DNA of 64,000 nucleotides from Eledone cirrhosa (Eukaryota): contig OZ024742.1 of NCBI GenBank assembly GCA_964016885.1, positions 119,660,001 through 119,724,000 on the forward strand. The letters are read 5' to 3'. Shown here piece by piece: positions 1-64,000 of this stretch. Made by a program: the position numbers and the translations under genes. Under the pieces are notes generated by a model that was given only the letters and a program-made list of their open reading frames with translations, ran no database searches and was not told the DNA's origin. How positions within the stretch are numbered: position 1 is the stretch's first letter; each line of letters starts with the position of its first letter.

Positions 1-1180
1 TTACATCTCTTGTGTACCCAAGATTTACATTGTGCACATTGTATGGAGTTTATGCCTTCTCCCTTTCTACATATTGAGCTGGGCCACTTCCTTAAAGGAA
101 TCAGGATCCTATCTTCTCTGCTAATCACTAGCATTTAGCTTTGTCTAAGTCTACTCTCAACTCTTTTGATTCCAAATTCTGTTTTCATATTCAGAACTTA
201 TTTTCTGCATAGAGAAGTTCCCATGGGTAACTGGTCTTGAACTCCTTCATTATAGCATGGAGAACTATAATGAATAATAGTGGGCTAAGAACTGAACCCT
301 GATGAACTCTTACCTCTGTCTTGACTTCTTCACTAAACTCATTTCCTACTCTCACTTTGCTGACAGTTCCTCTGTACATGGCTTGCACTGCTCTCAACAA
401 CCATTCTTCTGCACCTAATTTTATTAAGGATCACCAGATAATAGATTGGGGTACTATGTTAAACGCTTTTTCTAGGCGAACAAAAGCCAGATATAGTGGC
501 TTATTTTTTGCTAAGAACTCTTGTAGTTGCCTCACTAAACTGAGGGCATCTGTTGTACTTTTCCCAGGTATGAAACCGAAATGCATTGCATCTAATTTGA
601 CTCTTTCCATAATTAGCTGCACAGTAAATCTCTTGGTCACTTTCTTAGTTGCTCCTTTCTAGAGAATCACCTTTACTCTTGTAGTAACTTATGATTGTCC
701 TGCTGCACCAGTCATTGGGTTTGACTCTGTCCTGTATTGCCTGATTGACTATGTGGGTTACTAGTTCAACTCCTACTCCCAATGCTTTTAGTATTTCAGC
801 AGCAATCTCTGATGGTCCTGCAGCTTTACCATTTTTTATCTCTTTGATTGCTTCTTTAACCCTTCAATGGCTGGCCCTTCTGTTGGGTAGGTTGGGGGTA
901 GTTTCTCTTCCTCCCATTTATTATTTACTATTCAGTCTCTCATAGTAACATTTCCAGGCCTCTTTCTTTCGAGCATCAGTGGTACTAAATGCATCAATGT
1001 AATTTCTAACACACTTTTCCTCAACAACATCACAATATCACACTGACACACTGCCTTGCAATATGAAACACTTTGCATCTTTAATCCTCATGCCTCAGGA
1101 CATTGGCAGACTTTCTTTCTTCAGCTTCTTTTTGAGCTGTGTACACTTGTCGTATAGCATCTCTCTTAGCTACCTGGTAT
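1..1180 (-). mobile_element. Degraded RTE-clade LINE fragment (RT region, family C-like)
   Basis: Broken frames with VHQGSVLSPLLFIIVL, PWELLYA, FGFIPGKSTTDA and LYLAFV motifs. Confidence 0.85.
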
Positions 1181-1707
1181 ATATATATGTATATATATAT
1201 ATGCATACAAACATACACACATACGTACATTCTTATATATTAAGATATGGAGCTTTAAAATATAAATTGGAAAAATTTATCAAATATTGACTTCAGAAAA
1301 TTTCAATAATCTATCCTTTAGAATGTGCTCATTGTTAGACCTTCATACACAACATGATTAATGTTAAATTAAAGCTACAAAAACAGTCTATTTTTATTTG
1401 CTTCATATAAAGAAAACTTAGATAGTTTGCTGTTATTTTCTTTTTTCTGTCAGAATTATCCTCAATGTTTGTATTTTTATCAATTTGTTTTGAAGAATTC
1501 TTTGAGGATGTCATAATTGATCCTATCGGAATTTGGGTATGTCAGGATAAATTTTATGCCAATATCTTTTTATTTAAATCAGATTTTTTTCACCAATAAC
1601 CACTTATATGAAAATTATTGAAAATTACTTTTAAATTATTATGATTATATTTCTTAACAGAATATCTCAATTTTATTGATTTTTATACCTTACACTTTTG
1701 ATTTCAG

Positions 1708-1827
1708 CACTACAACAAATACAATCCACAAGCAACACATTTTGACCCATTGGATACAGAAGTTCTCGTAAAAGAGTTTTCAAGTTCATTAACTGAGATG
1801 TTGCAAAAAAGTAAAGAAGCTCTAAAA
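1708..1827 (+). CDS. Exon of voltage-dependent calcium channel alpha-2/delta-like gene (N-terminal region)
   Basis: tttcag acceptor, 120-nt open phase 0/0 exon HYNKYNPQATHFDPLDTEVLVKEFSSSLTEMLQKSKEALK, gtaagt donor. Resembles the CACNA2D segment ...[22 protein letters not shown] and joins in frame to the next two exons. Confidence 0.85.
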
Positions 1828-2159
1828 GTAAGTTTATGCTTTGGAAAATTTTAAATTATTTTACTAACAATACAGGTAATGTTGTGGCCATAGTTAGACT
1901 CTCTTAGTTCTGTTTCAGGTATACAACTCTCTATATGGAACATAATTTAAATAAATCCACTTGCATGAATATTTTTTAAAACTATTATGTCAGTGAGAGG
2001 TTGACTCTGTCCTTGATACTTTTTAGACTAGTGAGAAGTATTTTCAAATTGAAGATCTGTCTGATTACTTGCAATAGAATGAACCCTGCTAAAGGCACCC
2101 AAGAGCCAGATGTTGGCGTTAAACTAGGTGTTGGATTATGTTTATCATCTATATATGTT

Positions 2160-2449
2160 GTTGACATGACAAAAAACACCCAGCCCACACTGTAAAGTGG
2201 TTGTGTAGGAGTCACAACAAAAAGCACCCAGCCCACATTCTCAAGTGGTTGTGTAGGAGTCACAGCAAAAAACACCCAGCACACACTAAAATGTGGTTGG
2301 CATTAGGAAGAGCATCAAGCTGTAGAAACCAAGCCAGAAACAGTTCTATATGAGTAAGACACAGTCACCTGACCCAACTTGCCTCAAATGAGACAACCTG
2401 TCTAACCCAAGCTAGCATGGAAAATGGACGTTAAACGATGATGATGATA
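2160..2449 (+). mobile_element. 5'-truncated RTE 3' end or RTE-derived non-autonomous element
   Basis: Three cacccagcccacactgtaaagtgg-like modules, a ggaag(a)gcatc motif, and the tail gctagcatggaaaatggacgttaaacgatgatg. Confidence 0.75.
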
Positions 2450-3014
2450 TGCCACAACAAGAGTTAAATTAAGAATGCAAAGAGTCAGAACAAATAACAT
2501 AAGGCATCTCATCTGATGCTTAAACAATTCTGCTCATTACTGGCCCTTAATATGTATTTTGATTAATTGGCCCCAGAATGATAAAGGGCAAAAGACAGAA
2601 TGCTAGGACAAATACAATAAGACCTTTTGTCCCACACTTTAACAACCCTGTTAATTTTGTCTCGAATTTGCAATTTAGAAATGGTGGCATTTTATAGAAA
2701 CAATGTATTAAAAGAAAGAGAAGTTATAAAAGAATGGAGGCTGAGACAAAATATAAATTTTTATAAGGTTTCAAAGAAAAGAAATCATTTTGTTCTTGAA
2801 AACAGATATGCATATAATGTAAAAGAATTAAACATTTTAGTAGTATCTTGAAAGAAACTAATTTCACATAATCAGTTTTATTGTTATTATTATTTTGCTT
2901 CATGTTTTATTTCCTCAATATCTTTTTATTTAATTCATTATAAAAATGTGTATACATATGTCTAAATAGATATATAATTATATCTACACATACACATATA
3001 TGCATGCAGATATA

Positions 3015-3320
3015 TCATCATCATCGTTCTCATCATCACTTTACATACTTGCATGGATTAGATGGCTTGTCACAATATATGGCTAGAGAGAGCATAGCTT
3101 CTATGGCTGAATGACCTTTCTTATGTCAACCACTTCATAGTTTGTAAAGAGTTTGTTTTATGTTGGCACTGATAGGGTGGACTAGTTGCTTTTTTATTGT
3201 GGCACCAACACTATGGTTTTACAGAGGGAGTTGAATGCATTTTATCATGGCATCAGTACTACAACTTTACAGTGTAGGTTAAGTGAATTTTATTGTGATA
3301 CCAACACTACCACTTTTCAA
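3015..3320 (-). mobile_element. Old RTE 3'-UTR remnant
   Basis: (TCA)n followed by ttgcatgg and repeated tttacagtgt/ggcaccaac modules; highly diverged. Confidence 0.5.
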
Positions 3321-3974
3321 CATTAGTGTGCTCATTGTGTCCTTGGCCTGGCTGGAAAGGTGAGAGTGGAGTAAGGGGTTACATGCTTCTTGCTAAAGGA
3401 CGGGGTGAAAAGGAGAGCTGGCCTTAAAGAGAAAGTGGTGTATGGTAGCACATTATAGGGTTCCCTCATCTTTGCATGCTGGCATGGTTAGGCAAGGAAA
3501 TAGGGAGCTATTCCAACAATTTCAACTGCATGCCAATATCAACATTATTTACAATCTGTCCACAATACAGGGTCAGATTAAGGAATTTCACTTTAAAGCT
3601 CAAATGAGGCTCCATCGAATAATTAGGAGGCAGGTTATTAATAGGCATCACCCTTAAATGATGTCAAGAGGGATTTTGAGATTGTGACCAAGATTAAACA
3701 GGGGCTAACTATTATTAACAGCTACTGTTTGCTGGGATGTTTCAAGTAGGGTACCGTCAACATGGTTTTTGCTGGGATTCTAAATGGTCATTCAATCATA
3801 AATATCAGAGTAAAGAAGAGGGCTATAGTCAGCCAAATAGCTTTTGCCATTCCCTGGTAGTATGAATATTGCTTAGCATCACTGCTGGAAGCAATACTGT
3901 CAGAAATAGCTAAAATTTTTGTGATATTTCAGGATTGTCTCACAGTACAAGCCCTATGCAAGTGCCTAAATAGC

Positions 3975-3983
3975 TGTGTGTGT

Positions 3984-4018
<35 letters not shown>

Positions 4019-4249
4019 CACATATGTATCATCATCATCATCGTTTAACGTCTAGCTTCCACGCTAGCATGGATGTATATATGTGTGTGTATGTATATAT
4101 ATATATGTGTGTATATGTGTGTGTATGTATATATATATATGTGTGTATGTGTGTGTGTATGTATATATATGTGTGTGTATATATATATGTATATATATAT
4201 GTGTGTATGTATATATGTGTGTGTGTGTATGTATGTGTGTGTGTGTATG

Positions 4250-4284
<35 letters not shown>

Positions 4285-4467
4285 ATGTATGTGTGTGTGC
4301 ATATGTGTGTGTGTGTGTATGTATGTGTGTATGCATATGTGTATGTGCGTGCGCATGTGTGTGTGTCTGTATGTATATATGTGTGTGTATGTATATATGT
4401 GTGTGTATGTATATATGTGTGTATGTATATATGTGTGTGTATGTATATATGTGTGTATGTATATACA

Positions 4468-4500
<33 letters not shown>

Positions 4501-4745
4501 GTATATGTGTGTGTGTATGTATATATATATATGTAACGGAAGAAATGTGGTAAGGAACCAGGTGGACCATAACGCACCAAAGTACTCAATACTTAGGGTA
4601 GTAGAGTGGGTAATAGGAACAAGTAGTGGGGTCCTACTCGTTCCTATATATATATGTATATATATGTGTGTGTGTGTGGGTGTGTATATATATATATATA
4701 TGTATTTATATATATATGTGTGTATGTATATATATATATATGTAT
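3975..4745. repeat. Compound (TA)n/(TG)n microsatellite with small inserts
   Basis: Direct reading. Contains a tiny RTE tail at about 4029-4075 and the PLE mini-insert. Confidence 0.95.
4534..4646 (-). mobile_element. PLE family 1 terminal fragment (tail plus 13-bp inverted arms)
   Basis: Reverse complement matches 30497-30594. Ends in the hairpin taggaacaagtag-tggggtc-ctactcgttccta. Confidence 0.85.
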
Positions 4746-5818
4746 AGAACATAGATTTTATATGTGGCCGGTGCTCTGGTGCAATAAGTAGCAGCAAGTG
4801 CCCACAGAATGCTAGCTCATTCCATTGCACAGATGGTTCTATAGAAATAGTGGACAACTTCCGTTACCTGGGTGACAAAATCAGCAGTGGGGGAGGGTGC
4901 TCTGAAAGTACAGTAGCTAGAGTCAGAACTGGATGGAAAAAGTTCAGAGAGCTTATACCACTATTAGCCGCTAAAGGGTTCTCACTAAAAATGAAAGGCA
5001 GGCTGTATGATGCCTGCATATGAACAGCAATGTTGCATGGCAGTGAGACCTGGGCATTGTGTGCAGAGGGTATACGCAGACTAGAGAGGAACGAAGCTTG
5101 CATGCTCCGCTGGATGTGTAATAGTAATATACGTGAACGGCAAAGCATAAACGAACTAAGGGAAAAATTAGAAATAAGAGGGATCAGATGTTGTTTACTC
5201 GAGAGAAGGCTACGTTGGTATGGTCACGTGATGCGCATGAAAGACGACAGCTGTATAAAAAAGTGCAGGGCAATAAAAATAGACGGTAGCTACGGAGTAG
5301 GCAGACCCAGAAAAACCTGGGACGATCTGATAAATTCCGACCTCACACACTTACACCTCTCCAAGACAATGTCACCGGACTGAGATCTTTGGCGCTACAC
5401 AGTAATAGAGAAGACCCGCCTTACCTCAATACAAAGTAAAATCTACTACAGTCAGTAGGCACCTCTAACAAAATACACCCCCGTCCCACTACCCCCACCC
5501 CATCCACACCACCCCTTTCAATGTAAAGTTATGTTGGTACCACAACATCCAGGCCGAAACAAATGAGGTCGTGTAGGTGTCACGACAAAAAACACAGTTC
5601 ACACTGTAATGTGGCCGTGTAGGTAACATGGTAAAAACCTCCCAGTTCCAAACTGTAAATGTGGTTGGTATTAGGAAGGGCATCCAGCCGTAGAAAACCT
5701 GCCAGACAGTCCTATGCGAGCAAGACAACCACTCTTGCCTCAAGTGGGAAAACTCCCGTCCAAACCCATGCAAGCATGGAATATGGACATTAAACGATGA
5801 TGATGATGATGATGATGG
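4745..5818 (+). mobile_element. RTE family A, 5'-truncated copy
   Basis: Highly similar to 17161-18340. MLHGSETWAL...GRPRKTW frame with stops, and a (GAT)n tail. Confidence 0.95.
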
Positions 5819-5911
5819 TGATATGTGTGTGTGTATGTGCATATATATTTATATATACATATGTGTGTGTGTGTATAGAGATAGATAGATAAATAGATTA
5901 CAAGTAGTCGA

Positions 5912-6030
5912 TTTGGCAGACATGTTAGAACATTGGATATTTGTTCTAGTTCTGTGCCTAGAATTCTACTTTGCCTTTCATCTCTTTGGGATTGTTAAGA
6001 AAGTACTAGACAAGTGTTGTAGCAGCCCTT
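5912..6030 (+). mobile_element. Degraded tRNA-derived SINE (family S1)
   Basis: ttggcaga...ctttgcctttcatctctttgggattgttaa...aagtactag resembles 11108-11298. Confidence 0.55.
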
Positions 6031-6149
6031 TCATCTTCCAGCTGTCGAGTCCTGGATATTCTGCTGGGTCAATGAAGAGAATATATATATGTGTATGTAT
6101 GTATATATTTGTAAGATTAGTTCCCCTGTACCATTATCTGGTGAGCTTT

Positions 6150-7850
6150 TAGAAAACTAGGAGCTGACGAATGGCTTGTGTGGGCAGTACAAGCCATGTA
6201 TAGAAGAACAATCAGCAAGATCAGAATTAACAATGACGATAGTGAAGAATTTAGGCTGGAGGTTCATGTCCATCAGGGCTCTCTTCTTAGCTCTCTCCTG
6301 TTTATTATCATTCTGCAGGCAATAACAGAGTAGTTTAAGACTGGATGCCCATGGGAACTTCTGTGTGCAGATAACCTAACCTTTATAGCCAAATCTATAG
6401 CTAAATTACAGATAAAATTCCAAACCTGGAAGTATGGCCTAGAATCTAAAGGACTTAAAGTCAACTTGGCGAAGACTAAAGTCCTAGTAAGTAGAAAGGA
6501 AAACAGGGCCCAGATCTCCTCAGGGAAATGGCCTTGCTCAGTGTGCAGAAAAGGAGTAGGTAGAAATTCCATTCTATGTCCCAAATGCCAGCAATGAGTA
6601 CACAAGAGATGTAGTGGAATCTCAGGCAGGCTAACACAGAATGTAGGTTTTACCCAGTGCACAGGGGCAGTAAGTAGCAAGAGCCCTCAGAATACAATCA
6701 CCTTCAAATACCCAGACGGCTCGGTAGATAGATTCTGTTACCTGGATGACCAAATCAGTAGTGGGAGAGGGTGTTCTGAAAGCTCAATAACCAGAGTGAG
6801 ATCGTGTTGAAGAAAGTTTAGGGAGCTACTACTGCTGCTAACTACAAAAGGTTTTACCTTCAAAATGAAAGGCAGACTCTATGATGCATGTATACAGACA
6901 ACAATGTTGCACAGCAGTGAGACCTGGGCACTGTGTGCTGAGGACCTGCGAAGGGTGGAAAGAAATGAAGCTGGCATGCTTTGATGGATATGTAATAGTA
7001 ATTAATATACATGAATAGGAAAGCATAAATGAACTGCATGAGATATTAGGCATAAGAGAGTTCAGATGTTGCATGCAGGAGAGGAGATTGTGTAGGTATG
7101 GACATGTGATGCGTATGAAGGATGAGAGCTGTATAAAAAGGTGCAGAGTGCTCAGTTGATGGTAGCCATGGAGTGGGTAGGCCTAGAAAGACTTGAGGTG
7201 AGGTAATAAAAACTGACCTTGCACAATTACACCTCACCAATGACACAGGATTGCGATCTCTGGCACTATGCAGCACTACAGAAGACTCATCCTCCCAAAT
7301 GCTCAAGCTGATGAATGTATCTAATAAGCATCACCTTCTTCTATCTTCTCCCCTCCCGTACATCTCCCTTGCTGTAACCACCCCTTCTCTATTACTTACG
7401 TCCTCAATTTCCCCAAGCTTCTTCCGCCATCTTCCCAAGTTCCCATCCCACACGATGAAGTGGTCCCTCAAGAACCATGACAAAAGTTCCCAGCCCACAC
7501 TGTATAGTGGTCATGTATGTGTCAAGTCAAAAGCATCCAGTCCACACTGTAAAGTGGTCATGTAGGAGTCATGACAAAAATGCGCCCAATCCATACTGTA
7601 AAGTGGTCATGTCAGCGACACAATAAAAAGTGCCCAGTCCACACTGTAAAGTGGTCGTGTAAGTGTGATGACAAAAAGCACCCAGCACACACTGTAAATG
7701 TAGTTGGCATTAGGAAAGGCATCTAGCTGTAGAAACCAAACCCAAATCAGCTTTGTGTGAGTGAAACACGGTCCTCCGACCTGATCTCTCCCAAAGGGAC
7801 AGCCCGTTCTAGCCATGCTAGCATGGAAAATGGACGTTAAATGATGATAT
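6150..7850 (+). mobile_element. Older degraded RTE copy (A/B-like), 5'-truncated
   Basis: HQGSLLSSLLFIIILQAITE, GCPWELL and SGKWPCSVCRKGVG remnants. The 3' UTR has about 5 tandem ~46-bp modules and a ggacgttaaatgatgat tail. Confidence 0.9.
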
Positions 7851-8196
7851 AGAGAAATATGTAAAATCCCGACTGTGGCGCCAATCAATTTTGGCTTGTT
7901 TGTTCAGCAAGCCTTTTCAAGGGTGTAATAATGTTTTTAGGGTGTGAAAAAATGGACCACTAGTCTTTGTAGTGCTTTGGTTGAATTTACCATAATAGTA
8001 AACTGGTTTGATTGAGAAAGTAGGTGGGGCTGCTAGAGAATGGCAAGGGATCAGGCGAAGGAAGGCGTGTGGGTGGGACAACTTCTGACAGTATTCCTTT
8101 GAGCTAGGAAATTCTGATAATAGAGTGAAGTGAAATCCAACATGTGTCTGCGTTTTTATTGGTAGAATGACCCTCCCAAAGTATAACAATATATAT

Positions 8197-9520
8197 CATC
8201 ATCATCATCATCATCGTTTAACGTCCATCTTCCACGCTTGCATGGGTTTGGACGGGGGTTTTCCCACTTGAGGCAAGAGAGTTGTCTTGCTCGCATAGGA
8301 CTGTCTGGCGGGTTTTCGACAGCTGGATGCCCTTCCTAACACCAACCACATTTACAGTGTGGAACTGGGAGGTTTTTACCGTGTTACCTACACGGCCACA
8401 TTACAGCGTGGACTGTGTGTTTTTTTTGTCGTGACACCTACACGACCTCATTTGTTTCGGACTGGTTGTTGTGGTACCAACATAACTTTACATTGAAAAG
8501 GGTGGTGTGGATGGGGTGGGGGTAGTGGGACGGGGGTGTATTTTTGTTAGAGGTGCCTACTGACTGTAGTAGGTTTCACTTTGTACTTAGGTAAGGCGGG
8601 TCTTCTGTATTACTGTGTAGCGCCAAAGATCTCGGTCCAGTGACATTGTCTTGGAGAGGTGTAAGTGTGTGAGGTCGGAATTTATCAGGTCGTCCCAGGT
8701 TTTTCTGGGTCTGCCTACTCCGTGGCTACCGTCTATTTTTATTGCCCTGCACTTTTTTATACAGCTGTCGTCTTTCATGCGCATCACGTGACCGTACCAA
8801 TGTAGTCTTCTCTCGAGTAAACAACATCTGATCCCTCTTATTTCTAATTTTTTCCTTAGTTCGTTTATGCTTTGCCGTTCACGTATATTACTATTACACA
8901 TCCAGTGGAGCATGCAAGCTTCATTCCTCTCAAGTCTGCGTATATCCTCTGCACACAATGCCCAGGTCTCACTGCCATGCAACATTGCTGTTCGTATGCA
9001 GGCATCATACAACCTGCCTTTCATTTTTAGAGAGAATCCTTTAGCGGCTAATAGTGGTATAAGCTCTCTGAACTTTTTTCATCCAGTTATGACTCTAGTT
9101 ACTGTACTTTCAGAGCACCCTCCACCACTGCTGCTTTTGTCACCCAAGTAATGGAAGGTGTCCACTATTTCTATAGAACCATCTGTGCAATGGAATGAAC
9201 TAGTATTCTGTGGGCACTTGCTGCTACTTATTGCACCAGAGCACCGGCCACATATAAAATCTATATCCTTAGTTAGCTTACCTGTGATCCCACTACATCT
9301 TTTATGCACCCATACTTTGCATTTGGGACATAAAATGGAGTTTCTGCCTACTCCTTTCCTACACACTGAGCATGGCCATTTCCCAGATGGGACCGGTGCC
9401 CTATTTTCCTTCCTACAAACTAGAACTTTAGTCTTAGACAGGTTAATTTTAAGGCCTTTTGATTCTAGGCCATGCTTCCATGTTTGGAATTTCTTCTCTA
9501 GTTCAGCCATTGATTCAGCT
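8197..9520 (-). mobile_element. RTE family A, 5'-truncated copy
   Basis: ORFs 9079-9510 and 8587-9024 match the C-terminus of the 17662-20868 protein; (TCA)n tail. Confidence 0.95.
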
Positions 9521-9607
9521 ATATATATATGTATGTATCTATATATTTGTAAGTTTATATATATACATATAGATATGTATGTATCTATCTATCTATATAT
9601 TTGTAAG

Positions 9608-9671
<64 letters not shown>

Positions 9672-10917
9672 CGTATATGATATTTTTATGATAATTTTTT
9701 ATTTGAAAGTTTCCTAAAATATTTTTTCACTTAAATTTCATTTTTGCTCTAATTCTTATGTTATCCTATGTTACTACTTTAAAATTATATTATTTCCTAT
9801 TTTTCTTTTAAATAAAGTTGTATTCTGGAAGTGAGCTTAGATTAAGACCGTCTCTTACAGCTTGTAAATAAACATATATCTCATATGGATGACAGTAAAA
9901 TATAATAGCTATCTATATTAAATAATGGGAATTAAAAGAAAAGAAACTTTAAAAAATTTGGAAAATATCAAAGGCTGCTATAAGAAAAATGATAAATATA
10001 TTTATATAATATATCTAATATATTTTTTTAAATATCTATTTTATATAATGTTTGTATCCTAGACAACATATTCCTCATCATGTTCTTGGTGTGCTTCTTA
10101 TAAAAACTTAGTCCTTTAAAAAGGTTTAACTTTTGTTGATATTATGTCTTGGTTTTGAAAATGATTTCATTTCTTAATAATGATGTTAACATTTGTGTTT
10201 GAAAATATCTATTTTATTTATTTACATTTTGTTTTGTTTCTCTTTTAATATTGTGAAATCCAGATTATTAAATATCCGAAATCATAATTATATTATATTA
10301 GTTAAAGAACCCATCATCCAAGATTTGAGAACACAAATATCAGATTACTTTAATTTGGGAAAATATGCAGCATTTGGGAAAATTTATTTAAAAGATATAT
10401 ATCTGAGAAAAATTCCTATCAAACATGAAAGTAAAAGAAGGATCCGTAAGCAGCACAGTCTGGTTTGTAAATGAGTTGACAAGTAGAGCTAATTGAACTT
10501 CTGCAAACTATCGAACAGTCTATCCAAGCAAATTTGTAATACTTAAAGACAAACATGGAAATATCATAAATAAGTATGAGTAGTTAGTGAAACATCTACA
10601 GTAATTCTGAAAAGTGCTTAGTGAACTCAAACAAGTTGATCTTGTCAACACGATTCTCTTCACTTGGTCAAAAGAGCTGATTGTCTAACTCCCTATAATA
10701 TGTACACCTCAACAATGAATATTGGTATGGTATCATTTAATTTTTAATTCCTAAAATCTTGATCAAAGGAACTGCACCTCGGATATCTGAACAGTAAGCC
10801 GTAGTCTGATGCAGTTAATACTGTAGAGATTCAACTGCTGGTAATAGTTGAAATGTTTCTTGGTTCTAAAGAGAAAAAACAGACAAATTTCTTAGATATA
10901 GTTTAGCATTATTATTG

Positions 10918-11495
10918 TGGCAGTATTGGTAGAGAGTTGGACACCATGCTTTGAAGCATAGAGTTACGTCCCTTTATGATCTGAGTTCAAATCCCGCCGA
11001 GGTTAACTTTGCCTTTCATCCTTACGGGGTCGATAAAATAAAGTACCATTAATGTACTGAGTAATTGCTGGCCTTGTGCCTAAAATAGAAACAATTATTG
11101 GTGGATTGGCGGTGAATTGGCAGTATCGGTAGAGGGTCGGACGCCATGCTTTCCAGCATAGTTACGTCCCTTTACGATTTGAGTTCAAATGCCGCCAAGG
11201 TTGATTTTGTCTTTCATCCTTACGGGGTCGATAAAATAAAGTACCAATAATGCACTGGATAATTGCTGGCCTTGTGCCTAAAGTAGAAACAATTATTGGT
11301 GGATTGGCAGTATCGGTAGAGGGCTGGAGGTTATGCTTTGCATCATAGAGTTACGTCCTTTTACATTCTGAGTTCAAATCCCGCCGAAGTTAACTTTGCT
11401 TTTCATCCTTACAGGGTCGATAAAATAAAGTACCAGTAATGCACTTTGATAATTGATGGCCTTGTGCCAAACATAGAAACAATTATTGGCAGTAT
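10918..11495 (+). mobile_element. Tandem trimer of tRNA-derived SINE family S1
   Basis: Three head-to-tail ~190-bp units with A-box-like tggcagtatcggtag, B-box gagttcaaatcc, body ctttgcctttcatccttacggggtcgataaaataaagtacc, and an attatt tail. Confidence 0.9.
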
Positions 11496-11766
11496 GAAGT
11501 TTTGAATGGTTCATAATTATTGTAATGTTTATTTTTTTAATTATATGATAGCTTCATATTTTTGTATTAGCTATGTGCCACTTTATAAATACATGATCAT
11601 ATTTGTAACTTCTTACAAAAGATTTATACACTACAGTGATATTACACTCTGTCTCATGTATACACTCCATGCTGTTAATATGTATAAATTGTTGGATATT
11701 TCTATTTACCTAAACAATGCTGTGCCTATATTTTTGATTACACAAATATCTTTTCTTCATTTTTAG

Positions 11767-11826
11767 AACTCTGTAGAAATTGCTGAACAAGCTGCTGCGA
11801 AATATAACTGGAATCCTGAATTAAAG
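11767..11826 (+). CDS. Exon of CACNA2D-like gene
   Basis: Polypyrimidine tract plus tag acceptor, 60-nt exon NSVEIAEQAAAKYNWNPELK, gttagt donor. Resembles CACNA2D1 [20 protein letters not shown]. Confidence 0.85.
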
Positions 11827-12814
11827 GTTAGTAATTTAATTTCATATGACTTTTCTTTTTATTTCATTTCTAAGGTGTTAAATTCAAATAACCATTTAAC
11901 TCTTTAGCATTTACATTACTCTATATTTACTATTGTATATAATTATTTCACATAATATTAAATCTATGAGATTTTGATATTATTTATTTTGAGAACAACA
12001 CCTTAACGTCAGTATGAGTGGCCAATTACAGCTAGTTCGAACAGAAAGAGGTGAGAGAATTCTGGCCAGTTACAGCCGGATTAAATGCTAAATGGTTAAC
12101 ATGTATCAGAAAGAAGGTACCTGACAATAGGAATATTAAGAAACAAAATTCATAATAGTGTCTATAATTTAAAACTTGGATGGTTTTTCTAAAGAAAATA
12201 GGAGTGGTAGAAATAATAAAGATAGAAAAGGTGGGGAGAAGATTCTCAAACTCAATCACACTCCACAACGGGGGGCGTTGGGGCTTCCCTGTAATAATTT
12301 GTGAAGCCAGCCAACATTGCCATGAGTGACAGTGAGGTTAAGACACTGAAATAGCTAAGCATAGGCATTACATGATACCCCAGTCAGGCAAGCTGCCAAC
12401 AATGAGTGTTATACATGATCTTACCTTTATTTAACTGTATATTGAATTTGTAGGTGGTTCTCTCTATACTAAAATTAAAGATTAAGGGTCACAGATGTTG
12501 TTCACCTTCAATCTACATGAAAAATAATTGAAACTGAGCTATAATTACTTACAATCTAACTCTTAATCACATCTTCTATGAGTTGTTTCATCATCTTCAA
12601 AGTGTTTGCAGTATTGAATGATCACCTGTACAGACACCTGTCCAGAATTCCTTTTTAATTTACTGCTTGTCAGGGCATTGTTTATGTATTTTGTTATGTA
12701 ATTGTATTTAATTGAATAAATATTGATTTAATTGTTTATTTCTACTTAAATTATCATATAATGTGTTTTTATATTTTTCTCATATATTAATTTTTTTTAT
12801 CAATTTTTTTGCAG

Positions 12815-12950
12815 ATTGGAAATATAACTTATTTTGATTCAACGTCTTTGGCAGATGATGATCTCCTTTTAGAGTACCATCCGCGCTTTCAACAACCAGT
12901 GAATCTGTCAGTTTCAAGTGTCCATATTCCCGTAGAAATTTACAAAGGGG
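12815..12950 (+). CDS. Exon of CACNA2D-like gene (start of VWA_N domain)
   Basis: tttgcag acceptor, 136-nt exon IGNITYFDSTSLADDDLLLEYHPRFQQPVNLSVSSVHIPVEIYKG+1, gtaagt donor. VNxSxSxVHIPxxIY is the alpha-2/delta VWA_N signature. Confidence 0.9.
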
Positions 12951-13199
12951 GTAAGTTTTAGATGCTTTTACTTCAAAAAATGTGTATTTGGTATTCAAAA
13001 CTTAATTTACAATTTGTGATAATTTTGTTTTGTGTATCAAGCAAATGCTGTTGATCATTGGAATTACTTTAACTCATTAAAGGTATATTTTAGTTTCTTT
13101 TCTTTAAAATATAATTCCAGACAAAAAAAAAAAGCTTTTGAGTATTTTTTGGGAAGCTAACAAAGACTATATTTAAAAAAAAGATGAATTTCATTATAG

Positions 13200-14190
13200 A
13201 ACAACAACTATTCTACAGCCATTTTACCTGGTAAAGAAGGGGCTAGACTTGCAAGCCCTATGACAAACTTCTTCAATGCTTTGGCTTCCAATTTCTCCTC
13301 CATTTTTAGCCATGTTTTTTTCCTCCCTCTGCTTCTCTCCACACTCATTTTCATCACTCCTCTCACCCAATCACTTTCAACATACCTCAGCAGATAACCC
13401 ATCCATCTCATTCCATTTCTTTTCACAGAATTCATCACTGTCTCTATTTCCATCATTCTCTGCAATTCATTGTTTGTCATCCTTTTCTCTCAGCGATCCT
13501 TCTATTATTCACCCAATTATTCTCATTTCCATACTTTTCTGCCCTCTTTGTTGCTTCATGTTCATTGCCCATGTTTTGCTCCCATAAAGCATGGCTCTTC
13601 TCACATATGCAGCACACACCCTATTAATCAGTTTCAGTAACACTACCCTTCACATTAGCACACCACTTAGTTTCCAGAACTTCTTTCATGCTCCCCTCAC
13701 TCTATCTACTGTTCTGAGTCTGATCCACCTTCTCTATTCAACATGTTTTTTAGATAAATCATTTTCACACCTTCCATCTTGACATCATTACCAAGATTCA
13801 CTTCATCATCTTCTCCATTTGCAGCTCATTACACTTGAATGTAGCTGCTACATTATTTAAATAATCTATTCACACTACTATATTTTCAATGTACCCATCC
13901 AGGGCCATCTTTTGGTTCTTTCCACTTCACCACATTCACTTGACATCATTCTTTTTCTTCATCCCCCTCATTCTATCTATACACTCTGCTATTAACACAA
14001 GGTCATCTTTGTACATCAACCCCTATGGTAAACACTCCTTTACATTTTGGGGCAGTACTTTCATCACAACTCCAAATAACACTGATCCCTGATACACTTC
14101 AACTTTCACTTCAAACTCATCATTGTTCCCACCCCTCAGCCTCATGAATATACACACTCACTCATACATTGTCATCACGACTTTAACTAA
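13200..14190 (-). mobile_element. Ancient RTE-like LINE fragment
   Basis: Remnants of HQGSVLFGVVM, LMYKDDLVLIA and MRWMGYLLR...RSRGRKKTW. Confidence 0.7.
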
Positions 14191-15786
14191 ATATTTATAT
14201 GATATTTATATGGCTGATGCTTAACTGAATATTTGAAGCCAATTGTGTGCAAGGGAAATATGAAGGGAGAGGTCATGCTTTTACAAAAGAGTGAACTATG
14301 TTAAAGGCACACAAGGATCAGGTGGGGACATTAAATGAGGCAGCCTGTTAGATTTACCACACAAAACCTCGGAATGTTTGTGTTTATATATCAACAGAGA
14401 AAATGTAAGCAAAGTATTTTGCAAATACCTTATAAGCTATGTGATGTTTAAAATTGATAAATGTAATTCATAAAATATCTAATGCAATCTTATTAGAGTA
14501 TTTTATTTAATAAACAATAATAAAGATTTGATTATATGGAATAAATTGATATTTATGTACACACATTTTACAGAATCTTTAGGAGAATAGTTCTTATGGC
14601 TCCAACAAAATCATATAATAAATTATAATGCAGTTTTAAATTCTTATTTTACTGGATTGAAATAATTTCTTTAGCAAATTTCTTGTTTATTTCGTTTTGA
14701 ATGGTTATATTATATTAAAACTTCTGACTTTTGAACAATTGAAGTAAAAAAAAGTAACAAGAAAGAAATATTACTTTTCTCTTGTTTCTTGTATTACACA
14801 TGAATATATAATGATACAGATGTTTTATATTGTTTAGGAGTTATACTTTGAATGTTCCATGTGAAAAAAAAATGAGTCAATATATTTCTGTTCATTATTA
14901 TGTCTCCTAATGTGAAGTGTTTATATTTTTAAATGCTTAATGTATAAAGACTCATTAATAAGACTGCCATTTGCAAGTGAATTAAATCCCTTAAAAGTAT
15001 TAGTTGTATGTGCATATTTTCTTCATTTATTTTATGGGATGGTTATAAATGAATGCAAAAATAACTTATATGAATATATAATTAGTCACAATATGATAGT
15101 GCGACCATTGACTGAATATATACAAAACTCTGGTGATCCATTCTCTTATCTAGACATGATATGAACAATGACTTTGGCAATTTCCACACTGGGAATTGTG
15201 TCTTCATTTGCTTTTGTTTACATACACATTTTTTTATCATTGTTTTTATCATTTTTGCCACGACAAACCATTTCTTTTTATTGAATGTTATTATTATTAT
15301 TTTTTTTTTTTGTTATCGTTTTTGTCATCTCCAACTACTGAAACAAATAAAATTAATGAATATAATGAATATGTATGCAATAAGGCAATACAATGAAAAG
15401 GATCAGTATTTGATTGATCTATATATGTAAATTCTAAATGATTTATTTGTTAATGGAAACATCTCAACAAGTATAAAAAAAATAAAAATATCACCAAAAC
15501 AAATGTGTATATAACTTGTTTAGTAACTAGAATAGCTAATACAAATGGAGATGTATCTGATGCTGAAGTCATTCTTTTCATTACATCTACTTAAGATGAA
15601 GGATCACCAAAACTCTTTATTAACAGATACTTGGTGTCTTTTGATAAGTCATTTGGTAGGAATATTGTCTTAGATATGATGGTGTCAGAGAGTAACATGA
15701 GTTGGCTACTAATATATTTCGTATTATATATATATATATATATATAATACAATATATTAACAAATGGAAACTATATTTATAAAACC

Positions 15787-15862
15787 ATATTTATTTTATT
15801 ATACATATTTCAAGGGCCACCAAGGCAAATTATGGTGCACTTTCATCAGATAAAATACAATA
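15787..15862 (-). ncRNA. Minimal type I hammerhead ribozyme motif in a PLE family 3 terminal fragment
   Basis: Minus strand reads UAUUGUAUUUUAU-CUGAUGA-AAG..CACCA..UGGUG..CUU-GAAA-UAUGUAU-A-AUAAAAUAAAUA. Flanks are homologous to 56119-56259. Confidence 0.75.
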
Positions 15863-15975
15863 CAGATTAGATTTATAAATAAATATTGATACACCCTGAA
15901 AAAAGACAACCTTAATGGTTGGAGCTTTATTTATATATATGTATATATATATTTATGTATATGTATATATGTATG

Positions 15976-16012
<37 letters not shown>

Positions 16013-16017
16013 ATATG

Positions 16018-16342
16018 GAGGCACATGGCTTAGTGGTTAGAGCATTGGCCTTGCAATCGAAAGGTTGGGAGTTCAATTCTCAGACCAGGTGATGTGTTGT
16101 TTCCTTGAGCAAGACACTTTATTTTACATTGCTCCAGTTTACTCAGCTGTAGAAATGAGATGATAGGGACCCCAAAGTGGACATGGAGGTGCCACGGAAA
16201 AGAAAAAGGCACCCAGCACTCACTGTAAATGAGGTTGGTGTTAGGACGGGCATCCAGCTGTAGAAATCAAGCCAAATCAGTTCCTGTCCCACCCTTGCAA
16301 GCAGGGAGAAAGCGGACGTAAAATGAAATGATGATGATGATC
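16018..16342 (+). mobile_element. tRNA-derived SINE family S2 with RTE-derived body and tail
   Basis: A box tggcttagtggttag, B box gggagttcaattc, conserved middle ccttgagcaagacacttt, RTE module ggttggtgttaggacgggcatccagctgtagaaa, and a tail matching the family C 3' end. Confidence 0.9.
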
Positions 16343-16382
16343 ATATATATATATATATATATATATGATGATGATATATTCA

Positions 16383-16438
16383 TTCATTCATTTCATTTCA
16401 TTTTACGTCCGCTTTTCCCTGCTTGCAAGGGTGGGACA
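16383..16438 (-). mobile_element. Very short RTE family C or SINE S2 3' tail
   Basis: ttttacgtccgcttttccctgcttgcaagggtgggac is nearly identical to 47174-47210. Confidence 0.85.
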
Positions 16439-16720
16439 TATATATATATATGAATGTATATATCTATATATGAATGTATATATATATGTGTGTGTATATA
16501 TATATATATATGTGTGTATGTGTGTGTATATATATATGTGTATGTGTGTGTATATATATATATATATATATGTGTATGTGTGTGTGTATATATATATATA
16601 TATATGTGTATGTGTGTGTATATATATATATATATATGTGTATGTGTGTGTGTGTGTATATATATATGTGTGTGTATATATATATATATGTGTGTGTGTG
16701 TGTATATATATATGTGTGTG

Positions 16721-16751
<31 letters not shown>

Positions 16752-16866
16752 ATATATATATGTGTGTGTGTATATATATATATGTGTGTGTGTATATATA
16801 TGTATATGTGTGTGTATATATATATATGTGTGTGTGTATATATATATGTGTGTGTGTATATATATA

Positions 16867-16897
<31 letters not shown>

Positions 16898-17160
16898 GTG
16901 TGTATACATGTATATGTATGTATATATGTGTGTGTGTGTATATATATATATATATGTGTGTGTATATATGTATATGTATGTATATGTGTATGTATATGTA
17001 TGTATGTGTGTGTATATGTATGTGTGTATATATGTATATGTATGTATGTGTACGTATATATATATGTGTGTATGTGTGTGTGTATATATATATGTGTATA
17101 TATGTATATGTACATATGTATATATGTATATATATATATATATGTATATGTATATATATA
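16439..17160. repeat. Compound (TA)n/(TG)n microsatellite
   Basis: Direct reading. Confidence 0.95.
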
Positions 17161-20100
17161 TCATCATCATCATCATCAGGTTTAGCGTCCGTGTTCCACG
17201 CTTGCATGGGTTTGGACGGGGGTTTTCCCACTTGAGGCAAGAGTGGTTGTCTTGCTCGCATAGGACTGTCTGGCGGGTTTTCTACAGTTGGATGCCCTTC
17301 CTAACACCAACCACATTTACAGTGTGGGGCTGGGAGGTTTTTACCGTGTTGCCTACACGGCCACATTACAGCGTGGACTGTCTGGCGGGTTTTCTACAGC
17401 TGGATGCCCTTCCTAACACCAACCACCTTTACAGTGTGGGGCTGGGAGGTTTTTACCGTGTTGCCTACACAGCCACATTTACAGCGTGGACTGTGTGTTT
17501 TTTGTCGTGACACCTACACGATCTCATTTGTTTCGGCCTGGATGTTGTGGGACCAACATAACTTTACATTGAAAGGGGCGGTGTGGGTGGGTGGAGGTGG
17601 TGGGACGGGGGTGTGTTTTGATAGAGATGCCTACTGACTGTAGTAGGTTTTTAGTTTGTATTTAGGTAAGGCGGGTCTTCTCTATTACTGAGTACCGCCA
17701 AAGGTCTCGGTCCAGTGACATTGTCTTGGAGAGGTGTAAGCGTGTGAGGTCGGAATTTATCAGCTCGTCCCATGTTTTTCTGGGTCTGCCTACTCCGTGG
17801 CTACCGTCTATCTTTATTGCCCTGCACTTTGTTATACAGCTGTCGTCTTTCATGCGCATCACGTGACCGTACCAACGTAGCCTTCTCTCGAGTAAACAAC
17901 ATCTGATCCCTCTTATTTCTAATTTTTTCCTTAGTTCGTTTATGCTTTGCCGTTCACGTATATTACTATTGCACATCCAGCGGAGCATGCAAGTTTCGTT
18001 CCTCTCTAGTCTGCGTATATCCTCTGCACACAATGCCCAGGTCTCACTGCCATGCAGCATTGCTGTTCGTATGCAGGCATCGTATAACCTGCCTTTCATT
18101 TTTAGGGAGAACCCTCTAGCGGCTAATAGTGGTATAAGCTCTCTGAACTTTTTCCATCCAGTTCTGACTCTAGCTACTGTACTTTCAGAGCACCCTCCCC
18201 CACTGCTGATTTTGTCACCCAGATAACGGAAGCTGTCCACTATTTCTATAGAACCCTCTGCGCAGTTGAAGGAGCTAGTATTTTGTGGGCACTTGCTGCT
18301 ACTTATTGCACCAGAGCACCGGCCACATGTAAAATCTATGTTCTTAGTTAGCTTACCTGTGATCCCACTACATCTTTTATGCACCCATACTTTGCATTTG
18401 GGACATAAAATGGAGTTTCTACCTACGCCTTTCCTACACACTGAGCATGGCCATTTCCCCGATGGGACCGCCGCCTTATTTTCTTTCCTACAAACTAGAA
18501 CTTTAGTCTTAGCCAGGTTAATTTTAAGGCCTTTTGATTCTAGGCCGTGCTTCCACGTTTGGAATTTCTTCTCTAGTTCGGTCATTGATTCAGCTATGAG
18601 CGTTAGATCATCTGCGTATAGGAGTTCCCATGGGCAGCCGGTCTTGAACTCCTCTGTTATAGCCTGAAGGGCAATAATAAATAGTAGGGGGCTAAGTACA
18701 GAGCCCTGATGGACACCAACTTTTACGCTAAACTCTTCACTATATTCGTTGTTAATTCTAACCTTATTGACTGTTTCTTTATACATGGCTTGTATAGCTC
18801 TCACAAGCCATTCGTCAACACCTAGTTTTCTAAGAGACCACCAGATAATGGAACGGGGGACTCTGTCGAAGGCTTTCTCCAAGTCGACAAAAGCTAAGTA
18901 TAGGGGTTTACTTTTAGCTAGGTACTTCTCCTGTAGTTGTCGTACAATGAAAAGAGCGTCTGTGGTACTTTTGCCTGACACAAACCCGAACTGCATTTCA
19001 TCTAGATCAATTCTCTCTCTGATTAGTTGCGCTATTACTTTTTCCGTGACCTTCATGACCTGGTCGATTAATTTAATGCCTCTATAGTTACTCCTATCTA
19101 GGGCATCTCCTTTTCCCTTATAGCAGTTAACGATGATGCTGCTACGCCATTCCTTCGGAACAACCCCATTCTGTATGACTTGGTTAACTATCCGGGTGAC
19201 CATGGTGTGTCCCACCGAACCAGATGCCTTCAGCATCTCAGCAACTATTTCCGAAGGCCCAGCCGCCTTACCCGTCTTCATATCTTTGATTGCCTTACTT
19301 ATTATACTACCTTCAACTAACACTGCTGGTCCCTCTATTGGATCGATCTGGGGGAGACTGTCTTTCTCCCATTTGTTCTCCTCATTTAGAAGCCTTTCGT
19401 AGTGACACTTCCAAGCTACCTTCTTATCAGCGTCGGTGATGGCAAGTATGCCATCATCGTTAAGTACACACTTCTCCCCGACAATATCACGGTTTTCCTT
19501 GACACATTGCCTGGCAATCCTGAACACCTCACGTTTTTGGTCCTCACGTTGTAGAACATGCTTGAACTTTCTTTCCTCTGCTTCCCTTCTTGCGAAGTAC
19601 ACTTGTCTCCTAGCTTCCCTCCTGTCCACTTGATAGTCTTCTCTACTTCCCCCATCCCGCCATACTTTCCAAGCCTGCTTTTTGGCCTTAATTGACCCCT
19701 CCACCTTACTGTTCCACCACCATGTTACTCTCCTCCTACCTACAGGCCTGCTCCAGCCACAGACTTCGTCTGCCGCCGTCAGCAGGTTTGCTCTCAGGAA
19801 TTCCCACTGTTCCTCTATATTATACGACTCTAATTGCTCTTCCTTACTGTCGAAAGCGTCAAGTAATTTGCTTTGAAATTTATTTCTGGCTATGGGGTCC
19901 TTTAGCTTCCATATTTTTCTCCTGAGGATAGTCCTCTTCCGCTGTCTAGTACGTCTCGTCCTGACTATGAGGTCGCTAATTATCAGTCTATGTTGGGAGG
20001 TGAATTCTTCATGGGGGTGGGATTTAGTGTTAACAACAGACACTCTGTCACGTCTTCTGGTAAGGATATAATCTACCTGGCTTGTGTGTTCCCCCGATCT

Positions 20101-20868
20101 ATAGGTGATCAGGTGATTGTCTCGTTTTTTGAAGTTAGTGTTACAGATAGTTAAGTTATTTGCGTCGCAGAATTCCAGGATTCTGGAGCCTTCCTCATTT
20201 CTAGTACCGAACCCATAGCCTCCATGGATTCCGTCATAGCCGTCACAATGTTGTCCAACGTGACCATTTAGGTCGCCTGCAATAACTATATAGTCACTGT
20301 CGGTTATTTGGGAGGTAGCGAGCATCAGTGTCTCGTAGAATCTGTCTTTTATAGCGCGGGGCAGTCCGGATTGGGGTGCGTACGCAGATATTACTGTCAC
20401 CGTAGTTTTATTGAGGACAAGTCTTATTTTAATTATTCTGTCGTTCACTCTATTTACGTCTATTATCTTATCTGCCCACTTTTCTGCTACCATGATTCCT
20501 ACCCCACCCAACCCATTGTCATTTCCCACCCAGAAAAGCTTATAGCATCGTTCTTTACCCACGATGAATCTAGCCGACCCTCCCCTCCACCTGGTCTCTT
20601 GAATACAACAAACATCGACCTCCTTACGTTCAAGCATTTCTACAACCTCGTTAGAGCGACCCTTTAAGGTGCCTACATTCATGGTACCAACTCTGAAGTT
20701 TTGGATTGCGTTTGGAGGGTGGGAGCGGTGGGGCGCGGGGGGGGGGGGGGTTATGTTAGCCATCCTGGGCCGAAACAAGGAGGAGTGCTTGCATTCTCGT
20801 CCACGAGGTGAATTTGGCTTTATCTTTGGCATTGTCGCTGAGCGTCCACATTTTTCTCTCTTCAACAT
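17161..20868 (-). mobile_element. RTE-clade LINE family A, near full length
   Basis: Single long ORF, ~500-nt 3' UTR with an internal ~112-bp duplication, (TGA)n tail; flanked by TA repeats. Confidence 0.97.
17662..20868 (-). CDS. RTE ORF: APE endonuclease, reverse transcriptase, PHD-like finger (start uncertain; in-frame ATGs also at 20832 and 20763)
   Basis: VGTMNVGTL, CCIQETRW, GDLNGH, SQHRL (APE); FVDLEKAFDRV, QGSVLSPLLF, YADD (RT); CSVC..CPKC..HKRC..CGRC. No internal stops. Confidence 0.95.
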   Translation of the reverse strand: MLKREKCGRSATMPKIKPNSPRGRECKHSSLFRPRMANITPPPPAPHRSHPPNAIQNFRVGTMNVGTLKGRSNEVVEMLERKEVDVCCIQETRWRGGSARFIVGKERCYKLFWVGNDNGLGGVGIMVAEKWADKIIDVNRVNDRIIKIRLVLNKTTVTVISAYAPQSGLPRAIKDRFYETLMLATSQITDSDYIVIAGDLNGHVGQHCDGYDGIHGGYGFGTRNEEGSRILEFCDANNLTICNTNFKKRDNHLITYRSGEHTSQVDYILTRRRDRVSVVNTKSHPHEEFTSQHRLIISDLIVRTRRTRQRKRTILRRKIWKLKDPIARNKFQSKLLDAFDSKEEQLESYNIEEQWEFLRANLLTAADEVCGWSRPVGRRRVTWWWNSKVEGSIKAKKQAWKVWRDGGSREDYQVDRREARRQVYFARREAEERKFKHVLQREDQKREVFRIARQCVKENRDIVGEKCVLNDDGILAITDADKKVAWKCHYERLLNEENKWEKDSLPQIDPIEGPAVLVEGSIISKAIKDMKTGKAAGPSEIVAEMLKASGSVGHTMVTRIVNQVIQNGVVPKEWRSSIIVNCYKGKGDALDRSNYRGIKLIDQVMKVTEKVIAQLIRERIDLDEMQFGFVSGKSTTDALFIVRQLQEKYLAKSKPLYLAFVDLEKAFDRVPRSIIWWSLRKLGVDEWLVRAIQAMYKETVNKVRINNEYSEEFSVKVGVHQGSVLSPLLFIIALQAITEEFKTGCPWELLYADDLTLIAESMTELEKKFQTWKHGLESKGLKINLAKTKVLVCRKENKAAVPSGKWPCSVCRKGVGRNSILCPKCKVWVHKRCSGITGKLTKNIDFTCGRCSGAISSSKCPQNTSSFNCAEGSIEIVDSFRYLGDKISSGGGCSESTVARVRTGWKKFRELIPLLAARGFSLKMKGRLYDACIRTAMLHGSETWALCAEDIRRLERNETCMLRWMCNSNIRERQSINELRKKLEIRGIRCCLLERRLRWYGHVMRMKDDSCITKCRAIKIDGSHGVGRPRKTWDELINSDLTRLHLSKTMSLDRDLWRYSVIEKTRLT

Positions 20869-21188
20869 ATATATATATAGTGTATATATAGTGTATATAT
20901 ATATATAGTGTATATATATATGGTGTATATAAATATAGTGTATATATATATATATAAATAGTGTATATAAATATAGTGTATATATATATATAAATAGTGT
21001 ATATAAATATAGTGTATATATATATATAAATAGTGTATATAAATATAGTGTATATATATATATATAAATAGTGTATATAAATATAGTGTATATATATATA
21101 TATAAATAGTGTATATAAATATAGTGTATATATATATATATATAAATAGTGTATATATATATATAGTGTATATATATATATAGTGTAT

Positions 21189-21226
<38 letters not shown>

Positions 21227-21227
<1 letters not shown>

Positions 21228-21603
21228 CATCATCATCATCATCATCATCATCAACGTTTAACGTCCGTGTTCCACGCTTGCATGGGTTTGGACGGGGGTA
21301 GTCCCACTTGAGGCAAGAGTGATTGTCTTGCTCGCATAGGACTGTCTGGCAGGTTTTCTACAGTTGGATGCCCTTCCTAACACCAACCACATTTACAGTG
21401 TGGGTCTGGGAGGTTTTTACCGTGTTGCCTACACGGCCACATTACAGCGTGGACTGTGTGTTTTTTTGTCGTGACACCTACACGATCTCATTTGTTTCGG
21501 CCTGGATGGCGCGGCACCAACATAACTTTACATAGAACGGGGTGGTGTGGATGGGGTGGGGGTGGCGGCGGGAGGGGTGTATTTTGTTAGAGATGCCTAC
21601 TGG
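21227..21603 (-). mobile_element. RTE family A, 3'-UTR-only copy
   Basis: Matches the 3' UTR at 17161-17637; (TCA)n tail. Confidence 0.9.
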
Positions 21604-21776
21604 CATATATATATATATATATATAGTGTATATAGCGATTGCAGGAATCTGACTAAGATCGAATGCCAGACCAGGATCTCCACCACCTCTAATACTTACC
21701 ACTAGTCCACGGAGACGGTTATCATTTTTTTAATATAGTGCATATATATAGTTTATATATATATATATATGTGTAT

Positions 21777-22624
21777 GTAGCCAGGACTCTGGCTTTACTG
21801 TAGCACCGGCTCAGAGCAGAAGTGTTGGGGCGAAAAAGGTATCGGATGCTGAATTTGCCGACGACATAGTTTTGGTGACAAATACAGTGAGGGAGGCAGA
21901 GGATTTGATGCGGGAGGTTGAGACTGTGTCGATGAGTGTGGGGCTGAGAATGAATGAGACTAAAACAAAATATCTGGTAGAGAATGTTGAGAAGCCAGAG
22001 GGGATCACTAATGTAGGCGGGAAGCCGCTGGAATTGGTTGAGGACTTCCTGTATTTGGGAGCAAAGATTGGGAATACGGAAGATGATGTGGTTGAGAGGA
22101 AGAGCAAGGCCTGGGCGGCGTGCCACAGCTTGAGATCGGTGTGGAAGTCGGACCTTCGTAGAGACCTGAAAATCCGCCTCTTCATTGCTGTAGTGGAGTC
22201 TGTGCTGCTGTATGGGTCTGAGACTTGGACACTGACCAAGAAACTCACTCAGATGGTGGATGGGTGCTACACGAGAATGCTGAGGATATCTCTGAACATT
22301 AATCAGTATACACTGAGGAAGAAAAACTCAGAGCTGTATGGGAGCATCCCAAAAGTCAGCTCAAAAGTGACACAGAGGAGACTGAGGTTAGCTGAACATG
22401 CTCACCGACATCCAGAGTTGACATTGCACTCAGTACTCCTTTGGGTGCCCCTACATGGATACACTAGAAGAGGAAGACCAAGGTTAACGTATGTTGATGC
22501 CCTAAGGACAGACACTGGTCTGTTGGAGATGCAGGACATCGCAGCGATAATGAGGGACAGAGACCGCTGGAGAGAACTCGTCCATGGATCTCGGAAATTT
22601 TACCCGCCTGAGATAGATAAGTAG
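21777..22624 (+). mobile_element. 5'-truncated RTE-type LINE of a distinct family D (no PHD-like insert)
   Basis: DAEFADDIVL, GLRMNETKTKYL, FLYLG, SVLLYGSETWTL, RLRLA.H..RH and RRGRP in one open frame. Confidence 0.9.
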
Positions 22625-22656
22625 TGTATATATATATATATATATTTATATATACA

Positions 22657-23470
22657 TGTACATTAAGCTCCAATGTATAACCTGTAAATATTAACTGTAA
22701 CACTAGAAATTTAGTATATAGCATAAGATGTACTGAAGGACAATGTAGAGATAAAAATACAGTGTACATAGGTGAGACAGCTCGTAGTGTAGGGGAACGG
22801 ATAAAGGAACACTGGCGAGACCTTCAAGATAGTAAAGAATCAGCTGTACTCTACCAACATGCTAAAATAGAACATAAGGGTAAATTAGAGGACATAGAAA
22901 TGAAAAATAGAATCTACACACAGAAAAGACGCAATGTTTAGACAAATCACAGAGGCAATAAACATAAAAGAATTACAACCAAAATTAAATAGAAAACATG
23001 AGTGGAACAGCAACATCACAACTTACAATTAAGGACAAAATGAAAACACACACGCACATAGAACAAACAACCAACCAGTAACATGTAAATAAACAAATAA
23101 ATAAACGAATATAAACACACACAGACACCCGGATGTGGCGCATGCGCAGACTGAGCACACAACACACACACACAGAAACAAGATGGCGTAGGACAGAACA
23201 AAGGAGAGGTACAAAAACTAAGAAAAGAAACCCTAGTCACAGAAGAGGTCACAGAATGTGTGACGAAAGAATTTGACAATATATAAACAACCATCTGGTT
23301 GTGGAACGAACCAACCAACCGGAAATAAATAAATTTATTATAATAAATTGGAGTGAAAGCAACGAGTGCGTGTGTTTCTTATTGGCAACATGACCTTCCC
23401 AAAGTATAACAGTATCGGTTTCAACACACGTTTTCAGATAAAGAATCTTGCTAAACAAATTCAGAAACGA
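22657..23470 (+). mobile_element. PLE family 4 3' fragment (frameshifted GIY-YIG endonuclease plus 3' UTR)
   Basis: Manual translation: NCNTRNLVYSIRC...VYIGETARSVGERIKEH...VLYQHAKIEH.../RQITEAINIKELQPKLNRKHEW. Hammerhead-like motif downstream. Confidence 0.85.
23236..23277 (+). ncRNA. Candidate minimal hammerhead with variant core CAGAAGA
   Basis: GUCA-CAGAAGA-G-GUCACA(GAAUG)UGUGAC-GAAA-GAAU-U-UGAC. Confidence 0.55.
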
Positions 23471-23477
23471 TATATAG

Positions 23478-23509
<32 letters not shown>

Positions 23510-24037
23510 ATATATATATATATATATAGTATATATATATAGTATATATATATATATATATAGTATATATATATAGTATATATATATATATATATAGTAT
23601 ATATATATATATATATATATAGTATATATATATATAGTATATATATATATTTATGGTATATATATATAGTGTATATATATAGTATATATATAGTATATAT
23701 ATATATATATATATAGTATATATATATATATATATAGTATATATATATAGTATATATATATAGTATATATATAGAGTATATATATATATATAGAGTATAT
23801 ATATATATATAGAGTATATATATATAGAGTATATATATATATATAGAGTATATATATATATATAGAGTATATATATATATATAGAGTATATATATATATA
23901 TATAGTATATACATATATATATAGTATATATATATATATATAGTATATACATATATATATAGTATATACATATATATATAGTATATACATATATATATAG
24001 TATATACATATATATATAGTATATACATATATATATA

Positions 24038-24081
<44 letters not shown>

Positions 24082-24381
24082 TATATATATATATATATAT
24101 ATAGTATATATATATATATATATACATAGTATATATATATATAGTATATATAGTATATATATATATATATATATATATAGTATATATATATATAGTATAT
24201 ATATATATATAGTATATATATATATAGTATATATATATATATATAGTATATATATATATATAGTATATATATATATATATAGTATATATATATATAGTAT
24301 ATATATATATATACTATATATATATAGTATATATATATATAGTATATATATATATACTATATATATATATATATATAGTAT
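23471..24381. repeat. (TA)nG satellite
   Basis: Direct reading. Confidence 0.95.
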
Positions 24382-24384
24382 ATA

Positions 24385-24496
24385 GGAACCAGTAAGACCC
24401 CGACAGCTGAGCTCAAGCCGTTTCGACGGCTAATTCTGGACTAAATGAACATTTATCCTGGTATTTAAATAGCCGATCTTCTCAAGGGGTAATTCC
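24385..24496 (-). ncRNA. Mirror copy of the family 1 hammerhead
   Basis: Reverse complement of 30402-30513. Confidence 0.8.
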
Positions 24497-25588
24497 ATAT
24501 ATGGTCAAAGTGATTGTCAAAAATCAGTAGTAATTCTGTGGTTGCAAATTAGTAGGGGAGATGGTGGCTAAACCTGCCAGTAGGAGAAAGAGGGGAGGGG
24601 GTGGAGTAGACCCAATCAAGCGTTGGTAGTGCCAGCTACAGCTGGGCATGAGGTCAAAGAAGATACAGGGGAGGGGGAGGGGGAGGAAGTCGGAACGGTA
24701 GGTAGAACAATGGGGGGTAAAAATAGGAAAGAAAAAATACTGAGAGTGAAGAAAAGCAAAAAAGTGTAAAGAAAAAATTAAATTCTACGACCTAGGTGTC
24801 AGGCTATTGTTAGGCGAGAATAAAATAAAGAAAGAAAGAAAGAAGTAAATAAATAAATAAATAAATAAATAAGGAAATAAGTAAAAGAACTAGGTGGGAC
24901 GAATTAAGCAAGGACCCTTTTAAGAGGTATAAGTACGTAAATGATACGGTGACTGGTCAACAAAAGGGGCCAAAATACTAAAGAGACTACCACGAAATAA
25001 ACAATAAAGGTTTCCATCCCGGGCCAGCAACGACCCAGTGCAGCAAAGTGAACTTGTACGACATAATAATTCTGAGTCCCGGGAAAAATATATACTAATG
25101 CTAACTCTAAAAGATCTAAAACAAGCTACATGAAAGTTCGTACGAAATAAAGGTAGAATACGGAGAAATAAGTTCAGAATCCACCCCGCCCAGAAGAAAA
25201 GCGAAGCAAGAAATACTGAAACGAAAAAATAAGGCATAAGTGCCACTAAGAAATAAAGAGGGCACAGAGAATAGTGGGAGCGGTCGGAAAAGGGGGGCAA
25301 GTATCCGGGGTCTAAGCCAACTGCTATAAAGGGCGGAGTCCGCCAAATCTATCAAAGACTAGGGGAGGGGGGAGTGGGGGTACTAAGGCTACATGGGGCC
25401 AAAGGGCAGCCTCGGGTGGGCGAGAAAAGACGCCGACAAAGGAGAAGAGCTGGGGTAGAAGGACAAAGGAGAGAGGGGGGAAGGAAATAAAGGATGCGAT
25501 AAAAGAATACAAAGAAGATCTTACGTCTTCCTTGGCAAGCAGGGGTTACCCATTGCAAAATCGGCAACTGGGGTGTTAAAGCCCTAGT

Positions 25589-27444
25589 CTACCCCCCCGG
25601 GTCATTATGGGGTTTGAGGGCGAGGTAAGTCCTACGCAATCTATGTTTACATGCAGTAACCAGTTCATCTTTCTTGTTTAGGAGTTGGTCCGTCGAAAAC
25701 AGCATTTGTAAAGTTTCCTCCGAGCATAAATTGCACGGACGGCGTCCTCCCGTGTAAGAATTGGCTCTGGACAGTAATCTCCAAGTGAGATCATAGGTGA
25801 TGTTGTTGTCCTTGAGGTCCCATATGTGGCCCGAAAGTGTAGTGGCGTGACGCCGGGCCGGGTTTCGGAAGGTATGTCTATGTTGGTATAGCCGGGTCTT
25901 GAAGTCACATGCGGTAAGTCCTATATAGGCTTTGTTGGAGGTATCCGTCCTCACGTTGCACTGGTAGATCACATTACGGTCTCTGCATCTATTGTCGAGT
26001 GGGCAAATAGATCTATCCGGGCAGTTACACCTCCTGGTCGGTTCTCCACTGCTATTTAGGTTATTTCTGCCATCGGGGTTGAGTTTTTTGTTGTTAGAGG
26101 AGACGATGTTTTGTGCGAAGTTTGGTGTAGTGCTGTAAGAGAGTTTGATGGTATTTTTGTTAATTATGTTGTGGTAGCGGTGTTGTAATGGGAAGTGTTT
26201 TTCAATGAGCCTAAAGAATAGTTTCCCGATGGGAGTAGTCACCTCTGCGTTGTGGGGAGGATTGAACCATGTTACATTGCGTGAGCGGCGGTGTCTCCTG
26301 CTGGTTCCGCTAATGGGATCTGGACAGTAGGATATTTCCTCCCGGAAACCACTCCGCTTGAGGGCCTGGTTGTAATAAGGCGCATGTTCATCGAATATCC
26401 GCTCATTAGCTGACAAACGGGATATGCGGAGGGAGATGTTTTTGACCAGGTTGTTTGTGATGTTCCTAGGATGGTTTGATCGGCGGTGGATGTAGTGCAG
26501 ATTGTCATTAGGTTTCCTGTATGGGTAGTACAGGTCGTTTTCGAGGTCGAGGGTTACGTCCAGGAAGTTTACTCGGGTCAGGGACGTTTGTAGGGTTATT
26601 TTAAATCCCCAGTCGCGGAAGAATCTGATTAATTGTTTCCGGACCCGATCTGTACTACTGGGGTTGTACCCTTTAAGGGTAAGGAGCCCATCATCACGGT
26701 ACAATCCACCACCGAATGCAGGAAACATATCAGTGAGTTTGGCTATTAGGAATAATCCTATAAGATCAGTGACCTCCGCCGAATCCGTGGCGCCCATGCT
26801 GACGTCGAAGGGTGAGTCGGGAGCTCTTTTTATCCATTTAGAGTCGTCAAAGAGTAAGACTGTCTTCCTGGCGTGGAGGATGATTTTTCTTTCCTGGTCG
26901 GTGATGGGCACGAGTGTTTCGGCGAAGTCCAAGGCGGCAGTAAGTAGCGGTAAGGTGATTGAAGCATAGTAGCTCTCTATGTCGAACTGTATGAATTTAG
27001 TTTCTCGTTTATCCTCCATATTGCTGAACCAGGAGATTACTTCCTGGGTGTTGATCCATAGGCTAAGTCGGGTGTGTTGCTTGACTTTTGGTATCACGCG
27101 GTCTAGGATTTTTTTGCTGATTCTCCCTATGTCGGACTTCGTTGGGTTAATAAGCCTGATGGAGGGTTTACGGTCAAAATCGGATTTATGGTCCTTCAGT
27201 GTGAAGTATGGTGTCCGTGGGTCTAGAGGTTCCGTGCGGTCGGCGACCCCGAGGCTGGAGGTGATGTGTTGTCCATCTCGATTTATGTCCTCGATGCAAG
27301 AGTGGTTGGCCTTTTTATAGGTGGAGTTTAGGCTGCTCCTGATCAGTGTGTGGTATCTGTCAGGGTTGACAAAGTATAGGTTCCCAGTTTTATCCGAATG
27401 CACCATGATGTCATTTGTGTTATCATACTCTGTTAAGTTGCTAC
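25589..27444 (-). CDS. Mirror copy of the same PLE RT/GIY-YIG ORF
   Basis: Translation identical to the + arm except across the loop. Confidence 0.93.
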
Positions 27445-29309
27445 AAAAACTCCGTAGCAACTTAACAGAGTATGATAACACAAATGACATCATGGTGCAT
27501 TCGGATAAAACTGGGAACCTATACTTTGTCAACCCTGACAGATACCACACACTGATCAGGAGCAGCCTAAACTCCACCTATAAAAAGGCCAACCACTCTT
27601 GCATCGAGGACATAAATCGAGATGGACAACACATCACCTCCAGCCTCGGGGTCGCCGACCGCACGGAACCTCTAGACCCACGGACACCATACTTCACACT
27701 GAAGGACCATAAATCCGATTTTGACCGTAAACCCTCCATCAGGCTTATTAACCCAACGAAGTCCGACATAGGGAGAATCAGCAAAAAAATCCTAGACCGC
27801 GTGATACCAAAAGTCAAGCAACACACCCGACTTAGCCTATGGATCAACACCCAGGAAGTAATCTCCTGGTTCAGCAATATGGAGGATAAACGAGAAACTA
27901 AATTCATACAGTTCGACATAGAGAGCTACTATGCTTCAATCACCTTACCGCTACTTACTGCCGCCTTGGACTTCGCCGAAACACTCGTGCCCATCACCGA
28001 CCAGGAAAGAAAAATCATCCTCCACGCCAGGAAGACAGTCTTACTCTTTGACGACTCTAAATGGATAAAAAGAGCTCCCGACTCACCCTTCGACGTCAGC
28101 ATGGGCGCCACGGATTCGGCGGAGGTCACTGATCTTATAGGATTATTCCTAATAGCCAAACTCACTGATATGTTTCCTGCATTCGGTGGTGGATTGTACC
28201 GTGATGATGGGCTCCTTACCCTTAAAGGGTACAACCCCAGTAGTACAGATCGGGTCCGGAAACAATTAATCAGATTCTTCCGCGACTGGGGATTTAAAAT
28301 AACCCTACAAACGTCCCTGACCCGAGTAAACTTCCTGGACGTAACCCTCGACCTCGAAAACGACCTGTACTACCCATACAGGAAACCTAATGACAATCTG
28401 CACTACATCCACCGCCGATCAAACCATCCTAGGAACATCACAAACAACCTGGTCAAAAACATCTCCCTCCGCATATCCCGTTTGTCAGCTAATGAGCGGA
28501 TATTCGATGAACATGCGCCTTATTACAACCAGGCCCTCAAGCGGAGTGGTTTCCGGGAGGAAATATCCTACTGTCCAGATCCCATTAGCGGAACCAGCAG
28601 GAGACACCGCCGCTCACGCAATGTAACATGGTTCAATCCTCCCCACAACGCAGAGGTGACTACTCCCATCGGGAAACTATTCTTTAGGCTCATTGAAAAA
28701 CACTTCCCATTACAACACCGCTACCACAACATAATTAACAAAAATACCATCAAACTCTCTTACAGCACTACACCAAACTTCGCACAAAACATCGTCTCCT
28801 CTAACAACAAAAAACTCAACCCCGATGGCAGAAATAACCTAAATAGCAGTGGAGAACCGACCAGGAGGTGTAACTGCCCGGATAGATCTATTTGCCCACT
28901 CGACAATAGATGCAGAGACCGTAATGTGATCTACCAGTGCAACGTGAGGACGGATACCTCCAACAAAGCCTATATAGGACTTACCGCATGTGACTTCAAG
29001 ACCCGGCTATACCAACATAGACATACCTTCCGAAACCCGGCCCGGCGTCACGCCACTACACTTTCGGGCCACATATGGGACCTCAAGGACAACAACATCA
29101 CCTATGATCTCACTTGGAGATTACTGTCCAGAGCCAATTCTTACACGGGAGGACGCCGTCCGTGCAATTTATGCTCGGAGGAAACTTTACAAATGCTGTT
29201 TTCGACGGACCAACTCCTAAACAAGAAAGATGAACTGGTTACTGCATGTAAACATAGATTGCGTAGGACTTACCTCGCCCTCAAACCCCATAATGACCCG
29301 GGGGGGTAG
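27444..29309 (+). CDS. PLE reverse transcriptase plus GIY-YIG endonuclease, 5'-truncated but otherwise open
   Basis: SDKTGNLY, RLINPTKSDIG, FDIESYY, MGATDS, YRDDGL, NFLDVTL, CNC..CPL..C linker, VIYQC..YIGLT, CNLC..E..LLNKKDE..CKH. Confidence 0.93.
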   Translation, partial: QKLRSNLTEYDNTNDIMVHSDKTGNLYFVNPDRYHTLIRSSLNSTYKKANHSCIEDINRDGQHITSSLGVADRTEPLDPRTPYFTLKDHKSDFDRKPSIRLINPTKSDIGRISKKILDRVIPKVKQHTRLSLWINTQEVISWFSNMEDKRETKFIQFDIESYYASITLPLLTAALDFAETLVPITDQERKIILHARKTVLLFDDSKWIKRAPDSPFDVSMGATDSAEVTDLIGLFLIAKLTDMFPAFGGGLYRDDGLLTLKGYNPSSTDRVRKQLIRFFRDWGFKITLQTSLTRVNFLDVTLDLENDLYYPYRKPNDNLHYIHRRSNHPRNITNNLVKNISLRISRLSANERIFDEHAPYYNQALKRSGFREEISYCPDPISGTSRRHRRSRNVTWFNPPHNAEVTTPIGKLFFRLIEKHFPLQHRYHNIINKNTIKLSYSTTPNFAQNIVSSNNKKLNPDGRNNLNSSGEPTRRCNCPDRSICPLDNRCRDRNVIYQCNVRTDTSNKAYIGLTACDFKTRLYQHRHTFRNPARRHATTLSGHIWDLKDNNITYDLTWRLLSRANSYTGGRRPCNLCSEETLQMLFSTDQLLNKKDELVTACKHRLRRTYLALKPHNDPGG

Positions 29310-30401
29310 ACTAGGGCTTTAACACCCCAGTTGCCGATTTTGCAATGGGTAACCCCTGCTTGCCAAGGAAGACGTAAGATCTTCTTTGTATTCTTTTATC
29401 GCATCCTTTATTTCCTTCCCCCCTCTCTCCTTTGTCCTTCTACCCCAGCTCTTCTCCTTTGTCGGCGTCTTTTCTCGCCCACCCGAGGCTGCCCTTTGGC
29501 CCCATGTAGCCTTAGTACCCCCACTCCCCCCTCCCCTAGTCTTTGATAGATTTGGCGGACTCCGCCCTTTATAGCAGTTGGCTTAGACCCCGGATACTTG
29601 CCCCCCTTTTCCGACCGCTCCCACTATTCTCTGTGCCCTCTTTATTTCTTAGTGGCACTTATGCCTTATTTTTTCGTTTCAGTATTTCTTGCTTCGCTTT
29701 TCTTCTGGGCGGGGTGGATTCTGAACTTATTTCTCCGTATTCTACCTTTATTTCGTACGAACTTTCATGTAGCTTGTTTTAGATCTTTTAGAGTTAGCAT
29801 TAGTATATATTTTTCCCGGGACTCAGAATTATTATGTCGTACAAGTTCACTTTGCTGCACTGGGTCGTTGCTGGCCCGGGATGGAAACCTTTATTGTTTA
29901 TTTCGTGGTAGTCTCTTTAGTATTTTGGCCCCTTTTGTTGACCAGTCACCGTATCATTTACGTACTTATACCTCTTAAAAGGGTCCTTGCTTAATTCGTC
30001 CCACCTAGTTCTTTTACTTATTTCCTTATTTATTTATTTATTTATTTATTTACTTCTTTCTTTCTTTCTTTATTTTATTCTCGCCTAACAATAGCCTGAC
30101 ACCTAGGTCGTAGAATTTAATTTTTTCTTTACACTTTTTTGCTTTTCTTCACTCTCAGTATTTTTTCTTTCCTATTTTTACCCCCCATTGTTCTACCTAC
30201 CGTTCCGACTTCCTCCCCCTCCCCCTCCCCTGTATCTTCTTTGACCTCATGCCCAGCTGTAGCTGGCACTACCAACGCTTGATTGGGTCTACTCCACCCC
30301 CTCCCCTCTTTCTCCTACTGGCAGGTTTAGCCACCATCTCCCCTACTAATTTGCAACCACAGAATTACTACTGATTTTTGACAATCACTTTGACCATATA
30401 T

Positions 30402-30513
30402 GGAATTACCCCTTGAGAAGATCGGCTATTTAAATACCAGGATAAATGTTCATTTAGTCCAGAATTAGCCGTCGAAACGGCTTGAGCTCAGCTGTCGGGG
30501 TCTTACTGGTTCC
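30402..30513 (+). ncRNA. Type I hammerhead ribozyme with U3-A8 core, PLE family 1
   Basis: ACCCC-UUGAGAA-GA(U)CGGCUA...UAGCCGUC-GAAA-CGGCU(UGAGCUC)AGCUGU-C-GGGGU. Predicted cut after GUC at 30496. Confidence 0.8.
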
Positions 30514-30594
30514 TATTACCCACTCTACTACCTCAAGTATTGAGTACTTTGGTGCGTTATGGTCCACCTGGTTCCTTACCACATTTCCTTCGTT

Positions 30595-31077
30595 ATATAT
30601 AGTATATATATATATATAGTATATATATATATAGTATATATATATATAGTATATATATATATAGTATATATATATATATACTATATATATATAGTATATA
30701 TATATATAGTATATATATATATACTATATATATATAGTATATATATATAGTATATATAGTATATATATATATAGTATATATATATATAGTATATATATAT
30801 ATAGTATATATATATATAGTATATATATATATATATAGTATATATATATATATATAGTATATATATATATATATAGTATATATATATATATATAGTATAT
30901 ATATATATATAGTATATATATATATATAGTATATATATATATATAGTATATATATATATATAGTATATATATATATATAGTATATATATATATAGTATAT
31001 ATATATATAGTATATATATATATATAGTATATATATATATATAGTATATATATATATATAGTATATATATATATATA
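30595..31077. repeat. (TA)nG satellite
   Basis: Direct reading. Confidence 0.95.
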
Positions 31078-31241
31078 GGAACTGAGGGTCGCATGGTAAA
31101 TAACTGAGAGAGATACAATAGGATTAGAATAGGAGATACAATAGGATCAAATAACTGAGAGAGATACAATAGGATTAGAATACCGCATGGTAAATATCCA
31201 AGTTAATAAGTTAATACTACATCAGTAAAATTAACAATAAT

Positions 31242-31616
31242 AACGTCATGAAAAAAGCTACTAAGAGAAACCCTCGAAAATTTATCGCTAATACAGCAGG
31301 GAAAATTTAACGCTAATACAGCAGGGAACATCATAATATTAACGACATGAAAAAGCTACTAAGAGAAACCCTCGAAAATTTATCGCTAATACAGCAGGGA
31401 AAATTTAACGCTAATACAGCAGGGAACATCATAATATTAACGACATGAAAAAGCTACTAAGAGAAACCCTCGAAAATTTATCGCTAATACAGCAGGGAAA
31501 ATTTAACGCTAATACAGCAGGGAACATCATAATATTAACGACATGAAAAAGCTACTAAGAGAAACCCTCGAAAATTTATCGCTAATACAGCAGGGAAAAT
31601 TTAACGCTAATACAGC
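31242..31616 (+). repeat. 98-bp tandem repeat, about 3.8 copies, directly upstream of the RTE-B ORF
   Basis: aacgacatgaaaaagctactaagag... starts at 31242, 31341, 31439 and 31537. Confidence 0.95.
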
Positions 31617-34600
31617 TAAAATACACGAGCAACTCTGAATCAATAGATGAAATATGAATCTGCGAGCTACCAAGCACCCACGTGAAGCGCCAACCCAGAG
31701 ACCCTCCCCTACGAGTGTCGACAAATGCCCAAAACTCCGAGTTGGTACCATCAATGTAGGCTCAATGAAAGGAAGAGCAGGAGAAATCGTAGAAATGCTA
31801 GAGCGAAAGGAAGTTGATGTATGCTGTGTGCAAGAGACTAGATGGAGAGGAGGGTCTGCTAGAGTCCTTGTAGGAAAAAGCCAGTGCTACAAATTTTTCT
31901 GGGTGGGAAATGACGATGGGATGGGTGGTGTAGGTATACTATTAGCTGACAAGTGGGTAGATAAAGTAATCTCAGTGTACAGGGTAAATGCAAGAATCAT
32001 TAAACTCAGACTAGTCCTGAATAAGACAATTACCACAATAATATCAGCTTACGCACCCCAATCGGGGCTGCCAGACGAACTTAAGGATAGGTTTTACGAG
32101 TCCCTAATACACACTACTGCTCTAACAGACGACAAGGACTTCCTAATCATTGCAGGAGATTTTAACGGACACGTAGGTAAACACTGCGACGGCTTCAATA
32201 GAGTACATGGAGGCCATGGAGTTGGCACAAGGAATGAGGAAGGATTCAGACTTCTAGAATTCTGCGACGCCAATGACATGTCGATATGTAACACAAACTT
32301 TAAAAAACCCGACAACCACCTGATCACCTATAGATCAGGGGAGCACTCTAGTCAGTTAGATTTTATCCTCATCAGAGGACGTGACAGATGGACGGTCGTA
32401 AACACAAAAGCCTTCCCTAGTGAGGAATGTACATCCCAACATAGCTTAGTTGTCAGCGACCTCACGGTCAGAACTAGACGAGCCCTGAAACAGAGGCCAA
32501 CCTGGAGAAGAAAGATCTGGAAGCTGAAAGTCCCCTCAACCAGTAACAGATTTAAAGATATTTTACTCAACGCCTACGACAGTAAAGAAGAACAGATAGA
32601 GACATTTAACGTAGAAGAGAACTGGGAGTTCCTAAAAAATAACTTACTAGAGGCGACGGATGAGGTTTGTGGCTGGAGTAAGACCTCAAGCAGGAGGAGA
32701 GTGACTTGGTGGTGGAACAATAAGGTAGATGAAGCAGTCAAGGCCAAGAGACAGGCATGGAAAGAATGGAAGAACGGGGGGAGCAGGGTACATTACATAG
32801 AGACCAAGAGGGAAGCTAGGCGACAAGTATACTTAGCTAGGAGGGAAGGAGAGGATAGAAAATTCAAGCATGTTTTACAACGTGAGGACCAGAAACAGGA
32901 GGTATTCAAGATTGCGAGGCAGTGTGTCAGAGATAGTTGTGATGTCATTGGAGAGAAGTGTATCCGGAATGATAAAGGTGAGCTTGCCCTCACAAGTGCT
33001 GAGAAGAAAGATGCATGGAAGAGTCATTATGATAGATTACTAAATGAGGAGAATGCATGGGAAGAAGAGACCCTACCCCACGTAGACCCTATAGAGGGAC
33101 CAGCAGTACAAGTCAGCGGCAGCGTAGTAAGTAAGGCAATCAGAGATATGAAGATAGGGAAGGCAACCGGTCCATCGGGTATAGCTGCCGAGATGCTGAA
33201 GGCATCTGGGTCTGTAGGTCACACTATAACCACACGTATCGTTAACCAGGTAATACTAGAGGGGGCCATACCAAAAGATTGGTGCAGTAGCATCATTGTC
33301 AACTGCTACAAAGGTAAAGGCGATGCACTAGATAGAGGAAACTATAGAGGTATAAAGTTGATGGACCAGGTCATGAAAGTAACAGAAAGAGTTATAGCAC
33401 AGCTGATTAGGGACCGGGTGAATATAGACGAGATGCAATTTGGGTTTGTACCAGGGAAAGGCACCACTGATGCGCTCTTCCTTGTGAGGCAATTACAGGA
33501 AAAGTACCTAGCTAAAAGTAAGCCACTCTACTTGGCATTTGTCGACCTTGAGAAAGCCTTTGACAGAGTTCCACGTGCAGTAATCTGGTGGGCTCTTAGA
33601 AAACTAGGAGTAGATGAATGGCTTGTGAAAGCGGTACAAGCCATGTATAGGGGAGCAGTCAGCAAAGTTAGGATTGGCAATGAGTATAGCGAGGAATTTA
33701 GCGTACAGGTTGGGGTCCACCAGGGCTCTGTTCTTAGCCCTCTCCTGTTCATCATAGTCCTGCAGGCAATAACGGAGGAGTTTAAGACCGGATGCCCATG
33801 GGAACTCCTGTATGCTGATGACCTCGCACTCATAGCTGAATCTATGGTAGAACTAGAGAATAAATTCCAAACCTGGAAGCAGGGACTAGAGAGAAAGGGC
33901 CTCAAAGTCAACATGACAAAGACTAAGGTCCTTATAAGTAGACGAGAAAACAGAACCCAGATCCCCTCAGGGAAATGGCCTTGCTCAGTATGTAGGAAAG
34001 GTGTAGGTAGGAACTCCATTCTTTGCCCCAAATGCAAACAATGGGTACACAAGAGATGTAGCGGGATCTCAGGAAGCTTAATTAAGAATGTAGGATTCAC
34101 ATGCAGCAGCTGTGCTGAAACAGCAAGCAAACAGCCACAGGAAACAAGTACCACCAATCTCTGGGAGGGCCCTGTAGAAACAGTAGACAGCTTCTGCTAC
34201 CTAGGTGACCGAATTAGCAACGGAGGTGGGTGCTCAGAAAGTACAATAACTAGGGTAAGAACGGGATGGAAGAAGTTTAGGGAACTACTACCACTGCTAG
34301 CTGCAAAAGGCTTCTCCCTCAGAATGAAAGGCAGACTGTATGATGCGTGTATCCGAACAGCGATGTTGCATGGTAGTGAGACCTGGGCGCTGAAGGTGGA
34401 AGACTTACGTAGATTAGAGAGAAACGAAGCCTGCATGCTCCGATGGATGTGTAACAGTAATATACGTGAACGACAAAGCATAAATGAATTGAGAGAGAGA
34501 CTGAGCATAAGAGGAATCAAATGCTGCGTGCAGGAGAGGCGGTTACGCTGGTATGGACATGTGATGCGTATGAAGGATGACAGCTGCATAAAAAGGTGCA

Positions 34601-35077
34601 GAGCACTAGAAGTTGATGGAAACCGCGGAGTGGGGAGACCCAAGATGACTTGGGATGAGGTGATAAAAGCCGACCTTACCCAACTACACCTCTCAAAGTC
34701 AATGACACACGACCGTGACTTCTGGCGTCACGCAGTAATACAGGGTACCCGACCTCCCATGGGTACATGCTGAAGCATATAAACAATATGCCCCCCCCCC
34801 CACCGCAAGGTGGTCGTGGAGGTGCCACGGCAAAAAAGCACCCAGCCCACACTGTAAAGTGGACGTGTAGGCGCCACGAAAAAGCACCCACCACTCACTG
34901 TAAATGAGGTTGGTGTTAGGAAGGGCATCCAGCTGTAGAAATCAAGCCAGATCAGTTCCTGTATGAGCAAGGCATGGTCAGCCGACCAGACACTGCCCAC
35001 AACAGGACAACCCGTCTAACCCATGCTAGCGTGGAAGAACGGACGTAAAACGGTGATGATGATGATGATGATGATGA
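31617..35077 (+). mobile_element. RTE-clade LINE family B, apparently full-length ORF (5' end may extend to 31078)
   Basis: Intact ORF, ~300-nt 3' UTR, tail ggacgtaaaacggtgatgatg. Confidence 0.97.
31654..34773 (+). CDS. RTE ORF: APE endonuclease, RT, PHD-like finger (1039 aa)
   Basis: VGTINVGSM, QETRW, GDFNGH, SQHSL, DLEKAFD, YADD, CSVC..CPKC..HKRC..CSSC. Confidence 0.96.
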   Translation: MNLRATKHPREAPTQRPSPTSVDKCPKLRVGTINVGSMKGRAGEIVEMLERKEVDVCCVQETRWRGGSARVLVGKSQCYKFFWVGNDDGMGGVGILLADKWVDKVISVYRVNARIIKLRLVLNKTITTIISAYAPQSGLPDELKDRFYESLIHTTALTDDKDFLIIAGDFNGHVGKHCDGFNRVHGGHGVGTRNEEGFRLLEFCDANDMSICNTNFKKPDNHLITYRSGEHSSQLDFILIRGRDRWTVVNTKAFPSEECTSQHSLVVSDLTVRTRRALKQRPTWRRKIWKLKVPSTSNRFKDILLNAYDSKEEQIETFNVEENWEFLKNNLLEATDEVCGWSKTSSRRRVTWWWNNKVDEAVKAKRQAWKEWKNGGSRVHYIETKREARRQVYLARREGEDRKFKHVLQREDQKQEVFKIARQCVRDSCDVIGEKCIRNDKGELALTSAEKKDAWKSHYDRLLNEENAWEEETLPHVDPIEGPAVQVSGSVVSKAIRDMKIGKATGPSGIAAEMLKASGSVGHTITTRIVNQVILEGAIPKDWCSSIIVNCYKGKGDALDRGNYRGIKLMDQVMKVTERVIAQLIRDRVNIDEMQFGFVPGKGTTDALFLVRQLQEKYLAKSKPLYLAFVDLEKAFDRVPRAVIWWALRKLGVDEWLVKAVQAMYRGAVSKVRIGNEYSEEFSVQVGVHQGSVLSPLLFIIVLQAITEEFKTGCPWELLYADDLALIAESMVELENKFQTWKQGLERKGLKVNMTKTKVLISRRENRTQIPSGKWPCSVCRKGVGRNSILCPKCKQWVHKRCSGISGSLIKNVGFTCSSCAETASKQPQETSTTNLWEGPVETVDSFCYLGDRISNGGGCSESTITRVRTGWKKFRELLPLLAAKGFSLRMKGRLYDACIRTAMLHGSETWALKVEDLRRLERNEACMLRWMCNSNIRERQSINELRERLSIRGIKCCVQERRLRWYGHVMRMKDDSCIKRCRALEVDGNRGVGRPKMTWDEVIKADLTQLHLSKSMTHDRDFWRHAVIQGTRPPMGTC

Positions 35078-35090
35078 TATATATATATAG

Positions 35091-35132
<42 letters not shown>

Positions 35133-35249
35133 TATAGTATATATATATATAGTATATATATATATATATATAGTATATATACTCTTTTACTCTTTTACGT
35201 GTTTCAGCCATCCGGCTGAGGCCATGCTGGGGCACCGCCCTTGGATATA

Positions 35250-35275
35250 ATATATAGTATATATATATATATATA

Positions 35276-35309
<34 letters not shown>

Positions 35310-35571
35310 TATATATATATATATAGTATATATATATATATATAGTATATATATATATATAGTATATATATATATATAGTATATATATATAGTATATATA
35401 TATATAGTATATATATATATATAGTATATATATATATATAGTATATATATATATATAGTATATATATATATATATAGTATATATATAGATATATAGTATA
35501 TATATATATATATAGTATATATATATATATAGTATATATATATATATATACATAGTATATATATATATATA

Positions 35572-35612
<41 letters not shown>

Positions 35613-35789
35613 AATATATTTATATATAGTATATATATAAATATATATATTTATATATAGTATATATATATATATATTATATATATATATTTATATATAT
35701 ATATAAAATATATATATTTATATATAGTATATATATATAAATATATATATTTATATATAGTATATATATATATATATATTTATATATAG

Positions 35790-35821
<32 letters not shown>

Positions 35822-35822
35822 G

Positions 35823-35864
<42 letters not shown>

Positions 35865-35902
35865 TATATATATGTATATATATATATATATTTATATATA
35901 TA

Positions 35903-35940
<38 letters not shown>

Positions 35941-36353
35941 TATATATAGTAGTATATATATATATAGTATATATATATATAGTATATATATAGTATATAT
36001 ATATAGTATATATATATATATTATAGTATATATATATAGTATATATATATATAGTATATATATAGTATATATATATATAGTATATATATATAGTATATAT
36101 ATATATAGTATATATATATATAGTATATATATATATAGTATATATATATAGTATATATATAGTATATATATATAGTATATATATATATAGTATATATATA
36201 TATAGTATATATATATATAGTATATATATATATAGTATATATATATATAGTATATATATATATATATAGTATATATATATATATATATTTATATATAGTA
36301 TATATATATATAGTATATATATATATATTTATATATAGTATATATATATATAG

Positions 36354-36385
<32 letters not shown>

Positions 36386-36503
36386 GTATATATATATATA
36401 GTATATATATATATTTATATATAGTATATATATATATTTATATATAGTATATATATATAGTATATATATATATATAAGTATATATATATATATATAGTAT
36501 ATA

Positions 36504-36541
<38 letters not shown>

Positions 36542-37003
36542 TATATATATATATATAGTATATATATATATATATAGTATATATATATATATAGTATATA
36601 TTATATATATATAGTATATATATATATATATATATATAGTATATATATATATATAGTATATATATATATAGTATATATATATATATATATAGTATATATA
36701 TATATAGTATATATATAGTATATATATATATAGTATATATATATATATATATATATAGTCTATATATATATATAGTATGTATATATATATATATATATAT
36801 ATAGTATGTATATATATATATATAGTATGGATGTATATATATATATAGTATATATATATATAGTATGGATGTATATATATATATAGTATATATATATATA
36901 GTATGTGATGTATATATATATATAGTATATATATATGATATATAGTATATATATAGTATATATATATATATATATATAGTATATATATATATATATATAT
37001 ATA

Positions 37004-37055
<52 letters not shown>

Positions 37056-37071
37056 TATATATATATATATA

Positions 37072-37123
<52 letters not shown>

Positions 37124-37137
37124 TATATATATATATA

Positions 37138-37173
<36 letters not shown>

Positions 37174-40100
37174 TATATATATATATATAGTATATATATA
37201 TATATATAGTATATATATATATATAGTATATATATATATATATAGTATAATATATATATATAGTATATATATATATATATAGTATAATATATATTAGTAT
37301 ATATATATATATATATATAGTATATATATATAGTATATATATAGTATATATATATAGTATATATATATAGTATATATATATAGTATATATATAGTATATA
37401 TATAGTATAATATATATAGTATATAATATAGTAATATATATATAGTATATATATAGTATATATATATAGTATATATATAGTATATATATATAGTATATAT
37501 ATAGTATATATATAGTATATATATAGTATATTATATAGTATATATATATATAGTATATATATATAGTATATATATATATAGTATATATATATAGTATATA
37601 TATATATAGTATATAGTATAATATAGTATATATATATATAGTATATATATATATAGTATATATATATATAGTATATATATAGTATATATATATATAGTAT
37701 ATAGTATATATATATATAGTATATATATATATAGTATATATATATAAGTTATATATATATAGTATATATATATATAGTATATATATATATATAAGTATAT
37801 ATATATATATAGTATATATATATATAGTATATATATATATAGTATATATATATATAGTATATAATATATAGTATATATATATATAGTATATATATATATA
37901 GTATATATAGTATATATATATATATAGTATATATATATAGTATATATATATAGTATATATATATATAGTATATATATAGTATATATATATATAGTATATA
38001 TATATAAGTATATATATATATAGTATATATTATATAGTATATATATATATATAGTATATATATATATAGTATATATATATATAGTATATATATATATAGT
38101 ATATATATATATAGTATATATATATATATAGTATATATATATATAGTATATATATATATAGTATATATATATATGTATATATATATAGTATATATATATA
38201 TAGTATATATATATATAGTATATATATATAGTATATATATATAGTATATATATATATGTATATATATATATAGTATATATATATATAGTATATATATATA
38301 TAGTATATATATATATAGTATATATATATATAGTATATATATATATAGTATATATTTATAGTATATATATATATAGTATATATATATATGTATATATTTA
38401 TAGTATATATATAGTATATATATTTATAGTATATATATAGTATATATATATATAGTATATATATATATATAGTATATATATATATAGTATATATATATAT
38501 AGTATATATATATAGTATATATTTATAGTATATATATATATAGTGTATATATTTATAGTATATATATATATAGTATATATATATAGTATATATATATATA
38601 TAGTATATATATATATAGTATATATATATATAGTATATATATATATAGTATATATATATATAGTATATATATATATAGTATATATATATATAGTATATAT
38701 ATATATAGTATATATATATATAGTATATATATATTAGTATATATATATAGTATATATATATAGTATTATATATATAGTATATATATATATAGTATATATA
38801 TATATAGTATATATATATAGTATATATATATACTATATATATATAGTATATATATATAAGTATATATATATATAGTATATATATATAGTATATATATATA
38901 GTATATATTATAGTATATATATATAGTATATATATATAGTATATATATATAGTATATATATATAGTATATATATATAGTATATATATATAGTATATATAT
39001 ATAGTATATATATATAGTATATATATATAGTATATATATATAGTATATATATATAGTATATATTTATATAGTATATATATATAGTATATATATATATAGT
39101 ATATATATATATAGTATATATATATAGTATATATATATATAGTATATATATATATAGTATATATTATATATATATATATAAGTATATATATATATAGTAT
39201 ATATATATATAGTATATATATATATAGTATATATATATATAGTATATATATATATAGTATATATATATATAGTATATATATATATATAGTATATATATAT
39301 ATATAGTATATATATATATAGTATATATATATATAGTATATATATATATATAGTATATATATATATAGTATATATATATATAGTATATATATATATATAG
39401 TATATATATATATATAGTATATATATATATATAGTATATATATATATATAGTATATATTATATATAGTATATATAGTATATAGTATATATATATATAGTA
39501 TATATATATATAGTATATATAGTATATATATATATAGTATATATATATAGTATATATATATATATATAGTATATATATATATATATAGTATATATATATA
39601 TATATATATATATAGTATATATATATATATAGTATAATATATATATAGTATATATATAGTATATATATATATATATAGTATATATAGTATATATATATAT
39701 ATATATAGTATATATATATATAGTATATATATATATATAGTATATATAGTATATATATATATAGTATATATATATATAGTATATATATATATATAGTATA
39801 TATATATATATAGTATGTATATATATATATATAGTATATATATATATATAGTATATATATATATATAGTATATATATAGTATATATATATATATAGTATA
39901 TATATATATATATATAGTATATATATATATATATATAGTATATATATATATATATAGTATATATATATATATATAGTATATATATATATATAGTATATAT
40001 ATATATATATATAGTATATATATATATATATAGTATATATATATATATATAGTATATATATATATATATAGTATATATATATATATATATAGTATATATA

Positions 40101-40621
40101 TATATATATAGTATATATATATATATATAGTATATATATATATATATATAGTATATATATATATATATATAGTATATATATATATATATAGTATATATAT
40201 ATATATATAGTATATATATATATATATATAGTATATATATATATATATAGTATATATATATATATATATAGTATATATATATATATATATAGTATATATA
40301 TATATATATAGTATATATATATATATATATAGTATATATATATATATATATAGTATATATATATATATATAGTATATATATATATATATAGTATATATAT
40401 ATATATATAGTATATATATATATATATAGTATATATATATATATATAGTATATATATATATATATATAGTATATATATATATATATATAGTATATATATA
40501 TATATATATAGTATATATATATATATATAGTATATATATATATATATAGTATATATATATATATATAGTATATATATATATAGTATATATATATATAGTA
40601 TATATATATATATATATATAG

Positions 40622-40661
<40 letters not shown>

Positions 40662-40849
40662 TAGTATAATATATATATATATATAGTATATATATATATA
40701 TATATATAGTATATATATATATATATATAGTATATATATATATATATAGTATATATATATATATATAGTATATATATAGTATATATATATATATATAGTA
40801 TATATATATATATATAGTATATATATAGTATATATATATATATATATAG

Positions 40850-40884
<35 letters not shown>

Positions 40885-40931
40885 GTATATATATATAGTA
40901 TATATATATATATATATAGTAATATATATAG

Positions 40932-40965
<34 letters not shown>

Positions 40966-40966
40966 G

Positions 40967-41019
<53 letters not shown>

Positions 41020-41063
41020 GTATATATATATAGTATATATATATATATATAGTATATATATAG

Positions 41064-41096
<33 letters not shown>

Positions 41097-41212
41097 GTAT
41101 ATATATATAGTATATATATATATATATAGTATGTATATATATATAGTATATATATATATATATAGTATATATATAGTATATATATATATATATAGTATAT
41201 ATATATATAAAG
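35250..41212. repeat. ~6-kb (TA)nG satellite array
   Basis: Units of TAG(TA)n with variable n. Confidence 0.97.
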
Positions 41213-41216
41213 TATG

Positions 41217-44005
41217 TTATTTATTAAAATAACAGATTAAAGATTAAGCAAAGAATCGCTGCTTCTCACCCTTAACGGGATCTTTTGAGACGTTTGTGGA
41301 AACGTTCCCGAGCAAAGAACGGAAAAAAAAAATATTTTACGTCATTATTTGGAGCGGTGAAAAACAATTACGCGGAATGACAGAACCACGTTTATGTATA
41401 AAAGAAGTCGTACGCTAATATTCTATTAGGTGGTTCATAGAGACGTTCTCTGGCAATGAACGGAAAAAACGAAGATAATACGTCATATGTGGTGTATGGA
41501 GAACAATTGCACGCAAAGACAAAACCACGTAAATGGTATAACTGAAGTCGTAGACTAAAATTCTAACAAGGAAACCGAATGGGCTTCAGAGTTAAGAATA
41601 AAGTAAATAAAATACAGAGGTAATTGAAATTAAATAAATACATACACGCATCCATATACGTACATACACAAGCATACGCGAAAACACTCGCCATAGGTAT
41701 ACAAATACACGCACATATATATATGAATGTGTGTGTGCATGTATACAAATAATTAAATAAACGTATATAAATAAATAAATACGTATATAACAAACGCACG
41801 CACATACCTACATGTAAATACACATATGTTCGGAGACAACGTCAACCAAAACACGAAGTACACATATACACATACCCTACATACGTACGAACCCGCATAC
41901 TCACACAGACGCAAAACACACGTATACACATAACCAAACGCATATGTACCAGAATATATAAGATATACGCCATAACATATACAATCAAATATACGTACGA
42001 GAAAGTATACGTCCCTTCACAAAACATACAGGTAATATATACTTACCTATACAAATAAGTAATGATATAAACATAACATATACTTAGCTACCACACCAAG
42101 ACGTAAAATATCCGCGTATAGATCGTACTATCCGTTAGGGTATAATGTGGGGCTGTAATACAGGAAAGTTTTGAGCAATTTATGTTTACAAGCCGAAATT
42201 GCCTCAGATTTTTTGTTTAAGATGTGGCCTTTGGCGTAGAGTATTTCCAGAGTATTACAGTTAGTACTAGCTACAGGGTTGCACGTGTTCCTACCTAGGG
42301 CTAGGTAGTTTAGCTAAATTTGAAGCTGTGATGTTATGTGCAAGGTTAGGAGTCGTTGAGTAAGAAATTTTAATAGTATTTCTACTAAATATTTTACTAT
42401 CTTTATGTGTAGGGGGAAAATGCTTCGTATTAAGGGAGTGGAAGATCTTAGCTAATGGTGTGGCCACCTCCATATTATATGGTGGGTTATACCATATAAT
42501 GCGTCGGGATCTATTTCTTCTAGGTCTATTCTCGTACTCTGTATATGCTACCTTATCGACAAATCCACTCCGAGCAAGAGCTTCATCGTAATATGTGGAA
42601 TGGTCGTTGAAAATATGCTCGTTAGTAGACAGACGGGAAAGCCTCAAAGAAACGTTTCTTACCAGATTCTTGGTTATGCTGGCAGGATGGTTAGAATGCA
42701 ATTAAGCGTATCATTCGGCTTTCTATACGGGTAATGCAAGCCATTCGATAAATTAAGGGTAACATCGAGGTAATTAACGACTGAGAGGTTGGCCTCAACC
42801 TGTATAGAAAGGTTGAAGCCTTTAAAGAAGGCTGTGAGTTCTTTTCTGAAGCTGTCGCAAGCACGTGGACCGCACTTAGTCATGGTCAAAAGACCATCAT
42901 CACGATACAAACCACCGTCCACGTTGGGGAATTCGTCCTTGATAGAGAAAATAAGGAAAAGGCCGATAGGATCAGTAACCTCCGCAGAATCGCTGGCGCC
43001 CATACTCACGTCGAATGGGGTACTATTAGATTTTTTAATCCAAATAGAGTCGTCGAAATTAATCACTGACTTACGGGCATTGAGGATGACATCAACTTGG
43101 AAACACTTAACCACTGTGACTGTTTTAGCGAAATTGATAGCTCTAAGGAGAAGTGGTAAAGTGATGGCGGAGTAGTAATTATTGATGTCGAATTGGATAA
43201 AACGACAATGTTCCTTGTTGCATATGCCGTTGAACCAATCAATCACCGCGAAAGAATTGTTCCACAGTGCAAGAGGGGCCAAACTTCTAATTTCAGGTAT
43301 AATTCTATCAAGAATTCTTTTACTAAGTCTACCTAAATCGGACTTCGTAGGGTTAATAAGCCGAATAGAGGGGTTGTTCGGAAAATTGGATTTGTGATCC
43401 TTCACGGTAAAGTGGGGAGAAATAGGGTCCAGAGGTTCGGTCCGGTCCAGGATGTTGAGATCAGAGGTGATTTTAAACCCAGCATCGTTGATTTCATTAA
43501 TGACGCACCGATTAGTTTTACGGTAATCCTTAGTTACAGCATTATGTAGTAGTTGATGATAAGTACTGCACTCCACTTGATATAGGTTGCCAGTTTTGTC
43601 GGAATGGACGTGCACAGCATTAGAATCCTTAATAGAACGAATTCTATTCCTCAGGTCCTGCTGGAAGGAATTGCTCCTATTCCGGAATTGATACTCCGTA
43701 TGAGTTCCAAGACATCATTTTCGAAGGGTAGCAATGCTGGGTTACACGGAGGGTTATTATAGGTTTAAACACAAATTTATCCTGTTTGTTGTCTGCTTTT
43801 CCCTGATTATCGAAATAAAAGGCACGCCAACGCAACCTTTTAATGAACGTGTCTGTTTTCTGTATCAGGAATTTAGGTACGTTTTCCTGCTTGGTACGGG
43901 TATGTTCTTTGTAGAAATATTCAGATGTTGTTTCTGCATGATGAATATAAGTCAATAAAGTTCTCAACCGAGGGAGCCAAATAGTAATAATAATAAATTT
44001 GAAGA
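41217..44005 (-). mobile_element. PLE family 2, degraded near-full-length copy
   Basis: ATG at 43939 (MQKQHLNISTKNIPVPS), FIKRLRWRAF, SDKTGNLY, FDINNYY, YRDDGL; frameshifts. GIY-YIG core deleted near 42290 with ILNKKSEAISACKH retained; ~900-nt 3' UTR. Confidence 0.92.
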
Positions 44006-44023
44006 ATGATAATTAATATTATT

Positions 44024-44213
44024 TGGCAGTATCGGTAGAGGGTAGAACGCCATGCTTTCCAGCATAGTTACGTCCCTTTACGATCTGAGTTCAAATCCCG
44101 CCGAGGTTGACTTTGCCTTTCATCCTTACGGGGTCGATAAAATAAAGTACCAGTAATGCACTGGGTTATTTGCTGGTCTTGTGCTTAAAGTAGAAACAAT
44201 TATTATTATTATT
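44024..44213 (+). mobile_element. tRNA-derived SINE family S1
   Basis: Matches the units at 10918-11495; (ATT)n tail. Confidence 0.92.
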
Positions 44214-47155
<2,942 letters not shown>

Positions 47156-50100
47156 TCATCATCATCATCATCATTTTACGTCCGCCTTTCCCTGCTTGCA
47201 AGGGTGGGACGGGTCTTATTCAGCACAGCATCTCTCCACTCGTCACGGTCCCTCGTCATCTCCACCGTGAGCTTCAATGATCTGAGGTCTGTTCTCACCA
47301 CCTCCGCCCATGTTTTTCGTGGTCTACCTCTACTACGTCTTCCTTCAACTGGCATTTCCTGGCACTTCTTCACCCATCGGTCATCCTCCATGCGCATCAC
47401 ATGTCCATACCACCTCAGTCTCCTCTCCCGTACACTACATTCTATCCCTCTCAGACACAGTTTCTCTCTCAACACATTTATGCTGGGTCGTTCACGCACA
47501 TTTACACTGCACATCCAACGGAGCATGCTTGCCTCATTTCTCTCCAGCCGTCGCATATCTTCTGCGGTAGCTGCCCATGTCTCACTACCATGCAGCATCG
47601 CGCTCCTCACACAGGCATCATACCACCGGCCTTTCGTACGCAGGGAGAAACCCTTCTTCGTCAACAGAGGAAGCAGCTCCCTAAACTTCTTCCAACCTGT
47701 CCTTATTCTAGATACTATGGCCTCGGAACACCCTCCTCCCATGCTAATCTGATCTCCTAGGTACCGGAAGCTATCCACCACTTCTATAGCGCCCTCTCGC
47801 ATTTGAAAAATGTGTCTATCAGTGCGACTTCTACTGTCTAATTTCCCTGTACATCTACTGCATACATATTTCTCCCTACCTGTTAGTTTGCCTGCTATCC
47901 CGCTACATCTCTTGTGTACCCAGGACCTACATTGTGTGCATTTTATAGAATTTATGCCAGTTCCTTTTCTGCATATCGAACATGGCCATTTCCCTGACGG
48001 AATCAGGGTTTTGTCCTCTTTTCTACTCATCAACACTTTTGTCTTAGCTAGATTTACTCTCAGTCCTCTTGCTTCCAACTGCTGTTTCCATAGCCGGAAT
48101 TTATTCTCTAGCTCCTCTACTGATTCTGCCATAAGAGCCAGATCGTCAGCATAGAGAAGTTCCCATGGACAGCCAGTCTTAAACTCCTCTGTTATGGCTT
48201 GGAGGACTATAATGAACAAGAGCGGGCTGAGGACCGAACCCTGATGTACTCCTACTTGTATCTGGAATTCCTCACTAAACTCCATTCCTACCCTGACTTT
48301 ACTGAGAGTACCTCTGTACAAAGTTTGCACTGTCCTTACAAGCCATTCCTCAACACCCAGCTTCCTTAGGGACCACCAGATGACAGATCGGGGTACCCTA
48401 TCAAAGGCCTTCTCTAGGTCAACAAAGGCCAAGTATAGTGGCTTATTCTTCTCTAAGAACCTCTCTTGCATTTGTCTCACCAAGAAGAGGGCATCTGTTG
48501 TACTCTTCCCAGGCACAAAACCAAACTGCATCTCATCTAGTTTGACCCTTTCTCTAATTAGTTGTGCTAAAATCCTTTCTGCCACTTTCATAACCTGATC
48601 TATCAGTTTTATACCCCTATAATTGCTCCTCTCCAAAGCATCCCCTTTACCTTTGTAGCAATTTATGAGAATACTGCTGCACCAGTCTTTGGGTATGACA
48701 CCACCATATATAGCCTGATTGATTATGCGTGCAACCAGTTTAGTGCCTACGTCCCCTGATGCCTTCAGCATCTCAGCAACTATTCCCGATGGTCCGGCCG
48801 CCTTACCATTTTTCATTTCCCTAATCGCCTCTTGGACCCTATATTCGTCAATCTCAATAGCTGGTCCCTCTGTCGGATCTACCAAGGGTAATTTCTCTCT
48901 CTCCCATTCGTTCTCCACATTCATCAGTCTCTCATAATGACATTTCCAGGCCTCCTTTTTCTGGTCATTCGTGACACTAAGTACACCGGCATCATCCCGG
49001 ACACATTTATCACCAACAACATCCTGATTTGCATTGACACACTGCCTTGCAATGTGGAACACCGCACGCCTCTGATCTTCCCGTCGCAGAACATTGGCAA
49101 ACCTCCTACTCTCTGCCTCCCTGCGTGCTAAGTACACCTGACGTCTAGCTTCTCTCTTAGTGGCTGTATATTCTTCCCTACTCCCACCCTTATTCCAAGC
49201 CTTCCATGCTAGTCTTTTGTCTCTAATAGCCTTATCTACACTGCTGTTCCACCACCAGGTCACTCTCTGTCTGGTTGGAGCTCTGCTCCAGCCACAGGTT
49301 TCATCAGTAGCCTTCAGCAAGTTGTCACGTAAGAACTTCCAGTTATTATCTGTCATACGTCTCTAAATCGTCTTCTTTTTCGTCATATACATCTTGAAGG
49401 GCTTTCCTAAATTTGAATTTTAGTGAAAGGTCTTTTAGCTTCCAGACCTTTCTTCTCCACACCTTCCTATATGGCTCATTCCATCTCTTGCTTACTGAGA
49501 TATCACTAACAACTAACCTATGCTGTGGGGTACATTCTTCCCCAGGGTATGCCTTGGTATTAGACACTATCTGCCTGTCCCGCTGCCTAACTAGCAGGAA
49601 GTCAATCTGGCTTATGTGCTCACCAGATTTGTAGGTTATTAGGTGATTGGCAGGTTTCTGGAAGTTTGTGTTGCAAATAGTCAATGTACCTGCATCACAA
49701 AATTCAAGAAGTCTCACTCCTTCTTCATTTCTTGAACCGTAACCATGCCCACCATGTACCCCAGTGTAACCATCCTGGAGCTGTCCAACATGACCATTGA
49801 AGTCTCCTGCTAGCATAACGATGTCTCCGTCCTCTGTCATTGTGGTTGTTTGCAAAAGTTGCTCATAAAAGCAGTCTTTCTCATCTTTGCCTAGGCCTGC
49901 TTGGGGAGCATAGACCGAGATGATTGTCAGTAGTCTCCTACCTACAACTAATCTAAGCTTAATTATTCGATTACTAACTCGAACTACCTCTATTGTCTTA
50001 TTGATCCATTTCTCAGCCAGGAAAATGCCTACTCCCCCTAACCCATCATCCTTACCTACCCAGAATAGCTTATAGCTAAGTCGCTTGCCTACGACTAGTC

Positions 50101-50431
50101 TCGCAGAGGCACCTCCCCATCTCACCTCTTGCACGCAGCACACATCCACCTGCCTTCTCTCCAGCATCTCCGCTATTTCAGCAGATCTACCTCTGAGAGT
50201 GCCAACATTAAGTGTTGCAACTCTGAGATGCGACGTCTTCATATTTTTCTATGCTGTTTTGTTGCTGTGCTGATAAGCTTTTTGGCATTGATACACTGGT
50301 TGGATGCCCTTCCTAACACCAGCGCCACTTTACAGCATGGACTGGGTGCTTTTATTTGTGCCACCAGCACTAGAGAGGATGTCTTACTAGACTCAAGGGC
50401 CCTCTCTACACTTCCATTTTACAGCATGGTC

Positions 50432-50435
<4 letters not shown>
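47156..50435 (-). mobile_element. RTE-clade LINE family C, full length with one frameshift
   Basis: ~190-nt 5' UTR; APE ORF 50242-49346 continues in another frame as the RT/PHD-like ORF 49356-47176; the stop codon runs into the (TGA)n tail. Confidence 0.96.
47176..50242 (-). pseudogene. RTE-C ORF interrupted by a single frameshift near 49355
   Basis: The two ORFs align end to end with families A and B (LETYD / xNWKFLRDNLL). Confidence 0.88.
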
Positions 50436-50462
<27 letters not shown>

Positions 50463-50689
50463 CTTATTGACACGACTCACACACTAATACTCATGCATAC
50501 AAACCACAACCACACATACCAACACTCATTCATGCATACAATCACGCACACCACTCACAAACATATATATATATACATATATTACCGACAGTACTGATAC
50601 AAAATCAAAATCAAAGTCAAAATCGTCAAAATCACTATCATGTCAACTGTTGACCTTTCCCAGTCCAGTTCGGCTTGTATATAATAACA

Positions 50690-51090
50690 ATAACAATAAT
50701 AATTGTTTGTTTACACTGGTAATGGCGGTGGTGGATGGTGTCAGTGTGGTGGTGGTAGATGGTATCAGCGTGGTGGTGGTGGATGGTCAGTGATGGTGGT
50801 GACAGTTGTTGGTGCTGTAGTTGTTATTGTAGTTGTTACTGTTGTTGTTGTCCTTCATTTCACTGCTGCTGTTGCTGCAGACAATGGTGTTGATGCTGTT
50901 ATTGCTGTCGCATATATACAAATACATACACACACATTCAACACAGACGATGGTGTTGTTGCTGTTGTTGTTGTTGTTGGTGTTGCTGCTGTTGTTGTTG
51001 TAGTTGTAGCTGTGTTGAAATCTGGTCGCATCCACGGAGATATACACATACACACACATACACATATGTATATACACATACATACATCAA
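50690..51090. repeat. Low-complexity (GTT/GGT/GCT)n and (CA)n region
   Basis: Direct reading. Confidence 0.8.
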
Positions 51091-51298
51091 AAGATAGTCA
51101 GCAGTATGTCAACAGGGGACAGGACAGCGACCTTAGAGTAATGTGGTGATGGTGGGGAGCGAGTGTAGGCGTTATTGTTATTGTGGTGACGGGGGGGTCA
51201 GTGAGATATAGATATATAGTATATATAGTATATAAAGATATATAGTATATAAAGATATATAGTATATAAAGATATATAGTATATAAAGATATATTGTA

Positions 51299-51900
51299 TC
51301 ATCATCATCATCATCATCATCATCACCGTTTTACGTCCGTTCTTCCACGCTAGCATGGGTTAGACGGGTTGTCCTGTTGTGGGCAGTGTCTGGTCGGCTG
51401 ACCATGCCTTGCTCATACAGGAACTGATCTGGCTTGATTTCTACAGCTGGATGCCCTTCCTAACACCAACCTCATTTACAGTGAGTGCTGGGTGCTTTTT
51501 CGTGGCGCCTACACGTCCACTTTACAGTGTGGGCTGGGTGCTTTTTTGCCGTGGCACCTCCACGACCACCTTGCGGTGGGGGGGGGGGGGGGCATATTGT
51601 TTATATGCTTCAGCATGTACCCATGGGAGGTCGGGTACCCTGTATTACTGCGTGACGCCAGAAGTCACGGTCGTGTGTCATTGACTTTGAGAGGTGTAGT
51701 TGGGTAAGGTCGGCTTTTATCACCTCATCCCAAGTCATCTTGGGTCTCCCCACTCCGCGGTTTCCATCAACTTCTAGTGCTCTGCACCTTTTTATGCAGC
51801 TGTCATCCTTCATACGCATCACATGTCCATACCAGCGTAACCGCCTCTCCTGCACGCAGCATTTGATTCCTCTTATGCTCAGTCTCTCTCTCAATTCATT
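51299..51900 (-). mobile_element. RTE family B, 5'-truncated young copy
   Basis: Almost identical to 34483-35075. Confidence 0.96.
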
Positions 51901-52921
51901 ATATTGTATATATAGATATATTGTATATATAGTATATATAGATATATAGTATATATAGATATATAGTATATATAGATATATAGTATATATAGATATATAG
52001 GATATATAGTATATATAGTATATATAGATATATAGTATATATAGATATATATAATATATAGATATATATAATATATAGATATATATAATATATAGATATA
52101 TATAATATATAGATATATATAATATATAGATATATATATATAATATATAGATATATATATATAATATATAGATATATATATATAATATATAGATATATAT
52201 ATATAATATATAGATATATATATAATATAGATATATATATATATAATATAGATATATATATATAATATATAGATATATATATATAATATATAGATATATA
52301 GATATAATATATAGATATATAGATATAATATATAGATATATATAATATATAGATATATATAATATATAGATATATATATATAATATATAGATATATATAT
52401 ATAATATATAGATATATATATATAATATATAGATATATATATATAATATATAGATATATATATAATATAGATATATATATATATAATATAGATATATATA
52501 TATATAATATATAGATATATATATATAATATATAGATATATATATATAATATATAGATATATATATATAATATATAGATATAATATATATATATAGATAT
52601 AATATATATATATAGATATAATATATATATATAGATATAATATATATATATAGATATAATATATATATATAGATATAATATATATATATAGATATAATAT
52701 ATATATATAGTATATAGTATATATAGATATATAGTATATATAGATATATAGTATATATAGTATATATAGATATATAGTATATATAGATATATAGTATATA
52801 TAGTATATATAGATATATAGTATATATAGTATATATAGATATATAGTATATATAGATATATAGTATATATAGATATATAGTATATATAGTATATATAGAT
52901 ATATATATTATATATATATAT
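51901..52921. repeat. TA-derived minisatellite (TATAGA/TAA variants)
   Basis: Direct reading. Confidence 0.92.
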
Positions 52922-54028
52922 ATTTATTAAAATAACAGATTAAAGTTTAAGCAAAGAATCGCTGCTTTCACCCTTAACGGGATCTTTTGAAACTAACAAA
53001 ATCAATCTGTAAACGCAGAACTGGATATTTCAAAAAACGTTGCAACCGGAGGAAGACAGGAAGACGATACTTTGGTTCGTGGTAACGTTCGCTGGCAAAG
53101 AACGGGAAAAAACGAATAATACGTCATTAATAGGAGCGGTGAAAAACAATTACGCGCAAAGACAAACCACGTTTATGGTATAAAAGAGGTCGTAGACTAA
53201 TGTTCTCTTAGGTGGTGCATAGAGACGTTCTCTGGCAATGAACGAAAAAACGAAGATAATAAGTCATATGTGGACCGTGGAGAACAATAGCACGCAAAGA
53301 CAAAACCACGTAAGTGGTATAGCAGAAATCGTAGACTAAAATTCTAACTAGGAGACCAAATGAATCTCCGCTACAGAGTTAAGAACTCTGGGTTTGGCTA
53401 TGTGTATACGGGAGTTTTGCGTCCGCGTGAGTGTGCAGGTTCGTACGTATGGTGGGTGTGTGTATATGTGTACTTCTTGTTTTAGTTGACTTACGTCTCC
53501 GAACATTCGTGTATTTATATGTAGTTATGCGTGTGCACTTGTTATATACGTATTTAATTACTTATATACGTTTATATAATTATTTATTTATTTGTACACA
53601 AGCATACACACACACACATATTTATATGTGCGTGGTTTAGTATACCCATGGTAAGGTTGCGTATGCTTGTGTATGTACGTATCTGTTTGCGTGTATGTAT
53701 TTATTTGTTTCTATTACTTCTGTATTGTATTTATTTACTTTGTTCTTAACTCTGTAGCGGAGATTCATTTGGTCTCCTAGTTAGAATTTTAGTCTACGAT
53801 TTCTGCTATACCATTTACGTGGTTTTGTCTTTGCGTGCTATTGTTCTGCACGCTCCACATATGACTTATTATCTTCGTTTTTTCGTTCATTGCCAGAGAA
53901 CGTCTCTATGCACCACTTAGAGAACATTAGTCTACGACCTCTTTTATACCATAAACGTGGTTTTGTCTTTGCGCGTAATTGTTTTTCACCGCTCCTATTA
54001 ATGACGTATTATTCGTTTTTTCCCGTTC
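52922..54028. mobile_element. PLE family 2 3'-UTR fragments in inverted arrangement (arms 53100-53386 and 53742-54028)
   Basis: Homologous to 41217-41900; ~287-bp near-perfect inverted repeat. Confidence 0.88.
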
Positions 54029-54242
54029 GAGTATCGAAAAATCGGCGCACGAGTTCACGATAAACAAAATTCGAAATGAGCGGCAGAGGGCTCAATAATT
54101 CAGATAAATCAGAGCTATAACTATCGTTAAAATACCGTCACACATAGAATATCTCTAAAATCAACCATACGACCGAAAAATTGCGATCTGGAAGATTCGG
54201 GACACTCAGATAAAATATCAATAAATCAATAAATCAAATGAA

Positions 54243-54263
54243 TAGTATATATATATATATATA

Positions 54264-54313
<50 letters not shown>

Positions 54314-54658
54314 TATATATATATATAGTATATATATATATATATATAGTATATATATATATATATATAGTATATATATATATATATATATATATAGTAT
54401 ATATAGTATATATATATATAGTATATATATATAGTATATATATATATAGTATATATATATATAGTATATATATATAGTATATATATATATAGTATATATA
54501 TATATAGTATATATATATATAGTATATATATATATAGTATATATATATATAGTATATATATATAGTATATATATATAGTATATATATATATATAGTATAT
54601 ATATAGTATATATATATATATATATATATAGTATATATATATATATATATATATATAG

Positions 54659-54720
<62 letters not shown>

Positions 54721-55992
54721 TATATATATATAGTATATATATATATATATATATAGTATATATATATATATATATATAGTATATATATAGTATATATATA
54801 TAGTATATATATATAGTATATATATATAGTATATATATATAGTATATATATATAGTATATATATATAGTATATATATATATATGTATATATATATGTATA
54901 TATATATATATATAGTATATATATATAGCATATATATATAGTATATATATATATATATAGTATATATATATAGTATATATATATAGCATATATATATATA
55001 GTATATATATATATATATAGTATATATATATAGTATATATATATAGCATATATATATATAGTATATATATATATATAGTATATATATATAGTATATATAT
55101 ATAGTATATATATATAGTATATATATATAGCATATATATATATAGCATATATATATATATATATATAGTATATATATATATATATAGTATATATATATAT
55201 ATATATATATATAGCATATATATATATATATATATAGCATATATATATATATATATAGTATATATATATATATATATAGTATATATATATATATATATAG
55301 TATATATATATATAGTATATATATATATAGTATATATATATATAGTATATATATATAGTATATATATATAGTATATATAGTATATATATATATAGTATAT
55401 ATAGTATATATATATATAGTATATATATATATAGTATATATATATATAGTATATATATATATAGTATATGTATATATAGTATATAGTATATATATAGTGT
55501 ATATATAGTATATAGTATATATATAGTATATATATAGTATGTATATATATATAGTATGTATATATATATAGTATGTATATATATATAGTATGTATATATA
55601 TATAGTATGTATATATATATAGTATGTATATATATATAGTATATATAGTATATATAGTATATATAGTATATATAGTATATATAGTATATATATATATATA
55701 GTATATATAGTATATATATATATATAGTATATATAGTATATATATATATATAGTATATATAGTATATATATATATATAGTATATATAGTATATATATATA
55801 TATAGTATATATAGTATATATATATATATAGTATATATAGTATATATATATATATAGTATATATAGTATATATATATATATAGTATATATATATATAGTA
55901 TATATAGTTTATATATTTGTATATATATATATATAGTATATATATATATATAGTATATATATATATAGTATATATAGTATATATATATATAG

Positions 55993-56027
<35 letters not shown>

Positions 56028-56031
56028 TATA
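54243..56031. repeat. (TA)nG satellite
   Basis: Direct reading. Confidence 0.96.
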
Positions 56032-56609
56032 TGGAAAGTTATATTTAAATTGTTGGGTTACAACTAGTAAATATTTATAACTGATATAAAAGCACTCAAC
56101 AAGTATTTGGAGTATATTTACGATATTAAATAAATGGAAACTATATTTATAAAACCATATTTATTTCATTATATATATTTCAGGGATATCATATTAACAA
56201 TATGTCATGCCTTCTTCAGACAAAATACAATATAGACAGTTTTATAGATAAATAGATTTGACATACCGTTCAACATCGACTTGTATTTGAAAAAGTTGAT
56301 TTGGCAGTGAAAAATTGTAAACAGAAAGAAAAATTGTAAACAGAAAGAAAGAAAGAAAGAAAGAAAGAAGGAAAGAAAGAAAACGAAGAAAAACGAAGAA
56401 AAAACGAAGAAAAAAGAAAACTATTTATCTATAAACGAAGAAAAACGAAGAAAAAACGAAGAAAAAAGAAATCTATTTATCTATAAAACTGTCTATATTG
56501 TATTTTGTCTGAAGAAGGCATAACATATTGTTAATATGATATCCCTGAAATATATATAATGAAATAAATATGGTTTTATAAATATAGTTTCCATTTATTT
56601 AATATCGTA
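56032..56609. mobile_element. Putative PLE family 3 termini: 141-bp inverted arms (56119-56259 and 56469-56609) plus an ~87-nt tail on the left only
   Basis: Near-identical inverted repeat with a hammerhead in each arm; inserted in (TA)n. No ORF is present, so the PLE assignment is inferred. Confidence 0.75.
56495..56571 (+). ncRNA. Minimal type I hammerhead with canonical core (mirror copy at 56157-56233, minus strand)
   Basis: AUAUUGUAUUUUGU-CUGAAGA-AGG...CCU-GAAA-UAUAUAU-A-AUGAAAUAAAUAU; palindromic short stem III. Confidence 0.8.
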
Positions 56610-56630
56610 TATATACTATATATATATATA

Positions 56631-56667
<37 letters not shown>

Positions 56668-56737
56668 ATTCCTAATTCAACCATTTTCCAACTGTGAACA
56701 ATTTGTCAGCATTTTCTATTCCGTTTACCAATATATA

Positions 56738-56772
<35 letters not shown>

Positions 56773-56816
56773 TATATATATATATACTAGATATATATAT
56801 ATATACTATATATATA

Positions 56817-56854
<38 letters not shown>

Positions 56855-56874
56855 TATATATATATATATATATA

Positions 56875-56916
<42 letters not shown>

Positions 56917-57133
56917 TATATATATATACTATATATATATATATATATATACTATATATATATATATATATATACTATATATATATACTATATATATATA
57001 TATACTATATATATATATATATATATACTATATATATATACTATATATATATATATACTATATATATATACTATATATATATATATACTATATATATATA
57101 TACTAGATATATATATATATATACTATATATAT

Positions 57134-57316
57134 AGTAATAATAATAAAATTGAAGACTAAAATCCAGAGAGGGCTCGATAAGGAAAATATATATCAAATA
57201 TATAAGAACCGAAGAGCAAATATTTATTAAAATAACAGATTAAAGTTTAAGCAAAGAATCGCTGCTTTCACCCTTAACGGGATCTTCTGAAACTAACAAA
57301 GTCAATCTGTAAACGC
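57134..57316 (-). mobile_element. PLE family 2 terminal fragment with tail
   Basis: 57221-57316 matches 52921-53016. The additional tail ends in tcttcaattttattattattact, which is also found just 5' of the family 2 ORF (43983-44005). Confidence 0.8.
57235..57310 (-). ncRNA. Candidate type I hammerhead with variant core CAGAAGA (degenerate copies at 52935-53010 and 41232-41290)
   Basis: ACAGAUUGA..AGUUU-CAGAAGA-UCCC(GUUAA)GGGU-GAAA-GCAG..UUGCU-U-AAACUUUAAUCUGU. Confidence 0.6.
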
Positions 57317-57609
57317 ATATACTATATATATATATATATATACTATATATATATATATACTATATATATATTAGAAAGTGAGGTTTTTTTACAAATTGTA
57401 AAATAACCGAGGTGTCCTACACGAGTGAAAGTATAAAGAAAAAGAGATGAAATCGAAAATGCAACTGGAGTCTTATTTTTTAAAAAAATATATATATTTA
57501 TTTGGTTCCTTTACCTGTTTCGCAGTTCTTCTGCTTTTCAAAAGGTGAGTTGAGATGGAGGGTCTGTGGTTTTTCTCACATCTGGTTGGTCTCTGAATGT
57601 TACTTGTTT

Positions 57610-58216
57610 TATATGGAAAAAGTGGCTCGAAATGCCCTCTGGAATCTCCTAAAAAATAATGGCAAGGCAGACATATATGAAAAGTCGCTAAATTCTACCC
57701 CAATCATCCTCCCCAAAAAACTCCAAATAAAACCCATCCCGAATGAACCAGAAAACCAACAAAGACTTAGGGAAAAGATGGCGTTGGAAAAATTTAAAAC
57801 AGAAACAGAACTGTTGCGATTAAGAGCCAACTCCAACGAAGAAAAATTCAAGTCACTCGACCAACAGATGGACACAGAAATCTCAAAGCACTCTGAAGGC
57901 TTACTCTACAAAAAAACCCTAAAACTTTGGAAAGAAAACTGTGAGGATGAAGAACTCACATCCCTCCAGCGATGGGAAAAAAACACCACCTGGTTCAACA
58001 ACTACGACATGGACTTCAAAAATAAACAAGATACAGGTAACCCATTTTTAAAACAAAGTAAAACTCACACACAACATGCACAACAAATAACAAAAAAAGT
58101 AACAAAACGTCCAACATACCACCAGCAAAACTATAACGATAATCCCAGAAACCATAGACACAACTATAACCCTACTAACAAAAACCAAAGATCCCCGAAC
58201 ACAAGGCAGGACCTGA
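57610..58216 (+). other. Open coding fragment of unknown, probably transposon-derived, coiled-coil-like protein
   Basis: About 200 open codons, K/E-rich, no splice signals, truncated by an RTE-A fragment. Confidence 0.45.
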
Positions 58217-58457
58217 TTGGAGAGGTGTAAGTGTGTGAGGTCGGAATATATCAATTCGTCCCAGGTTTTTCTGGGTCTGCCTACTCCGTGGCTACCGTCT
58301 ATTTTTATCGCCCTGCACTTTATACAGCTGTCGTCTTTCATGCGCATCACGTGACCATACCAACATAGTCTTCTCTCGAGTAAACAGCATCTGATCCCTC
58401 TTATTCCTAATTTCTCCCTTAGTTCGTTTATGCTTTGCCGTTCACGTATATTACTAT

Positions 58458-58460
<3 letters not shown>
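58217..58460 (-). mobile_element. Internal RTE family A fragment
   Basis: MRMKDDSCIK..GRPRKTWDEL. Confidence 0.9.
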
Positions 58461-58493
<33 letters not shown>

Positions 58494-58520
58494 TATGTAT
58501 ATAGTGTATGTATATAGTGT

Positions 58521-59607
58521 ATCATCATCATCATCATCATCAACATTTAACGTCCGTGTTCCACGCTTGAATGGGTTTGGACGGGGGTAGTCCCACTTGA
58601 GGCAAGAGTGATTGTCTTGCTCGCATAGGACTGTCTGGCAGGTTTTCTACAGTTGGATGCCCTTCCTAACACCAACCACATTTACAGTGTGGGTCTGGGA
58701 GGTTTTTACCGTGTTGCCTACACGGCCACATTACAGCGTGGACGGTGTTTTTTTGTCGTGACACCTACACGATCTCATTTGTTTCGGCCTGGATGGTGTG
58801 GCACCAGCATAACTTTACATAGAACGGGGTGGTGTGGATGGGGTGGTGGTGGTGGTGGTGGGACGGGGGGGTATTTTGTTAGAGATGCCTACTGGCTGTA
58901 GTAGGTTTTACTATGTATTTAGGTCTTCTCTGTTACTGAGTACCGCCAAAGGTCTCGGTCCAGTGACATTGTCTTGGAGAGGTGTAAGTGTGTGAGGTCG
59001 GAGTTTATCAGCTCGTCCCAGGTTTTTCTAGGTCTGCCTATTCCGTGGCTACCGTCTATCTTTATTGCCCTGCACTTTGTTATACAGCTATCGAGTTTCA
59101 TGCGCATCACGTGTCCATACCAACGTAGCCTTCTCTCGAGTAAACAACATCTGATCCCTCTTATTTCTAATTTTTTCCTTAGTTCGTTTATGCTTTGCCG
59201 TTCACGTATATTACTGTTACACATCCAGCGGAGCATGCAAGCTTCGTTCCTCTCTAGTCTGCGTATATCCTCTGCACACAATGCCCAGGTCTCACTGCCA
59301 TGCAACATTGCTGTTCGTATGCAGGCATCGTACAACCTGCCTTTCATTTTTAGGGAGAATCCTTTAGCAGCTAATAGTGGTATAAGCTCTCTGAACTTTT
59401 TCCAACCAGTTCTGACTCTAGCTACTGTACTTTCAGAGCACCCTCCCCCACTGCTGATTTTATCACCCAGGTAACGGAAGCTGTCCACTATTTCTATAGA
59501 ACCTTCTGCGCAATTGAAAGAGCTAGTATTTTGTGGGCACTTGCTGCTACTTATTGCACCAGAGCACCGGCCTCATGTAAAATCTATGTTCTTAGTTAGC
59601 TTACCTG
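58521..59607 (-). mobile_element. RTE family A, 5'-truncated copy
   Basis: ORF 58919-59488, 3' UTR, (TCA)n tail. Confidence 0.95.
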
Positions 59608-59693
59608 TATATATATATATAGTGTATGTATATAGTGTATATATATATATATATATACATATAGTATATATATATATATAGTATATATATATA

Positions 59694-59876
59694 TAATTGT
59701 TTCTACTTTAGGCACAAGGCCAGCAATTACCCAGTGCATTACTTGTACTTTATTTTATCGACCCCGTAAGGATGAAAGGCAAAGTCAACCTCGGCGGGAT
59801 TTGAACTTAGATCGTAAAGGGACGTAACTATGCTGGAAAGCATGGCGTCCGACCCTCTACCGATACTGCCAATCCA
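59694..59876 (-). mobile_element. tRNA-derived SINE family S1
   Basis: Reverse complement of 44024-44200. Confidence 0.92.
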
Positions 59877-59886
59877 ATATATATAA

Positions 59887-59921
<35 letters not shown>

Positions 59922-59944
59922 TTTATATATATTGTATATATATA

Positions 59945-60180
<236 letters not shown>

Positions 60181-60277
60181 TATATATATATCTATATCTA
60201 TATATATATATAGTGTGTGTATATATATATATATATAGTGTATATATATAGTGTGTGTATATATATATATATATATA

Positions 60278-60314
<37 letters not shown>

Positions 60315-60318
<4 letters not shown>

Positions 60319-60520
60319 AACGAGTAGGACCCCGACGGCTGAGCTAAAGCCGTTTTGACGGCTAATTCTGGACTAAATTTAGTCCAGAATTAGCTGTCGA
60401 AACGGCTTTAGCTCAGCCGTCGGGATCCTACTTGTTCCTATTACCCACTCTACTACCCTAAGTATTGAGTACTTTGGTGAGTTATGGTCCACCTGGTTCC
60501 TTACCACATTTCCTTTGTTA
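60315..60520 (+). mobile_element. PLE family 1 mini-palindrome (63-bp arms) plus tail
   Basis: Centre at 60377/60378; right arm and tail match 30453-30594. Confidence 0.92.
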
Positions 60521-60532
60521 TATATATATATA

Positions 60533-60574
<42 letters not shown>

Positions 60575-60714
60575 TGTATATATATATATAGTGTATATAT
60601 AGTGTGTATATATATATATATATAGTGTATATATATATGTGTATATATATATATATGTGTGTATATATATATATATATGTGTATATATATATATATATGT
60701 GTATATATATATAT

Positions 60715-61258
60715 ATTGTAAAAGAACTCATTACACTTAATAAAATTGCTCCTGAGGTTGAGCTGATAGTAGCCTCATATATATGGCTGTTATTTCTAGC
60801 AGTACGGATATGAGGCTGACTAGAAACTGTAAACCATGTGCGTTAAACAGTCTTTTAAAATATTTAGAAGTGAAGCATATCAATTTGTTCGGGATGTTTA
60901 CTGAAGAGAGCGGGACATGATATCCTTACACTTATTTATCTCGAAAAATATTTGGATTTTAAAGTTTAAACTTATCTACGGAACAGGTTTGATTTTGAAA
61001 TTTAAATGTGTCTAAACACCATGGCCATTTGGCAATACTGTTTGTCTTTGTTAATTTATTATTTTAAATCGATATAGGCAGGCTGTAATATTATAATTAG
61101 TATATTTCATTCTAGCTAACTAAATTTCTTTTACAATATAAATGCAGATATGTTGGTATTTGTGTTTCATCATATATATTAATTTATATTTAAATGTTTT
61201 ACACGGCTCAGAAATATTTCTTTCTTTGAGCTATTTTCATTGTAAAAGAACTCATTAC

Positions 61259-61262
<4 letters not shown>
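60715..61262 (+). mobile_element. Retrozyme-like or pLTR-like unit: 524-bp monomer with a 24-bp terminal direct repeat and hammerhead motif(s)
   Basis: attgtaaaagaactcattacactt at 60715 and 61239; CUGAAGA-GAG...CUC-GAAA at 60901-60946; flanked by (TA)n. Confidence 0.65.
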
Positions 61263-61328
<66 letters not shown>

Positions 61329-61561
61329 GTGTATATATATATATATATAGTGTATATATATATATATATATATATAGTGTATATATTTATATATATATAT
61401 ATAGTGTATATATTTATATATATATATATAGTGTATATATTTATATATATATATATAGTGTATATATTTATATATATATATATATATAGTGTATATATTT
61501 ATATATATATATATAGTGTATATATATATATATATAGTGTATATATATATATATATATATA

Positions 61562-61603
<42 letters not shown>

Positions 61604-61793
61604 TGTATATATATATATATATATATATAGTGTATATATATATATAGTGTATATGTATATATATATATATAGTGTATATATATATATAGTATATATATAT
61701 ATATATATATATAGTGTATATATGTATATATATATATAGTGTATATATGTATATATATATATAGTGTATATATGTATATATATATATAGTGTA

Positions 61794-61834
<41 letters not shown>

Positions 61835-61868
61835 TATATGTATATATATATATATAGTGTATATAGAT

Positions 61869-61908
<40 letters not shown>

Positions 61909-61932
61909 CTATATATATATATATAGTATATA

Positions 61933-62927
61933 TCATCATCATCATCAACGTTTAACGTCCGTGTTCCACGCTTGCATGGGTTTGGACGGGGGTAGTCCCA
62001 CTTGAGGCAAGAGTGATTGTCTTGTTCGCATAGGACTGTCTGGCAGGTTTTCTACAGTTGGATGCCCTTCCTAACACCAACCACATTTACAGTGTGGGAC
62101 TGGGAGGTTTTTGCCGTGTTGCCTACACGGCCACATTACAGCGTGGACTGTGTGTTTTTTTGTCATGACACTTACACGATCTCATTTGTTTCGGCCTGGA
62201 TGGTGTGGCACCAACATAACTTTACATAGAACGGGGTGGTGTGGATGAGGTGGGGGTGGTGGGACGGGGGGGGGGTATTTTGTTAGAGATGCCTACTGGC
62301 TGTAGTAGGTTTTACTATGTATTTAGGTAAGGCGGGTCTTCTCTGTTACTGAGTACCGCCAAAGGTCTCGGTCCAGTGACATTGTCTTGGAGAGGTGTAA
62401 GTGTGTGAGGTCGGAGTTTATCAGCTCGTCCCAGGTTTTTCTAGGTCTGCCTATTCCGTGGCTACCGTCTATCTTTATTGCCCTGCACTTTGTTATACAG
62501 CTATCGACTTTCATGCGCATCACGTGTCCATACCAACGTAGCCTTCTCTCGAGTAAACAACATCTGATCCCTCTTATTTCTAATTTTTTCCTTAGTTCGT
62601 TTATGCTTTGCCGTTCACGTATATTACTGTTACACATCCAGCGGAGCATGCAAGCTTCGTTTCTCTCTAGTCTGCGTATATCCTCTGCACACAATGCCCA
62701 GGTCTCACTGCCATGCAACATTGCTGTTCGTATGCAGTCATCGTACAACCTGCCTTTCATTTTTAGGGAGAACCCTTTAGCAGCTAATAGTGGTATAAGC
62801 TCTCTGAACTTTTTCCAACCAGTTCTGACTCTAGCTACTGTACTTTCAGAGCACCCTCCCCCACTGCTGATTTTATCACCCAGGTAACGGAAATTGTCCA
62901 CTATTTCTATTGAACCCTCTGCGCAAT
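61933..62927 (-). mobile_element. RTE family A, 5'-truncated copy
   Basis: ORF 62323-62901 plus 3' UTR; very similar to 58521-59607. Confidence 0.95.
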
Positions 62928-63171
62928 GATATATATATATATATAGTGTGTATATATATATATATATAGTGTATATATATATTGTATATATATATATATG
63001 TATATATAGTCTAACTCTCTAGCCCACTAAATATTAACACTTCGAATATTTAATACTGCCGGCACTAGTATCTAGCACCTTTGGCATACGCTACTTGGCA
63101 AATAACTATATGTATCACCTATCCCCCCTTTTTTTCTCGATACGTAAATACTATATAGTATATATATATAT

Positions 63172-64000
63172 AAGCTAACTAAGAACATAGATTTTACATG
63201 TGGCCGGTGTTCTGGGGCAATAAGTAGCAGCAAGTGCCACAAAATACTAGCTCTTTCAACTGCGCAGAGGGTTCTATAGAAATAATGGACAGCTTCCGTT
63301 ACCTGGGTGACAAAATCAGCAGTGGGGGGAGGGTGCTCTGAAAGTACAGTAGCTAGAGTCAGAACTGGGTGGAAAAAGTTCAGAGAGCTTATACCACTAT
63401 TAGCCGCTAAAGGGTTCTCCCTAAAAATGAAAGGCAGGCTGTACGGTGCCTGCATACGAACAGCAATGTTGCATGGCAGTGAGACCTGGGCATTGTGTGC
63501 AGAGGATATACGCAGACTAGAGAGAAACGAAGCTTGCATGCTCCGCTGGATGTGTAATAGTAATATACGTGAACAACAAAGCATAAACGAACTAAGGAAA
63601 AAATTAGAAATAAGAGGGATCAGATGTTGTTTACTAGAGAGAAGGCTACGTTGGTATGGTCACGTGATGCGCATGAAGGACGATAGCTGTATAACAAAGT
63701 GCAGGGCAATAAAGATAGACGGTAGCCACGGAATAGGCAGACCCAGAAAAACCTGGGACGAGCTGATAAACTCCGACCTCACACACTTACACCTCACCAA
63801 GACAATGTCACTGGACCGAGACCTTTGGCGGTACTCAGTAATAGAGAAGACCCGCCTTACCTAAATACAAAGTAAAACCTACTACAGTCAGTAGGCATCT
63901 CTAACAAAATACACCCCGTCCCACCACCCCCAACCCATCCACACCGCCCCCTTCTATGTAAAGTTATGTTGGTGCCACGCCATCCAGGCCGAAACAAATG
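63172..64000 (+). mobile_element. RTE family A, 5'-truncated copy running off the window
   Basis: ORF 63307-63864 and the start of the 3' UTR. Confidence 0.95.

Follow-up and report, generated by a model that had tools for sequence, protein, structure and literature searches.

The window (the whole 64,000-nt stretch of Eledone cirrhosa DNA that we analysed) carries a LINE copy that is about 99% identical to 20 other copies, and that represents the youngest subfamily, A1, of a family that we call A (Table 1). Its single open reading frame, 1056 aa when counted from a conserved AUG, encodes an AP endonuclease and, next in order, a reverse transcriptase (RT; Pfam PF03372/PF14529, then PF00078); a PHD finger comes straight behind the RT domain, at ORF residues 796-839 (window about 18315-18447). 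The RTE label was given by an earlier, sequence-only reading and is consistent with this anatomy: one ORF with the endonuclease ahead of the RT, a (GAT)n microsatellite as 3' tail, and many truncated copies are all features of the RTE clade. Another RTE-clade element with a complete ORF, RTE-2_OV from a cephalopod, Octopus, is described in the accessible part of its report as encoding 1109 aa with a C2H2 finger and having a microsatellite-rich 3' UTR (PMC9115989); compared by description, it thus differs from the present element in ORF length and in the type of finger.

Table 1. Features of the LINE copy, in window coordinates
Feature	Position	Strand	Remarks
RTE-type LINE, youngest subfamily A1, 5'-truncated copy	17161..20866	-	set in AT/CA microsatellite
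Single open ORF, 1056 aa from conserved AUG	17662..20832	-	AP endonuclease, reverse transcriptase, PHD finger
AUG of MPKIK, candidate start codon	20830..20832	-	kept in A1-A5; probable start
AUG of MANIT, inside duplex	20761..20763	-	lost in subfamily A2
5' arm	20750..20778	-	codons 19-28 from conserved AUG, LFRPRMANIT; 3-bp extension to 20782
3' arm, in 3' UTR	17528..17562	-	7-nt bulge 17545-17551
112-bp tandem duplication, 3' UTR	17263..17479	-	one conserved UTR motif per copy
(GAT)n microsatellite tail	17161..17177	-	

A search of the same genome with the 5' region of the element gave 1604 candidates, of which the best 40 were scored and 20 fetched, and further subfamilies were reached by walking outward from divergent copies. 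Subfamilies A2 and A3 diverge from A1 by 4.5%, A5 by 7.5% and A4 by 11%, while families B, C and D are more distant (65-77%). Chimeric copies (L138, L164 and L169) join different subfamilies or families, either a B body with an A5 3' end or an A5 5' end with an A4 or A1/A3 body, and show that template switching or recombination is frequent. The copy in the window has its 5' end at about 20866; fuller copies extend at least 250 nt further upstream and then run into tandem monomers of about 203 bp, which are present in variable number and form the A1 5' UTR upstream of the ORF (L021-L037). Family B has monomers of its own, and the promoters of mouse L1 are likewise built of tandem monomers. In the family B copy of the window (31450-31620) the 5' monomers are inverted relative to other B copies, likely through a 5' inversion at integration. 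At the other end of the element, the 112-bp duplication, which is absent from A2-A5, gives A1 two copies of a conserved UTR motif (window 17263-17479, 34814-35087 and 50299-50353). Families A, B and D have this motif in the 3' UTR, family C in the 5' UTR, a placement that looks like the capture of a bipartite tail; no match was made between this motif and the domain described by Kojima in the accessible part of PMC5786205.

Two segments of the element, one early in the ORF and one in the 3' UTR, are inverted repeats of each other. They had been reported from the sequence alone at 20750-20782 and 17523-17562, with about 27 bp, and we found both arms in these places and throughout the family. 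Read on the sense strand, 11 bp (20778-20768 with 17528-17538) are followed by a 2x1 loop, 5 bp (20765-20761 with 17540-17544), the 7-nt bulge and a further 11 bp that include two G-U pairs (20760-20750 with 17552-17562), giving 27 bp in total (11+5+11) and a predicted -37.0 kcal/mol, besides the 3-bp outer extension. The arms are 3.2 kb apart in the sense RNA, the 3' arm lying 100 nt past the stop codon and about 350 nt ahead of the (GAT)n tail. With these distances, and with at least 250 nt plus monomers upstream of the truncation point, neither arm is terminal, and the circularising panhandle first proposed for them is not supported as a terminal one.

The 5' arm is present in 20/20 young copies chosen by the 5' region and the 3' arm in 19/20, the remaining copy ending at the end of its contig. 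A one-off 5' inversion or template jump, which the sequence-only reading had named as an outcome that would undo its case, was rejected on the presence of the arm in all young copies. Its description of a highly variable bulge between largely constant paired blocks was borne out as to the bulge: six other copies in the window extend to the arm, and the majority of their changes are located within the bulge or next to it, but three paired positions are also altered, each in single copies. Across the family, the register is maintained despite variation in the bulge and in the 2-nt loop. The two G-U pairs that had been taken to mark the sense strand are indeed there, but carry little weight as an argument, with the antisense duplex almost equally stable (-35.1 vs -37.0 kcal/mol).

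By energy this is the strongest 40-nt long-range duplex of the element. However, an equal or better 40-nt duplex with its sides at least 200 nt apart arose in 119/587 block-dinucleotide shuffles of the whole element, so that the stability is within chance at this scale, and energy alone leaves chance open. When only the leader and the 3' UTR were paired, a restriction made after the fact, 12/2000 shuffles were as good as A1 (1/200 in a second test), and shuffles matched single A4 or A5 copies in 92/200 (L135), 129/200 (L088) and 31/200 (L100) cases; by this measure A1 stands out, and A2, A4 and one of the two A5 copies do not. In a gapped pairing score between the halves of the element, the arms rank below the top match, which was itself exceeded in 13/300 shuffles. 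Minimum-energy folds of the near-full RNA hold the helix in five of six copies (the window copy, L003, L050, L071 and L146, but not L172), and two-block co-folding in 3/12, every one of them A1. If the 5' arm is paired with the conserved UTR motif instead, the predicted duplexes are weak (-14 and -12 kcal/mol).

The real support for the putative pairing is covariation, not energy. The compensatory changes that the sequence-only reading proposed to seek by aligning family A copies are present between A4 and A1, which differ by 11% substitutions and nevertheless share register, bulge and loop. Two pairs changed on both sides, G-C to A-U at 20776/17530 and C-G to A-U at 20769/17537, and both G-U pairs turned Watson-Crick, G-U to A-U at 20760/17552 and U-G to C-G at 20758/17554; on the side of losses, A4 has one broken and one gapped pair and lacks the outer 5 bp. 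The outcome was Watson-Crick in 4/5 changed pairs, compared with 55/636 in controls, for which we took 153 further long-range helices predicted for the same copy of A1 and scored them identically against A4. None of the 153 reached four Watson-Crick outcomes and one had two double changes, although one control helix showed three double changes once G-U was allowed. Simulation with the observed substitution counts gave p = 4.5e-5 to 1.3e-4, the range being set by third-position weighting. The compensatory double changes therefore go beyond the controls, on a count of two such changes in one genome. A5 vs A1 taken alone is unexceptional, with a Watson-Crick outcome in 1/3 changed pairs, matched by 34/153 controls.

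Among 54 copies with both arms, the 20776/17530 pair is G-C in 27, A-T in 23, A.C in one chimera (L169) and mis-aligned in three. The change counts as one event on the tree, both sides having changed between A5 and A1-3, that is on the branch to A1-3, because A5 shares the A-U. Copies L169 and L164 were considered as point-mutation intermediates and rejected, their windowed identities marking them as chimeras, and for this reason we do not say which way the A4 branch changed. It was in A1 that the helix was noticed, and we therefore left gains on one side only, along the path leading to A1, out of the evidence. One rearranged copy (L054) was excluded from the comparison of copies, and another (L008) is without its 3' end. 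Away from the path to A1, further G-U to Watson-Crick changes occur in both A3 copies (2/2) and in 6/19 A1 loci. Since the two sides changed together between subfamilies, the arms likely pair in RNA. Parts of the family occur in 20 sequencing runs from 16 studies, none of them listed as RNA; three runs (X5, X6 and X10), compared with L160 in the 3' arm only and with coordinates mapped by hand, have A1/A2-type letters there.

The duplex is not equally intact everywhere. In the large subfamily A2, nearly all of the 16 copies read carry two uncompensated A.C mismatches, and there are two mismatches in A5 and a single one in A3. Within A4, a sub-lineage of at least 40 copies has lost the entire 3' arm by deletion: all of the best 40 scored matches (40/40) span the junction at 93-100%, the deletion is visible in 7/8 fetched copies, and four arm-less A4 copies still reach the 5' arm (L091, L096, L098 and L203). 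Searches of families B, C and D found no such arm and no equivalent helix, the D copies being old, and in family B, which is very young and has many copies, pairing of the leader with the 3' UTR gave no substitute (135/200 shuffles as good). The arm-less sub-lineage has spread, which argues against a helix required for replication and is compatible with mobilisation in trans. From these comparisons the duplex appears dispensable and lineage-specific, with no general RTE rule behind it, and the required switch or cis-preference device proposed at first is not sustained. It should be mentioned that one internally deleted A5 copy (L160) has kept both arms, 600 nt apart, and that a single low-depth contig (run X10; L160:3260 and 3745) connects sequence flanking one arm to sequence flanking the other, on opposite strands. 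As these flanks are both low-complexity, the contig is possibly an artefact.

On balance we lean, with little more than even confidence, towards the two segments forming a selected but dispensable and lineage-specific long-range RNA helix that would close only on ribosome-free RNA. The main challenge to this comes from chance: a complementarity could have arisen by accident in an RNA of 3.7 kb and have been singled out for being strongest in the youngest subfamily, and the double changes could be luck. One shuffle in five equals the energy, active lineages break or delete the duplex, a control helix can show three double changes if G-U is admitted, and one-sided gains toward A1 are to be expected from the way in which the helix was found, which is why they were left out of the count. 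The A4 comparison, however, played no part in choosing the helix, and there none of the controls did as well (p about 1e-4); moreover, both G-U pairs turned Watson-Crick more than once. We therefore regard chance as an unlikely explanation.

The arms might instead pair in the first-strand cDNA or in an integration intermediate, where templated repair would copy patches of the 5' arm into the 3' arm and mimic compensation without selection on RNA. The near-equal stability of the antisense duplex (-35.1 kcal/mol) would suit this, as would the abundance of recombinant copies; between A5 and A1, the paired part of the 3' arm differs by three point changes, each of which matches the 5' arm, and so does a 5-nt indel relative to A4. 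A point against the favoured RNA helix is that, over the subfamilies, A.C is found as often as G-U, so that the strand is not fixed. Repair of this kind sits poorly with a 7-nt bulge and a 2x1 loop that were never erased over 11% divergence and with mismatches that last through whole subfamilies, and the A4 letters that give Watson-Crick pairs against a shared 3' arm sit on the 5' side, singly. It seems to us improbable.

The position of the 5' arm relative to the start of translation bears on the original idea that the duplex covers a start codon. The AUG of MANIT does lie within the duplex (20763-20761), as had been said, but it is absent from 16/16 A2 5' arms read (ACG in 15, GCG in one), and 69 nt upstream of it another AUG (20832-20830, opening MPKIK, MSQIK or MSKIK) is conserved in A1-A5; in families D and B, too, an AUG stands at a similar distance from the start of the endonuclease. 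Given that this AUG is conserved and that of MANIT is lost in A2, translation likely starts at 20832 and the 5' arm would lie inside the ORF. The A1 frame stays open upstream of MANIT, past MPKIK and MMDGL, with two more in-frame AUGs above the conserved one, and many A3, A4 and A5 copies have in-frame stops upstream. The idea of a panhandle that masks the start codon and thereby shuts off translation or enforces cis preference can draw on the paired state of the MANIT AUG in A1, A3, A4 and A5 and on its possible use as a secondary start by leaky scanning, but with that codon missing throughout the A2 arms, other in-frame AUGs above it, arms that are not terminal and arm-less lineages that spread, we consider it very improbable. 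Just past the 5' arm, a poly-C run (20740-20749) is of variable length and causes a frameshift in 4/20 young copies (L004, L005, L006 and L007), separating the N-terminal segment from the endonuclease; this variation would reflect slippage or assembly error.

The arms themselves are likely of different age. Family D has a homologous 5' segment (SSLFQP) without a partner, its 3' UTR containing only plain tandem units of about 49 nt, and the A-family 3' arm, aligned by eye, resembles a degenerate copy of such a unit. The 5' arm would therefore likely be older coding sequence, to which a repeat unit of the 3' UTR was later fitted by reshaping and so became the 3' arm. A simple inverted duplication as origin is disfavoured by the same two observations, the unpartnered coding homologue in D and the by-eye alignment of the 3' arm to the repeat unit.

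Based on these comparisons we can offer a rough proposal for how the favoured RNA helix might work. It would loop out the ORF and stay closed only while no ribosome crosses codons 19-28; elongating ribosomes would open it, and it would re-form once they clear. By its antiparallel geometry, the re-formed helix would set the 3' UTR, with the conserved UTR motif and the tail, beside the start-codon region, and by analogy with viral cyclisation sequences in coding regions the RNA might then be biased towards a compact, untranslated template state. Such a helix would tune retrotransposition rather than enable it. Flavivirus cyclisation sequences and the 3' translation enhancers of plant viruses pair with the 5' region, and as in our element a short long-range helix joins early coding sequence to the 3' UTR and brings the ends together; the viral helices are essential and genus-wide, whereas the LINE helix is confined to one lineage and dispensable, and its function is putative. 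In a more ambitious version, which we put forward only tentatively and hold to be doubtful, a virus-like cyclisation helix would have evolved from a spare 3' UTR repeat, would sense ribosome traffic and would switch the RNA between mRNA and reverse-transcription template, re-docking by the start codon a UTR motif that is 5' in other RTEs, with the stepwise build-up and loss recorded in the subfamily series.

Both ends of RTE elements have drawn attention before. RTE-derived bipartite non-autonomous elements keep part of the 5' UTR and a 3' part (Kojima, 2018, PMC5786205; Kojima, 2020, PMC7245038), a retention that suggests that both ends matter, and the RTE-clade LINEs and derivatives covered there resemble the present element in their single EN-RT ORF and microsatellite tail. 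In the accessible parts of these two reports it is the retention of sequence that is described, not pairing between the parts, and the 5' partner in our element is coding sequence. For R2 and L1Tc, 5' RNA structures or HDV-like ribozymes near the element start have been proposed to govern translation, and the R2 protein binds both RNA ends (PMC6765202, accessible part); these are local folds or protein bridges, in contrast to the base-paired link over 3 kb that is predicted here. An Rfam search of five loci gave no ribozyme, the only matches being microsatellite-driven and below the gathering scores. We found no description of 5'-3' base pairing in the RNA of RTE or other LINEs in a literature search that covered mostly titles and abstract openings, with subscription journals and patents outside its scope, nor is such a helix described in the accessible parts of PMC5786205, PMC7245038, PMC6007223, PMC13708176, PMC13282606, PMC9115989 and PMC6765202.

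The putative helix bears on the split of a LINE RNA, with one ORF and no poly(A) tail, between translation and reverse transcription, as well as on why RTE-derived elements retain both 5' and 3' parts. The genome offers natural strong, weakened and deleted alleles of a helix supported by covariation, which make this split directly testable. The helix would also matter for template design in RTE-based gene insertion, in which the payload is placed between the cognate 5' and 3' UTRs (PMC13708176, accessible part).

Finally, two other long-range pairings were seen in the element. The start of the RT region (19215-19275) can pair with the last ORF codons (17660-17705), the predicted energy being -42 kcal/mol for A1, -44 for a single A4 copy and -33 for B; in A5/A4 this second helix shows a double change from U-A to C-G as well as a G-U that is A-U, and it is among the best-retained of the control helices. 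Inside the ORF, 20628-20650 and 19551-19570 show near-perfect complementarity over 19 bp (-36 kcal/mol), with 26/27 pairs unchanged in A4 and no double change, a conservation that may come from protein constraint.

Follow-up and report, generated by a model that had tools for sequence, protein, structure and literature searches.

Two fixed ends and a palindromic insertion of a young Penelope-like element in Eledone cirrhosa

The palindrome and its element

The window, a stretch of 64,000 nucleotides from Eledone cirrhosa (assembly GCA_964016885.1, contig OZ024742.1, positions 119,660,001 to 119,724,000 of the forward strand), carries at 24382-30596 a head-to-head palindrome built from two 5'-truncated copies of a Penelope-like element (PLE). 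Unit positions refer to the natural unit of the family, which was taken from one tandem array, is 3531 bp long, has its ATG at 91 and carries a 717-aa ORF. The locus is organized as follows (window positions, strand, description):

23461..24381, no strand: left target flank, (TA)n-G satellite, from composition and orientation
24382..27444, minus: left arm (unit 389-3451), whose outer end is the family's fixed short 3' end, from inverted-repeat search and unit mapping
25589..27442, minus: mirror truncated ORF, residues 101-717, from the inverted repeat and ORF reading
27441..27457, plus: native junction CTAC-AAAAACTCC-GTAG, with microhomology halves at 27441-27444 and 27454-27457 and the loop assigned to the right arm
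27441..29309, plus: 5'-truncated ORF with reverse transcriptase (RT) and C-terminal GIY-YIG-type domain, residues 96-717; motifs by eye DKT, YRDDG, CxCx5C, IY..YIG, CxxC, CxH
27454..30516, plus: mirror part of the right arm (unit 389-3451), from inverted-repeat search and unit mapping
30517..30596, plus: 80-nt tail (unit 3452-3531), reaching the family's fixed long 3' end; the final TAT is common to the flank
30597..31079, no strand: right target flank, (TA)n-G satellite, oriented as on the left; no target-site duplication discernible

The arms form the longest perfect inverted repeat of the window, with 0 mismatches over 3063 bp (24382-27444 against 27454-30516), and are separated by the 9-nt loop AAAAACTCC at 27445-27453. 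The one-sided tail measures 80 nt against the family unit, or 78 nt when its TA-like last letters are counted as flank. In each arm, a single open frame runs to a TAG stop and lacks N-terminal residues of the 717, namely the first 95 in the right arm and the first 100 in the left; stop-to-stop frames of 662 aa continue across the loop into the opposite arm. The loop and both stem halves are native sequence in 28/28 other copies fetched, and the loop with CTAC/GTAG has 308 exact matches genome-wide; the fold-back junction itself is unique in the assembly, with 1 mismatch allowed. As the palindrome diverges from the native sequence exactly one base outside CTAC, the junction microhomology amounts to 4 nt. 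The right arm begins at unit 376 and the left at 389, so that the two cDNA stops lie 13 nt apart. The sequence flanking the left arm belongs to the end of a different repeat, which has 2,436 matches, and a target-site duplication is unreadable within the (TA)n-G satellite.

A search of the 3.0-Gb genome with the arm gave 1172 candidates; the 41 that were scored are all about 100% identical, and some stand in tandem arrays. The arms of the window hold no private variant and are identical, over the compared parts, to unlinked copies such as L001. The insertion is therefore very recent and identity between its arms is expected, and for the same lack of private variants these arms cannot discriminate between mechanisms. 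The initial annotation had described the identical 3063-bp arms, the 9-nt central loop, an end segment of about 78 nt on the right arm only, loop and ctac/gtag as native PLE sequence, an open RT and GIY-YIG frame in each arm, and a PLE of very young age; in all of this, it was borne out. As the start codon and the upstream promoter are absent from both arms, the palindromic insert is predicted to make no full protein. Altogether, the palindrome is real-looking, very young and of a known kind; no contig or read crosses the loop junction in read sets that are not shown to come from the assembled individual. Four contig sets at the loop gave native upstream sequence only, one of them with a depth near 9 for a family of several hundred copies, so that they say nothing about the junction.

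Judged by its motifs, the element is a young PLE with Hydra-clade features inserted into TA satellite. The full-length 717-aa ORF carries QFDI, YRDDG and IY..YIG by eye, and its nearest Atlas clusters (0.95-0.99) carry HTH_animal, RVT_1 and GIY-YIG; Pfam gave no match for the truncated or the full-length protein, a PDB sequence search of the protein gave none, and a single-sequence AlphaFold prediction was unusable (pLDDT 32). The Hydra clade of PLEs with a C-terminal endonuclease (EN+) is defined in the accessible text of PMC8557442 by DKT, CxCx5C, CxxC, CxH and TA targeting. Like that clade, the element has a putative RT with a GIY-YIG-type domain C-terminal to it, as read from motifs, together with DKT instead of DKG (SDKTGN), a CxCx5C linker (CNCPDRSIC), CxxC (CNLC) and CxH (CKH) in the EN domain, a (TA)n target and a predicted hammerhead close to the 3' end. 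Unlike it, the unit is 3531 bp rather than generally <3 kb, the RWK position reads RWR in full-length copies (the region is absent from the window's arms), and the predicted hammerhead is non-canonical, with a U3-A8 core and a 40-nt loop II; the likeness to the clade is one of motifs and not of a tree. The family contains both 3531-bp tandem arrays and inverted arms, the pseudo-LTR and inverted layout of PLEs. It also has their optional one-end tail, between two fixed ends 80 nt apart, and this tail is longer than the 30-40 nt of PLEs generally (PMC8557442).

Two smaller features are predicted close to the 3' end of each arm:

30402..30513, plus: putative type I hammerhead with its core, TTGAGAA (U3-A8), at 30413, GAAA at 30474 and the predicted cut after GTC at 30496
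24385..24496, minus: its mirror copy, by the inverted repeat
30427..30459, plus: predicted promoter, located in loop II of the hammerhead; TATTTAAA at 30427, then an initiator-like TTAGTC; the A at 30456 is unit 3391, the turning point of the mini copies described below
24439..24471, minus: its mirror copy, by the inverted repeat

The hammerhead had been proposed by the initial annotation, and its fold stands: the unconstrained minimum-energy fold of 30402-30513 is a type I three-way junction. Its core is non-canonical (U3-A8), with no canonical CTGA-N-GA core in the unit and no hammerhead match in Rfam, where only hairpin-type microRNA matches below the gathering score were returned. U4, G5, A6, A8, GAA and UC are invariant in 16/16 copies, N7 varies, and C3 stands opposite A8 in 6/16. 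The fold energy is ordinary (z -0.49), and the candidate shows no compensatory pairs or covariation. The element fits a predicted type I hammerhead with a U3-A8 core, a variant that has been described in Schistosoma PLEs (PMC4209133, accessible text). The short end of the family sits 3 nt beyond its closing stem.

Two fixed ends and their pairing

The long end of the family (unit 3531) forms 22,312 exact junctions with TA genome-wide, and the short end (unit 3451), at which the left arm of the window stops, abuts TA at 7,040 places. About 140 loci were fetched and mapped onto the 3531-bp unit. Internal patterns identified 61 long head-to-head junctions, with both ends callable in 37 and not in 24. 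Among the callable ones, 36/37 pair a short end with a long end, one is short-short, and none is long-long. An earlier positional pairing (30/43 short ends) over-counts; at least one of its loci, L040, is two separate elements. For the sub-lineage of the palindrome, a specific pattern gave 56 matches in 31 insertions, nearly all ends of which are flanked by TA. Two arms stand head to head in 26/31, short plus long in 26/26, and the other 5/31 have one arm only. The head-to-head shape is the family norm.

The lengths of the two arms are uncorrelated (rho 0.07) at 39 long loci, where the short-end arm is the longer in 22, the long-end arm in 15, and the two are about equal in 2. In the 25 other two-armed insertions of the sub-lineage (the siblings), the arm with the long end extends further 13 times and the one with the short end 12 times; for 10 of these 12, that longer arm consists of one unit and offers no tail for copying. 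The offset between arm starts has a median of 1002 nt over 94 long junctions (that of the palindrome excluded, duplicates and cases with both ends at the start dropped), which fits random pairing. Offsets of up to 30 nt occur in 5/94 junctions, where re-pairing predicts 2.2 (p=0.069), and offsets of up to 15 nt in 3/94, where it predicts 1.1 (p=0.09). Among the siblings are L162 (11-nt offset, 2.7 kb), L148 with an offset of 63 nt, and L141 with one of 85 nt (5.5 kb). The palindrome, although the longest near-perfect case among the junctions examined, is part of a continuum. The initial annotation had singled out its arm length as unusual, but many inverted arms of the family measure 1-2.7 kb, and what is rare is such length together with a tiny spacer.

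Among 44 young long junctions, 33 are insert-free and 11 have inserts, several of them templated from nearby arm sequence. Microhomology of at least 2 nt is present at 21 of the 33 insert-free junctions, against 15% by chance. One junction turns on a native TCGA palindrome (L136), and L152 has a 12-nt sense insert whose template lies 14 nt from the arm end, which makes it a short snap-back (1/44). L162 has only 1 nt of junction homology and six one-base indels. Within the youngest sub-lineage, 5 private variants (4 loci) are common to both arms and 16 occur in one arm only, over 21.8 kb of overlap, and arms are generally nearer to each other than to the reference. The shared variants could reflect a common RNA or source of the two arms, gene conversion, polishing, or the copying of one arm from the other. 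Finally, 9/188 arm ends gather at unit 2444-2453, a pattern suggestive of a synthesis stop.

Most of the sampled short ends belong to palindromes of about 200 bp, here called minis, one of which lies within the window at 60314-60521. Their arm ends fall at unit 3387-3398 in 62/84 cases, and a gapped pattern found at least 7,171 inversion junctions at this hotspot genome-wide. Minis join nearly blunt, with 0-1 nt of homology in 21/22. At the hotspot, 29 nt downstream of TATTTAAA, lies TTAGTC at unit 3391; by their consensus, we take the former to be a TATA-like box and the latter to be initiator-like. We infer that unit ~3391 may be the 5' end (cap site) of the RNA, where both cDNAs of a mini would run off. 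In raw Illumina RAD-seq reads from two other samples, the short end is followed by TA in 3181 and 2772 reads, depth steps at 30454-30465, and strand-switch joints start at 30452-30462. Because the joints are present in raw short reads, the head-to-head layout is no long-read artefact at the family level.

Origin of the inverted insertion

We consider the palindrome, with a probability of roughly 55%, to be one very recent PLE insertion in which both nicked target strands primed RT and the two cDNAs were joined head to head. This reading draws on the two fixed ends, their one-of-each pairing, the TA targeting, the native loop, the junction microhomology and the youth of the insertion. One strand would prime at the fixed short start site and the other at the fixed long site 80 nt further, and the two cDNAs would be joined via the native 4-nt CTAC/GTAG microhomology. 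Taking the fixed ends as RT start sites follows the in vitro work in PMC11167929 (accessible text), and the join is presumably microhomology-mediated end joining. The stops of the two cDNAs, 13 nt apart, may reflect a template RNA broken there, as minis likewise stop together at the predicted cap site, or they may coincide by chance. Each outer end appears to need its own priming, because the left arm halts at unit 3451 and because, in 10/25 siblings, the tailed arm is the shorter one and its partner is tail-less. The pairing counts, the arm lengths and their lack of correlation are hard to obtain from one self-copying cDNA and fit two target-primed starts. Against two-ended priming stand the slight excess of near-symmetric junctions, the private variants shared between arms, the 5/31 one-armed insertions and the lack of a junction-spanning read; in addition, the minis, which share a template end, join at 0-1 nt, whereas the window junction has a 4-bp stem.

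The initial annotation had proposed snap-back self-copying as the origin of the whole structure. The native loop, the 4-bp stem and the one-sided tail agree with this, but a self-copy should run through the tail, and snap-back alone is insufficient because the left arm stops precisely at the family's second fixed end, unit 3451. A combined route, in which a long-end cDNA folds on CTAC/GTAG and copies itself until it pairs with a short-end cDNA, is in our view rather unlikely. It would account for a junction that coincides precisely with a native hairpin and has an offset of 13 nt, and it is in line with the templated insert of L152, a true short snap-back, with the turn of L136 on a native palindrome, with the mild excess of symmetric junctions and with the five private variants common to both arms. 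However, the predicted CTAC/GTAG hairpin in the cDNA has a fold energy of only -0.2 kcal/mol, the lone clear snap-back insert spans 12 nt and not kilobases, the symmetric excess is not significant, and the near-symmetric sibling L162 has 1 nt of homology only. Nor does the 4-bp stem single out snap-back, since unequal junctions, too, usually carry at least 2 nt of microhomology.

Long perfect palindromes lose their centres asymmetrically, and such trimming would account for short-end arms that are longer than their partners, as well as for variants shared by the arms. It is improbable, on the other hand, that all insertions were born as perfect hairpins, by snap-back or by antisense self-priming (PMC3846280, accessible text), were made unequal later by central deletions, and that this copy escaped trimming so far: in a sub-lineage with a divergence below about 0.3%, 24/25 siblings already have arms that differ by >60 nt, in most cases by hundreds to thousands, the arm-end cluster at unit 2444-2453 resembles a synthesis stop, and the fixed short end is left unexplained.

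Least probable of all is an assembly or read artefact, either a fold-back chimeric long read or polishing that equalized the arms or shrank a larger spacer: the junction has no independent read across it, and the indels of L162 hint that near-palindromic loci sequence badly, but a fold-back read would mirror both flank and tail, whereas the satellite runs in the same direction on the two sides (TATAG:CTATA 45:2 on the left, 29:2 on the right), the sequences beyond the satellite flanks do not align with each other, the left arm stops without a tail at the biological short end, complete arm identity is expected when unlinked copies are also 100% identical over the compared parts, and head-to-head joints of the family are visible in raw short reads.

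Extending two-ended target-primed RT from this insertion to the family, we lean towards it as the normal route of insertion, with an RT-endonuclease dimer acting on two RNA sites 80 nt apart. Tail and inverted copy would then be one phenomenon, runs to the cap would give the MITE-like palindromes, over 7,000 in number and each about 200 bp long, and broken RNA would give the rare perfect ones of several kilobases.

Relation to known elements

Published PLEs already include inverted truncated copies, palindromes at the junction and tails on one side only. The accessible texts of PMC8557442 and PMC3846280 describe a general layout of partial tandem, inverted 5'-truncated copy and one-sided tail, and a 5'-truncated inverted copy is noted for Penelope-13_HM (PMC8557442). 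The palindrome described here shares with this layout the head-to-head junction, the tail at a single end and the junction palindrome; it differs in its arms of 3.06 kb each around a 9-nt spacer. In PMC3846280, such junctions are attributed to self-priming on an antisense template, whereas the pairing of one short with one long end points here to two target-primed starts.

A mechanistic parallel is offered by the Poseidon PLE of Anolis, whose protein, a predicted dimer, introduces nicks in both strands in vitro, extends them and begins RT at two sites bounding the tail (PMC11167929, accessible text). Both systems have an AT-rich target, and the route proposed here likewise has both strands nicked and extended from two start sites that bound the tail. 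Poseidon, however, belongs to a different clade and has its start sites inside the start of the ORF, whereas those proposed here lie upstream of the ATG, with the end of the tail 90 nt before it. In the accessible text of PMC11167929, the steps after priming are left untested and the inverted structure is not traced back to the two starts.

The proposed route also resembles LINE-1 twin priming, a further point of reference. There, both target strands prime cDNA and the products are joined by microhomology, but the second primer anneals internally and the pieces cover separate stretches; here, each of the two arms begins at a fixed 3' site and their overlap is complete, which yields inverted repeats.

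For the two-ended insertion model, our search of chiefly open-access literature returned only the papers cited. The short-plus-long rule and the minis centred on a start site were likewise not found in the literature so covered, and the accessible parts of PMC13282606 and bioRxiv 10.64898/2026.07.22.740005 hold nothing on this structure.

The accessible text of PMC8557442 calls the origin of the tandem and inverted structures of PLEs, and of their tail, undefined. The genome of E. cirrhosa holds thousands of very young events of one PLE family plus intact tandem copies, and the question of PLE insertion becomes directly testable, because the strict short-plus-long rule ties the two start sites seen in vitro to the inverted layout. 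The palindrome of the window is the symmetric extreme of an ordinary product and serves mainly as a pointer to this family-wide rule. As a natural long perfect palindrome, its stability could also be tracked in a population.

Repeats neighbouring the large palindrome

Besides the 6.1-kb Penelope-like (PLE) palindrome, the window carries two long, open LINE-like reading frames and a short palindrome of the main element's own PLE family.

17662-21357, - strand: LINE-like ORF, encoding an endonuclease and a reverse transcriptase (RT), then a PHD finger
31651-34773, + strand: LINE-like ORF with the same order of domains
60314-60521: mini palindrome of the main PLE family, 208 bp, within TA repeat

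The 3' part of the LINE-like ORF at 31651-34773 recurs as an inverted repeat at 51207-51900, with an identity of largely 100%. The mini palindrome combines one short-end arm with one long-end arm, both of which turn at position 3387 of the 3531-bp family unit. The same family is also represented by a long-end fragment of 92 bp on the - strand (4534-4625, 95% identity). A related but separate PLE family has left a relic at 42562-43714, likewise on the - strand, which shares 53% identity over 332 compared amino acids with the 717-aa protein of the main family. The left satellite starts where a copy of another repeat family ends (23330-23460), and TA adjoins this family's end at 2,436 places.

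A second hotspot of arm ends

Nine of the 188 arm ends, including those of loci L148, L150, L154, L161 and L164, fall at unit 2444-2453 (window ~29511-29520), directly after TTAG and just 5' of a C-rich tract. This hotspot may represent an RT stop at G-quadruplex-forming cDNA, or else an RNA end.

Tandem and nested copies at other loci

At L077 (G000:C1:27009246-27010422), a small tandem array lies behind a start-site junction. Its 257-bp units, each composed of unit 3388-3531 and unit 1-113, resemble a short non-autonomous repeat. At L072, L095, L160 and L166, minis are nested end to end with longer copies, which suggests that TA-like element ends or their flanks serve again as targets.
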